Source of the DNA: Flaccisagitta enflata
Lineage: Eukaryota
Assembly: GCA_965153355.1 (NCBI GenBank)
Contig: OZ231126.1
Coordinates: forward strand, 23,622,001-23,686,000
DNA: 64,000 nt
Direction of reading: 5' to 3'
Shown: positions 1 through 64,000 of the stretch, in pieces
How the letters are laid out: each line of letters opens with the position of its first letter
How positions within the stretch are numbered: the first letter of the stretch is position 1
Translations under genes and position numbers: made by a program
The notes under the pieces: model-generated
Databases searched by the model: none
Told to the model about the DNA's origin: nothing
The model's input: the letters and a program-made list of their open reading frames with translations, nothing else

Positions 1-1494
1 GAAATTAAGACACTTTAATACCTTCCTCCAGTTTAGGCTGTTATTCCACGAACCCCACTGTATGGTTCATCATTTACAGCCGGAATCTACATTTTGGGAG
101 CGGATTTCGAAAATGCACTTTTTTCACTCGAGCATTTCTGTCTGACTGACGTTCCGACGGATGGACGGATATTCGGACGGACGGACATTCGTATAGCCAC
201 AGCCCTTAGTCCGCGACTTAAGATCTCGAGTGCTTAACGCAGGCTAACCAAGTTGAACTTGGCTTGAATTCCACCATGTCTCTTTTTATCGCTTTGCTAT
301 CTCGTTGCTTTCTTTTCGTCAGCTTCTCTCTTTACAGTTCTTTTTTTTGTCATTTTTCTTCATATCATCCTCTTTTTCGTTTTCCTTCTTTTTCATCATC
401 ATCATCTTTTTCTTCTCCTTCCCTTTCTTCTTTTTCATTCTACCATCACCATCGGTCGTGGCCGTCACCATCATCAGTCACGACCATGATTTCCTTTATT
501 TCCACTTCTCCATTCAGTTGCCTCGTTTTTTCCGTTTCGTTTTTTTCTTCTGTATTTTTTTAAAACTGAATTCTTTTGCAAAAGTCGAGAGAAAAAAAAC
601 TGAACCGTGTCTCCGACTAAACGACAGTTACAATCTCGATGACATTTATATCTTTTAGCAGGATTTTTTTTTTTTCGACCAATTTTTTTTTTTCATATCG
701 TTAAACATGCCGAAAAAAAATCTTTTTCACCATTCACCAACTCTCCGTTTCAACATTGGTAAATTTGAATACAAATATGCTCAATCACTGCATGGCTTAA
801 CTCTAGTTACTCGGAAAAAATGCCACAGCATATAGACCCATACTGGATGATAGTATGGACCCTCCCCATCACATCTATACCAAGAACGAAATGTTCTACT
901 GGGAAATTAGGTCAAAATGGCCCATTATGGCCATTTTTTTGGTCATTTTGGCTTTTTTGGACCTTTTTTTTGTCTGACTGTTTTTTTTTCTCCAAAATTG
1001 ATGTCAATAAGTATCTTTCCTTCCTGTGGGTGAAATCGTGAATCAAAACTGGTCAAATTGACCTAATTTGATCAGATTTAAGGTACTTTCTGGCCTAAAA
1101 TCCATTCTATCTCGTCTCAAGCATTTAGAATGTACATGAAACCTTTTTTTTCTCTGAAGGTATTACCATAGGGTATATTCACACCAAATAAATATAATAT
1201 CGGCCAGAGTTGCCAAATCTCAGGTCAAAATGATCAACCGCGTGCCCTTAATAGACCAACATGAAAAATTCCACCAATTAGCAAAAATCATTTACTGTTG
1301 TTGTTACTAGAGCGCATATCAAGACTCAAGAGACTAATTACAATCACGCCTTACAATGATGCTGCCATATTGCCAGTAAAGAGATAAAGATAATTCTTTT
1401 TAAAGGGACTGTTTAAGGCATGCCGTAATAATGATAGGAGCGCTGTGGCAAGGTTACACTGATATGATTATGATTGTTGGCAATGATAAGTTGT

Positions 1495-1697
1495 TCTTAG
1501 TTGCGTGCTTCGCGACTCTTTAAACCACTTTTCAGTCCGTCAATTGTTTCACCCGTTCACAGGTCAGTTGGTCACATTTGCCCATTTTTGCATCGCAGCT
1601 CCCGCTAAACTGCCTGAGTGGCATACATCATGCATCACTACCCCTGGCCAACCGCACGCGACTATTATTGCCGTTTATCCACTATCCAGCCTTGCTT
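1495..1697 (+). mobile_element. Degenerate Helentron-like non-autonomous element (HINE/DINE-1-like)
   Basis: Starts ttagttgcgtgcttcgcgactct and ends cgcacgcgact...gccgtttatcc...gccttg, matching the family termini seen at 28229-28414. Confidence 0.55.
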
Positions 1698-3072
1698 CTT
1701 GTTTAATGAAATACGTAATTCTCAGTCTCCTCTTTTTCATCAAACAAAATTGGCAAGCAGCCTACAAGCAATACTAGCAATTGTACCCTGAAAATCACTA
1801 CTCATGTATCCATCAAAAAATCTAAAGCGTTTTCATTCACTTGAAATCCAAAACCATTTCATTTACAATCATTTCCACTGGGACAATTCTTTAAATGATA
1901 ACTCAATTTGGCGGCGACTAAAGAATTGTATTTAACTATCCCAAATTCTTCTATTCCTTATTTTATTTATTCTTTTTTATTTCGAGTAAGATCAATAAAA
2001 GATATTGATGTAAGTCTGACTCAGACTGCATGCATATGCGAAAAGTGCGTATGAGCATGCTCGCTCATCTGCGTGGCTGCTATTCAATATTTGAGCTAGT
2101 TCTCATCATACCATTGCTCGTGATTTAACAGTTATTCTGACTATTGCAGCATGCAGTGACTGAGGAGAGTGACCTGTGCTAACGACTTTTATCCACACGG
2201 CGTTAGCCGCCATTACACAATGGTTGTTCGGGTTTTTTTTCTGCAAAAGTTGCTACTCGGGCACATATCGCTCATCCTCTCGGGCAATGTACCATCTTGC
2301 TCAAAAATATCGTCTCAGTAAAACAAGATGTATATTGTTGTTATTTCTCATAAAAACTTAAATATTTCTGCATAAATATTTAGTATAAGCTCTTATTGTA
2401 TCATATACCCTTTTTTACTGAATTGGGAAGATATAGATATAGGATTTATATACAATTTTGTAGAACCGGTTCTTCAAACTTTCCAGCAGTTTTTTTTTCA
2501 TCACTTTCTTACCTATGTATATTCATTTTAAAATGAAATTCAAATAGTTTGTACTAGAAAAATCTGTTTGGCGGTATTCAACAGATCTTTCAAAGTTCTT
2601 TTCAATGGTCACCAATTTTCATATGATTTTACAATAATAAGCCTAAAAAAAATAAAAATCACAAGTCAATATTCTTCTTCTCATTTTTTGCATATTTTCT
2701 GTTTTTTTATGGACATGAACGTGTTAACTCTTTTAGCTCTAAAATCTAGACAAATTGAGCTACTGAGCTCTGCTTGGTGGAATTTTAAAGATTTTTTCTT
2801 GCTTTTTTTAATGGTAACTGATTTCAATGTTTTTTAAATTAGATTAGTCACAAATTAGGCATAAAGGTGAGACGATATTTTTGAGCAAGATGGTACTCAC
2901 ACGATTTGAATTACGTTTATCATAAATGCATGGCCAAGAGACACTGACCGCCTTTTTCCCTATGATAGTAATAAAATCGGCTGGGGAAGTTAATGCTATG
3001 CTTAAAAGTTAGGCGCCAGTGCAGTATGCACCGGGATGAATAGTATACACATGAATACGCTAGGTCAAAATC

Positions 3073-3385
3073 CAGGGGTGTATATTCTTGAGTCGCTTTT
3101 GATTGTTTTCCCCCCCCCCCGCCTTTGATTTTCTTCCCCGCGATGCTTCGCGTCGCGTTTTTATATCCATGTTTTTCTTCCCCATATAGCAATGAAACTA
3201 TGTAGTTATGGCCTAAATAGTGTATTACAAATTGAGTTTTGTGATTTGGTACTGTAAAAAGTTAGATTTTCCCCAAATTTCCTTTTTTTCTCTTTTTTTC
3301 CCCTTTGATTTCCTTCCCCATCTCCAGACCCTTTGATTTCCCCCCCCCACTAGGGGGGGGGGAAACTCAAGAATATACAGGCCTG
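3073..3385. mobile_element. hAT-type MITE
   Basis: TIRs CAGGGGTGTATATTCTTGAGT / ACTCAAGAATATACAGGCCTG flanked by a perfect 8-bp TSD TCAAAATC (3065-3072 and 3386-3393); an 8-bp TSD with CAG termini is typical of hAT. Confidence 0.85.
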
Positions 3386-4054
3386 TCAAAATCTATGCAG
3401 TTCCGACAACTTTCTCTTTTTTTAAGCTGACTAGATGAAATTGTCAATCACTTACATTTTTCAGGGAGAAGAGAGTAAGAGAGAGAGAGAGAGACAAAGA
3501 CAGACAGAGAGACGGAGAGGGAGACACACACAAACACAAAGAGGGACAGTGAAACATTGTGAGACATTGAGAGACGGAGAGAGACAGACAGGTAGATAGA
3601 CAGACAGACAGGTTTATTGACTATTGGCTTGATTGGCGAATCTTGTTTCTAGACTAATAAACTGAAATGGAAAGTATCTAGTTTTTGAAACCGACAATTA
3701 TTTGAAGAACAATGATGATCTACTCCATAACAACAAAATGCACACTAAAATACGAATGATTGGCATTTGACAAATTAACAATTAAGGCTACAACAAAAAA
3801 GATTTATAAAGAAAAAGAAAAAAAACATGGTCAAAACAGTCATAAATCGGTGGAAGGCTAGAACATATAAAACGAGCTACACTTACTAATGTAAAATATT
3901 CAAGAGGATGATTTTTAAGGCATTACACGGAAGTTGAGCGCATTCGGATGATACTTATAAACATTAATGTAAAAACAATTCAAACATTTGATGAAACAAA
4001 TTTTGAGCAGGCTTGAGTTACTAATGACAATGTTACATCATATACCATCGACAT

Positions 4055-7000
4055 TTATTTAAGCATTTCCGCGTGTTCCATGACATGCTGCGAGACTCCG
4101 ACGAGAAATTCGGGACTCAATTTGTCGCATCTTCCCAAAGTCTCGTCGCAGACTTTGCACTTGATGATCAGCTTGTCCCTGCTCAAACTGATGCGCAGCA
4201 ACTCCAAAGTGTTGTCCTCGTCCTCGCTGTCGTAATTTGCCGCAGATGACGACGAAGATGTTGGAGGTGCTGCGGTGTTTTTACGCGGCAATTTTGCCGC
4301 AGGAGGAGGAGGAGGAAGAGGAGAAGCGGGTGGCGAAGGCGTTGGCGGAGGAGTGGCGATCTTGTTGTTGCGGATCACGTCGTCGTCGCACGGAACGATC
4401 GGCACTATCGGCAGCCGATACAGCTTCAAGTCTTGGTTTTCGTAGCTGAGCCACCAGCGCGCCGTCGCGTCGTTGAAGCCTTTGGAATGCGAAGGCTTCA
4501 ATTTCGGATTTAGCATTTTCTGCATTCTTTTGTTTTTGATGTCAGCTTCCCACGGCAGACTGTTGGCGGCGCAGTCCTTGCTGAAATTGACGGAATCTTT
4601 GCTAAAGGAAACGCGACGATTGTTATTCGGCAAAGACTGACGTTTTTTCTTGAGTTGGGAAGTTTTGAGACTGCTCGCTCGGGGGAAGGAGACGTTGGCG
4701 GGTTCCTCGTCGCTTTCCTCGCTGTTGCTGTAATCGTCATCGTCGTCGACCGTAATCTTCCTTGATAGAGTCTTCGCGTGCTTCGATTTAGGATTGATTT
4801 TCGGTAGGCAAGATCGTTGCAACTGATCGACGATGGAGAGTTGTTTTTTGTTGTTTCCCTTTTTGCTGCCAGCCTCGAGTCTAGCGAGTTGCTGCAAAGC
4901 CCTTTCGCGTTCTTCTTCCTTTGACATTTTCGCGACGCCTTTGGTTGGAGATGCTGCAGAAGCTTTGACATTCGTTTGCTTAAATTTCGACTTGTTGGTC
5001 AACACTGGACGTTGATAATTTTTACCGCCGCCGTTACTGCTACCGCGGAATAAATTGTCGCTGAGGCTGCTGTCGCTTTCATTATCCAAGCTACAGGCGA
5101 TTTTATTGGCAGCAGCGCCGATAGCTTTGCCGATAGACGGTCGAGCGTTTCCATCCGAAGATTTCCTTTTTGGTACTTTCAGCTGGTAAGTGTCGTTGAA
5201 AACCTCGGCGTCACTTTCATCCATGCTGTCGTTATCGTCATCATCGTCGTCGTCGTCGTTGTCCATGGGACTCGCTGGTTGAATTGCCTTGAGAATCTTT
5301 TTAGCTTCTTCCTTGATTTTCTTTGGAGATTTCGCGTTTTTGACATTTTTAGGTGACTTGTTGAAAACGATCGGAGTTTTGTTGATTTTAGGTCTCGTTG
5401 ATGTCCCAGACAGAACCATTTTTTTCTCTCGTTTGACTTCACAGTCGTCATCGTCGTCGTCTTCTCTCTTCCTCTTCCTGCTGGGTGTCCGGGAGGATGA
5501 TGCAGCTGCAGCTGATCGTCGCCATTTGCCTTTGATGACGGGAAAGTTCATGACGTTGAAGCCGACAGTTTTTCTTCCTGAGATGGTCGTCAACTCCAAA
5601 GTCTCAGTAGATATCTTTGAGCGGAGTCTGGAGATGCCTGGCGAGGGAGTTGGAGGCTCGTTTATAGAGTGATCCGTATCGGATGACAGCTCCTCCTCTT
5701 CCACCTCTGATGGCTTACTTTTTAATGCAGTGTCTTTTTTGGACATTTCCTCCTCCTCCAAATCGTCATCGACCTCCTCATCATCATCCTCCTCCACTAT
5801 TCTTCTCTCAATTTTGGCCTTCTTTGGCATCTCACCTTCTTCCAACTCGTCCTCTTCATCATCTTCCTCTTGTTCAATTTCTTTTCCCTTTTGCAACTTT
5901 TGCGAAATCTTTCCATCTTCCAACCCTTCATCTTCCTCTTCCTCTTCCTCAATCGCATTTTTCTCAACCTTTGCTTTCTTTCTTGGCACTTCTCCTTCCT
6001 CCAGCTCATCTTCATCCTCCTCCTCTTCTTCTTCTTCCAAGTCCTTTTCTATCTTGGCCTTTCTCGCCGGAGATCTCTCCTCCATTTCTTCCTCCTCTTC
6101 TTCCTCATCAACCTCCTCTTCATCTTCCTCCTCTTCGTCTTCTTCATCATCGCTGTAGGTCAGCTCACGACACATGGACACTTCCTTCTTGATCTCCACT
6201 TTGGGCTTCTTGACAAACTTATGGGCGTCTTCCGGTCTGTGTTCTCCGGAGCGCTTCCCAATGACGTTCCACGCCTTCGTAGATTGACCCGCCGCTTGGC
6301 TTTCTTTTTGCGACTTCCTTTTGCTACTTTTAGCGTCCAAATTTTTGACGACTTCTTTTTTGATGGCGACAGCATTGGTCGAATCTTTGGTCGCAGAGTT
6401 GGTTGTAGTTTTAGTTGCCGCTTTTGTCGCCTTCTTGGCAGATTTTTTTTTGCTCTCGGCTTCAAGTCTCGCGAGTTGCTGCAGAGCCCTTTCTCGCTCC
6501 TCTTCCTTTGACATATTTAAAGCTCCTTTTGACGATGATGAAGATGCTGTAGTTGCGGCAGTTGCGGCAGCCTTCGGTTTTGGCAGACTTTTTCCAAAAG
6601 CGAGACTCTCGGGCGACTTCTTGCTGATGATGAAGGCGTTGTTTGAAACCGAAGAAACGCGCTGATGCTGCAGCTGTTTTGGTTTTTTGTTTGCGGAAGA
6701 AGATGCTGCAGTTTCTGCGGTCGAGTTAGCTTCTTCATCGGTGACAGACTGCGTTGATGTCTGTGAAGGCCCATTGGCGGTAGATGATGATGACGCCGCA
6801 GTGTTTCCCACTTCTTTGGCTAGCGTAGCTGGTCCTTGCGCTTTTGCTGCAGCTTTACCCGATTGTTTCTCCGCGTCGTCCTCCGTCTCTGAATCATGCG
6901 GCGATGAAGATGGTGTGACGTAAGGTGACGAATCTGGCGAAGTTGTTGAGGGCTTCTTCGTTGACGCGGGTGGCTTCGACGGCTTTGGCTGCGGCTTGAC

Positions 7001-7435
7001 ATCAGCTGAAGGAGCCTTGGCCGCGGAAGCTTTGGTCGTGGGGGTTCTGCCTTTGCCTTTAGCTTTAGCCTCCAGTTTGGCCTTAACCTGTTCGACGGTA
7101 ATGCCCTCCAGTCTGGCCAATTGCTGCAGCGCCTTCTCGCGTTCCTCTTCCTTCGTCATCGACGGAGGCTTGGAGCCGCCTTTGGATGATGCGGTCGACG
7201 ACATGGTCGAAGGTGCCGTCGAAGTCTTGCTTGGGATGTTGAGATTCACAGTTTCGTCGCTGTTGTTATTTGTTTTAGCACTGTGGTTTTCTTCCTTTGA
7301 ATTCGATTTCTTGAAAAATGTGTTGATTCTGAGTTGATTTGCAAATGTATCGATCTTTTCCTTCTTAACAGACGCAGCACTCATGTTGGCTAAAGGCTTT
7401 GTTGAGCTGAAATACAAATGGACTAGTCGATGCAA
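4055..7435 (-). CDS. Orphan low-complexity nuclear protein (~1110-1126 aa) with 3x MxKEEERE(R/K)ALQQLARLE repeat, acidic tract and C-terminal CxxC..HxxxH zinc finger
   Basis: Uninterrupted 3.4-kb ORF. Repeat copies differ mostly at synonymous sites. AATAAA overlaps the stop. The likely true start is the AAC-ATG at 7384, just downstream of an acceptor-like ttgtatttcAG (7407-7408). Confidence 0.8.
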   Translation of the reverse strand: MHRLVHLYFSSTKPLANMSAASVKKEKIDTFANQLRINTFFKKSNSKEENHSAKTNNNSDETVNLNIPSKTSTAPSTMSSTASSKGGSKPPSMTKEEEREKALQQLARLEGITVEQVKAKLEAKAKGKGRTPTTKASAAKAPSADVKPQPKPSKPPASTKKPSTTSPDSSPYVTPSSSPHDSETEDDAEKQSGKAAAKAQGPATLAKEVGNTAASSSSTANGPSQTSTQSVTDEEANSTAETAASSSANKKPKQLQHQRVSSVSNNAFIISKKSPESLAFGKSLPKPKAAATAATTASSSSSKGALNMSKEEERERALQQLARLEAESKKKSAKKATKAATKTTTNSATKDSTNAVAIKKEVVKNLDAKSSKRKSQKESQAAGQSTKAWNVIGKRSGEHRPEDAHKFVKKPKVEIKKEVSMCRELTYSDDEEDEEEEDEEEVDEEEEEEEMEERSPARKAKIEKDLEEEEEEEDEDELEEGEVPRKKAKVEKNAIEEEEEEDEGLEDGKISQKLQKGKEIEQEEDDEEDELEEGEMPKKAKIERRIVEEDDDEEVDDDLEEEEMSKKDTALKSKPSEVEEEELSSDTDHSINEPPTPSPGISRLRSKISTETLELTTISGRKTVGFNVMNFPVIKGKWRRSAAAASSSRTPSRKRKREDDDDDDCEVKREKKMVLSGTSTRPKINKTPIVFNKSPKNVKNAKSPKKIKEEAKKILKAIQPASPMDNDDDDDDDDNDSMDESDAEVFNDTYQLKVPKRKSSDGNARPSIGKAIGAAANKIACSLDNESDSSLSDNLFRGSSNGGGKNYQRPVLTNKSKFKQTNVKASAASPTKGVAKMSKEEERERALQQLARLEAGSKKGNNKKQLSIVDQLQRSCLPKINPKSKHAKTLSRKITVDDDDDYSNSEESDEEPANVSFPRASSLKTSQLKKKRQSLPNNNRRVSFSKDSVNFSKDCAANSLPWEADIKNKRMQKMLNPKLKPSHSKGFNDATARWWLSYENQDLKLYRLPIVPIVPCDDDVIRNNKIATPPPTPSPPASPLPPPPPAAKLPRKNTAAPPTSSSSSAANYDSEDEDNTLELLRISLSRDKLIIKCKVCDETLGRCDKLSPEFLVGVSQHVMEHAEMLK

Positions 7436-7910
7436 CAGTTACTCTCTCCTAAAGGGAAATTCGGCTTCTTTACTTGTTTGTTTGTTTGTTTGTTTTTAAT
7501 CAACGGCGATGAATATGAGGTTGATACGGTTCAAAATCAGTAAAAAAGATGAAACAGTTTCCATGAAGCAATGGCGTAAACAGAATTCAATCTCGTTTGT
7601 TGTAGTAAAGAGTTCGGAGAAGGTGTGGTAAATGCCGGAGAGTAGCACGTTCGCCTGTTTGTTGAGATGAAAGTGAGAAATGGGAAAGATTACGGTTTCT
7701 TGGCTTTTATCTCATACGCAAACTGAAGCCCTCTTGGGCCAGTCTGAGTCAGTGGAGGACGCATAGGCCAAAAAAGTCGTTACCCCGACAGGATTGACTG
7801 TCGTCTCGAAATCCAGTCAGTAACAATGACACAAAAACAATCAACCCCCTAAAACTCTGTGAGATTGAGACAGTCGGAACCCCTAAAACAACCCTCAGTT
7901 CTCTTATCAC

Positions 7911-7942
<32 letters not shown>

Positions 7943-8417
7943 TCAACAGAAGTCGAGCATCGAGAACTGAAGTTTGAACCCGCATGCCCCGGGGAAATAT
8001 GCCAGATGATGGCGGTAGAATGATTTTGCCTTATTTGATGTTTTTTATTGTTGTGTTTTTCTTGCTTTAAAATCAAATCGTAAAATTTACGTTGATATAT
8101 TTATATTTTTTAAAGAATTCTTTTTTAGTCGCGTGCACGCGACTCTATGACCTACTCTGTCCGTCTTTTGTTTGGTTGGTTCGTCCGTCTGTTACGCTTA
8201 ACTTTTCATCGTTTTAAGTCATTTTTGGTCATTTTAAGTCATTTCAAGTTACATTTGATCTTTTAGTCCATTGGTGTTTTAGTCTTTTAGTCTTTTAGTC
8301 TTTTAGTCTTAACAACTGCATGCAACTTTAAGTGCGTCCTCCCACTTCTAGAAGATGTCATGTCCGTCGGTTGGTTGGTTGGTTGTTCAGGTACGCAAAC
8401 ATTTGAAATGTGCAAAC

Positions 8418-8718
<301 letters not shown>

Positions 8719-9929
8719 AAGGATTTTTTTTCTATCATTACAATGAATCCCATTTCTTTCCAACATCATCTGACATTCGAGCCAAAACTTCTAAAACTGA
8801 GTTTTCTCGAGCAGCCGACACCGACACTCTTGAAGTCAAAACTGAATCATCTATAAGACCCAATGATAATGAATGAGAAAGGAGGGAAAAGTTAAATCGC
8901 ATCAGTAGCAACCAATTCAACAGGTGATAAACAGACAGACCAACCAACGTCGCGATGAAGCAGCTTTTAAAGTAGGTCTGACGAGTTCTTGTTGATGGGC
9001 ATGAACAGAGATTGTTAAAGATAGAGATTGGTTAAAAGAGATTGTTAAAAAGAAAGAAAAAACTAACGGGAAATGGCAATCCAAACCAACGACGAGTGGA
9101 CAGACCGATTGAGCGAAGGGGCTTCCTGATCAACTCATAGAAAAACAACGCCAACACCTTTAAGTCGCGTGCGGGACATAAATAACTTAGGATGGCATAA
9201 ATTGACTTTAAATGATTCAAGATGACTTTAAATGACTTAAAAAGACATAAAATGATGTAAGAAGACATAAAATGATGTAAGAAGACATAAAATGATGTTA
9301 AATGACTTAAATGACTAAATTGACCTGATTAACTTAAGTGACTCAATATAACTTAATACACGCTCTTGACTGAGTTAACTTAAGTGACTCAATATAACTC
9401 AATACACGCTCTTGACTGAGTAACCACGGGTTTTTTTCTTCTGAGGCTCAATGTAGTTATTTGAATGACGATATGAGGCTCAAACCGTTGCTAAAATTTT
9501 TATCTTTAGTCGCGTGCACGCGACTCTATGACCCTTTCTGTCCGTCTATCGGTCGGTCCGTCCGTAACACTTTGCTTTTTTCGTCGTTTTACATCATTTT
9601 AAGTCACCACATTTTACAATTGAATGCAACGGAAAATATGGCGAATCTAAGAGAAAAGTTGTTATTGGTTAGACTTGAGGCTGAAATGTTGTTATATTTT
9701 TGATTTTCTGAGGCTGACGATGTTGCTAGAAATGTTCTTATTTTTGTCCCCAGCGAACAGTTTCATCTGGTGACTATGAGATGGACCCTGATTATTGTAG
9801 TCACATCGTTTGTTCGTTGTTAGTTCGATTAAAACAGCCTCATATCTTTTGAACAGGCTCAGAAGTTAAGTGAAAGCTTTGCCAGTGTTATTTTTATGTG
9901 AATGGAGCTTATTGTACCAATTTTCAAGA

Positions 9930-10470
9930 AAAATTCATTAAACTTTACCACTTTGCCTATTACTTTGTGTAATGTTAGCTGGGACTTAGGTGGTTTACGT
10001 AGGTAGGTAGTAAGGTTTATAATTTTTTTTAATTTATTATACAAGCAGAAGGAAAATAAATTAATAACCCCTGCAAAATTTGAATTAGATCTGAGGTCTG
10101 GTTCCTGAGATAATAACTGATTTATGTAGTAGTATGTTGCTAGGACTTAAAAGCAATTTTACATGGGCAAAAGGTAGTAGGTATGTGGTGCTACAATTTG
10201 GTTACCTTAGTGAGGGTAATGTAAATATTAACCCTGCAAAAATTAATTAAATCTGAAGTCTGGTTTATAAGATATTAGCTTATTTATGTAGTAATATGTT
10301 ACTATGACTTAGGCAGTTTACATAGGCAAAGGGTAGCAAAGTTATGTGAATTTTTTTAATTTGGTATAAAAAGTAAAAGGATGTGTTGGACACCCACATG
10401 AAGTCGAATCAAATCTGAAGTGGTTCATAAGATATTTGCTTATTAATGGTAATATGTACTAGGACTTAGA
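9930..10470. repeat. Diverged ~162-bp tandem repeat
   Basis: ATCTGA(G/A)GT recurs at 10089, 10251 and 10413 with similar flanks. Confidence 0.75.
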
Positions 10471-10554
10471 TTTATATAAAGGATTGGAGTTCTCTTGCCT
10501 GCTCATTTATTACATTCTGATTTTTCTTTAGGTTTGCCGTAAAACAGTTCAAGA

Positions 10555-11060
10555 TTCATCTTCAACAACTGTAATAATCATCAACTACTGTCATCATCAT
10601 TAACTATGCTTCTGTGATCATCTTCAACTACTGTATCATCTTCTTCTGTGATCATCTTCTAATCTTGCTGATGTCTTCAACTGTGTCATCTTGACTATTC
10701 TTCGTCATCTTCAACTACTATCTCATCTCCTTCAACTACTGTCATCATCTTCAGCTACTGTCATCATCTTTAGCTACTGTCATCATCTTCAGCTACTGTC
10801 ATCTTCAACTACTGTCATCATCTTCAACTACTGTCATCATCTTCAACTACTGTCATCATCTTCAACTACTGTCATCATCTTCATCTACTGTCATCATCTT
10901 CATCTACTAAATTTTTTAAAGAAATTTAAAAAAATCTTCAACTTCTGTCATAATCTTCCGCTTCTGTCATCATCTTCATCTACTATCATCATCTTCAAAA
11001 TACTATCATCATCCTCAACTACACTGTCATCATCTTGACTACTGTACTGTCATCTTCAAC
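10555..11060. repeat. ~19-bp minisatellite (TCATCATCTTCAACTACTG)n
   Basis: Directly visible tandem copies. Confidence 0.9.
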
Positions 11061-12737
11061 TGTTGAATTTTTTGAAAAGTTTTTTTTGAAATTTTTTTGC
11101 AAAATTTTTTTTAAAAAAAAATTTTATTTTTTTTTTAAGAAATTTTTTTTTTGAAAAAAAATTTTTAAATTTTTTTTTTTTTGGATTTTTTTTTTTTTTT
11201 AATTTTTTTTTTTTTTGAATTTTTTTTTTTGAATTTTTTTTCTTTTTATATATTTTTATATTTTTTTTTTCGAAAAATTTTTTAAACATTTTTTCCTTAG
11301 ATTTTGGTTGTCATTATCATTCATTGTTGTCATCATCATCCACTATTGTTATCATTGTCAAGTTTTGTCATCATTAAAACAATATTTTTTTTTTCTTGAA
11401 ATAGCTGTCTTGTAGTGTATCTTCTCGAGTTGCGTTTATAAGAAAGCTTCAAAAATTACAGTCCCCAGTCGGGGACTGTAATTTTGAAGCTTTTTTGACA
11501 TTTTGAGCCTCAACGTTGTTATAACGAAGGTTGTTACTCAGTCAAGAGCGTGTATGACTGTAAATGACTTAGAATGACTTAGAATGACTAAGAATGACTT
11601 CTACTGCCCTAAAATGACTAAAAACAACTTAAAGAAATAAAAAAAAAGTTTGACGGACAGACCGACCGACGGACAGACCGACCGACGGACAGACGGACAT
11701 AGCAGGTTGTAGAGTCGCGTGCGCGCGACTAAAAAGTCGCAAAAGCGTCGGATGGTCAGCGGTGCACGATGTCCCACTTTGAGTTTTTTAAGTTAAACAG
11801 TTATGTCGACAATCGCCGAAAGGGCAAAATCGTCCTGGCCACTTTTCACCAAGTCTTTGTCTCCAGTCACTGTAATATCTTTTGGTTGTTAGATTAAATC
11901 ATGAGCAATTGTATGAGTGAAAGTCCTTTAAACAAATTAAATAGCACCCTCCGCAACAAATTTGTTTAGCACCCTACGCAACAAGCAGGTACGCTTATTT
12001 GCATGCCTTTTTGTGTTTTGGTTACACAAGTAACAAACATTTTCATTTGCCACTAAAACTGACCCTGTTACAGTTGAGCTTCACTAGAGCGCATGCCAAG
12101 GGACTGGGCCAAATTATGCCACACAGTGAAGCTGCCTTATTGCCAACATAGAAATATCTACAAAATCTTTCAAGGGACTGTATATTAGATGCCTTATAAG
12201 CGGGCATGCCTTAATAGCGGGTAAGCTCTGGCGGTGCTCCACTGTACTTACATTGCAATTTTCTAATTCAAACCTGTCTTTGTCAAACTTGTTCATCTCC
12301 CCTCCAGTCTTTCAGTCACAAATTGTCGAACAGACTTTCTCTCTGCCTTTCCGTTTTTTGACTATCTGTCCGTCAGTTTGACTGTCTGTCTGTCTTTCTG
12401 TATTTCTGATATCCTGTGTTTCTGATATTCTGTCTTTTTTACTTTCTGTCTGTCTATCTATCTGACTGTCTGTCAGTCTGACTGTCTGTTTAAGTGTCTC
12501 TCTCTCTTTCTCTCTCTCTTTCTTTTTCTCTTTCTATCTCTCTTCCTCTTTCTCTTTCTCTTTCTCTTTCTCTTTCTCTTTCTCTTTCTCTTCCTCTTTC
12601 TCTCTCTCTCTACTAATCGGGTGGATATGTTTTTTCTGTCTGTCTGCCTTTCTGTATTTTCAACATCTTGTTTTTTCTGTCGTTTTATCTTTGTTTCTGT
12701 CTGTGTTAGTCTGTCCGTCTGTCGGCCTGTGTCCACG

Positions 12738-12837
<100 letters not shown>

Positions 12838-12941
12838 CGGGTGTGCTGATCACGCACATTGATCTTTTGTTCTGAGACTTGTGATCATTGCCGATCGCTT
12901 TCACGATGCGAAGATGCTGCCATCTCCATGCGAAGATAAAT

Positions 12942-13028
<87 letters not shown>

Positions 13029-13250
13029 GTCTGTGCGTCTGTCTGGATCTACGTTTGCGTGATTTAACATACGTCCTCGCATTTCTTATGAAGGCTTTTC
13101 CGTCTTTCGGTCTGTCTGTCGTTATCTGTTTCGTTGTATCCCTCTCCTCCCCTTCGAAAGGCCTTCTTTGCTTCTCTTTGTCTCTCTTATTTTGTGTGAC
13201 GCTTAATTTCGAGGACAGAGACTTAAACGGAGGACCACCACTTAATTCAG

Positions 13251-13300
13251 GGGTCATCTCAAAGGGCATTTAGAGGTCAGATCGGGGTCAAAGTCATAAA
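13251..13300 (+). promoter_or_regulatory. Cluster of nuclear-receptor half-sites including DR5 (RARE-like) spacings
   Basis: GGGTCA-n6-AGGGCA-n5-AGGTCA-n5-GGGTCA-n0-AAGTCA followed by TAAA; function is inferred only. Confidence 0.35.
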
Positions 13301-14262
13301 ATTCTCGCTTTCCTTTTTTTCCTTTTCCAGGATAGGTTGAGGTCTTTCATGACGCTGAGATCGCCAAGTTGTCGGAGTCAAAGAATTTTTGTGATTCATT
13401 GTTTTGCACATTGCAGGCTTCCTTATTTCCTGTGCATAATAAGTGCCCGGACGCTTTTGAAATTGAAATGAAACATTGCTTTTTTCAACCTGTAATTAGC
13501 ACCCCTCATTCACTCATAAGTCATATATACACAATACTGTATAAAACGTACTTTAGTTGACCACTTTTTTTCGTGGTTCAGTGCAGTTGAACAAGCAGTT
13601 GAACACGCAGTTGAACACTAAAATAGATAGTATTTTGTATTTAGTATAGATAGTATTTTGTAGCATTGCATGCTTGTCCTACAGTATGATTCATCTCGTT
13701 TGCAGCATTTGATGAGGATAATCAAATTCCGAAAAATGTTTCTGAAAGATGAATGTTTTGCAATTTCTTATGAACAATTTTTAATGATTTTTGACAAAAA
13801 TCTGATGCTATTGGCATTTAAAGAGCTTCAAGTTAATTTTTGCAAAAAAACGCATGTTTTCCCACTTTTTTCTCAAAAAATAATGCAAAAAGGCCATTTT
13901 TCTCTCTTTGTTTCCAAAAATTGTATTAAACATCTGTAATCTTGAGCCAATATGATGTCAATGACTCAAATGTTCAGAAATGAGACAATGCTAAAAAAGA
14001 TCAGTTTAGCTGAGAGCACGACAAAATGGTATGTTTTGAATACCAAAATTTTTAGTATGTATGTGACAAAAGGGTCATCTTTGAAATTATTCATAAGAAA
14101 TTGCAAGGCATTCATCTTTCAGAGACTTTTTTCAGAATTTGATTATCTTTATTACTATAGGAGTTATGTCCTCATCAAATGTTGCAAACGAGATGAATCA
14201 TACTGTACTATAAATTTCATAGGATTCTCAGAGTGACAGGATGGCCTGCCATGTAACCGGAG

Positions 14263-14328
14263 GACCTACGTGACGGAGCTGGATGACCTACGTGACGGAG
14301 CTGGATGACCTACGTCACGGAGCTGGAT
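14263..14328. repeat. 3x 22-bp tandem repeat GACCTACGTGACGGAGCTGGAT
   Basis: Three near-identical units starting at 14263, 14285 and 14307. Confidence 0.9.
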
Positions 14329-14640
14329 GGCTTTTATCACGTGACTGGATGGCACCAAACATTCCTACGTCAGAAGTTCCGTGAAAAACGACTTCTTATT
14401 CAGCGTTTTTTTGCTTCTCCTGTGTGACGTCGTTTGGTCGAAGCTCAATCCCTTTGGACAATAACAATGGAATTGGGAAGAGAGGTAGAAAGGCTGGGAA
14501 CAGGTACAACATTGTGCGGGTAGTCCAGTAAAGAATGACACAGTTCAGAGATGAGCATCAGTTAATGCAGTTGAGCGCATGGAAAGGGAAAGGACTACAT
14601 TATGCCCTCTAGTGAAGCTGCCCGATTGCAAACCAGAAAA

Positions 14641-15900
14641 AACAAGGCCGGATACACGGGCCAAGACGGTGCGCCGAGCGTTATTAATTCATAGCTATCC
14701 CTAGCTCCATCAGACCTATCCCTAGCATTATCAGACCTATCCCGCCAGGCGTTATTAATCCATAGCTATCCCTAGCTCCATCAGACCTTTCCCTAGCTCT
14801 ATCAGACCATTCCTAGCTCTATAAGACCTATCCCGAGCTCTATCATAGTCGGGGATCTTAGCGCCAAAATCAAGGATGGCGTGCAAAAATTTTCAGCAAG
14901 CTCTAGAAATTTGCATACGGGACTATTTTTTCATGCTGAAGACAGCCAAACCATCCGTTTTTCAAAATTTTTTTAGCCCCCCTTCTAAAAATTGCTTTTT
15001 AGGCCATTTTTTCACTTCAAAACGTCATAATGGGTAAACCGTTCAGGTTGGCTCAACAAAATTTTACATGGTAAAATATGTGATATTTCTTTAGTTACAT
15101 ACCAAATTTCAGCTTAATCGGTTGAGTAGAAGCGGCGTTATTGAATTTTAAAGTCTAGGTACCTTTTTTCAAAAAAATGCCAAAATTTTGAAAAGGGCTT
15201 TCCCTAGGCTAAATGGTTCAACTTCATGCCACAAGATTTTGCATGGTCAAATGTATGATAAAAACCGACTTGCATGTCAAATCTTAGCCTCTCAGCTCTT
15301 ATAGAAGCGGAGATATGAATGTTCAAAGTTAAGCATATTTTTTTGAGAAAAAATCAAAAACTACAAAAAAATGATTTTTTCTCCTCAACGACAAATGCCA
15401 CCAACTTGAAATTTTACATGATGAATAATATGATATTTTTTGAGTTGTCCACAAAATTTGAGCCTTAAAACTCAAATAGAAGCGGAGATATTGTCATTTA
15501 AAGTCTAGGTACCCATTGTTCCAAAAAATGCAAAATTTTGAAAAGGGCTATGCCTAGGCCAAACGATTTGGCCGATTGCCACAAAATTTGACGTGGTGAT
15601 AAGCATTATTAATACCTAATTCCATGTCAAATCTGAGCTTTTAAACCCTTATCAAAACAAAGTTATGAATTTTTAAAGATTTACCATTACCTTTGGAAAA
15701 AAAACAACAAAAATAGAAAAAGTACCATTACTTCTGAACCATAGTAGCCACGGAGATGAAATTTGACATGATGAATTGTGTGATATTTTTGACTCTACAT
15801 GCCAGCTATCTAGCTCACACTGAGGCCGATATTTAGGCTCTCATAGTCTAAACCCTCCATAAAAATGGCTTAAAATGACTATTTTTTCAACTTTTTGGCC
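14641..15900 (-). mobile_element. Helentron-like element with internal 21-bp and 175-bp tandem repeats
   Basis: Begins with the reverse complement of the family 3' hairpin end (aacaaggccggatacacgg), then (ccctagctccatcagacctat)-like units at 14700-14850 and a 175-bp array at ~15030-15850; the far boundary is uncertain. Confidence 0.55.
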
Positions 15901-16697
15901 TAAAAACCCATTTTCAGTTCATCCACTGGTCCTTAATTGGGGATTTTCCTCTGACTGGATCTAATCTATCGCTAACCTAAGAAAATTTGATGATTGGAGA
16001 TCTAGAAAGGCTGATATGAAGCCTAACAGAGCAAAAATTTTGTCTGGAAGGCCTGATTTTGGACTGAGTAGACTGATTTAAGGTGTAAGGACATGGGCAA
16101 CAGTCCAAAAGGGCTGATGCCCTGTAGGACACAGGAGTGAATTTCCTTATATATATCCTTTGGTTTGTCTTTATGTCCATCCATCTGTATAGCTGTCTGT
16201 ACGTCCTCACTCGGCTTCTCAGGCCCTAATCTAGTGTTTTTAGTTGAATAAATGCAACGCTCGAACTTGCTGTGTCAGTCTGTCAGTCTATTGGTCAGTC
16301 AGTTGGTGACCAAATCAAAATACAGGTTCTTTGGTCATATTTAGGCATTTAAAGGTGATTATAGGTATTCAAAAGGGGAGTAAAGGTCATTAGGTTATTT
16401 GAGGTAATTCTAGGTCATTATAGATAATCATGTAATCATAGGTTATTATGGGTAATTCTTACTACGTAGTAATTAAAAGGTATTTATAGGTATTGAACAG
16501 GAAGATGCAGGTAATAAGTAATTGTAGGAAAATATAGCCACTTTTTATTACCTTTATTATCTTTATTGCCCTAGATACCATGGAACTAAGGTTTGTTGAC
16601 CTTGTTTGACGGAAATCAGGTCTAAGAAACCTGAATCATCCCTCTAAGACCCTAAATCACCCCTCTACATCTACCTGGTAATACCTACAATAACGTA

Positions 16698-17873
16698 CAG
16701 TACCTTCCGAGCAAACCCGACTAAAACTGGAGGATTAATTTTTGTTACTTTGATTTCATTTCCCAAACTTCATTTTTTATATCTAACTTAATTAAAAGAT
16801 ACTTAATTCCTTTTACATACTTAGCTGTCAAAAAGAATAGCTTGTGAAATCAAAGTGCATGAAGACATCAATATGGAGTCTTCTAATCCAGACCATTGAA
16901 TTCAGCAGAGAATTTTTCCTATTTTAAAGTACAAGAACAGCTCAATCAGACAATCATTTCAGATTTTACAGCAATTTTAAGTTTTTAAGGACAATTGTCT
17001 AAAAATAGGCCAATTGCTAAAGAATTTTAAATGGCCATAGAACCTAAAATAATTGTCTGATTTAGCTGTTTTTGTAGTCTAGGATAGGTAAAATTATCTG
17101 CTAAATCCAATGGTCTGGGTTAGAACACTCCATATTGATGTCTTCATGCACTTTGATTTCACGAGCTACTATTTCTGACAGCTAAATATGTTCAAGGAAT
17201 TAGGTACAGTAGATCTCGTCAAGACTTGAGATGACGGGGGGTAGTATTGTAGGAAAACAAATGAAGCCAGGGGACTGATATTTCAAACATAAACTAATAG
17301 CGGGATGCTTTATTGCCCATGATAGCTGGTTGCTATGGAAACACATTTCCATGTATTCTCGCTAAAGTATCAATATTTTGAGAGATCTTTTTAGGGAACA
17401 TTGTTTAAAATAAAGTTTGCTACAACTTTCCCACAGTATGTTCTGTAAGAATGTCGCTGGTTTAGCGGTTGCTAGGGGTTGTCACACATGGATACGCTCC
17501 CTAGCAACGGCCAAACAAGCGACATTCATACAGAACATACTGTGGGAAAGTTGTAGCAAATTTCATTTTAAGCAATGTTCCCTAAAAAAATCTCTCAAAA
17601 TATTGATACTTTAGCGAGAATACATGGAAATGTGTTTCCATGGCAACCAGCTATCATGGGGAATTAATCATCCTTTGATTAGTCTATGATCCAAATATCG
17701 CTCTCCTGCCTTCATTCGTTTTTCCACAATGCTTGCCCCCGTTATCTCAAGTCTAGACAAGATCTACTGTATCTTTTAATTAGGTTAGATACAAAAAATG
17801 AAGTGTGGAAAATGAAATTAAAGTAACAAAAATTAATCCTCCAGTTTTAGCCGGTTTTGCTCAGAAGGTACTG
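16698..17873. mobile_element. Foldback MITE (Tc1/mariner-like, TA TSD)
   Basis: TA|CAGTACCTTCCGAGCAAA ... TTTGCTCAGAAGGTACTG|TA; the arms are complementary over hundreds of bp. Confidence 0.88.
17207..17769. mobile_element. Second foldback MITE nested in the first
   Basis: TA|CAGTAGATCTCGTCAAGACTTGAGAT ... ATCTCAAGTCTAGACAAGATCTACTG|TA; palindromic about a centre near 17490. Confidence 0.88.
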
Positions 17874-18706
17874 TATAAATAAGTATGATTACCAGACTGG
17901 ATTACCTATGAGTACCTTTACATACTCATATTCCGTTTTCCATTGATCATCCAAACATGCTTAACTAAAGTAATGGAGACCCATATGACCCTTCGCTAAC
18001 AGTTGGACAGAGATGGAAAAACCCAAATCTCAGCTTTCAGGTTCAAAACTCAGCCTCCAGGTACCTATCTCAGCTTAAGGCTCAAATCTGAGCTTGAAGC
18101 TTAAAGCTTTGGAGCCACTGCCCCTCTTACTACCACACATTCACAAACACTCATGTAGGGGCCAAAGATACTGCTGACCATCTAATACTTTTGCAACTAT
18201 TCAAGAATTGCACTCCTCCTTCCACTCCCATGCTGAAACTACCACTCTCACCCACTTCTTTTTCTTCACTTATTTTTCTTCATTTCTGGTTGAAAGAGGC
18301 AAGGGGTAATTAAAGTCAAAAACAAAGTTTCTTTATGGCTTTTGAAACATAGTTTTTTTTCAGATATTCAAGATGCTCACTTTGGCCATCCTCATTGGGC
18401 AGTGGCCCTAAAGGGGCCTATGATTTCACATGAGGTAATTTGTTTTTCAATTTTTCCACTTCCCCTGGCCCAAGATTTGATTTGAAGGGCATCTTATCAA
18501 ACCTCTTTTCACTGCCTCCTGCCCAAATCAAACATCCAAGACTCCAATTAAAGCTGTTCACGCCTGATACTAATTCCCCATAGCCCCTAACTTGGTCTTC
18601 TGAACCACTAATCAAGCCTCCTAGTGCAGAGTCGACCTACCAACCAACACAGCAAGGTGTAGAGTCGCGTGTCAGTGACTAAAAAGAAGCTAGATCAGAG
18701 ACATAG

Positions 18707-21700
18707 CAGTTCAAAGCGGATAAAGCAGTCATACCTCGCAATTTAAAAAAGGCCACATTTACACTCTCAGCAGTCGACAATATTGATCACAATACTAGTG
18801 GAAATCAATCCATGGACTCATTCCATGGTACATCCATCACCATGCACCAACAGCCAACAGAATCATCAATCAATCAAGAAGCCTTCCAGATGACCAACCA
18901 AGGCTACACAATTGAACTTCCAGAATCCTACAGTGTTATTGAGGATATTGAGGGCATAGTGGGGGCTAAAACTCGAGTGGCTGCCACTACAAAAGTAGTG
19001 AATTATCCAATCATTGACTTTGAAAAAGAATTGGGTAAAGAAAAGGAGTGGTCGAACCAGAGCAAAATTCTGCTCTCTCAATCATCATTGGCTGAGAATG
19101 ACATGATAAGCTATTCAGGTTATTTCTCTAAAAAACATGCCGCTGATAACGATGTCACGCCTGCAGTGACTGGAATTTTTCCTGTTTTCCATCAAAAAGC
19201 AGCCGAAAAACCCATGCTAAAGCACACCATGAAACAGGTATGTACTGCTGTTCAACATTTGAATGGCAATCAGATTCCCATCCTTGTTGGGGATCAACCC
19301 ATCTTTGCAATTCTGAAGACGATACAATGGGAGTACAGTCAGTACAATGAGCAAAAAACAGTGGTGCTACTGGGTGGTCTTCATACAGAGATGAATGTAT
19401 GGTCTGTTGTTGGTAAACTGATCGATGGTTCAGGAGTAATTGAATGTTTAGCTGAGGCAAATGTGACCACAAGTGGTCGTGCTCAAAGCATCATTAATGC
19501 ATCCCATCTCAAGCGGACAAGATATGTACATGAAATAGTACATGTGGTATTTCAAGATCTGAAGCATAAAGCGTACAGAGAGAGTTGATCAGATCTATCC
19601 ATTGATGAATGGACTTCAATCAGATGTGGTCAATCCCCAAATTTTTTCTTTTGGGATATGATCCTTCGTTTCCAAGCAAAAATTTTTGCTTTTGTTAGAG
19701 CTCACAGAGAGAGAAACTTTGACCTGTATGTAAGTTCCTTGGAGGAATTATGTCCCTATTTCTTTGCTCTGGACAGCCCAAATTACTCTCGCTGGGCCCC
19801 AGTTCATGTGCGTGATATGAAGTGTCTGCCTCAATCAGTTTTGGAGGAATTCAAAAAAGGGAATTTCACTGTGACAAAGAGTAATCACAAGTTTTCCTCC
19901 ATTGCAATTGATCAAGCACATGAGTAAAGCAACAAGCTTATAAAGGGTTCAGGGGGCCTTGTTGGATTGTTTCATAATCAGGAGTCTCTAATTCAAGGCC
20001 TCATTAATGCTCCAGAAATTGCAAGACTTTTGCAAGAATTTGGAAAAACTCTACCAAATTGGGGAGTAGAAGAGGACGATAGTGATGTTATGCTTGAGCA
20101 CCATGAAAGCTCGCCTAGTTTTCAGAAAAACTTTCATGCAAAAGCCAACAATTTGCTATCCAAAGTTTGTCTCCATGGAAATCCGTTTTCCATTGATCAT
20201 CCAAACATGCTTAACCTAAGCAATGGAGATGCATATGACCCTTTGATTGATGAAACTCATAGAAACCTAGAGAAAAAAGGGAAGGAACAGTACAAAACTT
20301 TTGTTGGTGAGGTCTTACAAAATGGCAGTAGATCTTTATATGATCCAATTACCAAAAACTCTTTTCCACTCATGAGCACACCATTGAAGCGTATGACCAC
20401 AGCTGGAAACAGAGTGAAAATCATCAAACTTAACAGTGAAATATTTTCAGAAGCAGCGGCAGTTCTTGAACACAGAACATTTCCTATTGAAAAAATCTTC
20501 AATTTTGAGCAGCACTTTTTCGCTCCAGCAATTTCTGACTTCGGTGAGTTGCATCTACCAAAAAACAAATCTGATCTGGTCTATACCATTGTTACTCCAT
20601 GTCATAATCCTCCTGCGGTAGGTGAGGCTGAATTTGATCCTACGTCAACTATTATACTGGATGGATTAAGACTTGTTACCCAATTTCATCCAAATCCTTC
20701 CATGACATTCATTGACTATGTCAATTACCTGAGCAAAAATGTCATCAGCCTTTTCTTTGTGTTCAGTCAAAGGGTGGACATAGTGTTTGAAACCTTTTTG
20801 GAAAAAAGTCTCAAGGCTTCTACACGTCAAAAAAGAGGCCATGGACCAAGGCGCAGTGTTTCCAAACTGACCAAATGCCCAAGCAACTGGGCCCAGTTTC
20901 TCAAGGACTCACTCTTCAAGGAAGAGTTGTATACATTTTTGGCGGAAGAACTGACTCCTCTTACCTATCCTGAAAGTAGACAATTGTATGCAACTTCTAA
21001 AGAGAACGTTTTATCCAATGGAAGTCTTCCTATGGAGGATTGTGACCATGAAGATGCAGATTCAAGAATGCTTTTACATGCGAAGCATGCCATATCTCAA
21101 GGAATGAACAAAGTAAGAATCCTAAGTAATGACACTGATGTAGTCATCATTGGTCTTGGTGTATATCACAGGCTGCGTGCAAGCTTCCATTTTGAAGACA
21201 TCATCATTGAGTTTGGTCTAAAAAAAGACCACAAGGCTATCAGCCTAAAATCTCTAGCGGAATCTCTTGGAGAACTTCGCTGTCAAGCTCTCCCTTTCTT
21301 TCATGCCCTGACAGGCTCAGACACCACATCTGCATTTAAGAGTATTGGTAAGAAGAAAGCATATGAAGCTCTGAAAGTATGTCCAAATGCAGAATCAACT
21401 TTTGGGTTCATTTTCAATAACCCTTTTCATAATTTCGCTCAGGATGATGCTAAGTTTGAAAGCATTCAAAGATTCACAATTCTGATGTACCACAAGACAT
21501 CAATGTTGACAAAGGTCAATGAGGCCCGTAAGCGTTTTTACTTCCAGCGGACTAAAAACATTGAAACTATTCCTCCAACAGAGGATGCACTGTTCTTGCA
21601 TACTTTGCGGGCAATTTATCAGGCTGGAGTCTGGAGTAAGTCATTAGAAATTTGACAAAACCTTCCATCACCTCAAGCTTTTGGCTGGAAGGATTCAGAT

Positions 21701-21883
21701 GAACCTAATTGGACCTGGGAACCAAAATGGATATCACAGTATGAGTCCTGCAAGGAAGCAAGAGAATTTGTAAAATGCTCCTGCAAATCTGAATCCTGCA
21801 CAAGATGCGAATGCAGGCTGGCATCACTCAAATGTACACTTTTGTGCACTTGCAATTGTGCAGACAGGGAGAGATATGAATAG
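18707..21883 (+). pseudogene. Academ-type (AcademX-like) DNA transposase with XPG/PIN-like nuclease and Cys8 finger, 5'-truncated, with nonsense mutations
   Basis: One reading frame joins ORFs 18812-19588, 19658-19927 and 19967-21655 and continues to TAG at 21881-21883. Motifs: AVDNIDH..SFHGT, GDQP, LGGLH, NYSRW, IDQAHE, HEDAD/DTDV/LTGSDTTS (XPG/FEN-like), PPT..HTLRA.YQ, and C-terminal CSCK..C..C.C....KC...C.C.C. Internal stops at 19586, 19925 and 21653. Confidence 0.8.
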
Positions 21884-22381
21884 GAAAACCTGAAATTAGA
21901 ATTACAGGGGTGTGTGTGGTTGAGCAAAACCATATGAAAGTATTTTTCTTATATCTGCTATCTTAAAGTGCTAGGAAGTTTCTAACAAAAAAATTTGCAT
22001 GATCCAGTGACCGTTTACTTATTTTCATTAGATCTGATTGTCATATGAGAAGAAGAAAAATTTGTAACCTGGAAAAATAATTGGACAACTTCCTTTTCTC
22101 TCTCTCCTTTCATGACACTTCTAATTCAAAATGTTTTCAGAGGGAAGAGTCAACCATTTCTACATCTGAAACAAGTTTACACTTCTTTTTTGTAAAAACT
22201 ATCATTATGAAAATTGTTTATCAATTTGCGGTAATTACAAATGATAATTTCCTTCCCATCATTCAGCATTTAGCGATAGGAATGCTAGGGCAGTGCAGTC
22301 AGTTAACAAAGAAATATCACTTTTAGCTACAATTTCTCTGCTTTTTTAATATTTCGCTTTTTATCATTTTCTTTTCTTCTA

Positions 22382-23121
22382 CATGGTGTTTCATGCCAAA
22401 ATAGATATAAGAAAACAATGCCATTCTGCTTCTAGAAATGTAAAAAAAGTTCTGAAAAAAGACTCAAAAAGCACTTGAGCTCCAATTTTCTATATGAAAA
22501 TTTCAGTCAAATATCTTGGCCACAACATCAAATTGAAGTAAAACGAACATTTTCAGGAAAAACTCTTTTGAGATAATTTTGATTTTAAAAGTTTTTCTTT
22601 GAAATGCTCTCATTTCTAAATGGCTTGAGTTACAGATGCCAGATTGGTCTCCAATCGAAGCTTATCAAATCTTTCAAAATTTGAGACCAATCTGGCATCT
22701 GTGGCTCAAGCCGTTTAGAAATGAGATTGCTTTAAAGAAGAATTTTCAAAATTAAAATTATGCCAAAAGAGCTTCTCCTTTAAATGCTCATTTTACTTCA
22801 TATTGATGTTGTGGCCAAGAAATTTGACCCAAACCCATGAAATTTTTACACAAAAAATTGGAGCTTAAGTGCTCTTCGAATCTTTTTTCAGAATTATTTT
22901 TGCATTTCTAGTCGCGGACAAGCGACTCTATAAGAGGCTTCTGTCCGTCCACCCGCCTGTCGGTCCGCTGGTCCGCCGTCCGTCAGAGCACGCAGTCGTA
23001 AAGTGGAAACGCGCATTTCCGCCTCACCAACCGCCTGGGCGACTGGTATTGGCCGTGTATCCGCCTTGTTAAAGCAGAATGGCATCGCTTTCTTATATCT
23101 AATTTGGCATGAAACACCCTG
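22382..23121. mobile_element. Foldback MITE (CAGGGTGT-type TIR, TA TSD) interrupted by a Helentron-like copy
   Basis: TA|CATGGTGTTTCATGCCAAA ... TTTGGCATGAAACACCCTG|TA; long complementary arms about a centre near 22665; insertion at 22909-23070. Confidence 0.82.
22909..23070 (+). mobile_element. Helentron-like non-autonomous element
   Basis: tagtcgcggacaagcgactctat...GTCC repeats...gcgact...ggccgtgtatccgccttgtt; no TSD relative to the opposite MITE arm. Confidence 0.7.
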
Positions 23122-24029
23122 TATCATGTTTTTCATTATGATTGTTGATACTTTTCCATGCCTAAAATATGTAGCAAACATGTGTTTTGTATTGTAAAAA
23201 ACGTACTTTCTAAATGATGCAGCAAAGAACCACCATTGGTCTTATGAACTTATGTCAGTATTTGCGAGACTGTTGGTTGTTTGAAAAAAAAAAAAAAAAA
23301 AAAAAAACCACAGCTCATCCAAACAAGAACTTGCATGTTGTTCAAAAGCTTAGCATCCAAATATCAATTTCTTTCTTTATCTCACTGACCTTAATAGTGT
23401 TAAGATGAATTTACTACTTCTTCATTATTGAAATTTTTCAAATATTTTTTCTTTCTTTTTTACTTCTGAAAATAATATTGATACGTCAAGATTTGAAGAA
23501 GGTTTGATCATCCACCTCCAATTCCGTGACTATGTGATGGGAGTAGGGCGGCTGATGACCTTATTCTCCAAGTTATCATTATAGACTTTTATCATTTGTG
23601 CTTAAACTATAACACCTCATACATTGCCTGTAATCCCTGAGATGAAAAAAATCTGTGAACTTTTAAAAACTACAACTGCAAAGAATATGCATTTTTTTCT
23701 CCACTCAATTTATTCTTTGACAGAAATGTCAGCTTTATATGAACTTTTTTATTTTCCCTTGGTGACTTATCAACTGAATTGTTATATTCTTTTGCTGGAA
23801 CAAAGATCAAAGTTTTACTGTGACTATTATGTTCTTTAACACAAATTTGCAATACTTGACTGAAAAACACCAGCTTTTCTGCTCTTAATGTGGATGTCTT
23901 ATCTTATCCAATCCACCATAGTCATGTGTAATTACAGTGAGAATAAAACTAACCTAAACAACAACAAAGTTAGCAAGATGTGAAGAATGTATAAATCAGT
24001 GTTCAATGACAGTTAATAACAACAGTTGA

Positions 24030-27000
24030 GGCTATGATTACGCCCACGAGTTTCAACTGGCACTGTCTATGAGCGTCTATCTGACTGACGACTTGTGGTG
24101 AAAGAAAGTTGGCCGATTGGAAAATAGGAAGGCGATCGTCTCGTTTATTCCATAAAAATTTCAACAACTGAAGAGAGGGGATAAAATGAAAGGGAAAGTG
24201 GGCGTTAATGTTGATCAGCAAACGCAAAAGATAACATGAAATCGAGACAGGACACAATAAAGGACAGAAACAGCACATGACAACATGTTCATCTTCTTCA
24301 GAGCCCATGCCACCTGATAATACCTGCCCCTGCCCCGGCCCATCCCATTAAATTCATCCATATCATCCCCATAGTAAGCTGATCGGGCAAACGATAAAAA
24401 CCATACTAAAACTAAGTGATAAAAATGCAAAAATGCAAAAGACAAGAATAACAGACCGGAAGACAAGATAAAAACAATGTTAATAAAAGCAAAGACGCGT
24501 CTATAAACTTACTTTTAGGCCCACTTTCGTTGGTTTCAACCCACAGTCTGTCGGGGTTAAACTCACGTCCACTGTCCGCTCATAAGTTTATCTGCAATAA
24601 AAGATGAGAGATTAATGAAATTAGCGAATTCCAAGGGCACATTCAATCAATCACGAAAAATCAATCAATCACTTTAGGAAGCAATGCCATAAATAAATAA
24701 AAGCAATCAATCCAAAATTGAATGAAATAAAGACGAGTTATTTACGTTTGTCTACGTAATAAAAACAAATGGCACAAAATACAAGGCGAAACCATATGGT
24801 TACCCATCTAGCGTCTAATATGAAAATGGCGAGAAACAAAAGACGCTGGCATTGAATAATAAAGAAGAAAAGCCAAAAAGCACGCAAAAGAAACAAAAGC
24901 ACACATATTTTTAATAAACGGACGACATACATTCTCTAACATTCTGCCCTATTTTTTGGAATTTCACGAATTTCTGTAATCCGACATCTAGTTTCCAGTC
25001 GGGGAAACCCTACTAAAAACTGAGCACTATCTTTCCCTTGCAAAATTTACATATGACACAGCTCCCCGCCCTCCCTCGCCCACCGCCTTTCTTACATCTC
25101 TACTCCCAATTATCAACAGATCGACGACTGCACGAATGATGATTCCTGTCCGGAAAGGATCCACCACCAGCAAATTTTCAACGATCACGACGACGCGGAT
25201 GGGAATGAGGATGCGATTAGGAGGTTGAGGCACCCGTTCTGTAAAAGTTAAGGGGAAGGGGGGGAAAGGGGAACGGGTTTTGAGCACTTAAGATTTGATT
25301 TGACTTGAGAGTGGAAAATAATCAGTAGGGGCATACTACTAAATATGTCATACGAAGTATTTGTGCATAATGACTAAAAAGACCATGTCTAAAATAAACA
25401 CAACAAAAATGTACATGTTCCAAGGAACCAAACAAAACAAGACAAAATAAATAAGTTACTAACTATATATAAAAACGAATCTGTAAGGATAAAAAAAATC
25501 AGCAAGCATCATGGAACGACCACATCACCTGCGCCTTCTCCATTACAGAGACGAGCGGGTCATTCCGGCTCCAACACTTCGTCAACTCGTGGGCGAAAGG
25601 CGATGAATGATGTCGTCAACGGCGACCGCATCGAAAGGCGCAGGTGGTGCAGCCGTCTGAGAATGTATCCTCCCCGAAGGGAAGAAAAAGAAAGAGAAAA
25701 ATGGGGGCAGATTGATTAGTAAAGTTCTTATCGTACACAGATTCAAATTTACCACAAAAACTCAACCTCAACCCTTCCCAAACCATGATACTTACTTGCA
25801 TCTGTTTTTCGCCAGGCCCCGGGGCGGACGTCATTCCCACGCCCCGGGTAGCGCTCGACTTGGCCGTCTGTCCATCGATGTGGGGATGGAGGATGGGCTC
25901 AGAGTACGATCTCAGCGACGGCGCCCACGCCACATGCTGGGTACCAGAAGTTAAATTGAACAGCACCAAGGCACCAATCGTGCTTAACTGAAGTGTCTGA
26001 TTTTTTCCAAGGCCTGGTTCTCGATTTTTCTTATTTCCAGGCTTGGGAGCTCCTATGTGCGCTAGGATCTGCTGACCGACTTTTTCTGCAGGAGAAGACG
26101 CTGGAGGTGGAGATGTTGCATCGCAATTCGGCGCCAGTCGAAATTTAGGACGCACAGCGGACGCTGTTGTGAAGTCGATGGCCATAGCCGCCTTTGCGCG
26201 TTCCACGGCTTCTTCTCTCTTCTTAGCCTTCATCGCACAGGCCTGCTTCTCCTTTTCAAGCTGTTTCTCCAGTTCCACGACTCGCTTATTGCCTTTGACC
26301 ACCTTATTGTCCGCAGCCATTGCTGCTGACGCAGCATCGCTCTCTTGATATTACATTTAATCCTCTCGCCTACATTCTGACGGCAGCCGCCTAACTCGCT
26401 GACTGATTGAGCGACGCGAAGAAGTCTTTTGGAAGCCTTTGATGCTAAATTCTTCACTACACTCAATGGAGCGTTTGAGGTCAGTGGTGAGTTTCGCAGC
26501 AAGTGGACTCGCGAAGTGGTGTCCATGCAGGGTCAAAGGCTGGATCCGACGGGGGAGGCGGGTTTTGCACTTGCTGCAGACCTTGGGCAGACTCTGCTTG
26601 CTGACGAGGCGCTGCACCAGCTTTAACAGATGCTGGAAGCACTGCCAACTAGTTCGCTTCTACCATGCTTTTGATGGCTGCGAGTGAAAGGAAGATGCCC
26701 GTCTGCTGACCAGAGACTTCTGAGGTTTAACAGCGGACGCCGAAGCCCACCGCAAGTAGAACCTCCCTTGGTTGCTGCTTTGTGCTTTTCAGCTCTCTGG
26801 TCTTTCCCTTGCCGCCGCGGCCCCAGGCGCCTGATTCAGCTTCTGGGTTGTTGCTAACGTTGCCGTCGAATAACCACTTGAAGCTTCTCCTTGGCCTTTT
26901 GGCGCACGTTAGGGCGCGCTGAGGGCTTGAAGGGGCCTTTGCTGGAATCTGCCCTTTTTGTTGACTGGGCACATTATGCTGCCAGGAGTCTTTCTGGACG

Positions 27001-27410
27001 TGATCTCTTCACTGTTGTGAGGGAGTGACGCCACGAGGACCCTGTTGCTGCTGATTTGGGATGAACCAATCCAGGCGCTACTGACGACTTCCTGATGCTG
27101 TAGTAGGAGTGAATTGCACATGATGTAAGTTAGCGGCCGCGTCGAAAGCACAAATACCGCCAGGATTTGGCGGAAGCGCATTGACGAAGTTGCTATGTGA
27201 TGAAGTTGCAGCTGCATCAGGAGGCTTCGGAGCCGCATTCTTCCCCTTCGCTGCCTGGACCATGCGATGAACCTCCTTATCATGCTCCCTCCTTCTTTTA
27301 TTGCTTTGGATTTTGCGCTCCAGAGTCTCCGAGCCAAGCTCTGTCTGATTAGCTGATGAGCGCATGAGAGTTTGTTTATTGCAGCACACTGAAAGTTTTT
27401 CAAACTCTTT
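24030..27410 (-). pseudogene. Decayed multi-exon gene of unknown family (A/S/K/P-rich, with a coiled-coil segment)
   Basis: Canonical minus-strand donors GTAAGT (25795, 24512) and GTAAG (25095); polypyrimidine acceptors at 25239, 24592 and 24168; the large exon 25796-27400 is broken into ORFs 25616-26320, 26230-26526 and 27078-27467 by stops and frameshifts. Confidence 0.5.
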
Positions 27411-27712
27411 GAAGAGGAGAGATACACCAACGTTTTTGTAATAGTACATCCCAATTGTTACAGACAAATTACCAAACGATGATGTAGCTATCCAAGGATA
27501 ATCTAGATATCAAAGGCAATGTTATTTCAAAAGCCATACCATGAAACCGAAATCAAAATATTTCATACAGTCCGCCAGCATTCTATACCATAGTACTACT
27601 GAAATATATGAAAGTTGAACAACATTACTACTCAACCTACTTTAATGTGCCTCTCTCATTCTTTCTCTCTTTCTTTCTGTGTTTTAGGACTTTAAAGATT
27701 ACTATTGCCACC

Positions 27713-27797
<85 letters not shown>

Positions 27798-28228
27798 TAC
27801 CCTGAGGATTTGAAGAAGACTCTTTGAGAATTAAGCCTACATAGCCAAAGAAGGTGAGAGGAGGGATTGAGTGAAGGAATTGTGTAGATAACAGCGAAAA
27901 GCCATTTATAGCGTAACGACTTTCTCTCTGAGTTGCGGCGGTGATTGGTTTTTGTGGGGTTTTGGATAAAGCAAAGGGAAAATGACAACCGGGAATGTGG
28001 CCCATAATGCGATGTTAGGTGCGGTTTGAATTAAACAATTTGCATGAATGCTCGACTGCGAGATATTTTCGATGCCCAATGAATCGGCCCCTCGCGGGCA
28101 TTCCGCCAATCCCAGGGACAGCAATGAGTTATTTCTGGTGAGGTGAAACTGTTTCGCTTGATGTAAATCTTATCAAAACAAAATCGCGCGTTTAGATTTA
28201 CACAATTTTGATATTAACAATGTTTGTC

Positions 28229-28414
28229 TTTTTAGTCGCGTGCACGCGACTCCACCCTTTGCCATGTCGGTCGGTTGGTCAGTCGGTCAGTCTGCCCCAC
28301 TTTTATGATTTTTATATCTGGACCTTACTGTTCCTGCCCGAATGGTCCAGTGATCTCAAATATGGCCCCTGCCCACCCGTACGCGACTTGGGTAGCCGTT
28401 TATCCGGCTTTGTT
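28229..28414 (+). mobile_element. Helentron-like non-autonomous element (clearest copy)
   Basis: T-run, palindromic 5' end AGTCGCGTGCACGCGACT, (GTCG/GTCA) microsatellite, subterminal ACGCGACT, 3' hairpin GCCGtttatcCGGC, T-run: the HINE/DINE-1 architecture. Confidence 0.75.
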
Positions 28415-29111
28415 TTTGTAAATTCTCCAAAGGGAATCAATCACAGCCAAACGTACTCGTCATTGAAGTTTAGACTTTGTTCCTATTGGCTTGTTTTGCT
28501 TCCACGGAAGAAACAAAACCAACAGAGCAGAATTTGTTAATTTATTTATTGCGATATGCAAATCAGGCAAACCTAAACAGTAATGTGGCCTTCATGATTC
28601 TTGCAACACTATTTTCGCTTATCTATAACAGCAACAATACAGCGTAAAGAACGCCACAAACAAAAGAACACAGGCATCGAAAGCCCAAATACAAAGGCCT
28701 TATGGGAATCCATGATGGCTGCCTCCATCCTGCACAGACACGAATTTTGGGAACAGCAGAGCCACCTTAAGTCTACCGTTAGCACGAAGACTCGCGGCTG
28801 CGGCTGCGACGACGGCTGCCGTCTGCGGAATGCTGCCGCTGCGGCCTCCGTTTTCTGCCTTTAGAAATGATGAATCTTCTCAATAAATCGAATCGCAGGC
28901 AAACCTCCTTTCCTCCGTCCTCTTCCGCGGCTCCACTCTTCCTTCTTCTCTTGGAACTCTACACGACGCCTCTTCTTCGTCCTCCGGGCAACGACGATGG
29001 ATGAGCTTCTAGCACCGGCTCTCTCTTGGCTGGCTCGAAAGCTATACGCACGTATATATGAAAGATATCGAGCTATTTCTCATGGCAAAAAAAGAGAGGA
29101 AAGGAAAGGAA

Positions 29112-29175
<64 letters not shown>

Positions 29176-29293
29176 GAAGACAGGGAGACAGACGGAAAGA
29201 TAGACAGACAGGGAGACAGACGGAAAGATAGACAGACAGGTAGACTGAAAACCAAATCGACAGATAAAAATATCTACTCCGGAAGTCCTCAAA

Positions 29294-29950
29294 GGGCCCC
29301 CAAATAATCGAAATAGCTGAAAATGGCTAAAAAATGAGGGGTTTTTGAGTTGTTTCTTCTCAAATGTTATTGGGGCGGACAATTCTATGTTAAGATGCTG
29401 TCACCTGGTTTGGAGCAACAAAAGAAAAGGTCAGGGGCCCCTCAGTGACCCATTCAAGGGGCCCCTAGATGCTCCAAAAGGCTTAAAATGGGCAAAAATA
29501 ACCAAAATTTAAGCATATTTATCAATTTTATGCCATCTTTGACAATGAAGGGCTTAGTTATGTTTAGCTTCCCTCATCAGTGCAGCAGAACTAGATGAGA
29601 AGGCTGAAGACCCCTGATGGGCCCATCCAGAGGACCTAAAAAACTCATAATAGCCAAAAATCCAATTCTTGACATTACACTATTCATCTTTGATACATTG
29701 TTGGAGTGCACCTATTTACTGTTTATTGGATGGATGATTGATTGATTGATTGAATGATTGATTGTTAGATTGATTCATATGTCTGTCGGGCCCCCAAATA
29801 ACCTAAACAGCTGATAATAGCCCAAAAAATGAGGGTTTTGGAGTTATTTCTTCCCAAATGTTGTTGGGAGGGAAATTCCATGTAAAGATACTGTCATATG
29901 GTGTGGAACATCAAAAGAAAAGGTCAGGGGCCCCTCAGGGACCCATTCAA
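29294..29950. repeat. Diverged ~165-bp repeat units
   Basis: GGGCCCC(C)AAATAA...AAAGAAAAGGTCAGGGGCCCCTCAG.GACCCATTCAA at 29294 and 29788; a further unit starts at 29459. Confidence 0.7.
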
Positions 29951-30057
29951 CTGTCTGTTTGTCTTTCTTTCTGTCCATCTATCTGTTCATCCATCTGTCC
30001 ATCCAATCTTATTTCCATTCAACCATCCACCCATAACATGCATTAGCATGTTACAAA

Positions 30058-30413
30058 AACAAGGCCGGATACAGGCGGTCCAGTCGCGGACGGATGGGCA
30101 GGAGCAGTAATGCGAAAACTGCTTGGAATTCAAAAATGTGACCGACCAACTGACCAACCAACATGGCAAGGTGTAGAGTTGCGTGTCCAGGACTAACAAA
30201 CAAGGCCAGATCCACGGCTACCCCAGTTGTGTACGGGTGGGTAGGGGCCGTAACTGAGGTCACCAGATCATTTGGTCAGGAGCAGAGAGGCCAAAAACCA
30301 CAAAAAAAAAAAAAAAACAAACAAAAAAGTTAAGGGTGACCAACGGACAGACTGATGGACCGACGGACCGACCCACAGACAAACAGACTGATAACGCGGG
30401 GTGTAGACTAAAA
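30058..30413 (-). mobile_element. Two head-to-tail Helentron-like copies
   Basis: aacaaggccggatac... to ...gactaacaaa (~30200), immediately followed by caaggccagatccacggctacc... to ...gactaaaa. Confidence 0.65.
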
Positions 30414-30695
30414 TTGTGTAGGTTCAAAAAGATACATTTTTAGATCAACATCACCGTTTTCTATTATGTTCATTTGCACCCAATGCCTAACTATGCCATA
30501 TCGACGAAAAAGCAATACGTTTGCTGGCCCCCGATCAAAACAAACCTGAAAGCTAAAATCGTTATCGTATTCTTTTCATCTGAATCTGATTGTGTCCTCA
30601 GAATCTGATGAATTCTTGTTACTGAAATCACATTGAGCAACTTATCTCGTCAAGTCTGGACCCAGATTGCTTATTAATTCGAATTTTTGCAAATA

Positions 30696-31107
30696 TTTTT
30701 AGTCGCGGACATGCGACTCTACACCTTGCCGTGTCAGTCGGTAGGTTGGTAGGTCCGTCCATCGGTCCGTCGGTCCATCCGTCCGTCCGTCACATTTTTG
30801 TATTCCGAGCGGTTTTTGCATTACTGCTCCTGCCCAACCATCCGCGACTGGATTGCCGCGATCCGGCCTTTTTTTTAGTTGCGGACTGGAAACTCTTTCA
30901 GATTTTGTCCGTCTCTTGGTCCGTCCTTTGGTCCAGCGATTGGTCCATCACGATCGTGTTGAAAACGCGAAAACGCGCTGTCATGATGCTGCAGTTGTTA
31001 ATGTGTGTGTATGTGGGCCGTGGGGAGAGGGGGTTTTGAAGGTGGTGGGGGGGGTGAGGCTGGGGTAAGATGCTCCTGCCCACCTGCCGCCACCCCGCGT
31101 CACTTGT
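30696..31107 (+). mobile_element. Two head-to-tail Helentron-like copies
   Basis: tttttagtcgcggacatgcgactct...gccgcgatccggcc, a T-run, then tagttgcggac... starting a second copy at ~30871. Confidence 0.65.
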
Positions 31108-32660
31108 ACGATTAGCAAAACTTGTAAAATAAGTAAAAGACGTTTCAGTCTGTAGAAAGCCCAACCAACTAAGCCGCGTGTGCGGAAAAAAAATCAAGCT
31201 ACTTGTCCACATCTGTTTTGGTCCATAAAGCGTTTAACTAAAAAATGTTCAGGTTGGCTAATTTGCCCCCCGCTCAAACACGGTAAAGCAATCTGTTACC
31301 CTGAGCTAGTATACGTCTGTTTGGTCCATATGCCATGATTATGATAATGAGTGTGAGGAGGCAGAGCAGCCACCCTGAGAGCCCTGATTCACCCTGAGTG
31401 ACCACCCTGAATGGACAACGTGGGGTATAGAGTTATGTGGCAACTGACAAGCGACTTAAACAATTACTAGCACGCATCTAAAAATTGCACTAACTTAAAT
31501 TTCTAGGTTGAGTGTTCCTACTCAAGAACAAGCCCAATCGGGCAATGATGCATCCATATCAACAAACAGACAGACAGAGTAAAGAAGGAGGCTCTCATAA
31601 CACCTTTGTTGATCCTTTCACTTAGTGTAGGATCTCACTTTGGCAAAAAATAGCCTAGAAATAGTTTTTACTCAGGTGAAACGGACTAACAGAAGGAACT
31701 GACGGATGGACAGACCTCTTGTAGAGACACGTTCCTTATTTGATTTTTAAATCCCTTCTTTATCTAATTCTTTAGGCAACAAGGTGTTACAGAAGCATTG
31801 CCAAGGGGGGGGCAGAATTGGAACTTACTCTTTCAAACTGGAGGGTTACATAAATGGAAAAATGGACACAGGTAAGTTTCGTAGTTGGGAAGATTGGGTG
31901 GCTGGACAAATTTAATTACCAAAAAACACTTTACTTTTCCATAGCACAAGCAATATCAATATATACTAATACAGGGTTACAGTAGCGAGATTAAAATATA
32001 AGTATGCGCAGTAAATCGGGCATAAAAACAGTCAAAGCGCAAGGAGATCAAGGCAGCACAGACCACTAAATCCCACCCTTATGAGAATTAACATTACTTT
32101 ATCCCACAAGTCACTTATAGACAGCAAACAAAATATTCTTTTCATACTTCTTTATAGAGTCGCAACTGAAAATGAAATCACTCAGGAAATCATATCCTCA
32201 ATCTTGCTTTTCAGTAGCATTATATTTGTTATATTTTAAGTTGCGGAAACGCAACACTTTGATAGGCATTTTCCATCTGTTTGTCTGTCCGTCATTTGGC
32301 TGTCCATGATACTCACCTAGGATTGTTTGTGTGTGTGTCATCTTTAAAAGGAAATGTAACCCCAGCTTGAATGTTCAAGATAAATGTAAGGGTGCTGCGC
32401 AGGTAAAATATCCCAAACCGCTTGCCTTATGCTTCCCTGCGTCAACCTGTAGCAAGGGAACAAGGCTGGATACTAGAGATCATCGACATTAGCTAAAAAC
32501 CATTTGGTTATCAAAAGTTTCGTTTCCCTCAAATGTCTTCTTTTAAGTTTCGTCATCGTCACTGCTAAATGTCGTTGCCATCATGCCATTTCCATTTCGT
32601 TTCTACAGTATGCAGCAGATGTAAGACGTGCTCTTTAAAATTTGGTTCCCTTTCAGTCTA

Positions 32661-32980
32661 CATGAATGAACGAATTGATGAGTGAATGAATGAGTGAATG
32701 AATGAATGATGAGTGAATGAATGAATGAATGAGTGAATGAATGAATGAATGAATGAATGAATGAATGAATGAATGAATGAATGAATGAATGAATGAATTA
32801 GTGAATTAGTGAATGAATGAATGAATGAATGAATGAATGAATGATTGAATGGATGAATGAATGAATGAATGAATGAATGAATGAATGAATGAACGAATTG
32901 ATGAGACAATGGATGAGTAAATGAATGAATGAATGAATGAATGAATGAATGAATGAATGAATGAATGAATGAGTGAATGA
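32661..32980. repeat. (TGAA)n microsatellite
   Basis: Directly visible. Confidence 0.97.
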
Positions 32981-33138
32981 AGGAATAATATGCTCGGAAC
33001 ATTTTTCCTTTTTGTAAGAAACAATTAAGTAATCAGATGGTGGCTTTTCTTCCACTTTTTATTCGAGAAACAAGGATAGAAACAAACTGACTAGGAGAGA
33101 ATCTTGTCAGTGAGCAAGAAAGAAAAATTGTAGGTGAT

Positions 33139-33176
<38 letters not shown>

Positions 33177-34270
33177 GAATATGAAAAGTGAAAAGTCTGT
33201 CTCTCTCTCTTTTTCTTCACCTATTCTTTTGTCTGTCAGTCAGTTGGTCGTGACGGTTTTTGACCATGATGTCGAATGACCGACTCCATGGGGTGTGACT
33301 GTCGATTCCGACAGTCACGACATAAGTTCTCCCAACTCTACTGGATACACGGCCAATAAGTAGTTGCTTGTGAGTGGGCAGGGGCGGTAATGCAGGTGGG
33401 CAGGGGTAGTATGAGAGTGGGTGGGAGCAGGCGCAGTAATGCTCAGAAATTGCAAGTCTGGTCAATTTTATGTTATCTTAATTTTCACATTCCAGAAACA
33501 CAGACCAACCTTCCAAGGGACACACCCTCCTATTGAGTCGCTTAGCAAGCTACTAAAAGTATCCCAAGCAGCGTTCTTGCTGCAGCTTGCTGCATAGGAT
33601 AATATCTCAAAAAGACAATCAACAAGTTAAAACTGGCTTTAATCAGAAGATCATATTGTCCAAATCATGTTTTCAAAAATATTTTTAACCAAATTTTCAA
33701 AAGCGATAAAAGCTAGTTGGAATGGTAAAATATATCAAGGAGCTTGCTTACTGGTTGCAACTTGCTGCAGCTTTCTGCACCCTTACTGCAGCTTGCTGCA
33801 GATTGCTGCATAGGTGAAATATACCAGATGCAGCAGACAAATATTCACAAAGTTCATACTGAGAGCATTCAGGAAATCTCGTCCACCAAAATGTGGTCTC
33901 AATCGCCTTTTTGATCAAATTTTCAAAGTCTGTAAGACATTGCTGCAAATGTAAGGAAGCCGTAGAAGCTTATTTTCATGCTGCAGATTGCTGAACAAAA
34001 ATTCTGTAAGCAAGTGTCAAATTACAAAATGAAAACTGCAATCACTCAAGAAATCATTACCTTCAAAATATGTTTTCCATTGTTATTCTGTAATCTCAAA
34101 TATTAGGAACTTGCCACAATTAGTCCCCCAAAGTGCAGCAACTTCTGTTTTCTTTTTTTTTTCACTCTCTCTTGCACTGTTATTTGCACACATCTATATC
34201 AATCAGCATTACCAACCATCTCATATTGTTGTGACAAAAGCATTTATCATGTTAGATGACACTCAAAGGA

Positions 34271-34878
34271 TCAAAAAAAGATGATAAACCCGAGTTTTGG
34301 CCAGAAATTCTTAGGTCTTGTATAGATGACATACATTGTGGAGGTGGGCGATTTTTTCAGCAACTTGGGGCACAGGAAATGATGCAGATCGTTCAAGATG
34401 TTACTACTACAGACTTTAGTCGCCGTATGGTAAAAAAATTGGTTCTCTCCTCTCCCTACTTCAGAAAGTGTTTGGTATATATTATTCCATCATATATGTG
34501 TGAAACTTGCAGATGCAAACATGTTAAGACCCCCTTCAGCATGTTCAAAGTTGAAAAGATTTTTGGCAATTTCTACGGATTGCCTTTCTTCGCTTTTCCG
34601 ACTTTTCAAGATCGTCTGAGGTGTGTTCTGGTATGCCTCAGCATGTTCACACACAAATATTGCTGAAAAACAAGCAGACACCAGTTAAGCTATGTATATC
34701 AAACTCATTTTTGCGTGAAGAAAAGACGATTTTTTGACAATAGATTTCAATAACTTGACAAGTTACGTTCCCGCTTACTAGTTATAGGCAGATTTTCCTT
34801 ACTTTCAGGTTCGTTCTCGCGGGGTGTAACTGTAGACAGTTTCCTCCATCCTTTCATTGTCGACTTTTGCTTCGCCAT
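34271..34878 (-). pseudogene. Possible two-exon gene remnant (~165 codons, one in-frame TGA), unknown family
   Basis: ATG at 34878 in AAGATGGCG context; a GTAAG donor (34778) and tttttcAG acceptor (34663) join in frame (phase 1); the frame stays open to 34271 except for TGA at 34490-34492. Confidence 0.35.
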
Positions 34879-35159
34879 CTTTTCCTCCCAACATATTGTT
34901 TCTCTTATGTCTTGCTCCACACAAAAACTACTTCCTCGTTATTCTGATTTTTTCCTTCCTTTTCTCCTGATGGTGAATGGAATGTCAGCAAATTGACATC
35001 AACAACCATCATCGTTTTACAGGCCCATCCAGCCCATCGTGCCCCGTAATAACCATCATCTTAATATCATCGTATATATCGCTGCAGCCCTCACGTCCTA
35101 GACTTTTCTTTACAGTCCCTCTTGCGCGTTCTTCTTCTCTTTTTTCCTCTCTGCTTTTG

Positions 35160-35507
<348 letters not shown>

Positions 35508-36140
35508 TCTCCCTGCTGCATCAGCAGCTGCGGCATGAATTTTGAAAGAGTTTTTTTCAGCCGCGGCCGCAGCTTGGGCGGTAAACCGTCTGCTGCTGCC
35601 GCGTCATCTCCCAACGAGATTGCATGAGTGAAGGACTATTCGCGCGGATGAATACAGATTACTGTCTTCATCTATCCTTTTTCATTTCTTTCGCTTGTGT
35701 TTCTGTCATTGTTCTTTAATGTTTTTCTATCTTTTTTGTCTTCATTTTTTATGGTTTGCCTTTTTTTTTTGTCGCGGAATCGCATTTCTATCAGGGGCTG
35801 CGTCCGTCCGCGTCCGTCCGTCGATCCATCTTTCCAGTAGCCCATGAAGCGCAAGTCAAAAAGTGTAAACCCGGGTGTTTTCGCCCCTGCCCAGTACCCA
35901 CCCTAACCCCTCCCCCTTTGAGGAAATTGTAACCCTAGATTACTTGATTTCTCCTCTGTCCTTTTCTATTCCTCCGTAAATATACCTACTTGCCTGTACG
36001 TTTCTCAATGTGTAGTTTAGTTGCCTGTCTGTATGTCTGTCTACATTTTTATACGTCTGTCTCTGTCTGTCTGGCTGTCTGTCTGCCTGTCTGCCTGTCA
36101 GTCTGTCTGTCTGTCTGTCGGCCTCTTTCTTTCTTTCCTG

Positions 36141-36239
<99 letters not shown>

Positions 36240-36347
36240 GCTTGTCTCTCTGTCGCTGAACGTATCCTTTTTTACTGAAATTGTTCTATTTTTGTCTCTG
36301 ATGCAGCTGAAGAAAATTTCATGTGGGAATCTTTCTGTGTTTGTCTG

Positions 36348-36449
<102 letters not shown>

Positions 36450-36879
36450 TCTCTGTTTCCATCCTTCATTTCTTTCTTTTGCTCCTCCTCTGTTGTCTCC
36501 TTTTCCTCCCCTTCCTCCTCATTCCTCTCCTTCTGCCCCTCCTCTTCCTCCACATTTCATTTCTGGACTCCTCCTCTTTCTCCACTTGTTCCCTTTCTTT
36601 CTCTTATTCTTCCTCATTGCACGTATTCCATCGTCGTCGTCGACTTCGTTGTCGTCGTCGTCAGCGTCGTTGTCGTCGTCGTCATCGTCGTCTTCGTCAT
36701 CGCCATTGTAAACAACGCCGTAATCATCATCGTTATCGCCCTTGTGGTCGTAGTTGTCGTTTTCGTCGCTGCTATGCTCGTCGTCGTCACCGTCGTCATC
36801 ATCATCGTCATCGTCATCAGGTTTCTTTTTCTCAGGGCAGCGAGGCGCGTCGTCTACGTCGTCGTTGCCATTCCCGTCC

Positions 36880-36960
36880 TCTGATTGGTCTGAATTTTTT
36901 TCACGACGAATGTGACAGTTTGATTGTTTAATTAAACGTATATGTGTCCCAATGAGCAGT
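36880..36960 (+). promoter_or_regulatory. Candidate TALE/homeodomain cis-regulatory module upstream of the Hox exon
   Basis: TGATTGG, TGACAG (Meis/Hth core), TGATTG, TTAATTAA and CCAAT within 80 bp of unique sequence between microsatellites. Confidence 0.35.
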
Positions 36961-37259
36961 GCAAGGCGTACGCCGTGGTGGTCGCAAATCAACTTGTGCG
37001 TGTTTGTTGAAAAAGGAAGAGAGAAAGGAGGGGGAACTGGGAAGACAAGCGCCCCTCTCTCTCTATCTTTCGATACCGGGCGCCTCTTGTTTATTACACT
37101 TTTCCCTTTTTAGTGGCGTTTTACGGAATGACGCCATACTTAGCCACACCTGTACCTACACTAAAAGACAAAAGACAAAAGAAACGAAAACCAGAAACAA
37201 ACAAGAAAAAAAAAACCCATCGTCAGGTGAACGCGATCATAACACCCATTGCGCGCGCT

Positions 37260-37358
<99 letters not shown>

Positions 37359-37526
37359 CTTTGCTTTCGTCAGCGCCGTTTTTTTTTTCATTTCCGGTTT
37401 TCTTTCCATCGCGTCAAAGCTTTGGGCGCGCCAAGATCAGGTTTTGTCCTTTTGAATTTTTTGCTCACATTTCTCCATATTTCTTCTCCGCATTTTCTTC
37501 GGGCATTAAGTAGTACTACTTTCTTA

Positions 37527-37702
<176 letters not shown>

Positions 37703-38334
37703 CACAAAGACATAGACAAACTCAAACTCAAACATTCACACACTTAAATCCACACTCACTCACTCACTCACTCATTCACTCACTCACCCACTCACATGTT
37801 ACATATTTCATGCGAAGACGCACAAAATTGGTAAGAACATCTACTCAGTTTTTTTTCTCTTTATTTACTCTTTTTCTTCTTTTGCCGTTTAGTCAAATGA
37901 ATGAAAAGCGCGTCTTCCAATGTAATCAACAAGAGGGAGCAATCAGCGTAAAAATAAAGAGGTGACGACACAAACAAAAGGACAAACGAAATGAACGTCA
38001 TAAACGATGATCAAATAAAACGCTGACTAGCCGCAATGGAAAAGAAAAACACGCAATAAATACGCATGTCTCCGACGCAATAAACGACGCAACGTTATTC
38101 GACAATTCATGTGCGTGAATGTGTGTGTGTTTGTGTATACAGGGCTATCTTTTCCATAGCTCTTTCACCTTCGCACATCCTCCCTCTACATCTCCAAAGT
38201 CCGAAAAATTCTGTGAGTTTTCACCCACGCCAACGCTCGCGCGCCCTCGCGGGTCTTCGCTTGAAATAACAAACCTCAGATAAAAAAAAGTATATATTTC
38301 ATTCTAACCTCGCCCACACACAACCACCCCACCG

Positions 38335-38625
38335 ATGTTAACCATGGCGACGATGAGCACGTATAACGTGGACACGTTATTGTCGTCGCGTGGTGGCGGC
38401 GGCGGCGTCGGTGGCGTCCCAGGAGGCGGCGGCGGAGGCGGTGGAGGCGGCGTCGATAGCGCCATCATGGACAAATTTAACGTCAACGGCACCGTCAACG
38501 GAAGCGTTAACGGCGTCAACGAATATTCCGGCGCCTTGAATCATCACAATTCCAACGCCTACGGCGCTCATTGCAATTACCCTCCTCATTCGCAGCCGCT
38601 GCATCCCAGCGTTGGCGCCTCTCAA

Positions 38626-38657
<32 letters not shown>

Positions 38658-39517
38658 ACAACAACAACATCCTCATCAGCCTCAATCGACGCCTCCCCAT
38701 CAGCCTCACACCCCTTCGGGCTTACCCTCGGACATTACCAATGGGGGTGGTGCAAGTGGGAATGGTTCTCATAAGTATCACACAACGAACGGTTGGGGTA
38801 ATCATCATCATCAATCGATGGGCACCCCCAATAACTCGGCCCCTTCCTCGTACTCTTGTCACGGCGCGGCTCTTTCAGCGTCCGCCGCCGCCGTGACTTC
38901 CAGCCCCCGATGCCCCAGCGTCGGCTCGATGGGGGCAGCTCACGGAGGAGCCGGAGGAGGAGGAGGAAGTGGCAGTGACTATTCCGCGTATCAGCCTCCA
39001 GGCGCCACCGGCGCCCCAGGAACGCCAAATGAAAACGATTACGTGAAAATGACGGTTTGCGCGGACACTTACGGCGGACACATTCCGGGACACATCGGAC
39101 AAGCGTCGCATCCGTACGGACATTCTCAACATCCATCGCAACAGCATCAGGCCGCCCAACAACAGCAACACTCGGCCGCCCAACAACATCAGTCTCAACA
39201 ACAGCAACAACAACAGCAACAGCAAGGACATCCGAATCGGTGGTCGCCCCACCCGAATCAAACGCCCCCTCACGGTGGCGGCCACAGTCCAGTGTTGGGC
39301 AGTTCGTACTCGTCTCCTCAAAACCAGGGTCTCGGTATGCCGCATGACGGATTCTCCTCTCAGGGGCATCCGGGCGCCATATCTTCCCAACATCAGGATC
39401 TTCCCAACAACCACAGTCCCATCCACAGCATCTCATCGTCTCAATGTTATAACAACGGCGGTCATCAACAGTCCGGAGGACCGCCAACACCCTTCTATCC
39501 TTGGATGAGCTTAGCAG
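38335..39517 (+). CDS. Hox: Central-class Hox gene exon 1 (Ubx/abd-A/Lox2/Lox4, Hox8-like); homeobox exon not found in this window
   Basis: N-terminal MSTYNVDTLLS resembles Hox MSSY/YVDSL starts; G/Q/H/P-rich body; hexapeptide FYPWM followed by SLAG and an immediate phase-1 donor CAG|GTAAAT (39518). Ubx has FYPWMAIAG at the equivalent junction. The paralogy group cannot be fixed without the homeodomain. Confidence 0.88.
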
Positions 39518-39599
39518 GTAAATCATTGTTAAAAACGTCTGGCTAGCTTACTGCTTGTGTTTTCTTACGCGTCTGCATGTGTGTGCGTGCGAGTGCATG

Positions 39600-39804
<205 letters not shown>

Positions 39805-41065
39805 GTCTGTGTCTGTGTACGTGTGTCTGTGGTTGTGTACGTGTGTCAGTTTGTGTTTGTGCCTTGTCGGTGCTTATATATGGAGGGTTTTTTGTCAGTT
39901 TTTGATCTTCAATGGATACCAGATCATAGAATCAACATTTGCATGTGTGTCTTCGTGTGGGGACTAGATATAAAAGATCAGTAGGCGGGATTGTGGACTT
40001 ATATTCATGCATGAAGGCGAAGAAGTTCCTCAGGGAGGAGAAAAAGAGTTTCCTGAGGGAGGAGAGCTCGATTTGATTGACTTTTATGATAGCAAAGGAA
40101 TCTCGACCAAAGGCTTTCTAATGATATGAGGAAGAATCTTTTAGAAGATGAAAAAAAAACAGAGCCAATTATCTTTAATGACTGAAAGAATACCCGATCA
40201 TTAAGTAAGCACATATCTATGTATCAAATTTCATTGGCGCCCCTCCCCCTTCCCGATACAAACAGTTCATTTTCATGTTTAACGCCCTAAACGAAACTAA
40301 AAGAATTTAGACCTAACTTCACGTATCATAAATTGATACTCGAAATTATTATTCATTTACCATAGAAAAAAAACTTGCTTTTCTTGGAAGAAAAACAAAA
40401 GACACCAACGAAATAGGAATACGATCATCATGTTTGAATACTCGGTTTAAGAATGAGCCTATAAACAAACTGGAAAAAAAAGTTAACGGGGAAATAAGAT
40501 GGACATGATGTACATGAGATGTACATGTAAGATGTACATAATAGAAAATAGATATTTTACTCCAAAAAAGAAGAATGAATTTATTGGATCAAAATCTGAG
40601 TGAGCCTGACTCATGTGTGGGTAGACGCGGTGGGTGGGCGAAGCCTGAAAACGCGTGGGTTGGGAATGATGAGTGGGAAGCCATTGATCTTATGTCTATG
40701 AGAACATAAAACATGCAGCTTTGTTTTGTCTTTTTCTATATCACTCCGTCTTTGTCTCTCTCTCTATCCATCTATCTAACTGGTCTTCACCTTCTTCTTC
40801 ATCTTCTCTCACTTGTTTTGCTTTTTTGAGGCCCCCAGGGATTTTTTTCTCCATGAATATTTTGGTATGTTATTTTTTTTTCTTCTCTGAAGCTCATCTG
40901 CTATTTCTTCTCTTTCACTGACTCTCTTTGTTTTCGTTTCTTCGTCTTGTTCTTTTTTTTTCTTTCTTTCGTTTTTTCTTCCTGTTTGAAACCTCTTTGC
41001 ATAATTCATCGCTAAAAAGATGGACTACGGTTGTTTTAGGTGTGAGAATGTCATGATAGAAACGC

Positions 41066-41150
<85 letters not shown>

Positions 41151-41345
41151 CAGACAGACAGACAGAGACAGACAGAGACAGAGACAGAGACAGACAGAGA
41201 GAGACAGAGACAGAGAGAGGAAAGAAAAATAGAAACAAGTGAGCAAGACGGAAAGAAATATCTGTTAAGCCAAAATAAAATACGATCTCCCTGAGCTTCG
41301 AGCGAAATCGTAATGACTCCTGGGCTTATGGAGAGCATTTCGGCC

Positions 41346-41456
<111 letters not shown>

Positions 41457-41759
41457 CATCCGTTCAAATTGACTCTCTCTCTTTCGACCACCAGGGCGAT
41501 GATAAACTTCCCATCATCTTTCTCCCTTGAAATCGTTCTTCACATGTTTTAGTTTTTAAGAGAGAGAGATAAAAAGAAAAAAAAAAGAAGGGATATGTTT
41601 TATACTTTTAGTTAAAAAGCCGCTTTGAACGAGAGAATCTGGATTATATTTATGGGGGACACGGATGGATTTGATGTAAGCGATTTTACTCCTTTCATTC
41701 AAAACATTAATCAGCCCCACCAAAAATATCGATGTATAACTATTTGTACATACGTATTT

Positions 41760-41965
<206 letters not shown>

Positions 41966-43265
41966 ATTCCCATTCTCCCTCCTTTTCTATCGGCAAATGT
42001 GAAAGAGAATGAGAGCGTTTGTCTTTGAAACGGAAAACGTTAATCATAACAAGGCTAAAAAAATAAGAGTAGATGAAATTGTGAAAGTTTTGTGAGCAAA
42101 GGAAACCGACCGATCCAAGAACCATAAATTTCACCAGTCAGTCAATTTGCCCCCGAATAATTGTGCAGGAAAAAAAATGAAAAAAAAAAATCCACAAAAA
42201 TACACACATTCTAAGACAACTCAATCATTTTTTTCTTTCTTGCCGAATTCGTCTCATATATATATATCTATTTATTTGAGGTTAACGAAAAGGTCAAATA
42301 GCGTCTTGTCTTGTTTATAATTCAATTAATTTGCATGATTTCTTGTATATATATTTTGTTCTTGAGCTCATTCTTTTCCTGTCTTTTTCTTAGTTTTGTT
42401 CTTGTGTTTGTTCTTGTTCCTGACTTCTTGTCATAATTCAATTACTTTGCGCTTGATCTCGTAAATGTTTGTGGTCCTGCGTTCTTGTCAATTCAATTTT
42501 TTTTTCTGGCATTTTTTAACCTTTGCACACTTTTTTGTTGGTTTTGTTGTCTTAAAAGGCGGCCCTAAAAAAAGTCGATAAAAGTCGTAAAATTGCTCGT
42601 CAAGATTCCGTCTCAATCCAAATCAATGTTAATTGTTTTATGTGTGCAGTGTTATTCAGTGATCAATTGCCAAATAACACATTAAGCATGAAACTACTAA
42701 GATAGCTGTTTTTTTTCTTTAGATATTGTAAATCGACGGTATGGTTACACAACATTCTCTCCTCGTTGATACCATGTAGGAAATAAAGAAAATGTGCTAG
42801 TTTTCGTCCTGCCTCAATTGAATTAGGTACATACTTTGACCAAAACAACATACTAAACTCTATAAGAAATTAACAAATGCAATTGAATTAGTTTTATGTT
42901 GCCTGTTCGCGTTGGGGTGCCATGTGGCATCGTTCCCACAACCGATTAGTAACCGACCAACTAAAGTGATCAATATTTATGAATTAAAGGTCAGTTGGCC
43001 GTCTTCATTAGTTTCGAACATCCTTGTAAACGTAAACTGAATCTTGATCGGTTTTTTCAGAAATCAGAATACTTCGAAACTAATTTTTTCAAGCTGTAAC
43101 TGATCGCTGTACTTAAAAGTGGAAAAACCGGTTTGGTCGTCTTCAAACTGTTCTTTTTTTACCATTTTTTACATGATTATCTCAAAGGTTGAGAGATGTC
43201 GTGGCCTGTGCGTGTGAGTGAGTGAGTGAGTGAGTGAGTGAGTGAGTGAGTGAGTGTGTGTTTTT

Positions 43266-43399
<134 letters not shown>

Positions 43400-43565
43400 A
43401 TCGATAAAGAGGAAGAGAGAAAGGGTGAGTCCTGGAAGGCATGAATCACCGACTGTTGACCTTTTGATGCCATAAACGATAAAACCGATAACCAATTTCC
43501 ATTTCTTTTTTTTTCTTTTGCCTCCATTGACTTCTAACTCGTGCCTTTGCCTTTTTATATGCTTT

Positions 43566-43918
43566 TTACATGACAAAGGCTTTCTTGACTCGATCTTTCA
43601 TCCTGTCTTTCACTGTCAGCTAAAACGACTCCCAACCCTTCGGTCCGAGTGTCCATTGATCTGGGATACCTAACCTTTCACTGCGTCTGCGTTAATTCCT
43701 TCACTGATATGGCCGCATTTGTTGGCGCCCCTGTCCCAAGGCGGCCTTGTTACATGACAAAGGCTTTCTTGACTCGATCTGTCATCCTGTCTAACATCGT
43801 CAGCTAAAACGACTCCCAACCCTTCGGTCCGAGTGTCTATTGGTCTGGGAGACCTAACCTTTCACTGCGTTTGCGTCAATCCCTTCACTGATATGGCCGT
43901 ATTTGTTGGCGCCCCTGC
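43566..43918 (+). repeat. 184-bp tandem dimer ending in a GGCCGC..GCGGCC hairpin + TTGTT
   Basis: TTACATGACAAAGGCTTTCTTGACTCGATCT starts at 43566 and 43750, and the two copies align throughout. Confidence 0.9.
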
Positions 43919-44091
43919 CCAATGCCCAGTGCCCAGTGCCCAGGCATACACAACATAGAACAAGCATTTATTCTGGTTTTTTGAGCGCTCTGTCGCCTAT
44001 CCTATCCATGCCCTCTCTTTTTAGTCGCGGACTCGCGTCTCTAAAAGGGGTTTTGCCCGTCCGTCCGTCTGTCCCTTTATCTGTCGGTTGG

Positions 44092-44598
44092 GTGCTTCAC
44101 ATAGCAAAAGTTGGGAGTATCCCTTCACCCTACTTAGGTAATGTGGAGGAGCATAAATCATGAAGATGACCATTTTCCTTTTTTCAAAATTCCTTCATCT
44201 TCCGTTTTTGTTTTGGCCTTAAAGTTTCCACTGATTTCCCAGAATTCAGCAGAATCCTGTGTAGTTTTGTTACAAAAAGGACAATTATTTGTTTTAAAAA
44301 ATCATGATATACGTAAAAATAAACTAAAATATCAGAACATAAGTTATGAAAGAGCAAATGAAAAGGCAGAATTGCAATTCTATGAAGAGTAGAAAATTAT
44401 GAAAGCTGATTCAAATAATGTCAGCATATTGTTTTATCCCACTGCATTATGCAAATTAGGTCCTCAAAAGCAATTTTCTAAAAAACGGAAGATGAACGAT
44501 TTTTGATAAAACAAAAATGATAAGGGTCCTAAAATTGGTCACTCCACATTAGGTAAAGAGGGCAAAAAGAAATAGCCAACTTTTGCTATGCGAAGCAC
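44092..44598. mobile_element. Foldback MITE inserted in a Helentron-like copy (44019-44745)
   Basis: TIR GTGCTTC(A/G)CATAGCAAAAGTTGG at both ends; the host GTCC/GTCT microsatellite resumes after 44600. Confidence 0.7.
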
Positions 44599-45256
44599 GC
44601 AAATCTGTCGGTCTGTTGATCCGTCCGTCACACCTAAGTCAATATTGTGTGTGTATTTGTGTGTGGAGGGATGTATGCTGTATAGAGGTAGCGTACACCA
44701 CTGCCCACCCGTCCACGACGATGTCGTGACCCTGCGTCACTTGTTTGTCTACTTCCCCTCTCCAATTTTGCTCTCTTAAGCCGTCCCCCACCTGTTCCTC
44801 CCCTCAATTCTAACCCTCATCTACCTCTTAACTTCGTTTCCTTTCCTTTCCTTTCTCCAATTTGGCCATTTTTTTAGGTTTTTCTTATCGCGCCATTTTG
44901 TCGATTTTTCCGATATGTTCGAGTCTTTTGTCCTTTTGTTCGATATCTTTCCATTTGTCGCCTTTTCTGCGCCTTCTTTCAGCCGATGACCCAGATGGCG
45001 CAGGAGGTCGCGAGAACAGGAGAGCAAAGCAAAGAAAATTTTTCCTCATTTGGATGAGGGAAGGAGGGACATGTGGGAGGGGGGGGCGGAGATGGGGTGG
45101 TTATGCACGATTTTGACTTCACAAGATGGCGCACACTTTCGAAGTGAGAGGGAAGCAGAGATTCTGAGAGGATCCAAGCGTAAAGGAGAGAGCGAATGTG
45201 TTCTTCGTCCAGTTAGGGAAGAAAACTTCTTAGGGTCATCTATTGATAGTTAGGTA

Positions 45257-45801
45257 CAGTACGGTGGGAGCAATGACGACCTAGACTGAAGGATAGATTT
45301 TAGGTATTTTAATTTCATTTGTTTCAAAACATATTTGAGATGTAAAAATTGCCTTATTGAGTGAATGTAATTGTGTTTCTTAAACTTAAACTTGTGACCT
45401 CATCAAAATTTCATTTTTCAAGGTTTTAACTTATTTCATTAGATTGGGCAAAAGATTTTATATACTTAAAAAAAAATCAGTTCAATTGGACCATTTTTAT
45501 GAAAATCAAATTCTGGGCAAAACTTAAAAGAGCCATGTAACCTGTAAAAATAGACCAATTGAGCTGATTTTTTTTCAAAACTATATAAGAAATTTTACCC
45601 GATCTATTGAGATAGGTTGGAATTTTGAAAAATGAAGTCTTGACGAGGTCAAGTCACAAGTTGAAGTTTGAGATATAAATACTTTCACTTAATAAAGCAA
45701 CTTCTAAAAAATCTAGATCTTAAATATTTTATGATACAAATAAAATAAAGATACCTAAAATCTATCCTCTAGTCTAAGTTGTCATTGCTCCCATCGTACT
45801 G
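45257..45801. mobile_element. Foldback MITE (CAGTA termini, Tc1/mariner-like)
   Basis: TA|CAGTACGGTGGGAGCAATGAC ... GTCATTGCTCCCATCGTACTG; arms complementary to a centre near 45530. Confidence 0.85.
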
Positions 45802-45989
45802 AAGCAATGCCGGATTACAAGACCTAAATAATTTGATTACGTCGTCACATTTTTGTCGTGATCCTAACTAACTCCACGTCACTCTTTCATTGATTTGTGG
45901 TTGTAAGAGGTGCCTGCTTAGTAGGGCAGCCGAATAGGACAGGAGAGGGAGAACACTAGGAAGATATCAAAAAAAAATAATAATCGATA

Positions 45990-46000
45990 GAAAGAAAAAA

Positions 46001-46056
<56 letters not shown>

Positions 46057-46059
46057 AAA

Positions 46060-46119
<60 letters not shown>

Positions 46120-46135
46120 GAGAAAGAGAGAAAGA
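45990..46135. repeat. (AAAG)n microsatellite
   Basis: Directly visible. Confidence 0.95.
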
Positions 46136-46439
46136 GAGCAAGAAAGTGGAAAAGAGGGCAAAGTCGATCGATTCTCAGTTTTTCTTGTTTATCGTTTCCT
46201 TCTCACTCCTTACGGGAACCAGATAAAAAGTTGTCTCCCACGTCCCTCTCTTCTCACTCTATCTGTTCGTTTGTCTGTCTCTCTATTTCTTTGACTCTCT
46301 ACCTGTCTATCAGTTGGTCGGTTGATCTGTTGGTCTGTTACTTGGCCGCTGTCAGTCAGATTAATTCCTGTGATGCAAATCATGTCCATGTGCACAATTT
46401 TGTACAAAAAGTGTTATCGCTTTATTAGACATTACAAAT

Positions 46440-46517
<78 letters not shown>

Positions 46518-46794
46518 CTTCCTCTTTACACAGCCTCTGATGGTCAATAGCTTTAGGTCCCTCTGACCACGGTATAATGGCCGATCACTCGCATAGCCAT
46601 GTCTTAGGCACATTCACCGATCAATTCACTACCGATGCAGGAATAGTGTGATACCGTTTATCCTCTTCTTACCCTCAAAAATACAAAAATACAAAAATAC
46701 AATCCTCAGTTTTCATTGCAACGCTAATAACAATATTTCACAGGCTAAAACTCAACTCAAATGTGATTATTAACATTCGATCTCAGTAAGAAAT

Positions 46795-48366
46795 ATGGAT
46801 CCGGACCAGAAAATGCAAAACATTAACATTATGACTTCGCTCCTCTCTGATTTTAGTCATAAGAAAGACCTTAGAACTACCGCTTCAAAGAAAAAGAAAT
46901 GCCACACCAATGGAAAGATATTGAAATCTGAATTATGTTCATTGCACTTCACCAAAAAAAGAGACCTTACTCTACACAAGATGGCACATGCGGGGGAAAA
47001 GCCACTAACATGTCAGCACTGCCCTGCTTCATTTTCTGGCCTTAAGGAATTGAAAGTACACAAACGGACCCACGCCAAGGAGACATCGTTGAGATGTGAT
47101 CTTTGCCTCTCTACTTTTGTTGCTAGGGCTAAGTTGGCAGAACACATGAAAACCCACACTGGCGAGAAACCGTTCAAATGCGATTTTTGCCCAGCTGCAT
47201 TTTCTGCGAATAGAGGTTTGGTGGGACACAGAAGGATACACACCAATGAGAATCCATACACCTGTAAGCTTTGCCATGCTTCTTTTCCTCGAAGCGGTGA
47301 CTTGAGGGTTCACACTAGGGCACACACTGAAGGTAAAAAGAAAAAATTCACATGTTATCATTGTCCTGCTTCATTTTCTCAAAAAGTTAATTTGACAGGA
47401 CACATGAGAACCCACACTGGCGAAAAACCATTTACTTGTGACAGTTGCCCTTCTGCTTTTACTGAAAAAGGCAATCTGGCCCGACACAAGAAAATTCACG
47501 CTCACGAGAAACTATTCAAATGCGATCTTTGTCCTACTGCTTTTTCTCATAAAAGTGCTTTGATAGCACATAAGCGAACCCACACTGGAGAAAAACCATA
47601 TATTTGCGATGCTTGCCCTGCCTCTTTTTCTCAATCAAGTAATTTGACGCGACACAAAAGAACTCACACCGGCCACAAGAATTACAAATGTGAACTTTGC
47701 CCCGCTGCCTTTATTGAAGCTCAAAACCTGAAACAACATCAAAAGTTGCACACCGGTGAGAAACCATTTGGGTGTGATCTTTGTCCAGTTGCTTTCTCTC
47801 GTAAAGGTGACTTAACGAGACACAAGCGGACCCACACCGGTGAAAAACCATACTCATGTGATGTTTGCCCTTCTGCTTTTGCCCTCAAAAGAAATTTGAC
47901 GAGGCACAAGAGAATTCACACTGGCGAGAAAATTTTCAGATGTGAAATCTGCCCTGCTACATTTACCCATAATGTGTTGAAGAGTCACATGAGGGTCCAC
48001 TCTGGCGAAAAGCCTTTTAAATGTGACATTTGCTCTTCTGCGTTTTCTACAAGTAGCGATTTGACAATTCATAAAAGAATCCACACCGGCGAAAAACCTT
48101 TTAAATGTGACATTTGCTCTTCTGCTACTTCTACAAGAGGTGAATTGACATCTCACAAGAGAATCCACACCGGAGAGAAACCGTTCAGTTGTCATCTATG
48201 CCCGGCTATATTTACTGCAAGGAATAGTTTAGCGGAACACAAGAAAACCCACGCTGGTTGGCCGCGAGCACGCAGAGAAAAAATACATAATGCCGGAAAA
48301 CGTTCTGAATCTGATCCTCATGCGAAAATTGAATATGAACCAGCGCAAGTAAAAGTCGAACTATAG
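46795..48366 (+). CDS. Tandem C2H2 zinc-finger protein (15 intact fingers plus degenerate N-terminal fingers)
   Basis: Repeated CxxC-x12-HxxxH units with TGEKP-type linkers (one finger is a residue short); C-terminal VKVE SUMO-like motif; AATAAA at ~48545; acceptor tttcacAG at 46743. Confidence 0.92.
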   Translation: MDPDQKMQNINIMTSLLSDFSHKKDLRTTASKKKKCHTNGKILKSELCSLHFTKKRDLTLHKMAHAGEKPLTCQHCPASFSGLKELKVHKRTHAKETSLRCDLCLSTFVARAKLAEHMKTHTGEKPFKCDFCPAAFSANRGLVGHRRIHTNENPYTCKLCHASFPRSGDLRVHTRAHTEGKKKKFTCYHCPASFSQKVNLTGHMRTHTGEKPFTCDSCPSAFTEKGNLARHKKIHAHEKLFKCDLCPTAFSHKSALIAHKRTHTGEKPYICDACPASFSQSSNLTRHKRTHTGHKNYKCELCPAAFIEAQNLKQHQKLHTGEKPFGCDLCPVAFSRKGDLTRHKRTHTGEKPYSCDVCPSAFALKRNLTRHKRIHTGEKIFRCEICPATFTHNVLKSHMRVHSGEKPFKCDICSSAFSTSSDLTIHKRIHTGEKPFKCDICSSATSTRGELTSHKRIHTGEKPFSCHLCPAIFTARNSLAEHKKTHAGWPRARREKIHNAGKRSESDPHAKIEYEPAQVKVEL

Positions 48367-48994
48367 AAAATCATTGATAAACTCGTGTTTTTTTTCCTAA
48401 AAAGTACGCAAGAACAAAAATTCACATCTATACCACACAACTCCTGACCGGCGCCTTCTTCTTTATTAGCGACTCCTTCACATCTTTACTTTTGAGAGAA
48501 ACATCATGAGAAATGAACAGGCTTTTTACGTTAGAGAGCTAAAGAATAAATCCGTTTGCATCTGGTGATAGTTTACTTCTTATCGGTAGTTCTGTATCCT
48601 CTTTTTCTCCCGAAGTTGCTTGTGAATTATGTTAATTTGCCTGAAGTAATGGATATCAGATTTTTTTTATGGGGGTTTGTCCAAGTTACACTTTCAATGG
48701 TAACTTTTCATTTAACATCATGATCATTCATACATTTTATCATAAAAATCATACCTACGTTTTTCTCGCATGAAATGATTGTAGAATATGCAAGACATCG
48801 TTGCTTCAAACCATCTCATTTTTGTCTGTGCTGAATTACAAAAGATCACCTCGTGAATTTTCATTTGAATATGTTTTTCCGCCATTTTTGTATCGCGTCC
48901 TCATTTGGAATATCGTCTTTAGCATCATTTTCCCGCCTTTCCCCCCTCCCACGGCACTTAAAACGGTCCATCATGACCGGAAGACAGAGAGAGA

Positions 48995-49077
<83 letters not shown>

Positions 49078-49460
49078 GAAAAAAGAAAAAAAGAAAGAGA
49101 ACAGCTGATTTTGAGTGTGTGTTTTTTTTTCCGCGGTTACGTCGCTGTAAGTAGTGAGGAAATGGTACAATAACCGCCAATAAAAGCCCAGTTGAACATC
49201 AAGACCGATCGTAAAGGCCGTTATTTATGCCCGGTGCGCGGAGAAAGCGGGCGGGGAAGGGGAGGAGGAGGACAAGGGGGGAGGAGGAAGAGGAGGAGCA
49301 GGCGGAAGAGTCACGCCGTGACCGTTCAATGAGGCGAGGATGAGCAAGTTTGAAAGGGAAAGTGCCTCTCCTTCTTTTCTCCCCCTTCAACACTGCTGGC
49401 AAGATGATGTTGATGGTGTATCTGAGGAGAATAAGCCGGAAGGGAGATAGTAAAAAGAAA

Positions 49461-49680
<220 letters not shown>

Positions 49681-49774
49681 AAGAAAGAGAGAGAAGGACA
49701 GACAGACAGACAGAGGCTAAAAGATAGTCAGACCAACAGCCAGAAATGTGAATATTAAAAGAGAGCGAGGAGGT

Positions 49775-52700
49775 GATGAGCATGTTGGCTTGTCTTTGCA
49801 GTCCTGCGCTGAATGGTTTGGGCAGAAACAGTGAAAACATAGACGTTTCTCAGCCAACTTCTTCACACGATCCTCTGCTGACGGGATGGCTTCCAGAACG
49901 TTGCACGAATGGGAATTATGACGACCTCCACAAATATTGCAGATGTCGTTGGGTTGTTGCTTCGGAGGTGAGTTGACGAGCTGTTCCTTGAACGTCGCCG
50001 GACCAACTGCCGTCGCTGCGACCTTTGTCGGTTTTGGCGCCATGCGTGTTGGTTCTTTGAGGTTGTTGTACGATACCCAATGCTTCACCTCCTCGATGAG
50101 TTCTTGGAAGCCGTAGGCCGTGCCGTGGCGGGCTTGTTCACGCGCGCTCGCTTTCCAATAGTCCGTCGAGATATGTGGCACCCTCGCGTTGATGATGCGG
50201 CGGATGTGGACGTCACGATCACACTCTCCAGGTACATTCAGCAATTCTGCGACGCTTTCCAGCTTGTACAACGTGCCAATCAATGCTTGATGGGCTCTCA
50301 TGTCGTTTTCTGGAACCTTTCCTTTCCTGCAGATGCTGTCGACGGCCGATTGGAATGGGTTGGCGCTCGTGTTGAACATCTCGTCCAGGCGTTTCCACAA
50401 AGTGCTGTAGACACGGCGCATATTGTGCGCCCTGATGATAAGTTGTTGACCGTTGATGATTTCCTTCGCTGGATTCGCGAAGACGTTGGCCAATTCAGTC
50501 ACTTTGTCAATTTCGTCCAGCTCGATGTTGGAGGCGGCATTTTCGAATTTGGATTTGGCAATGATATAGTCGATCGGCTCGAGGTATCCATACGCTTCTC
50601 TTGGACGTGCTGCGCGCATTTCCCTCAATCCCACGTCTTTTGCTCTGACGCGGGCGTCGTAGGCGATCGGGTTGTCCATGAAGGAGACCGCGTTCATCCT
50701 CTCGGCGAAAGACTGCGAATGCGCGAGGCCGTTTCGTGCGGAGTCACTTCCGGTTTGACGTCTTTGATACGTAGGAGGCGACGGCGTTGGGGGCGGCGTC
50801 TTCCTCGACTTCCGTCTGTCGACGCGCTCGAACCCTTCGTCGCCAAAGACGTCGTCAACCAGGGGGCGCTGACTCCCGCGTGCGTGGCGTGATGCTTGCG
50901 GAGCTGGAAGATCACCCGCGATCTGGCGGACGATGACGGGTGAGCTTGGCGATGGCGGCGTCGATTTACGCGGTGGAGCACGTGTCTGCAAAACGACGCT
51001 GTCCTCCAGGTTGAGGTCTCTGATCAATTGTTGGAACCTTGCCATTGCGTCCGCGTGATCCATCGCGTGCTTTTCTTGCTCCGCTGCATCTTGTCTCGTG
51101 CGCAGTTGCTCGTGGAGAGGATGTTCACGTGCGGCTGGGGGTGGCGTTCTTGATGGTAGTTGTCTCTGCTGGCCTTTTCTTTGTGCCTCCTCCCTTCCTC
51201 TTCTCCTCCTCCTCCTCCTCTTCCTTCTTCTTCTCTTCCTCCTTTTTCTTTTCTTCGTGTCTTTTCTTCTCCTCCATCCTCTTTCTTTCTTCCGCGTCTC
51301 TTTTGCCACCGCCTTCCTTCTCTCCTCCTCTGCTTTCCTCTCTGCTTCCTTCCTTTTCTTTTCTTCTCTCCTCTCTTCTCTCTTTTCTCCTGTGCGATCT
51401 TGTTTTTCAAGTTCGTCCTCCTTTCCTCCTCCTGCTCCTTTCTCGTCTCCTCTGCCTTCCTTCTCACTTCTTCAGCGTGGATGCGTTGTCTTTCCTCCTC
51501 CTCCTCCTTCTCTTTCTTCCTCCTCTCCTCCTCCTCCCTTCTTTTCCTCTCGTCGATTCCGGCCGTGACTGCGTCTGTCCGGGCAGTAACGGCTGCGTCT
51601 AATGCGATGTTTGTCGTCAACTGCCGGGCGTTCTCTTCGCGTTGTTGAGATACAGACTGCGAGCTGAGACGGAATCGCGTATTTACGCGTGCTTCTCTCG
51701 CCACCAAGCGTCGAACTTGATTAATGTCGTTGACGAGACGTTTGACGACATGCACCATCGCGTCGCCTTGAGCGTCTCTGTCGCCGTCAATAATCGACTG
51801 CTGTAACATGTTGAGAAGATCTTGTGTGGGAGGGGCGCCACCAACGGCGCCTGGAGGGAGGTCGGCGTCGTCGTTCGGCCATGACGTTTCCATCGCGTCG
51901 TCGGCGTCGTCGCCTTCGTCGTCTCTGGCCGACATAAAACGCGACCTCGCCGGCGTCACCGGCGTTGGAGGTTCGAAGTTTATACGTATTTCCTCGGCGT
52001 CTTCTATCGCGCCTGGCGTATGGGGCGGCGCGTTGTGACGTTGCTCCGCTGCATTGAGGTTCGCTGCTTCCGTGCCGACGGGCAAGTCGTCCTCTCCCGC
52101 GTCTTCATCGTCGCCGGTCACGTTCGGCGTTGATTTGCGTCGTCGTGAAAGGGATTGGACGAAATGCGTCGACGACCCCATCGTCATCTCGAGAGCGCGT
52201 TTTGCCCAGTCTCTGGTGACTCGTCGGGATGTCGGGTAAGTCGTGGCAGGAATAAATGCGACGCAAAAGTGTTTTTGTCGTGGAAGCATGATTGGTCCCA
52301 CAGTTTCCGTACTTCTGTCAATGAGCTTTCGGCCGTCGATAACAGTGACGCCGCTTTGTCGGGGTTGTTGGTCGACTCTGCATGTGCGTAAGTCTTTGTC
52401 TGGTTGACAAGTCGCCACGCCGCTAACCACACTTCCTTTCGAAGGCAGTCCATATCTTGGTAAAAGTCCAATATATCGTCGTCGTTGAGAGTATCGGCGG
52501 TTTTCAACGCCGACATGTAGGCGTTGCGTGTGTTGCGTAGTGCCTTTCGTAACCCGCGAAGCGTCGTATCAACGAGGTCCATTGCGCCCGCGTAGACGGA
52601 TGAGTCGGAAACGACGGACACGCAGTCGGTTGGTCGAAAGGCTTTTCTGCGTTGATTGGGCAGCGAAGGTGGCGGCATTGATATCGCGGCAGTGTTGGCG

Positions 52701-53545
52701 TAGTTGTTGGCGGTCGACATCGTTGACGCTGTGTGGATCGGTGATGGTTTTTGATTCCACGAATTGAGATCGTTTAGCGTCTAGTTTCTTAGCAAGCTCC
52801 TGATGCGCAATCGCGAGAACTGACTCCACTGCGTAGCTGCAAGACGGGGAACGCACACCCGCTTAGGAACGAATTGTTGAGATGAGCGGTCAAGTTGTCC
52901 GCGAAATCAGTCTATTCATGGAATCCTGACGGATAGAGAAAAAGGAAAAAGGTTAGGACAAGCTCTGTACATCAATGAAGGATACTTCTGTATGGCGCCA
53001 AATGATAAAAGGTCAAGGACTTACACGGATGTTGTCGAACGGTTTCCAATCTAGGCGCAGGGCAGGGAAGTCGGGGAAAAGCATCAAAATCGAGTCTTTA
53101 ACTGAGATCGTGAAATCGAATGTCAGTAAGAAAGTCAGGGAAGCTACTTTTACTTAACCTGGAAATAAATAAAATGAATCAAAGCATCACGAGATTTGAA
53201 ATTATTTGGCAGCAATGAAACAATGATAAATAGACTCGTCACGTCGTGGGAATTCGATAGAGGGGTCGAAGTCTTTTCTCCTCTAAGCGGTTGAGGAGAT
53301 ATAGTCCATCAATCCTCAACCGGAAGTCAGCGCTTCCGGCGTGCGCGCGCGTTCCTCCCCTTCCTCCGTCGATCGAAGATCTCTCTCCTTCTTCCTCGAT
53401 TTCCTCCACTCTGCAGTCGAGCAGACGCCATCTTGGATTTTCGGCAGCGAGAGAGCCCCTCCTCTTCTTCGGGATCCGCGGAGTCGACTGCATCCGATCG
53501 AGCGCTTCTTGACCTGGAATGGTGGGGAATGTGCAGAATGTCACA
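49775..53545 (-). mobile_element. BEL/Pao LTR retrotransposon remnant: 5' LTR + frameshifted gag, pol deleted
   Basis: gag pieces 52184-52720, 51024-52430 and 49717-51309 end in zinc knuckles CNICGGRH....C and CFHCFCPNH....C, then break off into microsatellite. Putative LTR 52875-53545 (TGT...ACA), followed by a degenerate PBS-like TCGTTCCTAAGCGGG. Confidence 0.78.
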
Positions 53546-53597
53546 GGGCCCCTGCCCACCCGCACGCGACTAGGGTAGCCGTGTATCCGGCCTTGTT
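53546..53597 (+). mobile_element. 3' end of a Helentron-like copy cut by the LTR insertion
   Basis: gggcccctgcccacccgcacgcgactagggtagccgtgtatccggccttgtt closely matches 28363-28414 and begins exactly at the LTR edge. Confidence 0.75.
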
Positions 53598-54180
53598 GCA
53601 TTATGTCCTTATCTTTTATTGCAGTAGAGAAAAATCATACTGTATTAGCCATTCTTTGGCTCCAAATCAACCATCAAAGGCCTTTTATCAGCCCTCTCAT
53701 GATATTATACTTAAACTTTGCAAAATTCAAATCTGCTTTTGTATGCGCATAACAGCACAAACCTAGTTTCTTCAAGCCTTTTCAAAAGCCTAATTCTGAC
53801 TATGTTCTTCCTAGGTCTCCTGATCTTTTACTTTGATATCTCCTTCAATTTTGGCTATTCCAACTTACTGAGAAAATACACTTCTATATTCATGATCATT
53901 AGCCTCTTTGGGCCAATGATTTACTCTCACCGCACTTCTACAGCAGAACAGCACAAGTGATCTTCAAATGACTTGTTCTTTCATCTACTCTTCATCAATA
54001 TTGCTTGCTCCATCTATTTCTTTTTCCCTCCCCTCTTTTCTTTTCCTCTTGATGCTACTCAACCTTTTCCTTTCCCCAACAAATACCTCTATAGTGAGTT
54101 ACGTGATCTCTTACAAATAACCCTGGAATGAAACATAATTGATTGACAAACTACCCTCATTCCCTTTTACACACACACAC

Positions 54181-54293
<113 letters not shown>

Positions 54294-54559
54294 CAGGGTC
54301 TTAAATGCAAGTTATCACAATTGTTTACAGTAAACAGTTTATCAAAAAATCATCACTTTTTTGCATGCATGAATAATGTTCATATCGAGGCAAAATTTGT
54401 TCACTTCCTATCATGAGACAGGATTACTTGAGTAAAATGTCTCAAGTACCTTGATTATTCAAAAACTGTCTACTTCTGTAAGATAAACCATCAAAAGGAG
54501 ATGCTAATTTACATTATGCCATATCCAAATGATTGGTCAGTTCATCAGCTAAACATAAC

Positions 54560-54770
54560 TTTTTAGTCGCGTGCACGCGACTCTACATTCCGCTTTTTCT
54601 GTCCATCCATCCTTCTCTTGATGGGTTTGTCAGTCCCATACTTATACTAACAATTTCATTTTTTCAAGTCATTTAAGGTTATTTTAGGGTATACCAAGTC
54701 ATTCTAATCATTCTATGTCATTTTAAATGTAAGTCTTGCACGCGACTTATAAATATTAACCGTGTTTGTT
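54560..54770 (+). mobile_element. Helentron-like non-autonomous element
   Basis: tttttagtcgcgtgcacgcgactctac ... cacgcgactt ... ccgtgtttgtt. Confidence 0.65.
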
Positions 54771-55419
54771 ATATCTATGGACTTTTTCTTCAATGATGCC
54801 ATAGCTGAAATGCCTGATAACCCCTTCCCCTGCTCAGCCCCATGCAACATTTAGGCTTTGAAAAATTCTCTATCAATTTAACATAACATAGAGATTGAGT
54901 AAGGAGGATTATACCAATAAATGAAGAATAATCGATAATTTACTGCTTATTTGTTCAAATAATGCTCAATACGGGGCCCTAAGAGCCAATTATTCCCCCA
55001 TAAGAGGGCAAAGTTGCTCATAAATGTTTCAGGTGGACTAAATTCATCTATTGGAGGTATATTTATGCAATTTTTGTGATTTAAATGCAACTACATCTTT
55101 GTAAACTGACAAAAAATGGCAAAAAATGAGTGAAAAGGTCATATATGCTCGTTACCGGGCCAGGGCAAGTTCTAGACATCGTTTTTTTGCATTTTTGACT
55201 TTACCAATGGATTCCCCATGCAAAAACACCCAAGATAGGGGGGCGCCACCTAGAGAAAACTTTCATGTTGACAAAAAAAAATATAGTTAATGATGCAGTT
55301 GTCATTTTGTTTGTGTATGTATTGCGGTGTGTGTGGACAGGGGTTTGTACAGGCCTACCGGCCTACCCATCTGTCCGCAATGGTAAAAGCCAATGGTATT
55401 GTTTTGCCGGGTTGCGTGT

Positions 55420-55822
55420 TTTTGGGCAGCGGCCCCGAAGGGGACGAAGTCCTGTTAAACACAGGGAGACTTTTGTTTGTCTGTTCATTTGTCCGTCTGT
55501 TCATTCATTTGTTAGTCCCCCCAGGCCTGAAATCTGCCCTCTCAGGCCTGAAACCAATCCTTTTTGGCCTTTCTCAGGCCTGAAACCAATCCTTTTTGGC
55601 CTTTCTTCTGCCCTCTCAGATGAAAGGCCTGAGGGGGCAGATTTCAGGCTTGAGAGAGCCTGGGGGGCTGACAGACGGACGAATGAACAAAAGTCCCCCT
55701 GTCCTCCACAGGACTTTGTCAAACTTAGGACCGCTGCCCTACTTCCTCGCATTCCAATTTACAACTATGCAAAGCAGGGCAACTGGTATCGCTGACCACA
55801 TATTGCCCTTGGGCGACCTGTT
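55420..55822 (+). mobile_element. Second non-autonomous repeat family with subterminal inverted repeats
   Basis: GGGCAGCGG...GACGAAGTCCTGT is inverted to ACAGGACTTTGTC...CCGCTGCCC; internal AGGCCTGAAA repeats; related fragments at ~16090-16230 and 18100-18200. Confidence 0.55.
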
Positions 55823-56194
55823 TTCTTTCTCGCCGGTTCTTTACACGCTTTCTTTTCGCCCCAGAGGGCAGGGCCAGTGATGTCCAAACGAGCAGGGTCA
55901 AGGATGCCGAGTGTGCTATCGAGACAAAGAGACATTTGGGGGCCAAGTTAATCCACGAGGTCAGTAGCAGTTAAGTTGAATAAAGAGATCGAGACAGCTG
56001 ACAGAAACGAATTTTTTCGCACTGTCATGCTAAAATAAAACAAGTGGCATTCGCTATAATGTGTTTCACGATTACTTGAGCAAGAATTAATTATGCAATA
56101 ACTAAAAAAAAACTATCCAATATGAGTGTTCAGAAAAATCTGTGTTATACATATTGGCCGCCTGTGGGCGGCCCTACAGCTTGTCCTCATAATG

Positions 56195-56430
56195 AAGCGG
56201 GGTTTGTAAATCAAATTTGTAATCATGGGGCTTGTAACCACGGGCTTGTAAATCAAGGGGCTTAATCACAATTTGCTTATAACCGCGGGGCTTATAACCG
56301 CGGGGCACACATTTGGAAAAGACTGGGTTGTGTGTGACACATTTGGAGAAAACTAGGTTATGTGACACACATTCGGAGAACTGGGTTGTGTGACACACAT
56401 TCAGGAAAGACTGGGTTGTGTCACACTCAT
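56195..56430. repeat. 15-bp and ~29-bp minisatellites
   Basis: GGGCTTGTAA-type units, then ACTGGGTTGTGTGACACACATT-type units truncated at 56430 by the LTR. Confidence 0.8.
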
Positions 56431-56984
56431 TGTAAAGAACCGTAGAAAATACTGTCTCGTACCGTCATTAGGATCTTGCCGTCCACGCAACTTCCGACTG
56501 AAGACGCCACTTCCGGTTTGAATACGCCATCGCTACGCCAATCACGCCGAATAACGTCACTTCCGGTGGCGCTGGTTCCAACGTCAGTCTGTGGATGCTA
56601 TCTCTAATCACTAGGTAAGAAAGTGTATTTAAACTATTATATACAGGAAGAGAAAGAGGGAGAAACAGAAGAGAGAGGGGGGAAGGATTGGTTAATGTCT
56701 ACCAACTAACTAGCTAGTGTGTATCATCAGTAACTACCTCAATCAATTCAAGTCAATTGTCAACAAATGTAGCCAAGTACACTCACCACAGGTTCCACTG
56801 TAATCCCCAAAGTGCTTCCAGGTTGAATTGCTTGTTAAAATACACTGATTAACTGAAAGAAAGAATGCATCCAGATAATCAAATATATCATCACAAGCAA
56901 ATGAATAGCAACGCCAACGAAAGGACAATGAAATAGATCGCAGTACAAAGGCGCCAAATGCCAAAATATCAACGATATTCCACA
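56431..56984 (-). repeat. Putative 3' LTR of the BEL/Pao element
   Basis: Starts TGTGGA right after the PPT and ends ...CTTTACA where the flanking minisatellite is cut (alternative end at 56590, TCCACA). The partner LTR is outside the window, so this is unverified. Confidence 0.6.
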
Positions 56985-57117
56985 GTCCCCCCGTTGGAAT
57001 CCCATTCCAACCTAGTCACACCGTCCCGCCTCAAAAAAAAAACGAGGAGAGACCAAGGATCAAGTCACCTGAAATGAGCGGACGAACGGACGGCGAAAGG
57101 AGCAGCGCGAGACGCGC

Positions 57118-58972
57118 CTAGCGACGCGAAGGCGCCGCGCCACGCTGTCCTTGTGGCTGCGGAGCGCGCTGCGCGTCAGGATCGGCGGCAGGCGGCTGCT
57201 GATACCGCTGCTGCTGCTGATGCCCTTGACGCTGACCACCGCGTCCGTGGTGTCGAGGGCGAGGCGAGGAGGTGGCAACAGGCGCCATCGCTTCTGTCGC
57301 CGCAGTACGCCCGAGAAGACACACCCCGCGAAAAAAGTCTTCAAAACTCGACGGGGGGGTTGAAAAAGACGCGTTAGGGAGGAAGGGGGTTGCCTCCCTG
57401 TAGCGCCTCGATAAGTCTTCATCATCAAGAGTTTGATTTGACCGAAATCCGCCGTGGTCGCGGCGCCAGCCTCCACGGCCGCGGCCATTACCACGGCCAG
57501 TTCCACGGCCAGCTTGGCTGATGTTGTCTTTGAGGGTTGGGGATTTGAGGCCGGGGATGGATGAAGGCCGAAGCGGCAGCCATCGCCTTCCTCCGAATGC
57601 TTCCCTTCCTTTTGAAGAGGATGAAGAAGACGACGGTGGGTCCGCCTTTGGGGTGACCACAGGAACCCCCCCGGCAGCACCCTCCTCCTCCTGCTTCTTC
57701 TTCTTCTTTGAGGGCTTCTCCCTCTCCTTCCTTTCCTTCGCCTTTTCCTTCATCTCCCTTTCCATCTCCTCCATTTCCCGCTGCATCCCTTCCAATCTCT
57801 CCTTCTCCCGCTCAACCTCTGCCTTCACTTCTTCCATCTGCTTCCTCTTTTCCTCTATCTTTTCCTTCAATCCATCCCTCTCCTCCTTGTATTCCAACTG
57901 CCTCTTCCTCCTATTCTCCCTAAACTTCAAATTCTTCCTCCTCTGCCTCTCCTGCTTCTTCGTCCATCCCCCCTGCTCCCCTTCCTCCTCATCCTCAACT
58001 CCTCCTCCCTCCCCCTGTCTACGCACCACCACATCATCCGCTTCCAAATCCCTCGGCTCCGGCCCCACATTCGCCACCGCCCCCGCACCTCGCCACTCAG
58101 GAAGGAGAGGGCACCCCCACAATTGATTGGGCATCCTCACTGCCCTTTCTGGCCCTGCGTCACCCCTCGAATTCCACACCATCTCCCTCTTCCTCCACTT
58201 ATCCATCTCCGCCGTCAACAACCCGTCCAACTCCGCGATCCTCAGCTTCCCCTTCCTCTTCTTCGCGTCTTCCGTCGCCACCGCCTCCTTAAACCGCACC
58301 ACCACCTCCGTCTCCTCCATCGCCGAGTCGCCGCGCAAACACGGCCACCGCGGCGGCTCCCTCGTCTCCGGCTCCCACAGCCCATACGCCGTACACACTC
58401 CCGGCTTCTTCGCAAACCTCCGCATCGCCATCTTCACTCTGCCCTGACTACACCACAACAGCACCATAGGTGACGAGGCGTGAGCCTATCGCGCATGGCC
58501 GATTTTGTAGATGTCGGGCCATCTTCACTAGGATCCAGTCCATTTCGCCATCGACCTTAATCAGCTGGGCCACGTACACATTGGGGTAGCGCTTCTGACC
58601 GACATGGAAGAACACCAAGGCCGCCAAATTGGTGGCCATGATGTCTCTCTGCGCTTCGGTCGAGAACTGCCACTCATCAAATTCTTCCGTCAATGCGTTG
58701 GAACCTCTACACATCCGGAAGGATCCCACCATGTCTGCTACTTCCGTCCTGCTCTTCTTCTTCCTCTCCCCGTCCTTCTCCACCGCCACCGCCAACTGCG
58801 GACCCCCTGGCAACACCAAATCACTATTACTATATTCCACCGGCACCTCCTCCGACTCCACCCTCCTCGGCTCCATCGCCTCATCCTCCATCTGCACCAA
58901 ATCAAACTCGTATCCTCCTCCTAACCCCTCCTCACACTCCTCTCCAGTCACACCGACATGGTGGGATGACAT
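57118..58972 (-). pseudogene. Accessory ORF of the BEL/Pao element (two overlapping frames, charged coiled-coil protein, not env-like)
   Basis: ORF from MSSHHVG (58972) to 58448 overlaps ORF 58467-57118 by 20 nt; E/K/R-rich helix; lies between the integrase stop and the PPT. Confidence 0.6.
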
Positions 58973-59227
58973 TCTCTCCGGAATGTGGCGTCCACAACGA
59001 TTGACAATTGTACAAGAGATTGTTTTTAAGCGTGTTGACAATGTTAGTGAATCTTTCCTACAATCCTTCAAACAAAGGGGCAAAATTACAAATGCAAATT
59101 CAATGTAGCAAATCAAAAACATGGGGACTGGGGCGGGTTGGGGGGGCACGAGGGAAACACACCTAAGGAGAAAGGGGCAAAAATAACAAAATATCACAGG
59201 CCAATTGAAGCAATAAACTCGGCATAG

Positions 59228-60181
59228 TCACGCCGACAAACGCGCCGGGTCAAGTTCCAATCGGACTACTTTACTCCTATCACGTGTGAATTTCTTCCTA
59301 TTTGCCGTCCTCACTACCACAGTCCGTACGACGTCGCCTCCATCGACTTCCGTGATGACGCCGGTGCGCCAATCTCCTCGTCGACATTGATCATCTACCA
59401 TGAGGACGACGTCGTCAATCTCCAAATCTTTCTCCACCCTGCGCCATTTTGGTCGCGCCTGCAAGGCCGAGACATAGTCTCTTTTCCACCTTCTCCAAAA
59501 AGCGTCGGCAATCGCGCGTGATTGGCGCCAAGTATAACGAAGTGCTTCAGCATCTGGAGGCGAGGGGGGCACAAGGTCACAACCGGAAGACGCGTATATA
59601 CCAGGGCAAAGAAAGTCAATTGGCCGCAGAGCCTGGATCCCCGGCTCATCACCCACGTAGGTAATCGGCCGCGAATTCATGGCTAGCTCTGCCTGAGCCA
59701 ACACTGTTGCAAAAGTCTCGATGTGGAGATTGTCTTGGTTCAACACAAACGCCAAATGTTTTTTTGCAGATTGAACCAAGCGCTCCCACACTCCACCTCG
59801 ATGTGGCGCAACAGGCGGGTTAAAAGTCCATTGTATGCCCGTCAGCCTCAACTCGGGTTTTGCGGACAAATTCCATGTCTCCATTTCCGCGCGCAGTTCT
59901 TTGTCGGACGCGGTGAAGTTGGTGCCATTGTCCGAATACAAATGGCGAATCGCGGGGCGGCGAGCTGGGAACCGCAGGAGGGCGTCGATGAAGCAAGAGG
60001 CGCTCATGTATCTCAATATCTCAAAATGCACTGCGCGGCACGCAAGGCAGGTAAAAAGCGCGACGTACACTTTGTGAGATGCTCTCCCGGCGATTTTGCA
60101 AGAAGCAGGTCCAAAAATATCCACCCCCGTATTCTCAAAGGGCAAACACTTTTTGGTCCTCACTTCCGGTAGTGGTGCCAT
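59228..60181 (-). CDS. BEL/Pao integrase core and C-terminal domain (fragment of disrupted pol)
   Basis: MAPLPEVR..PFENTGVDIFGP, SDNGTNF and GGVWERLV carry the DDE motifs. Confidence 0.85.
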   Translation of the reverse strand: MAPLPEVRTKKCLPFENTGVDIFGPASCKIAGRASHKVYVALFTCLACRAVHFEILRYMSASCFIDALLRFPARRPAIRHLYSDNGTNFTASDKELRAEMETWNLSAKPELRLTGIQWTFNPPVAPHRGGVWERLVQSAKKHLAFVLNQDNLHIETFATVLAQAELAMNSRPITYVGDEPGIQALRPIDFLCPGIYASSGCDLVPPSPPDAEALRYTWRQSRAIADAFWRRWKRDYVSALQARPKWRRVEKDLEIDDVVLMVDDQCRRGDWRTGVITEVDGGDVVRTVVVRTANRKKFTRDRSKVVRLELDPARLSA

Positions 60182-63100
60182 CAGCTGACATCAGCTGACT
60201 TTCATGGCGTTTAAATTGTTTTTGACACTCCACACACGCGCTGACGACGCGCGTCACAGACCGGCGTCCTTTCGTGATCCAGAAGCGGCGTCGCGATTCA
60301 CCCAGTACTTGTTCCACGCCGGCGTGCAGACGGAAGTGGATAGACCGATCGTTGGCGCACGGCCCGCCATCGCAGGGAAGTATCATTGGGATTTTACGCT
60401 AGTCCACCCCTGCCACGCTGAGTCGCCCTCTGCATCGCAGCAAACCGCGCCGCCAATCGAAGGGGCATAACGCCGCCAGAGGCGATTTTGCGGCGACTTT
60501 CTTAGCTCCAACCGGATCACATTGTTGCAGGGATCTAATTTCCGCGTGGAAGGCTTGGGATTGAATGGCGCTGACGATCAACTCCTTCGCCGCCGCCAAT
60601 CTGACGCTGTGGGCTTTTTCCAACTTTTGTCGGCGTTGCGCAGATAACGCCCAAGCGCCGATTAAGTGGACGATGCACGCTATGATCGTATGCTTAAAGA
60701 AAAGGAAGCGCCTCAACTTTCCTGGGCCCACGCCGCCACTTTCGCTGACGCCGAATTTCCACGATTGAGGCGGCGTTTTTTCGGTGCCTCGCTGCCGCGA
60801 GGATGTGAAAGGGAATGGGCGAATCGATCTGCTTTTCCGGCCATTCGTCTTCACCTCGCCAAAGATAATCCGGGCCGTTGTGGAACCTGCCCCAATTTGG
60901 ATCTTGTGCGAGCATCCCTTTGGAAGAGTAGTCGGCTGGGTTGAGGTGGGTTGGTACCCACCTCCACTCCTCGACCTTCGTAAGCGCTTTCTGAATTTCA
61001 GAGAGACGATTGGCAAAGTAAACCTTGAACCTTGTTTCAGTGTCATTTCATTGCTTAATCACACATTCAGAATCGGTCCAATTTACATAACCATCATAAC
61101 TCCCTGTTTCTTCAACAATGGTGGCGCGCATTCTGGCCGCGAGGCGTGCTGCTTGAAGCTCCAAGCGTGGCGTCGACTCCATGTGACCCGCCTCCACATC
61201 CTTCAGAGGGACGACGTGCGATTTGGAGCATATAATGGACACGTGGACTTCGCCATTTGGACCCTCGTAGCGGACGTAGGTACACGGCTCCATACGCCCG
61301 TCCACTCGCATCCGAATACCCGTGGAGGACCTTTTTGCCGTCCTGCGTTTCCGGCGTCGCCGTCCATCTCGTGATGCGGAATGACTCCAGGAATTTGAAG
61401 CTCGCCTGCCATTCCACAAACTCGTTGAGGGACACAGTTGGAATGTCTTTGCTGTCCCAACTTTCGACGACGCGCAACACTTTTTGCAGAATTAGCCTTG
61501 CCCAATTCACGAAGGCTCCAAAAAACCCAGTGGGTCAAATATGGACGCTATTAATTTGAGCATTTGTCTCTTGGTCTGCACATTCACCCGGCTTTGACTT
61601 ATCTGGCAAAGCAAAGGCATCGGCAGAAAACGAATATCTAAGGCCTAACACCTTGTCGTGTCATCAGCGGCGCCGGATACATCCATAGGTGCCGCCGGCG
61701 CCTGATCCGTCGTGTCGCCTTCAAGAACTTCCGGATGGCTTGATCTCCATTTGCATAGGTTCATGCCGGCGTCCTCGAGGGCGGCCGTGATGCCCACGCG
61801 AAAGTCTTTTGCCACTTTGGTATTGCGCAGTGATTTTATCAAATCATCAATGTACATGTTCCTCATCACTGCTTGAACCACGAGGGGGCCATACTCAGTC
61901 GAATGCTGTTCCACGTGGTGTTGCAGAGTGAAGATCGCTACACAATTTGATGATTTTGCCCCGAAGACGTGACCGAGAAACTCGTTCAGGTCAATTTCCT
62001 CCATCTTTTCATCGCGAAACCAGTAGTAGCGGAAAAGACCTGCGTCCTCTTCGGTGACATAGATTTCGTGGAAGTAGTCCTTAATGTCCGCGCCCACCGC
62101 GACAGGGCCTTCACACCGGAAGCGCATCAACACGCCTCTGATGTCGTTGGCAAGCTGTGGTCCGTCCAAGAGCTGGTCGTTAAGGTTTGATCCACCCACT
62201 GCTGCTTTACAATCGTGGCAGATGCGGACTTGCCCGGGCTTGCCGGGCTTGTCCGCCACATGGATTGGAATTGTCCATCTAGGTCGATCTGGTGGCATGT
62301 TGGCGTGCACATTTGGATCTATTCTCCTCACGCGCCCTTTTCCCAGAATTTGGCCATAGTTTCGAAGGAATGTTATTCGCGCTCTCTGTCCCGGTGACAA
62401 TTGTTTTTTCAGACAAACAAGTTGCGGTCTAGGGCCATCGTTGGGGAATCCAAATTGTTTAGTGCATCGGCAGTTGCTTGCCTTCCACCTTTATGAAGGA
62501 CTGGAGTTCGGTAGTGTTCCGTTTCCTGATCCCACCTGATGCCTTCCTTCATTTGGCGGATAGCAAACTTATCAATTAGAGACATTTCTCGCCATTTTCG
62601 CCACTTTTTCGAATTCACCGGCATTTATTCTTTTTATGGTTTTTGCCAAATCTGAATCAATGCTGTGAAAGGAAGCAAAGTTGCAAACAAAATATCGCGA
62701 GTCAGTGTTGTTTCTGGGGCCGATCAGACCGGCGCCGAGCGGCGTGGAAATTCCCATGGGCAATCCCTCGGCGCCTTTGTATGTCTCTCCGCCGATCCAG
62801 ATTCGAGCGTGTTCCGCGCCGATTATTACGCCGATGGAGCATCCGTCGTCGCCATCCGGAAACGCAGGAAATTCCAGGTCGACGAGATGCTCCATCCCGG
62901 CGGCATCTCAGCGCGTGGTGGTCGCCCTTCGATGCGATTATCTCCCAAAGATGGCGTTGTTGAGAGTGATACTGTAGCCGTTGGTACCTTCAATTACTAC
63001 ATCTGCCACTTCCCTCTCTCCTTCCACCATCTTCTCGAGGGTGGTTATCGTCATCGTCGTTTTCCTCCCACTTAGTTTTAATCTTTTACACAAGTCCTTC

Positions 63101-64000
63101 GATTACACAAGCCTGTTGGCGCCGCCATCCATCAAAGCAAAAGTCTTAACTTTTCTTTCACCGTTCGTTATGTACAGCGGCAAGATCAACTTCCACGCTC
63201 CGTCGTTGCCGCCAACTTTGAAGACGGAGGTTGGTCGGCGCTCATGTCACGCAGTTTCGATCCTTATCGCCGGCGTTTTTGTTATCATCCGTTTGTTTTC
63301 CCCGCCGGGTTAGGTTCCGGGTGCGCTAGAGGGTGGTGGAAGCCATTGCATTTATCGCAAGTGATCGTCGACGGACACGCCTTGGCGAGATGGCCTCCTT
63401 CGAGGCATCTGAAGCAGATGCCCAAGTTTTTGTTGAATTTCCGGCGGTCCAACGCGTTCATCTCGCTGTAAGTGGGGCAATCCGCTAGACCGTGTTTTCC
63501 GTCGCAACGAGGACAGAGGCCCGGCGTCGTTTTTGAAGCCGGCGTCGGCATCACGGCCTTCTTTGCGGCGGCGTTGGCGGTCGTCGCGGAAATTTTAGCC
63601 GATGCAGCGGGCTTATTTTGATTGTTGTTGCGATGGTATCCTGACAACATTTCAGAAATGGTTTGCTCTTCATCAATGAAATCAAGAAAGTCATCAAATT
63701 TCAAATCTGAACCATTTTTCTTCCTATAACCTCACAACTTTTGCCCACTTATCTTTAGGAAGGGCTTCCTGACGATCTCCTTGACCACCAACTTGTTCTC
63801 GAAGCTGCCCACTTTTTTGTCTCGGTTGCGAATTAATGGACGCTCATCAACCGCGCGCAGAAATCGAGCATCCTGTTGTGATCTTTTTCGTCGATCGCTT
63901 TACCCTGCAGCACTTCGACAAGCATCTCTAACGCGGTCTCTTGGCGCATCCCGAACTTCTTCGTCAACTTCTCCAACGCCTCGTCGACGGCCGACTCCGA

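What the first reader, a model, noticed from the sequence alone, without database searches (positions are those of the whole stretch)
4055..7435. Intact orphan protein that looks like a multi-motif nuclear scaffold (PIP box + ARS2-type motifs + PP1 RVxF + zinc finger)
Seen: an uninterrupted ~1100-codon ORF among decayed elements, mostly disordered, with QLRINTFF (7313-7336), acidic ..EEGE(V/M) units, RKTVGF and RRVSF, several (V/I)K(K/R)E sites, basic NLS-like runs and a terminal CKVC-x20-HVMEH. Known: QxxIxxFF is the PCNA-binding PIP consensus, RVxF docks PP1, and EEGEI-type peptides bind ARS2. Inference: a lineage-specific or transposon-derived adaptor that could link the replication clamp, PP1 and the cap-binding/ARS2 RNA-sorting machinery. 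I know no protein family with this combination. Short motifs can arise by chance in disordered sequence.
Basis: partly seen in the sequence, partly recalled or inferred. Interest (0 to 1): 0.8.

Follow-up and report, generated by a model that had tools for sequence, protein, structure and literature searches.

The report
Orphan disordered nuclear protein gene
This is a real, single-copy gene for a long, almost wholly unstructured protein with no known relatives, carrying a likely clamp-docking motif and a thrice-repeated, strongly conserved short helix, but what it binds remains untested.

Summary
The ORF is real: 4055..7435 (-), with the likely start at the ATG at 7384, giving 1109 aa.

It behaves as a coding gene:
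- Both listed indels inside the CDS are multiples of 3; all 3 outside are not.
- 9 of 19 listed CDS substitutions are synonymous, against 22% expected.
- RNA-library contigs cover only 3894-7421.
- A partial homologue at 38% identity exists.

No family was found in Pfam, PDB sequences, 1.84 billion protein representatives, metagenome or viral contigs, the Atlas, or fold searches. AlphaFold2 puts 1009 of 1109 residues below pLDDT 50.

Against shuffles:
- PIP box: p about 0.006.
- EEGE units: p 0.0004-0.005, but they are tandem duplicates, and only one fits the published ARS2 pattern.
- RVxF and SUMO-type sites are near chance.

M[ST]KEEERE[KR]ALQQLARLE[AG] occurs three times with the same residues but 7-8 of 19 codons synonymously different.

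There are no transposon hallmarks. No binding was tested. The organism's own polyA RNA run gave no unique reads.

The parts
4055..7384 (-). Single-exon coding sequence: 1109 codons plus the stop at 4055-4057 (P0001).
   Evidence: define the ORF. GC is 0.48 against 0.32-0.36 in the flanks. CDS indels are multiples of 3 and 9 of 19 listed substitutions are synonymous.
3818..7421 (-). Minimal extent covered by contigs from RNA libraries, a transcript-like footprint. The 3' UTR is at least about 237 nt. AATAAA overlaps the stop codon.
   Evidence: X3 has depth only in bins 3894-7421, X8 record 17 starts at 3818, and DNA run X1 covers all 30 bins. Sequence read.
7313..7336 (-). PIP-type box QLRINTFF (aa 17-24), followed by KK.
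   Evidence: Shuffle p 0.006.
7061..7159 (-). Helix motif copy 1, MTKEEEREKALQQLARLEG, plus a second helix (aa 76-108). This is the only confidently predicted segment of the full-length model.
   Evidence: AF2 places helices at 78-92 and 97-108 with pLDDT 66-77.
6458..6514 (-). Helix motif copy 2, MSKEEERERALQQLARLEA (aa 291-309).
   Evidence: DNA repeat D12 pairs 6447-6540 with 4860-4953 at 77% identity.
4871..4927 (-). Helix motif copy 3, MSKEEERERALQQLARLEA (aa 820-838).
   Evidence: Against copy 2, all 19 core residues are identical while 8 codons differ.
5744..6073 (-). Tandem units of about 26-28 aa (aa 438-547). Each is a basic P[RK]KKAK[VI]E[KR] stretch, an acidic tract, then LE[ED][GE][EK][VIM]. 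They hold EEGEV (5987-6001), EDGKI (5906-5920) and EEGEM (5828-5842).
   Evidence: (family D7, spacing 78-84 nt).
5558..5575 (-). RKTVGF (aa 604-609), an RVxF-type match.
   Evidence: The count of such sites is near chance.
4985..5323 (-). The region shared with the only distant homologue (aa 688-800). Conserved blocks are K..KEA.K.LKAI.PA, an acidic tract, [VL]F[NS]DTY.LK.P.RKS.D, SS[LI]SDNLF and [YF]QRP.
   Evidence: P0003, 37-38% identity; P0002, 95%.
4604..4618 (-). RRVSF (aa 923-927), a canonical RVxF-type match.
4061..4210 (-). C-terminal small domain (aa 1059-1108), predicted as three strands plus a helix. It contains C1076-x2-C1079 ... H1100-x3-H1104 (4073-4159).
   Evidence: 70-aa model, mean pLDDT 71.7. 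No clear fold match.

Best explanation
This is a single-copy, single-exon gene of a marine animal. It encodes a taxonomically restricted, intrinsically disordered, probably nuclear protein that works through short docking motifs rather than folded domains.

My committed mechanism has four parts:
1. The canonical N-terminal PIP-type box tethers the protein to the PCNA sliding clamp.
2. The several K-K-x-K runs import it into the nucleus.
3. The three selected copies of the amphipathic helix M[ST]KEEERE[KR]ALQQLARLE[AG] are its main multivalent partner-binding modules. The partner is unknown.
4. The acidic/basic tandem units (with one ARS2-type EEGEV), RRVSF and the small C-terminal Cys/His domain are possible secondary docking sites.

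Shown: the gene is real, constrained, disordered, without a known family and not a transposon. The helix motif is under purifying selection.

Inferred only: nuclear location, PCNA binding and every other partner.
For: Coding and constraint:
- A 1109-codon frame.
- The two listed indels inside the CDS are 3 and 6 nt. The three listed outside it are 1 nt each.
- 9 of the 19 listed CDS substitutions are synonymous, where 21.7% is expected for random changes.
- In X8 record 17, at least 19 of its 32 differences fall in the 237-nt 3' UTR part, and only 2 listed ones fall in the 615 nt of CDS.

Transcript-like footprint: X3 contigs have depth in 24 of 30 bins, exactly 3894-7421. DNA run X1 covers all 30.

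Homologues: P0003 at 38% identity and P0002 at 95%.

Helix motif: copies 2 and 3 have 19 of 19 identical core residues with 8 codons synonymously different. Copy 1 against copies 2 and 3 shows 3 conservative changes with 8 and 7 synonymous codon differences.

PIP box: 1 match against 0.006 expected, p 0.006. It sits at aa 17-24 with a basic flank.

Disorder: 1009 of 1109 residues have pLDDT under 50.

NLS-like runs: 9 K[KR].[KR] matches.

Not a mobile element.
Against: - No binding was tested. The one complex job was not folded.
- The organism's own polyA RNA run X10 gave 18 laid reads out of 12.16 million read (about 6% of the run). All 18 lay only partly on the stretch, at acidic low-complexity parts, so there is no unique evidence of expression in that sample.
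- The RNA support comes from contigs of metatranscriptome libraries. These cannot show strand and could hold DNA.
- No homologue covers the PIP box, the helix copies, RRVSF or the C-terminal domain, so their conservation across species is unknown.
- The substitution list is partial: 106 further rows were not shown.
- RVxF and SUMO-type counts are near chance.
- No E2F-type site lies upstream of the gene. There were 9 window matches against 7.7 expected, none in 7385-8200.
Confidence: 0.4

Rival explanations
1. The gene is real and the protein disordered, but the named motifs (PIP, RVxF, EEGE, psi-K-x-E) do not act as read. The protein is a generic acidic/basic nuclear or nucleolar protein, of the histone-binding or condensate-forming kind. 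Only the three helix copies and the aa 688-800 blocks are functional.
For: RVxF and SUMO-type counts are near chance. Only 1 of the 3 EEGE-type units fits the published ARS2 pattern. The charge blocks are strong: net -22, -16 and -20 over aa 401-550, flanked by positive blocks.
Against: A canonical PIP pattern is rare in a protein with only 30 aromatic residues (p 0.006). It also sits near the N-terminus with a basic flank, which I recall as typical of known instances.
Confidence: 0.35
2. It is a highly diverged orthologue of a known replication or chromatin factor (for example CAF-1 large subunit, Ki-67/Repo-Man-type PP1 scaffolds, or FLASH) whose disordered sequence has drifted beyond detection.
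For: The architecture is loosely reminiscent of such factors: PIP box, acidic region, a PxVx[LI] match PIVPI at aa 992, RVSF and an EEGE-type motif. Disordered proteins often escape sequence searches.
Against: No Pfam family matched at E up to 1 on the whole protein or up to 10 on its parts. That includes the families I recall for CAF-1 and the Ki-67/Repo-Man PP1-binding region. No long helix of the kind I recall for CAF-1 is predicted. phmmer against 1.84 billion representatives gave only two fragments.
Confidence: 0.15
3. It is a transposon-derived or virus-derived gene.
For: MITE-like inverted repeats and microsatellites lie near by. Retroelement ORFs are in the same window. GC is higher than in the flanks.
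Against: No repeat pair brackets the ORF other than GA microsatellites. There is no other copy in the window. DNA contig depth over the gene (about 130-270 outside the low-complexity bins) is like that of the flanks. No transposase, integrase or capsid family matched. There is no relative in viral contigs.
Confidence: 0.05
4. It is a chance or dead open frame that makes no protein.
For: The organism's own polyA RNA sample gave no unique reads. Much of the frame is of low complexity.
Against: A 1109-codon frame is very unlikely by chance. There are in-frame-only indels in the CDS, an excess of synonymous changes, a conserved peptide motif with synonymous divergence, and a homologue at 38% identity.
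Confidence: 0.03

Closest known systems
Disordered PCNA-binding proteins with a PIP box (p21, PAF15; N-terminal PIP boxes of DNA ligase I and UNG2). The names are recalled; the p21 instance QTSMTDFY was seen in PMC4666095 (passages).
   Same: A Q-x-x-[ILM]-x-x-[FY]-[FY] motif lies in a disordered stretch with a basic flank, here close to the N-terminus.
   Different: There is no sequence relationship, no catalytic or CDK-inhibitor domain, and the protein is far longer. The PIP-degron variant (T-D at positions 5-6 and a basic residue at +4, recalled) is not met.
ARS2 partners with EDGEI/EEGEI motifs (Red1/ZFC3H1, FLASH, ZC3H4/6/18), from PMC9402713 (passages read).
   Same: EEGEV fits the published relaxed pattern [ED][ED]GE[ILV]. 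The motif sits in tandem copies within an acidic region, as that paper reports for ZFC3H1 and the ZC3H proteins.
   Different: Only 1 of the 3 units fits. There are no CCCH fingers and no FLASH-like domains, and no binding was tested.
PP1 scaffolds with an RVSF/RVTF docking site (KNL1, Ki-67, Repo-Man; recalled). RVxF is listed as the PP1 docking motif in PMC4666095 (passage).
   Same: RRVSF lies in a basic disordered stretch.
   Different: No Pfam match to any family, including the PP1-binding family I recall for Ki-67/Repo-Man. No SILK-type site was found (0 matches). The count of such motifs is near chance.
RPA32C-binding helices of XPA, UNG2, SMARCAL1 and TIPIN, from PMC9407234 and PMC11387677 (passages).
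   Same: A short amphipathic helix with an R-A-L...A-R-L flavour. As in UNG2, it lies downstream of an N-terminal PIP box. This resemblance is recalled, not computed.
   Different: XPA binding relies on six basic residues facing an acidic RPA32C surface. The motif here is net -1, with an EEE-E run. Neither the segment nor a profile of the three copies hit any PDB chain sequence at E up to 10.

Membership tests
PIP-box PCNA interactors | A Q-x-x-[ILM]-x-x-[FY]-[FY] motif in an accessible, disordered region. | tested here: met
   QLRINTFFKK at aa 17-26 fits this consensus and a stricter ELM-style pattern; both patterns are recalled. pLDDT is under 50 over aa 1-76. Shuffle p 0.006.
PIP-box PCNA interactors | Physical binding to PCNA. 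| not testable with these tools
   No PCNA of the organism is on hand. The complex job with a stand-in was not folded.
PIP-box PCNA interactors | The motif is conserved in orthologues. | not testable with these tools
   No homologue covering the N-terminus was found.
PIP-degron substrates of CRL4-Cdt2 | T-D at motif positions 5-6 and a basic residue 4 after the motif (consensus recalled). | tested here: not met
   The sequence is Q-L-R-I-N-T-F-F-K-K-S-N. Positions 5-6 are N-T and position +4 is N.
ARS2-binding EDGEI-type motif | [ED][ED]GE[ILV] (PMC9402713). | tested here: met
   There is 1 exact match, EEGEV at aa 462-466. EEGEM and EDGKI do not fit. Binding was not tested.
PP1 RVxF docking | [RK]-x(0,1)-[VI]-{P}-[FW], present more often than chance. 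| tested here: inconclusive
   There are two sites (KTVGF, RRVSF). Shuffles give 0.55-0.76 matches and p 0.03-0.055 for a count inflated by one overlap.
Classical C2H2 zinc finger | C-x2-4-C-x12-H-x3-5-H with a beta-beta-alpha fold (spacing recalled). | tested here: inconclusive
   The spacer is 20 residues, not 12. No zinc-finger Pfam model matched at E up to 10. The model is three strands plus a helix at pLDDT 71.7. The best fold rows are Foldseek E 0.38 and VIA Z 3.8. The SWI5 finger 1 row (Z 3.5, rmsd 2.4, 45 aligned) is tied with unrelated rows.
RPA32C-binding motif | A basic amphipathic helix that faces the acidic RPA32C surface (PMC9407234). | tested here: not met
   The core KEEERERALQQLARLE has 4 basic and 5 acidic residues. 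There were no PDB sequence hits at E up to 10.
CAF-1 large subunit | A match to the family's Pfam models and a long K/E/R helix (both recalled). | tested here: not met
   0 Pfam families at E up to 1. No helix longer than 18 residues is predicted.
Transposable element gene | Terminal repeats around the ORF, multiple copies, and a transposase, integrase or RT domain. | tested here: not met
   No bracketing TIR or LTR. A single tblastn hit in the window. No such Pfam domain. DNA contig depth is like that of the flanks. Whole-genome copy number could not be checked.

The most novel reading that the evidence does not exclude
A lineage-specific replication-coupled adaptor. It would ride on PCNA through its N-terminal PIP box and use a new, thrice-repeated helical docking motif, together with PP1 (RRVSF) and ARS2 (EEGEV) sites, to bring phosphatase and nuclear RNA-sorting machinery to replicating chromatin.
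Probability: 0.06. Interest if true: 0.6.

Novelty: new member of a known kind. Interest (0 to 1): 0.3.

Why it matters
If the reading holds, the protein would be an example of how a lineage builds a new nuclear scaffold almost entirely from short docking motifs. The three-copy helix would be a candidate new peptide-recognition motif with an unknown partner.

As it stands, it is a well-supported orphan gene whose function is predicted from short motifs only. It is useful as an annotation, but it does not bear on any open question.

Tried and rejected
Searches that found no relative or family:
- Pfam on the whole protein and on its parts gave nothing above cut-off. The best rows were DUF4674 (E 0.072) and SRA1 (E 0.02), both below their cut-offs.
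- PDB sequence search with the whole protein gave only low-complexity rows at E 0.47 or worse.
- The search for homologous proteins found nothing in three tries: near length, shorter proteins with aa 860-1109, and longer proteins with alignment A1.
- A metagenome-contig scan with a degenerate pattern for the helix motif found 0 matches. The search for related loci found 0 confirmed among 588 pattern matches.
- In viral contigs, 0 of 479 pattern matches were confirmed.
- The Atlas gave scores of 0.82 or less for aa 930-1109, which is chance level, and no usable hit for aa 1-115.
- A paper search for the helix core string found 0 papers. A paper search for the motif combination found 3 papers, judged from their listings (one also from passages); none describes such a protein.
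- Earlier findings of this scan held nothing.

Leads rejected:
- The RPA32C-binding reading of the helix motif was rejected on charge and on the absence of PDB sequence hits.
- An E2F-site scan found none upstream of the gene.

Jobs that gave no result:
- Complex prediction with the N-terminal 60 aa and an archaeal PCNA stand-in was not folded and gave no verdict.
- No whole genome is held, so copy number, paralogues and the organism's PCNA, PP1 and ARS2 could not be fetched.
Full report
**The observation**

The minus strand carries one uninterrupted frame from 7435 to 4055 (1126 codons from a TTG). The first ATG is at 7384, in the context gccaacATGa. From there the product is 1109 aa (P0001). 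A tttcag lies just upstream at about 7409, so a 5' UTR intron is possible. I could not test that.

- QLRINTFF at aa 17-24 (7313-7336)
- LEEGEV, LEDGKI and LEEGEM at aa 461, 488 and 514
- RKTVGF at aa 604 and RRVSF at aa 923
- five psi-K-x-E sites
- C1076-x2-C1079-x20-H1100-x3-H1104 at the C-terminus

**Is it a gene?**

The GC content of the ORF is 0.48, against 0.32-0.36 on either side.

I laid four public runs on 3600-8000.
- DNA run X1 covers all 30 bins. Its contig depth is about 130-270 outside the low-complexity bins, similar over the gene and its flanks.
- Contigs of metatranscriptome library X3 have depth in 24 of 30 bins. These are exactly 3894-7421, with nothing in 3600-3893 or 7422-8000.
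- X8 covers 16 bins, from 3747 upward. One of its contigs runs 3818-4669, straight through the stop codon.
- These contigs are 95-99% identical to the window, so they come from close relatives or other alleles.

The variants point to coding constraint.
- The two listed indels inside the CDS are 3 and 6 nt. The three listed outside it are 1 nt each.
- In X8 record 17, at least 19 of its 32 differences lie in the 237-nt 3' UTR part. Only 2 listed ones lie in 615 nt of CDS.
- Of the 19 CDS substitutions that the table listed, 9 are synonymous, where 21.7% is expected for random changes. A further 106 rows were not shown, so this count is partial.

One result goes against expression. The organism's own polyA RNA run X10 gave only 18 laid reads out of 12.16 million read (about 6% of the run). 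All 18 lay only partly on the stretch, at the acidic repeats. That sample therefore gives no unique evidence of expression. Contigs also cannot show strand, and RNA libraries can hold DNA.

**Relatives**

No family or full-length relative was found.
- Pfam gave no family at E up to 1 on the whole protein. On its parts it gave only two rows, both below their cut-offs.
- PDB sequences gave only low-complexity rows.
- phmmer against 1.84 billion representatives gave two fragments. P0002 is 94 aa and 95% identical over aa 656-747. P0003 is 124 aa and 38% identical over aa 688-784, with the source label 'merc'.
- The word-indexed searches found nothing. Nor did the metagenome and viral contig scans or the Atlas.

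The alignment with P0003 shows conserved blocks:
- K..KEA.K.LKAI.PA
- an acidic tract
- [VL]F[NS]DTY.LK.P.RKS.D
- SS[LI]SDNLF
- [YF]QRP

The protein therefore has at least one distant relative.

**Structure**

AlphaFold2 on the single sequence gives mean pLDDT 36.9, with 1009 of 1109 residues under 50. The only confident segment is aa 78-108, a helix-turn-helix with pLDDT 66-77.

The last 70 residues folded alone give mean pLDDT 71.7, with three strands and a helix. Fold searches found nothing clear: the best Foldseek E-value was 0.38 and the best VIA Z was 3.8. An extended C2H2 finger (SWI5 finger 1: Z 3.5, rmsd 2.4, 45 aligned) was tied with unrelated rows. A zinc-binding mini-domain is plausible but not shown.

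**Chance tests**

With 5000 shuffles, both global and within 100-aa blocks:
- The PIP pattern arises with mean 0.006, p 0.006.
- The [DE][DE]G[DE][ILVM] count of 2 has p 0.0004 and 0.005. The two copies lie in tandem units of 78-84 nt, so they stem from one duplication.
- RVxF-type matches number 2 distinct sites against 0.55-0.76 expected.
- psi-K-x-E sites number 5 against 2.4-2.6 expected. Neither of these last two is convincing.

Against the published relaxed ARS2 pattern [ED][ED]GE[ILV] (PMC9402713, passages read), only EEGEV fits.

**The strongest signal**

The peptide M[ST]KEEERE[KR]ALQQLARLE[AG] occurs three times, at aa 76, 291 and 820. Copies 2 and 3 share all 19 core residues, yet 8 of the 19 codons differ synonymously. 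Copy 1 differs from each of the others by 3 conservative residues, and 8 (against copy 2) or 7 (against copy 3) of the unchanged residues use different codons. The surrounding sequence has diverged: 17 to 27 of 40 residues are shared.

Old duplicates that kept their peptide while their codons drifted indicate purifying selection on each copy.

I considered an RPA32C-binding helix, a resemblance recalled from XPA, UNG2 and SMARCAL1, and rejected it for two reasons.
- That interaction relies on basic residues facing an acidic surface (PMC9407234, passages), whereas this core is net -1.
- Neither one copy nor a profile of the three hit any PDB chain sequence at E up to 10.

The partner of this helix is unknown.

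**Not a mobile element**

- No TIR or LTR pair brackets the ORF. The only shared flank repeat is a GA microsatellite.
- tblastn finds no second copy in the window.
- There is no transposase or viral relative.
- MITE-like inverted repeats lie at 2289-2896 and 8122-11735.

**Mechanism**

I commit, at 0.4, to a disordered nuclear scaffold.
- It is tethered to PCNA by its N-terminal PIP box.
- It is imported through its K-K-x-K runs (9 matches).
- Its three selected helix copies act as multivalent docking modules.
- EEGEV, RRVSF and the C-terminal mini-domain are possible secondary sites.

Only the gene's reality, its constraint, its disorder and its orphan status are shown. All partners are inferred.

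The main rival, at 0.35, is that the named motifs are chance features of an acidic/basic nuclear protein.

The one complex job, which used an archaeal PCNA stand-in, was not folded.

**Verdict**

This is a well-supported orphan gene for a disordered protein. Interest is modest.

Noticed in passing
window 38335-39546 (+): A 403-aa Q/G/H-rich ORF ends in ...PPTPFYPWMSLAGKS. This is a Hox-type hexapeptide (YPWM; name recalled), as in first exons of Ubx/abd-A-like genes. No homeobox (WFQNRR) occurs anywhere in the window, so the homeobox exon would lie beyond it. The orphan gene thus sits about 31 kb from a Hox-like exon.
   Followed up: partly
window 46795-48366 (+): A 523-aa ORF with an array of classical C2H2 zinc fingers (zf-H2C2_2, E 7e-109).
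   Followed up: no
window 49717-62400 (-): Retroelement remains. A gag-like ORF with two CCHC knuckles lies at 49717-51309. An integrase C-terminal DUF5641 lies at 59228-60181 (E 7e-20). An ORF with a YIDD motif, RT-like, lies at 61645-62400. They are broken into separate frames.
   Followed up: partly
window 18812-21655 (+): Two adjacent ORFs of 258 and 562 aa have no Pfam match. They may be a repeat-element gene; this was not examined further.
   Followed up: no
window 8122-11735 and 2289-2896: There are two MITE-like or foldback structures. One has 71-nt arms, 80% complementary and 3.5 kb apart, upstream of the gene. The other is a perfect 29-nt inverted repeat with arms 550 nt apart, downstream of it. 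A (ATA)n array of about 100 units lies at 8418-8720.
   Followed up: no

Follow-up and report, generated by a model that had tools for sequence, protein, structure and literature searches.

The window analyzed here is a 64,000-nucleotide stretch of Flaccisagitta enflata DNA (contig OZ231126.1, positions 23,622,001 to 23,686,000 of assembly GCA_965153355.1). On its minus strand lies an open reading frame (ORF), 7384..4055, in one frame of which an 18-residue peptide motif is found three times. The features of this ORF and of its product, the protein P0001, are as follows (coordinates are those of the window).

4055..7384, minus strand: coding sequence of P0001, unbroken, 1109 codons plus stop, with start and stop read from the ORF
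3818..7356, minus strand: extent tiled by contigs of two marine RNA libraries (X3 and X8), no joints listed
7313..7336, minus strand: canonical PIP-box pattern QLRINTFF, followed by KK (residues 17-24)
7106..7159, minus strand: motif copy 1, MTKEEEREKALQQLARLE (residues 76-93)
7061..7096, minus strand: second helix predicted by AlphaFold2 right after copy 1 and absent after the other copies (residues 97-108)
6461..6514, minus strand: motif copy 2, MSKEEERERALQQLARLE (residues 291-308)
5750..6097, minus strand: acidic region containing, at residues 442, 469 and 521, three less strict modules built around [K]KAK[IV]E
5033..5323, minus strand: residues 688-784, the sole block for which a distant relative could be detected
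4874..4927, minus strand: motif copy 3, MSKEEERERALQQLARLE, the same peptide as copy 2 (residues 820-837)
4604..4618, minus strand: RRVSF, similar in pattern to the PP1-docking RVxF motif
4061..4210, minus strand: C-terminal mini-domain CKVC-x20-HVMEH, with three strands and a helix predicted

Marine metatranscriptome contigs tile the ORF without joints and end at its 5' end; across 7400-8103 the depth is 0 in the RNA libraries X3 and X8 compared with 115-219 in the DNA run X1. Copy 2 lies inside an RNA contig of X3 (record 15, 6119-6907) and copy 3 inside contigs of both libraries (X3 record 12 and X8 record 18). The one variant noted in copy 3, 4907 G>T, is present in X1, X3 and X8 and is synonymous (CGC>CGA). 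In a poly-A RNA run from the same organism (X10), of which about 6/100 was read, reads fell only on acidic or low-complexity parts, with 90-95% likeness, and do not bear on expression. P0001 is rich in K, S, E, A and D and holds basic KKAK-type clusters as well as acidic runs, the acidic region listed above being covered by the direct-repeat families D1, D2 and D5. Single-sequence AlphaFold2 assigned a pLDDT below 50 to 1009 of the 1109 residues, which amounts to near-total predicted disorder. The best reading of P0001 is that of a transcribed, single-exon, nuclear-type disordered scaffold protein.

All three copies are described by M[ST]KEEERE[RK]ALQQLARLE, and their starts are 215 and 529 residues apart. 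The original prediction had given the same coordinates for the three peptides, placed them hundreds of residues apart and left the strand unnamed; they are indeed found there, on the minus strand, and the LARLE codons that it quoted are exact in every copy. Between copies, 16-18 of the 18 residues are identical. The flanks are unrelated, with 0-4 residue matches out of 15 upstream of the motif and 1-6 out of 15 downstream. Since none of 2000 shuffles of P0001 contained any 9-mer of at least five residue types three times, the triplication of the motif is more than chance would produce. A search for a fourth copy found none, either in P0001 at a threshold of 8/18 identities or across all six reading frames of the 64-kb window at a threshold of 10/18.

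At the DNA level the copies form the 55-nt repeat family D7, with 80-87% identity, and differ pairwise at 7-12 of 54 bases, predominantly at third codon positions (differences at positions 1/2/3 of 2/1/9, 3/1/7 and 1/0/6 for the three pairs). The earlier description of nearly identical peptides that diverge at third positions is thus accurate. Nei-Gojobori counts were 9 synonymous and 3 non-synonymous differences for copies 1 and 2, 8 and 3 for copies 1 and 3, and 7 and 0 for copies 2 and 3. The resulting pS of 0.63-0.79 is close to saturation, compared with a pN of 0-0.07, and a dN/dS near 1 was not observed; with only about 11 synonymous sites per pair, dS between copies is very imprecise. 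Where the residue is identical, codons differ at 8 of 16, 7 of 16 and 7 of 18 positions in the three pairs, close to the 9.3, 9.3 and 10.9 that would be expected if codons had been drawn independently according to the usage of this gene. With few non-synonymous differences, nearly saturated synonymous ones and unrelated flanks, the originally proposed purifying selection on the motif peptide is well supported. In a search of 3000-8500 against Rfam up to E=1, the sole match was sR52 at 6106-6154 (20.2 bits, compared with a gathering score of 50), which does not overlap the copies; judging from the sequence, they do not appear to be a DNA- or RNA-level element.

The motif had also been described as a helix, and here the structural models agree in part. 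Single-sequence AlphaFold2 predicts a helix at residues 78-92 of copy 1 (block pLDDT 73-77) and a partial one at residues 297-305 of copy 2 (pLDDT about 50), and no helix at copy 3 in the whole-protein model. The second helix, which follows copy 1, has a block pLDDT of 77 for residues 91-100 and 66 for residues 101-110. By helical hydrophobic moment, ERALQQLARLE ranks second among the 1099 11-mers of P0001. All three copies may be helical, as the original prediction held, and copy 1 is the one most fully modeled in this form.

Two further segments of P0001 have recognizable patterns. C2H2 and UBZ-type zinc fingers have a Cys-x2-Cys and a His-x3-His pair in a beta-beta-alpha fold; the spacer of 20 residues in the C-terminal mini-domain is longer than that of the classical C2H2 or UBZ fingers. 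The CxxC...HxxxH pattern arose in only 1 of 20000 shuffles. When the C-terminal 80 residues were folded alone, strands and a helix were predicted with a pLDDT of about 68-78. No fold can be assigned to this module since its structural matches sit in the noise: Foldseek with the same 80 residues had 0 matches at E<=0.001 (best E 0.4), and VIA had a best Z of 4.5, with unrelated folds scoring as well as SWI5 finger 1 (Z 3.7, rmsd 2.3 over 45 residues). Pfam had no match to this zinc-finger-like module. Near the N-terminus, QLRINTFF matches the PIP-box consensus Q-x-x-[ILMV]-x-x-[FY]-[FY], as given in PMC8053108. This pattern occurred anywhere in 49 of 20000 shuffles and within the first 40 residues in none of the 20000. 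The N-terminal PIP box would tether P0001 to PCNA, a proposal that comes from the sequence pattern.

We compared P0001 and its motif with several sequence and structure collections. At E<=10, Pfam returned 0 families for the whole protein and 0 for three motif segments of 42-52 residues, UIM (PF02809) included, although short-motif models are insensitive. PDB sequences yielded nothing convincing for P0001 and 0 matches at E<=10 for the motif profile A2, and the 7-letter core string of the motif was found in 0 papers. The original prediction could assign the helix to no known motif and had named a known repeat domain as a finding that would count against it; neither a motif nor such a domain emerged from these comparisons. 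A whole-protein homologue search scored 8000 candidates, a set probably crowded by acidic low-complexity words, and had 0 matches at E<=0.001. An exhaustive phmmer search of 1.84 billion representatives gave 2 matches, both short fragments within residues 656-784 that cover no motif copy. The motif profile A3 was run against a collection of 5.8 billion clusters, where 1199 word-sharing candidates (proteins of 75-2000 residues) included 0 at E<=10. In calibration, a perfect 18-residue core in unrelated flanks scored about 44 bits (E about 5e-6 at Z=5.8e9) and the last 11 residues of the motif alone were borderline (E about 10-18); full-length copies were thus within reach of this search, provided that the proteins carrying them passed its word filter. 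In JGI metagenome contigs, 390 pattern matches from a motif alignment scan and 591 from a scan with the block shared with P0003 included 0 confirmed by tblastn. No orthologue carrying the motif was found in the sequence collections searched.

P0003, the distant relative, matches residues 688-784 with 38% identity and an E of 1.5e-05 (alignment A4). This relative is fragmentary and stops about 35 residues short of the expected position of copy 3. The matching block consists of the amphipathic stretch KIKEEAKKILKAIQPA, whose amphipathic moment ranks first among the 1099 11-mers, an acidic run, and then FNDTYQLKVPKRKS and SDNLF. The ESM Atlas had no usable match to the whole of P0001; for residues 940-1109 scores were at most 0.83, and clusters of C2H2 fingers, a weak lead, scored 0.77. 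By these searches P0001 is an orphan, almost without detectable relatives.

We propose that P0001 is a disordered scaffold tethered to PCNA, on which the three copies serve as equivalent docking helices, and give this reading a probability of roughly 0.55. The three stretches would be paralogues of each other, each a short amphipathic alpha-helix that is self-contained and lies amid long disordered linkers. Such a helix would begin at the conserved Ser/Thr, with Glu three residues on in an S/T-x-x-E pattern of the capping-box type, pass through an E/R-rich turn region and end in a hydrophobic face of A10, L11, L14, A15 and L17. The copies would most likely be interchangeable in docking one and the same folded partner, and P0001 could then carry as many as three molecules of it or, if the partner is oligomeric or arrayed, bind it with avidity. 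The PIP box would tie the whole protein to PCNA on DNA under replication or repair. Because selection kept the helix constant while its surroundings drifted, we infer repeated docking sites, and multivalent binding by the three copies can reasonably be supposed. Conservation extends over all 18 positions and takes in charged residues on each face of the helix, more than one-sided docking would require; it may reflect a partner-enclosed helix, two-sided recognition or some other constraint. An extended version, in which P0001 is a lineage-restricted PCNA-tethered adaptor whose previously undescribed, fully constrained docking module brings together three molecules of a single replication-fork or chromatin factor, or binds an array (RPA on single-stranded DNA, for example), seems unlikely to us.

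Short conserved motifs that are repeated in a disordered chain and confer multivalency are also present in paxillin (LD motifs, LDxLLxxL) and KNL1 (repeat modules). The arrangement in P0001 likewise resembles the helical leucine-rich motifs of fungal Dcp2, which are short copies in a disordered chain with divergent linkers and multivalency. By eye, however, the P0001 motif matches none of the three, its L-x-x-L-A-x-L being neither of LD nor of LL-x-LL type, and all 18 of its residues are fixed compared with a handful in the others. Building multivalent scaffolds from short helices repeated along a disordered protein is an established strategy, and thus the general principle is not new. What is unusual is the strength of the constraint, with residues almost invariant between copies while synonymous sites are nearly randomised. 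A partner, if found, would define a new motif-domain pair, and given the N-terminal PIP box P0001 would probably represent a new adaptor linked to PCNA, from a lineage of marine animals that has received little study. On the extended version above, which we hold unlikely, that pair would belong to DNA replication or repair and lie outside the model organisms. The value is limited by the fact that this is an orphan gene in a non-model organism, with the motif seen in P0001 alone.

Among specific alternatives, the helices could be binding motifs for the RPA32 C-terminal winged-helix domain. P0001 would then combine a PIP box with RPA-docking helices, like the N-terminal regulatory region of human UNG2, and grip RPA-coated single-stranded DNA through its three copies; we consider this quite unlikely, although arrayed RPA would give multivalency a purpose. 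The layout, with the PIP box at 17-24 and copy 1 at 76-93, is UNG2-like: UNG2 has a PIP box and then an RPA-binding helix within about 90 residues (PMC8053108). The two proteins also share the extreme N-terminal position of the PIP box, a short conserved helix tens of residues on, a disordered region, and a phosphorylatable residue at or just before the helix start. The R-E-[RK]-A-L of the motif resembles the R-Q-K motif, without which CSB does not bind RPA32 (PMC11109976), and ELM has lineage-specific versions of the RPA32C-binding motif (LIG_RPA_C classes), among them an insect one with 0 instances (PMC4702912). In UNG2, a change of the contact residue N77 or R84 to Asp abolishes RPA binding (PMC8053108). 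Unlike UNG2, P0001 carries its helix three times over 760 residues, and no catalytic domain follows. Known RPA32C-binding motifs are basic helices that bind to an acidic surface, unlike the P0001 motif with its net charge of -1 (4 K/R, 5 D/E). In the register of the family alignment, N77 and R84 would fall on Glu and Gln; the motif would thus have no Asn/Arg equivalents and would not be a basic helix with Asn and Arg contacts. The spacing of its C-terminal half is one residue off the consensus. Membership of P0001 in a UNG2-type regulatory group is not supported.

It is comparably doubtful that the helices, in place of binding a separate partner, associate with each other or with their counterparts in other molecules as an intramolecular bundle, an oligomerisation module or a condensation module. 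Conservation of every helix face would suit a helix packed on two or more sides, a three-helix bundle could be built from the three copies, and the hydrophobic face has a 3-4 residue spacing. That face, however, comprises five small or medium residues confined to the last nine positions, the N-terminal half of the motif is purely charged, and in the whole-protein model, at low confidence, the copies are not packed against each other. A complex prediction with three 42-residue motif segments, run without controls, gave a score of 0.02 and a mark of 0.34 and speaks neither way on self-association.

The core of the UIM is hydrophobic-x-x-Ala-x-x-x-Ser and that of the MIU is Leu-Ala-x-x-Leu. Helices of this ubiquitin-binding type, paired with the C-terminal zinc-finger-like module as in repair adaptors that combine PIP and UBZ, make up a reading that we regard as very unlikely. 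P0001 does share with PIP-box repair and bypass adaptors with UBZ fingers the canonical PIP pattern together with a CxxC...HxxxH module in which strands and then a helix are predicted, and the motif has an acidic run followed by an Ala/Leu helix. UIM and MIU are single helices of about 20 residues (PMC11520951), and the motif is like them in length, acidic start and Ala/Leu core. The absence of a Pfam UIM match noted above weighs against this reading, as does the lack of a clear fold match for the C-terminal module; in addition, by eye, two of the three key positions of the UIM core do not fit, and relative to the MIU core the spacing is one residue off.

Highly improbable, too, is a role of the copies in localisation, be it as CRM1 nuclear export signals or as signals of another kind. 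The classical CRM1 signal has four spaced hydrophobic positions, and L11-x2-L14-x2-L17-x-A19 fits a class-1b spacing in copies 2 and 3, but the fourth position is Ala in these copies and Gly in copy 1, and the invariant charged residues across 18 positions would be left unexplained. Finally, similarity without selection on the peptide (through recent duplication or gene conversion, through an element acting as DNA or RNA, or in an ORF that has no function) is an extremely remote prospect: the estimates do come from short sequences, and copies 2 and 3 have codons slightly more alike than independent draws (P=0.04) and share a longer 94-nt similarity of 77% (family D8), but recent duplication or conversion would have homogenised synonymous sites as well, contrary to the pS and pN values, no Rfam match overlaps the copies, and the 3330-nt ORF is open, with RNA contigs over it and none just upstream.

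Other short motifs were considered by eye. The L-x-x-L-A-x-L spacing does not fit MIM1 (ESCRT-III), paxillin LD, the NR box or Sin3 SID, nor AKAP helices, VIM (p97 cofactors), the D-box or cyclin RxL. The RRVSF segment was rejected as a PP1-docking site, such matches being no more frequent than chance (909 of 20000 shuffles contained one). P0001 also contains the string PIVPI, which was set aside by eye.

The three peptides of the original prediction are present on the minus strand, and the codons it quoted for LARLE match the sequence exactly. All three copies of this 18-residue motif share one frame of an uninterrupted ORF, 7384..4055 (-), whose 1109-residue protein (P0001) starts at the first ATG downstream of an upstream stop.

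Motif copies in P0001
7106-7159 (-): motif copy 1, residues 76-93, MTKEEEREKALQQLARLE
6461-6514 (-): motif copy 2, residues 291-308, MSKEEERERALQQLARLE
4874-4927 (-): motif copy 3, residues 820-837, MSKEEERERALQQLARLE (same peptide as copy 2)

The repeat finder grouped the copies into a direct-repeat family of three members (D7; 55 nt, 80-87% identity). No fourth copy was found in P0001 with a threshold of 8/18 identities, and no further one in the six frames of the 64-kb window with a threshold of 10/18. None of 2000 shuffles of P0001 contained a thrice-occurring 9-mer of at least five residue types.

Among public runs, the stretch was matched by two DNA runs from a single organism and by several marine runs, metagenomic or metatranscriptomic. 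Contigs from two marine RNA libraries (X3 and X8) tile positions 3818-7356 in pieces 90-99% identical, with no joints listed inside the ORF. As a silent-stretch control we used 7400-8103, where both libraries have zero depth in all bins and the DNA run has a depth of 115-219. The tiling fits a single-exon transcript that begins a short way before the ATG at 7384. Copy 1 is covered, save its last base, by X3 record 16, copy 2 by X3 record 15, and copy 3 by X3 record 12 and X8 record 18. Among the 40 of 239 differences listed, the only variant within the copies is a synonymous G>T at 4907 in copy 3 (CGC>CGA), seen in a DNA run (X1) and in both RNA libraries. From a poly-A RNA run of the same organism, of which about 6/100 was read, only low-complexity reads matched.

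The copies are nearly identical as peptides and differ mainly at third codon positions, as had been noted.

Pairwise comparison of the motif copies (Nei-Gojobori)
Copies 1 and 2: differences at codon positions 1/2/3, 2/1/9; synonymous 9, non-synonymous 3; pS 0.79, pN 0.070
Copies 1 and 3: differences at codon positions 1/2/3, 3/1/7; synonymous 8, non-synonymous 3; pS 0.74, pN 0.069
Copies 2 and 3: differences at codon positions 1/2/3, 1/0/6; synonymous 7, non-synonymous 0; pS 0.63, pN 0

After correction, dS takes values of 1.4 and about 3 or is undefined; since it is saturated over only ~11 synonymous sites, dN/dS is far below 1 yet numerically imprecise. Purifying selection at the peptide level, as originally proposed, is thus well supported by comparison of the copies. 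Recent duplication or gene conversion would keep synonymous sites alike, whereas these differ. At positions with the same residue the codon differs in 8/16, 7/16 and 7/18 cases, against 9.3, 9.3 and 10.9 expected if codons were drawn independently at the frequencies of this gene. Of the three, copies 2 and 3 probably diverged most recently, because their codons are slightly closer than such draws would give (P=0.04) and a looser 94-nt similarity (D8) links them. Over 15 residues on each side the copies have only 0-4 upstream and 1-6 downstream identities, and the conserved block is therefore sharp-edged. No Rfam family covers the copies (3000-8500 scanned, up to E=1); the sole match in that range was a sub-threshold snoRNA model at 6106-6154.

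The original prediction could not assign the motif to a known one, and database searches agree. Neither P0001 nor the motif segments matched a Pfam family at E<=10, and PDB sequences matched P0001 only at E>=0.47, in acidic or proline-rich stretches. A motif profile, built as had been suggested, found no match in the PDB and none at E<=10 among 1199 word-sharing candidates from a 5.8-billion-cluster collection. In calibration, a perfect motif core in foreign flanks scored ~44 bits (E ~5e-6), so close full-length copies are absent among the word-sharing candidates searchable. An exhaustive search of 1.84 billion representatives gave two fragment matches to P0001, and two metagenome scans gave no confirmed relative.

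Fragment relatives of P0001
P0002: 94 aa, matching residues 656-747, 95% identical
P0003: 124 aa, from a marine eukaryotic transcript set, matching residues 688-784, 38% identical, E 1.5e-05

P0001 itself is absent from the protein collections, and its lineage is therefore probably poorly represented there. P0003 ends ~35 residues short of the expected copy 3 and so cannot test conservation of the motif. The block at 5033-5323 (-), the sole part of P0001 with a distant relative (P0003), has in common with it an amphipathic stretch KxIKEAxKxLKAI (KIKEEAKKILKAIQPA in P0001), an acidic run, and the elements F-x-DTY-x-LK-x-P-x-RKS and SDNLF, which stand after acidic runs. These elements look like additional conserved linear motifs.

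P0001 is rich in Lys (12.9%), Ser (12.3%), Glu (11.3%), Ala (9.1%) and Asp (6.9%) and has just 30 aromatic residues. In a single-sequence AlphaFold2 model of the whole protein the mean pLDDT is 36.9, and 1009 of 1109 residues fall below 50. The proposed helical module is recovered for copy 1 (helix 78-92, pLDDT 73-77) and for part of copy 2 (297-305), but not for copy 3, which is modelled non-helical; further helices are predicted at 97-108 and 691-694. By helical hydrophobic moment ERALQQLARLE ranks second of the 1099 11-mers of P0001, after KIKEEAKKILK at 689. Near the N-terminus, residues 17-24 (7313-7336, -) read QLRINTFF, with KK next in the chain, and so form a canonical PIP-box pattern. 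This is far beyond chance, the pattern occurring anywhere in 49/20000 shuffles and within the first 40 residues in 0/20000. RRVSF at 923 is within chance (909/20000 shuffles).

The acidic middle (5750-6097, -) holds three modules built around [K]KAK[IV]E, looser in sequence, in which E-G-E-[VM]-P-[R]KKAK[VI]E leads into an acidic run; they make up a second repeat system, less conserved than the motif. At the C-terminus (4061-4210, -) lies CKVC-x20-HVMEH, a pattern present in 1/20000 shuffles. Folded alone, this unit reaches pLDDT 68, with strands at 34-39, 42-47, 52-57 and then a helix (62-76); the three strands and helix also appear in the whole-protein model. It has no Pfam match and no outstanding fold match (Foldseek best E 0.4, VIA best Z 4.5), and may be an atypical zinc finger.

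The motif reads as a self-contained helix. The Ser/Thr at position 2 is conserved with Glu three residues on, which we take to be a capping-box pattern and, as S/T-x-x-E, presumably also a casein-kinase-2-type site. E/R pairs at i, i+3/4 could stabilise the first turns, A10, L11, L14, A15 and L17 would make up one face, and the helix would stop at Gly or at Ala-Gly/Ala-Glu-Ser. On a helical wheel E4 and E8 extend the hydrophobic face, which suggests a partner presenting a hydrophobic groove that adjoins a basic patch. Invariance on all faces is greater than a one-sided helix would require. Linkers of 197 and 511 disordered residues separate the copies; the PIP box may tether this disordered scaffold to PCNA, and the three helices would dock multiple molecules of a single partner, or one partner that is itself arrayed. 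Helices, linkers and PIP box fit such a PCNA-tethered scaffold, and multivalent docking is the best reading of the motif as a candidate function. This agrees with the multivalent helix of the original prediction, of which only the selection part is borne out.

The nearest architecture is the UNG2 N-terminal region, where a PIP box is followed by a helix binding the RPA2 winged helix (PMC8053108). The stretch R-E-[RK]-A-L resembles the R-Q-K motif that CSB carries (PMC11109976). As an RPA2 winged-helix binder the motif fits poorly, with a charge of -1 where known binders are basic helices and the spacing of its C-terminal half one residue off. Set in the register of that motif family, the equivalents of the UNG2 contacts N77 and R84 would be Glu and Gln. 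By eye, the patterns of UIM, MIU, MIM1, LD, NR-box, SID, AKAP, VIM and NES appear to misfit the L-x-x-L-A-x-L spacing, and Pfam gave no UIM match in P0001 or the motif segments (E<=10). Scaffolds in which a helical linear motif recurs along a disordered chain are already known as a general principle. The constraint on this motif is striking and the peptide easy to test; the value is limited in that this is an orphan gene from a non-model marine animal.

Elsewhere in the window, a long Gln/Gly/His-rich ORF at 38308-39546 (+) ends in ...PFYPWMSLAGK (YPWM at 39496-39507), the predicted hexapeptide of a Hox first exon, which we take to be Ubx-like. No homeobox exon (WFQNRR and similar) was found across the window. 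The P0001 gene lies ~31 kb from the Hox exon on the opposite strand. A 530-residue ORF at 46774-48366 (+) consists of C2H2 zinc fingers in tandem (Pfam zf-H2C2_2, E 9.6e-109). Retroelement-like ORFs lie at 59228-62490 (-) and 49717-52568 (-), one with DUF5641 (E 6.9e-20), a family that typically marks the integrase tail of BEL/Pao elements; no Pfam family matched the others, in which gag-like CCHC strings were seen by eye. Two long ORFs at 18707-21655 (+), of 293 and 575 residues and without a Pfam family, possibly represent a transposon-derived gene. Microsatellites, one of which kept reads from being placed at 8514-8625, form CT/GA, AC/GT and AAT/ATT runs hundreds of bases long and are very dense at 8287-8790, 12426-13273, 34977-37965, 39533-39967, 41051-41963 and 49199-49849.
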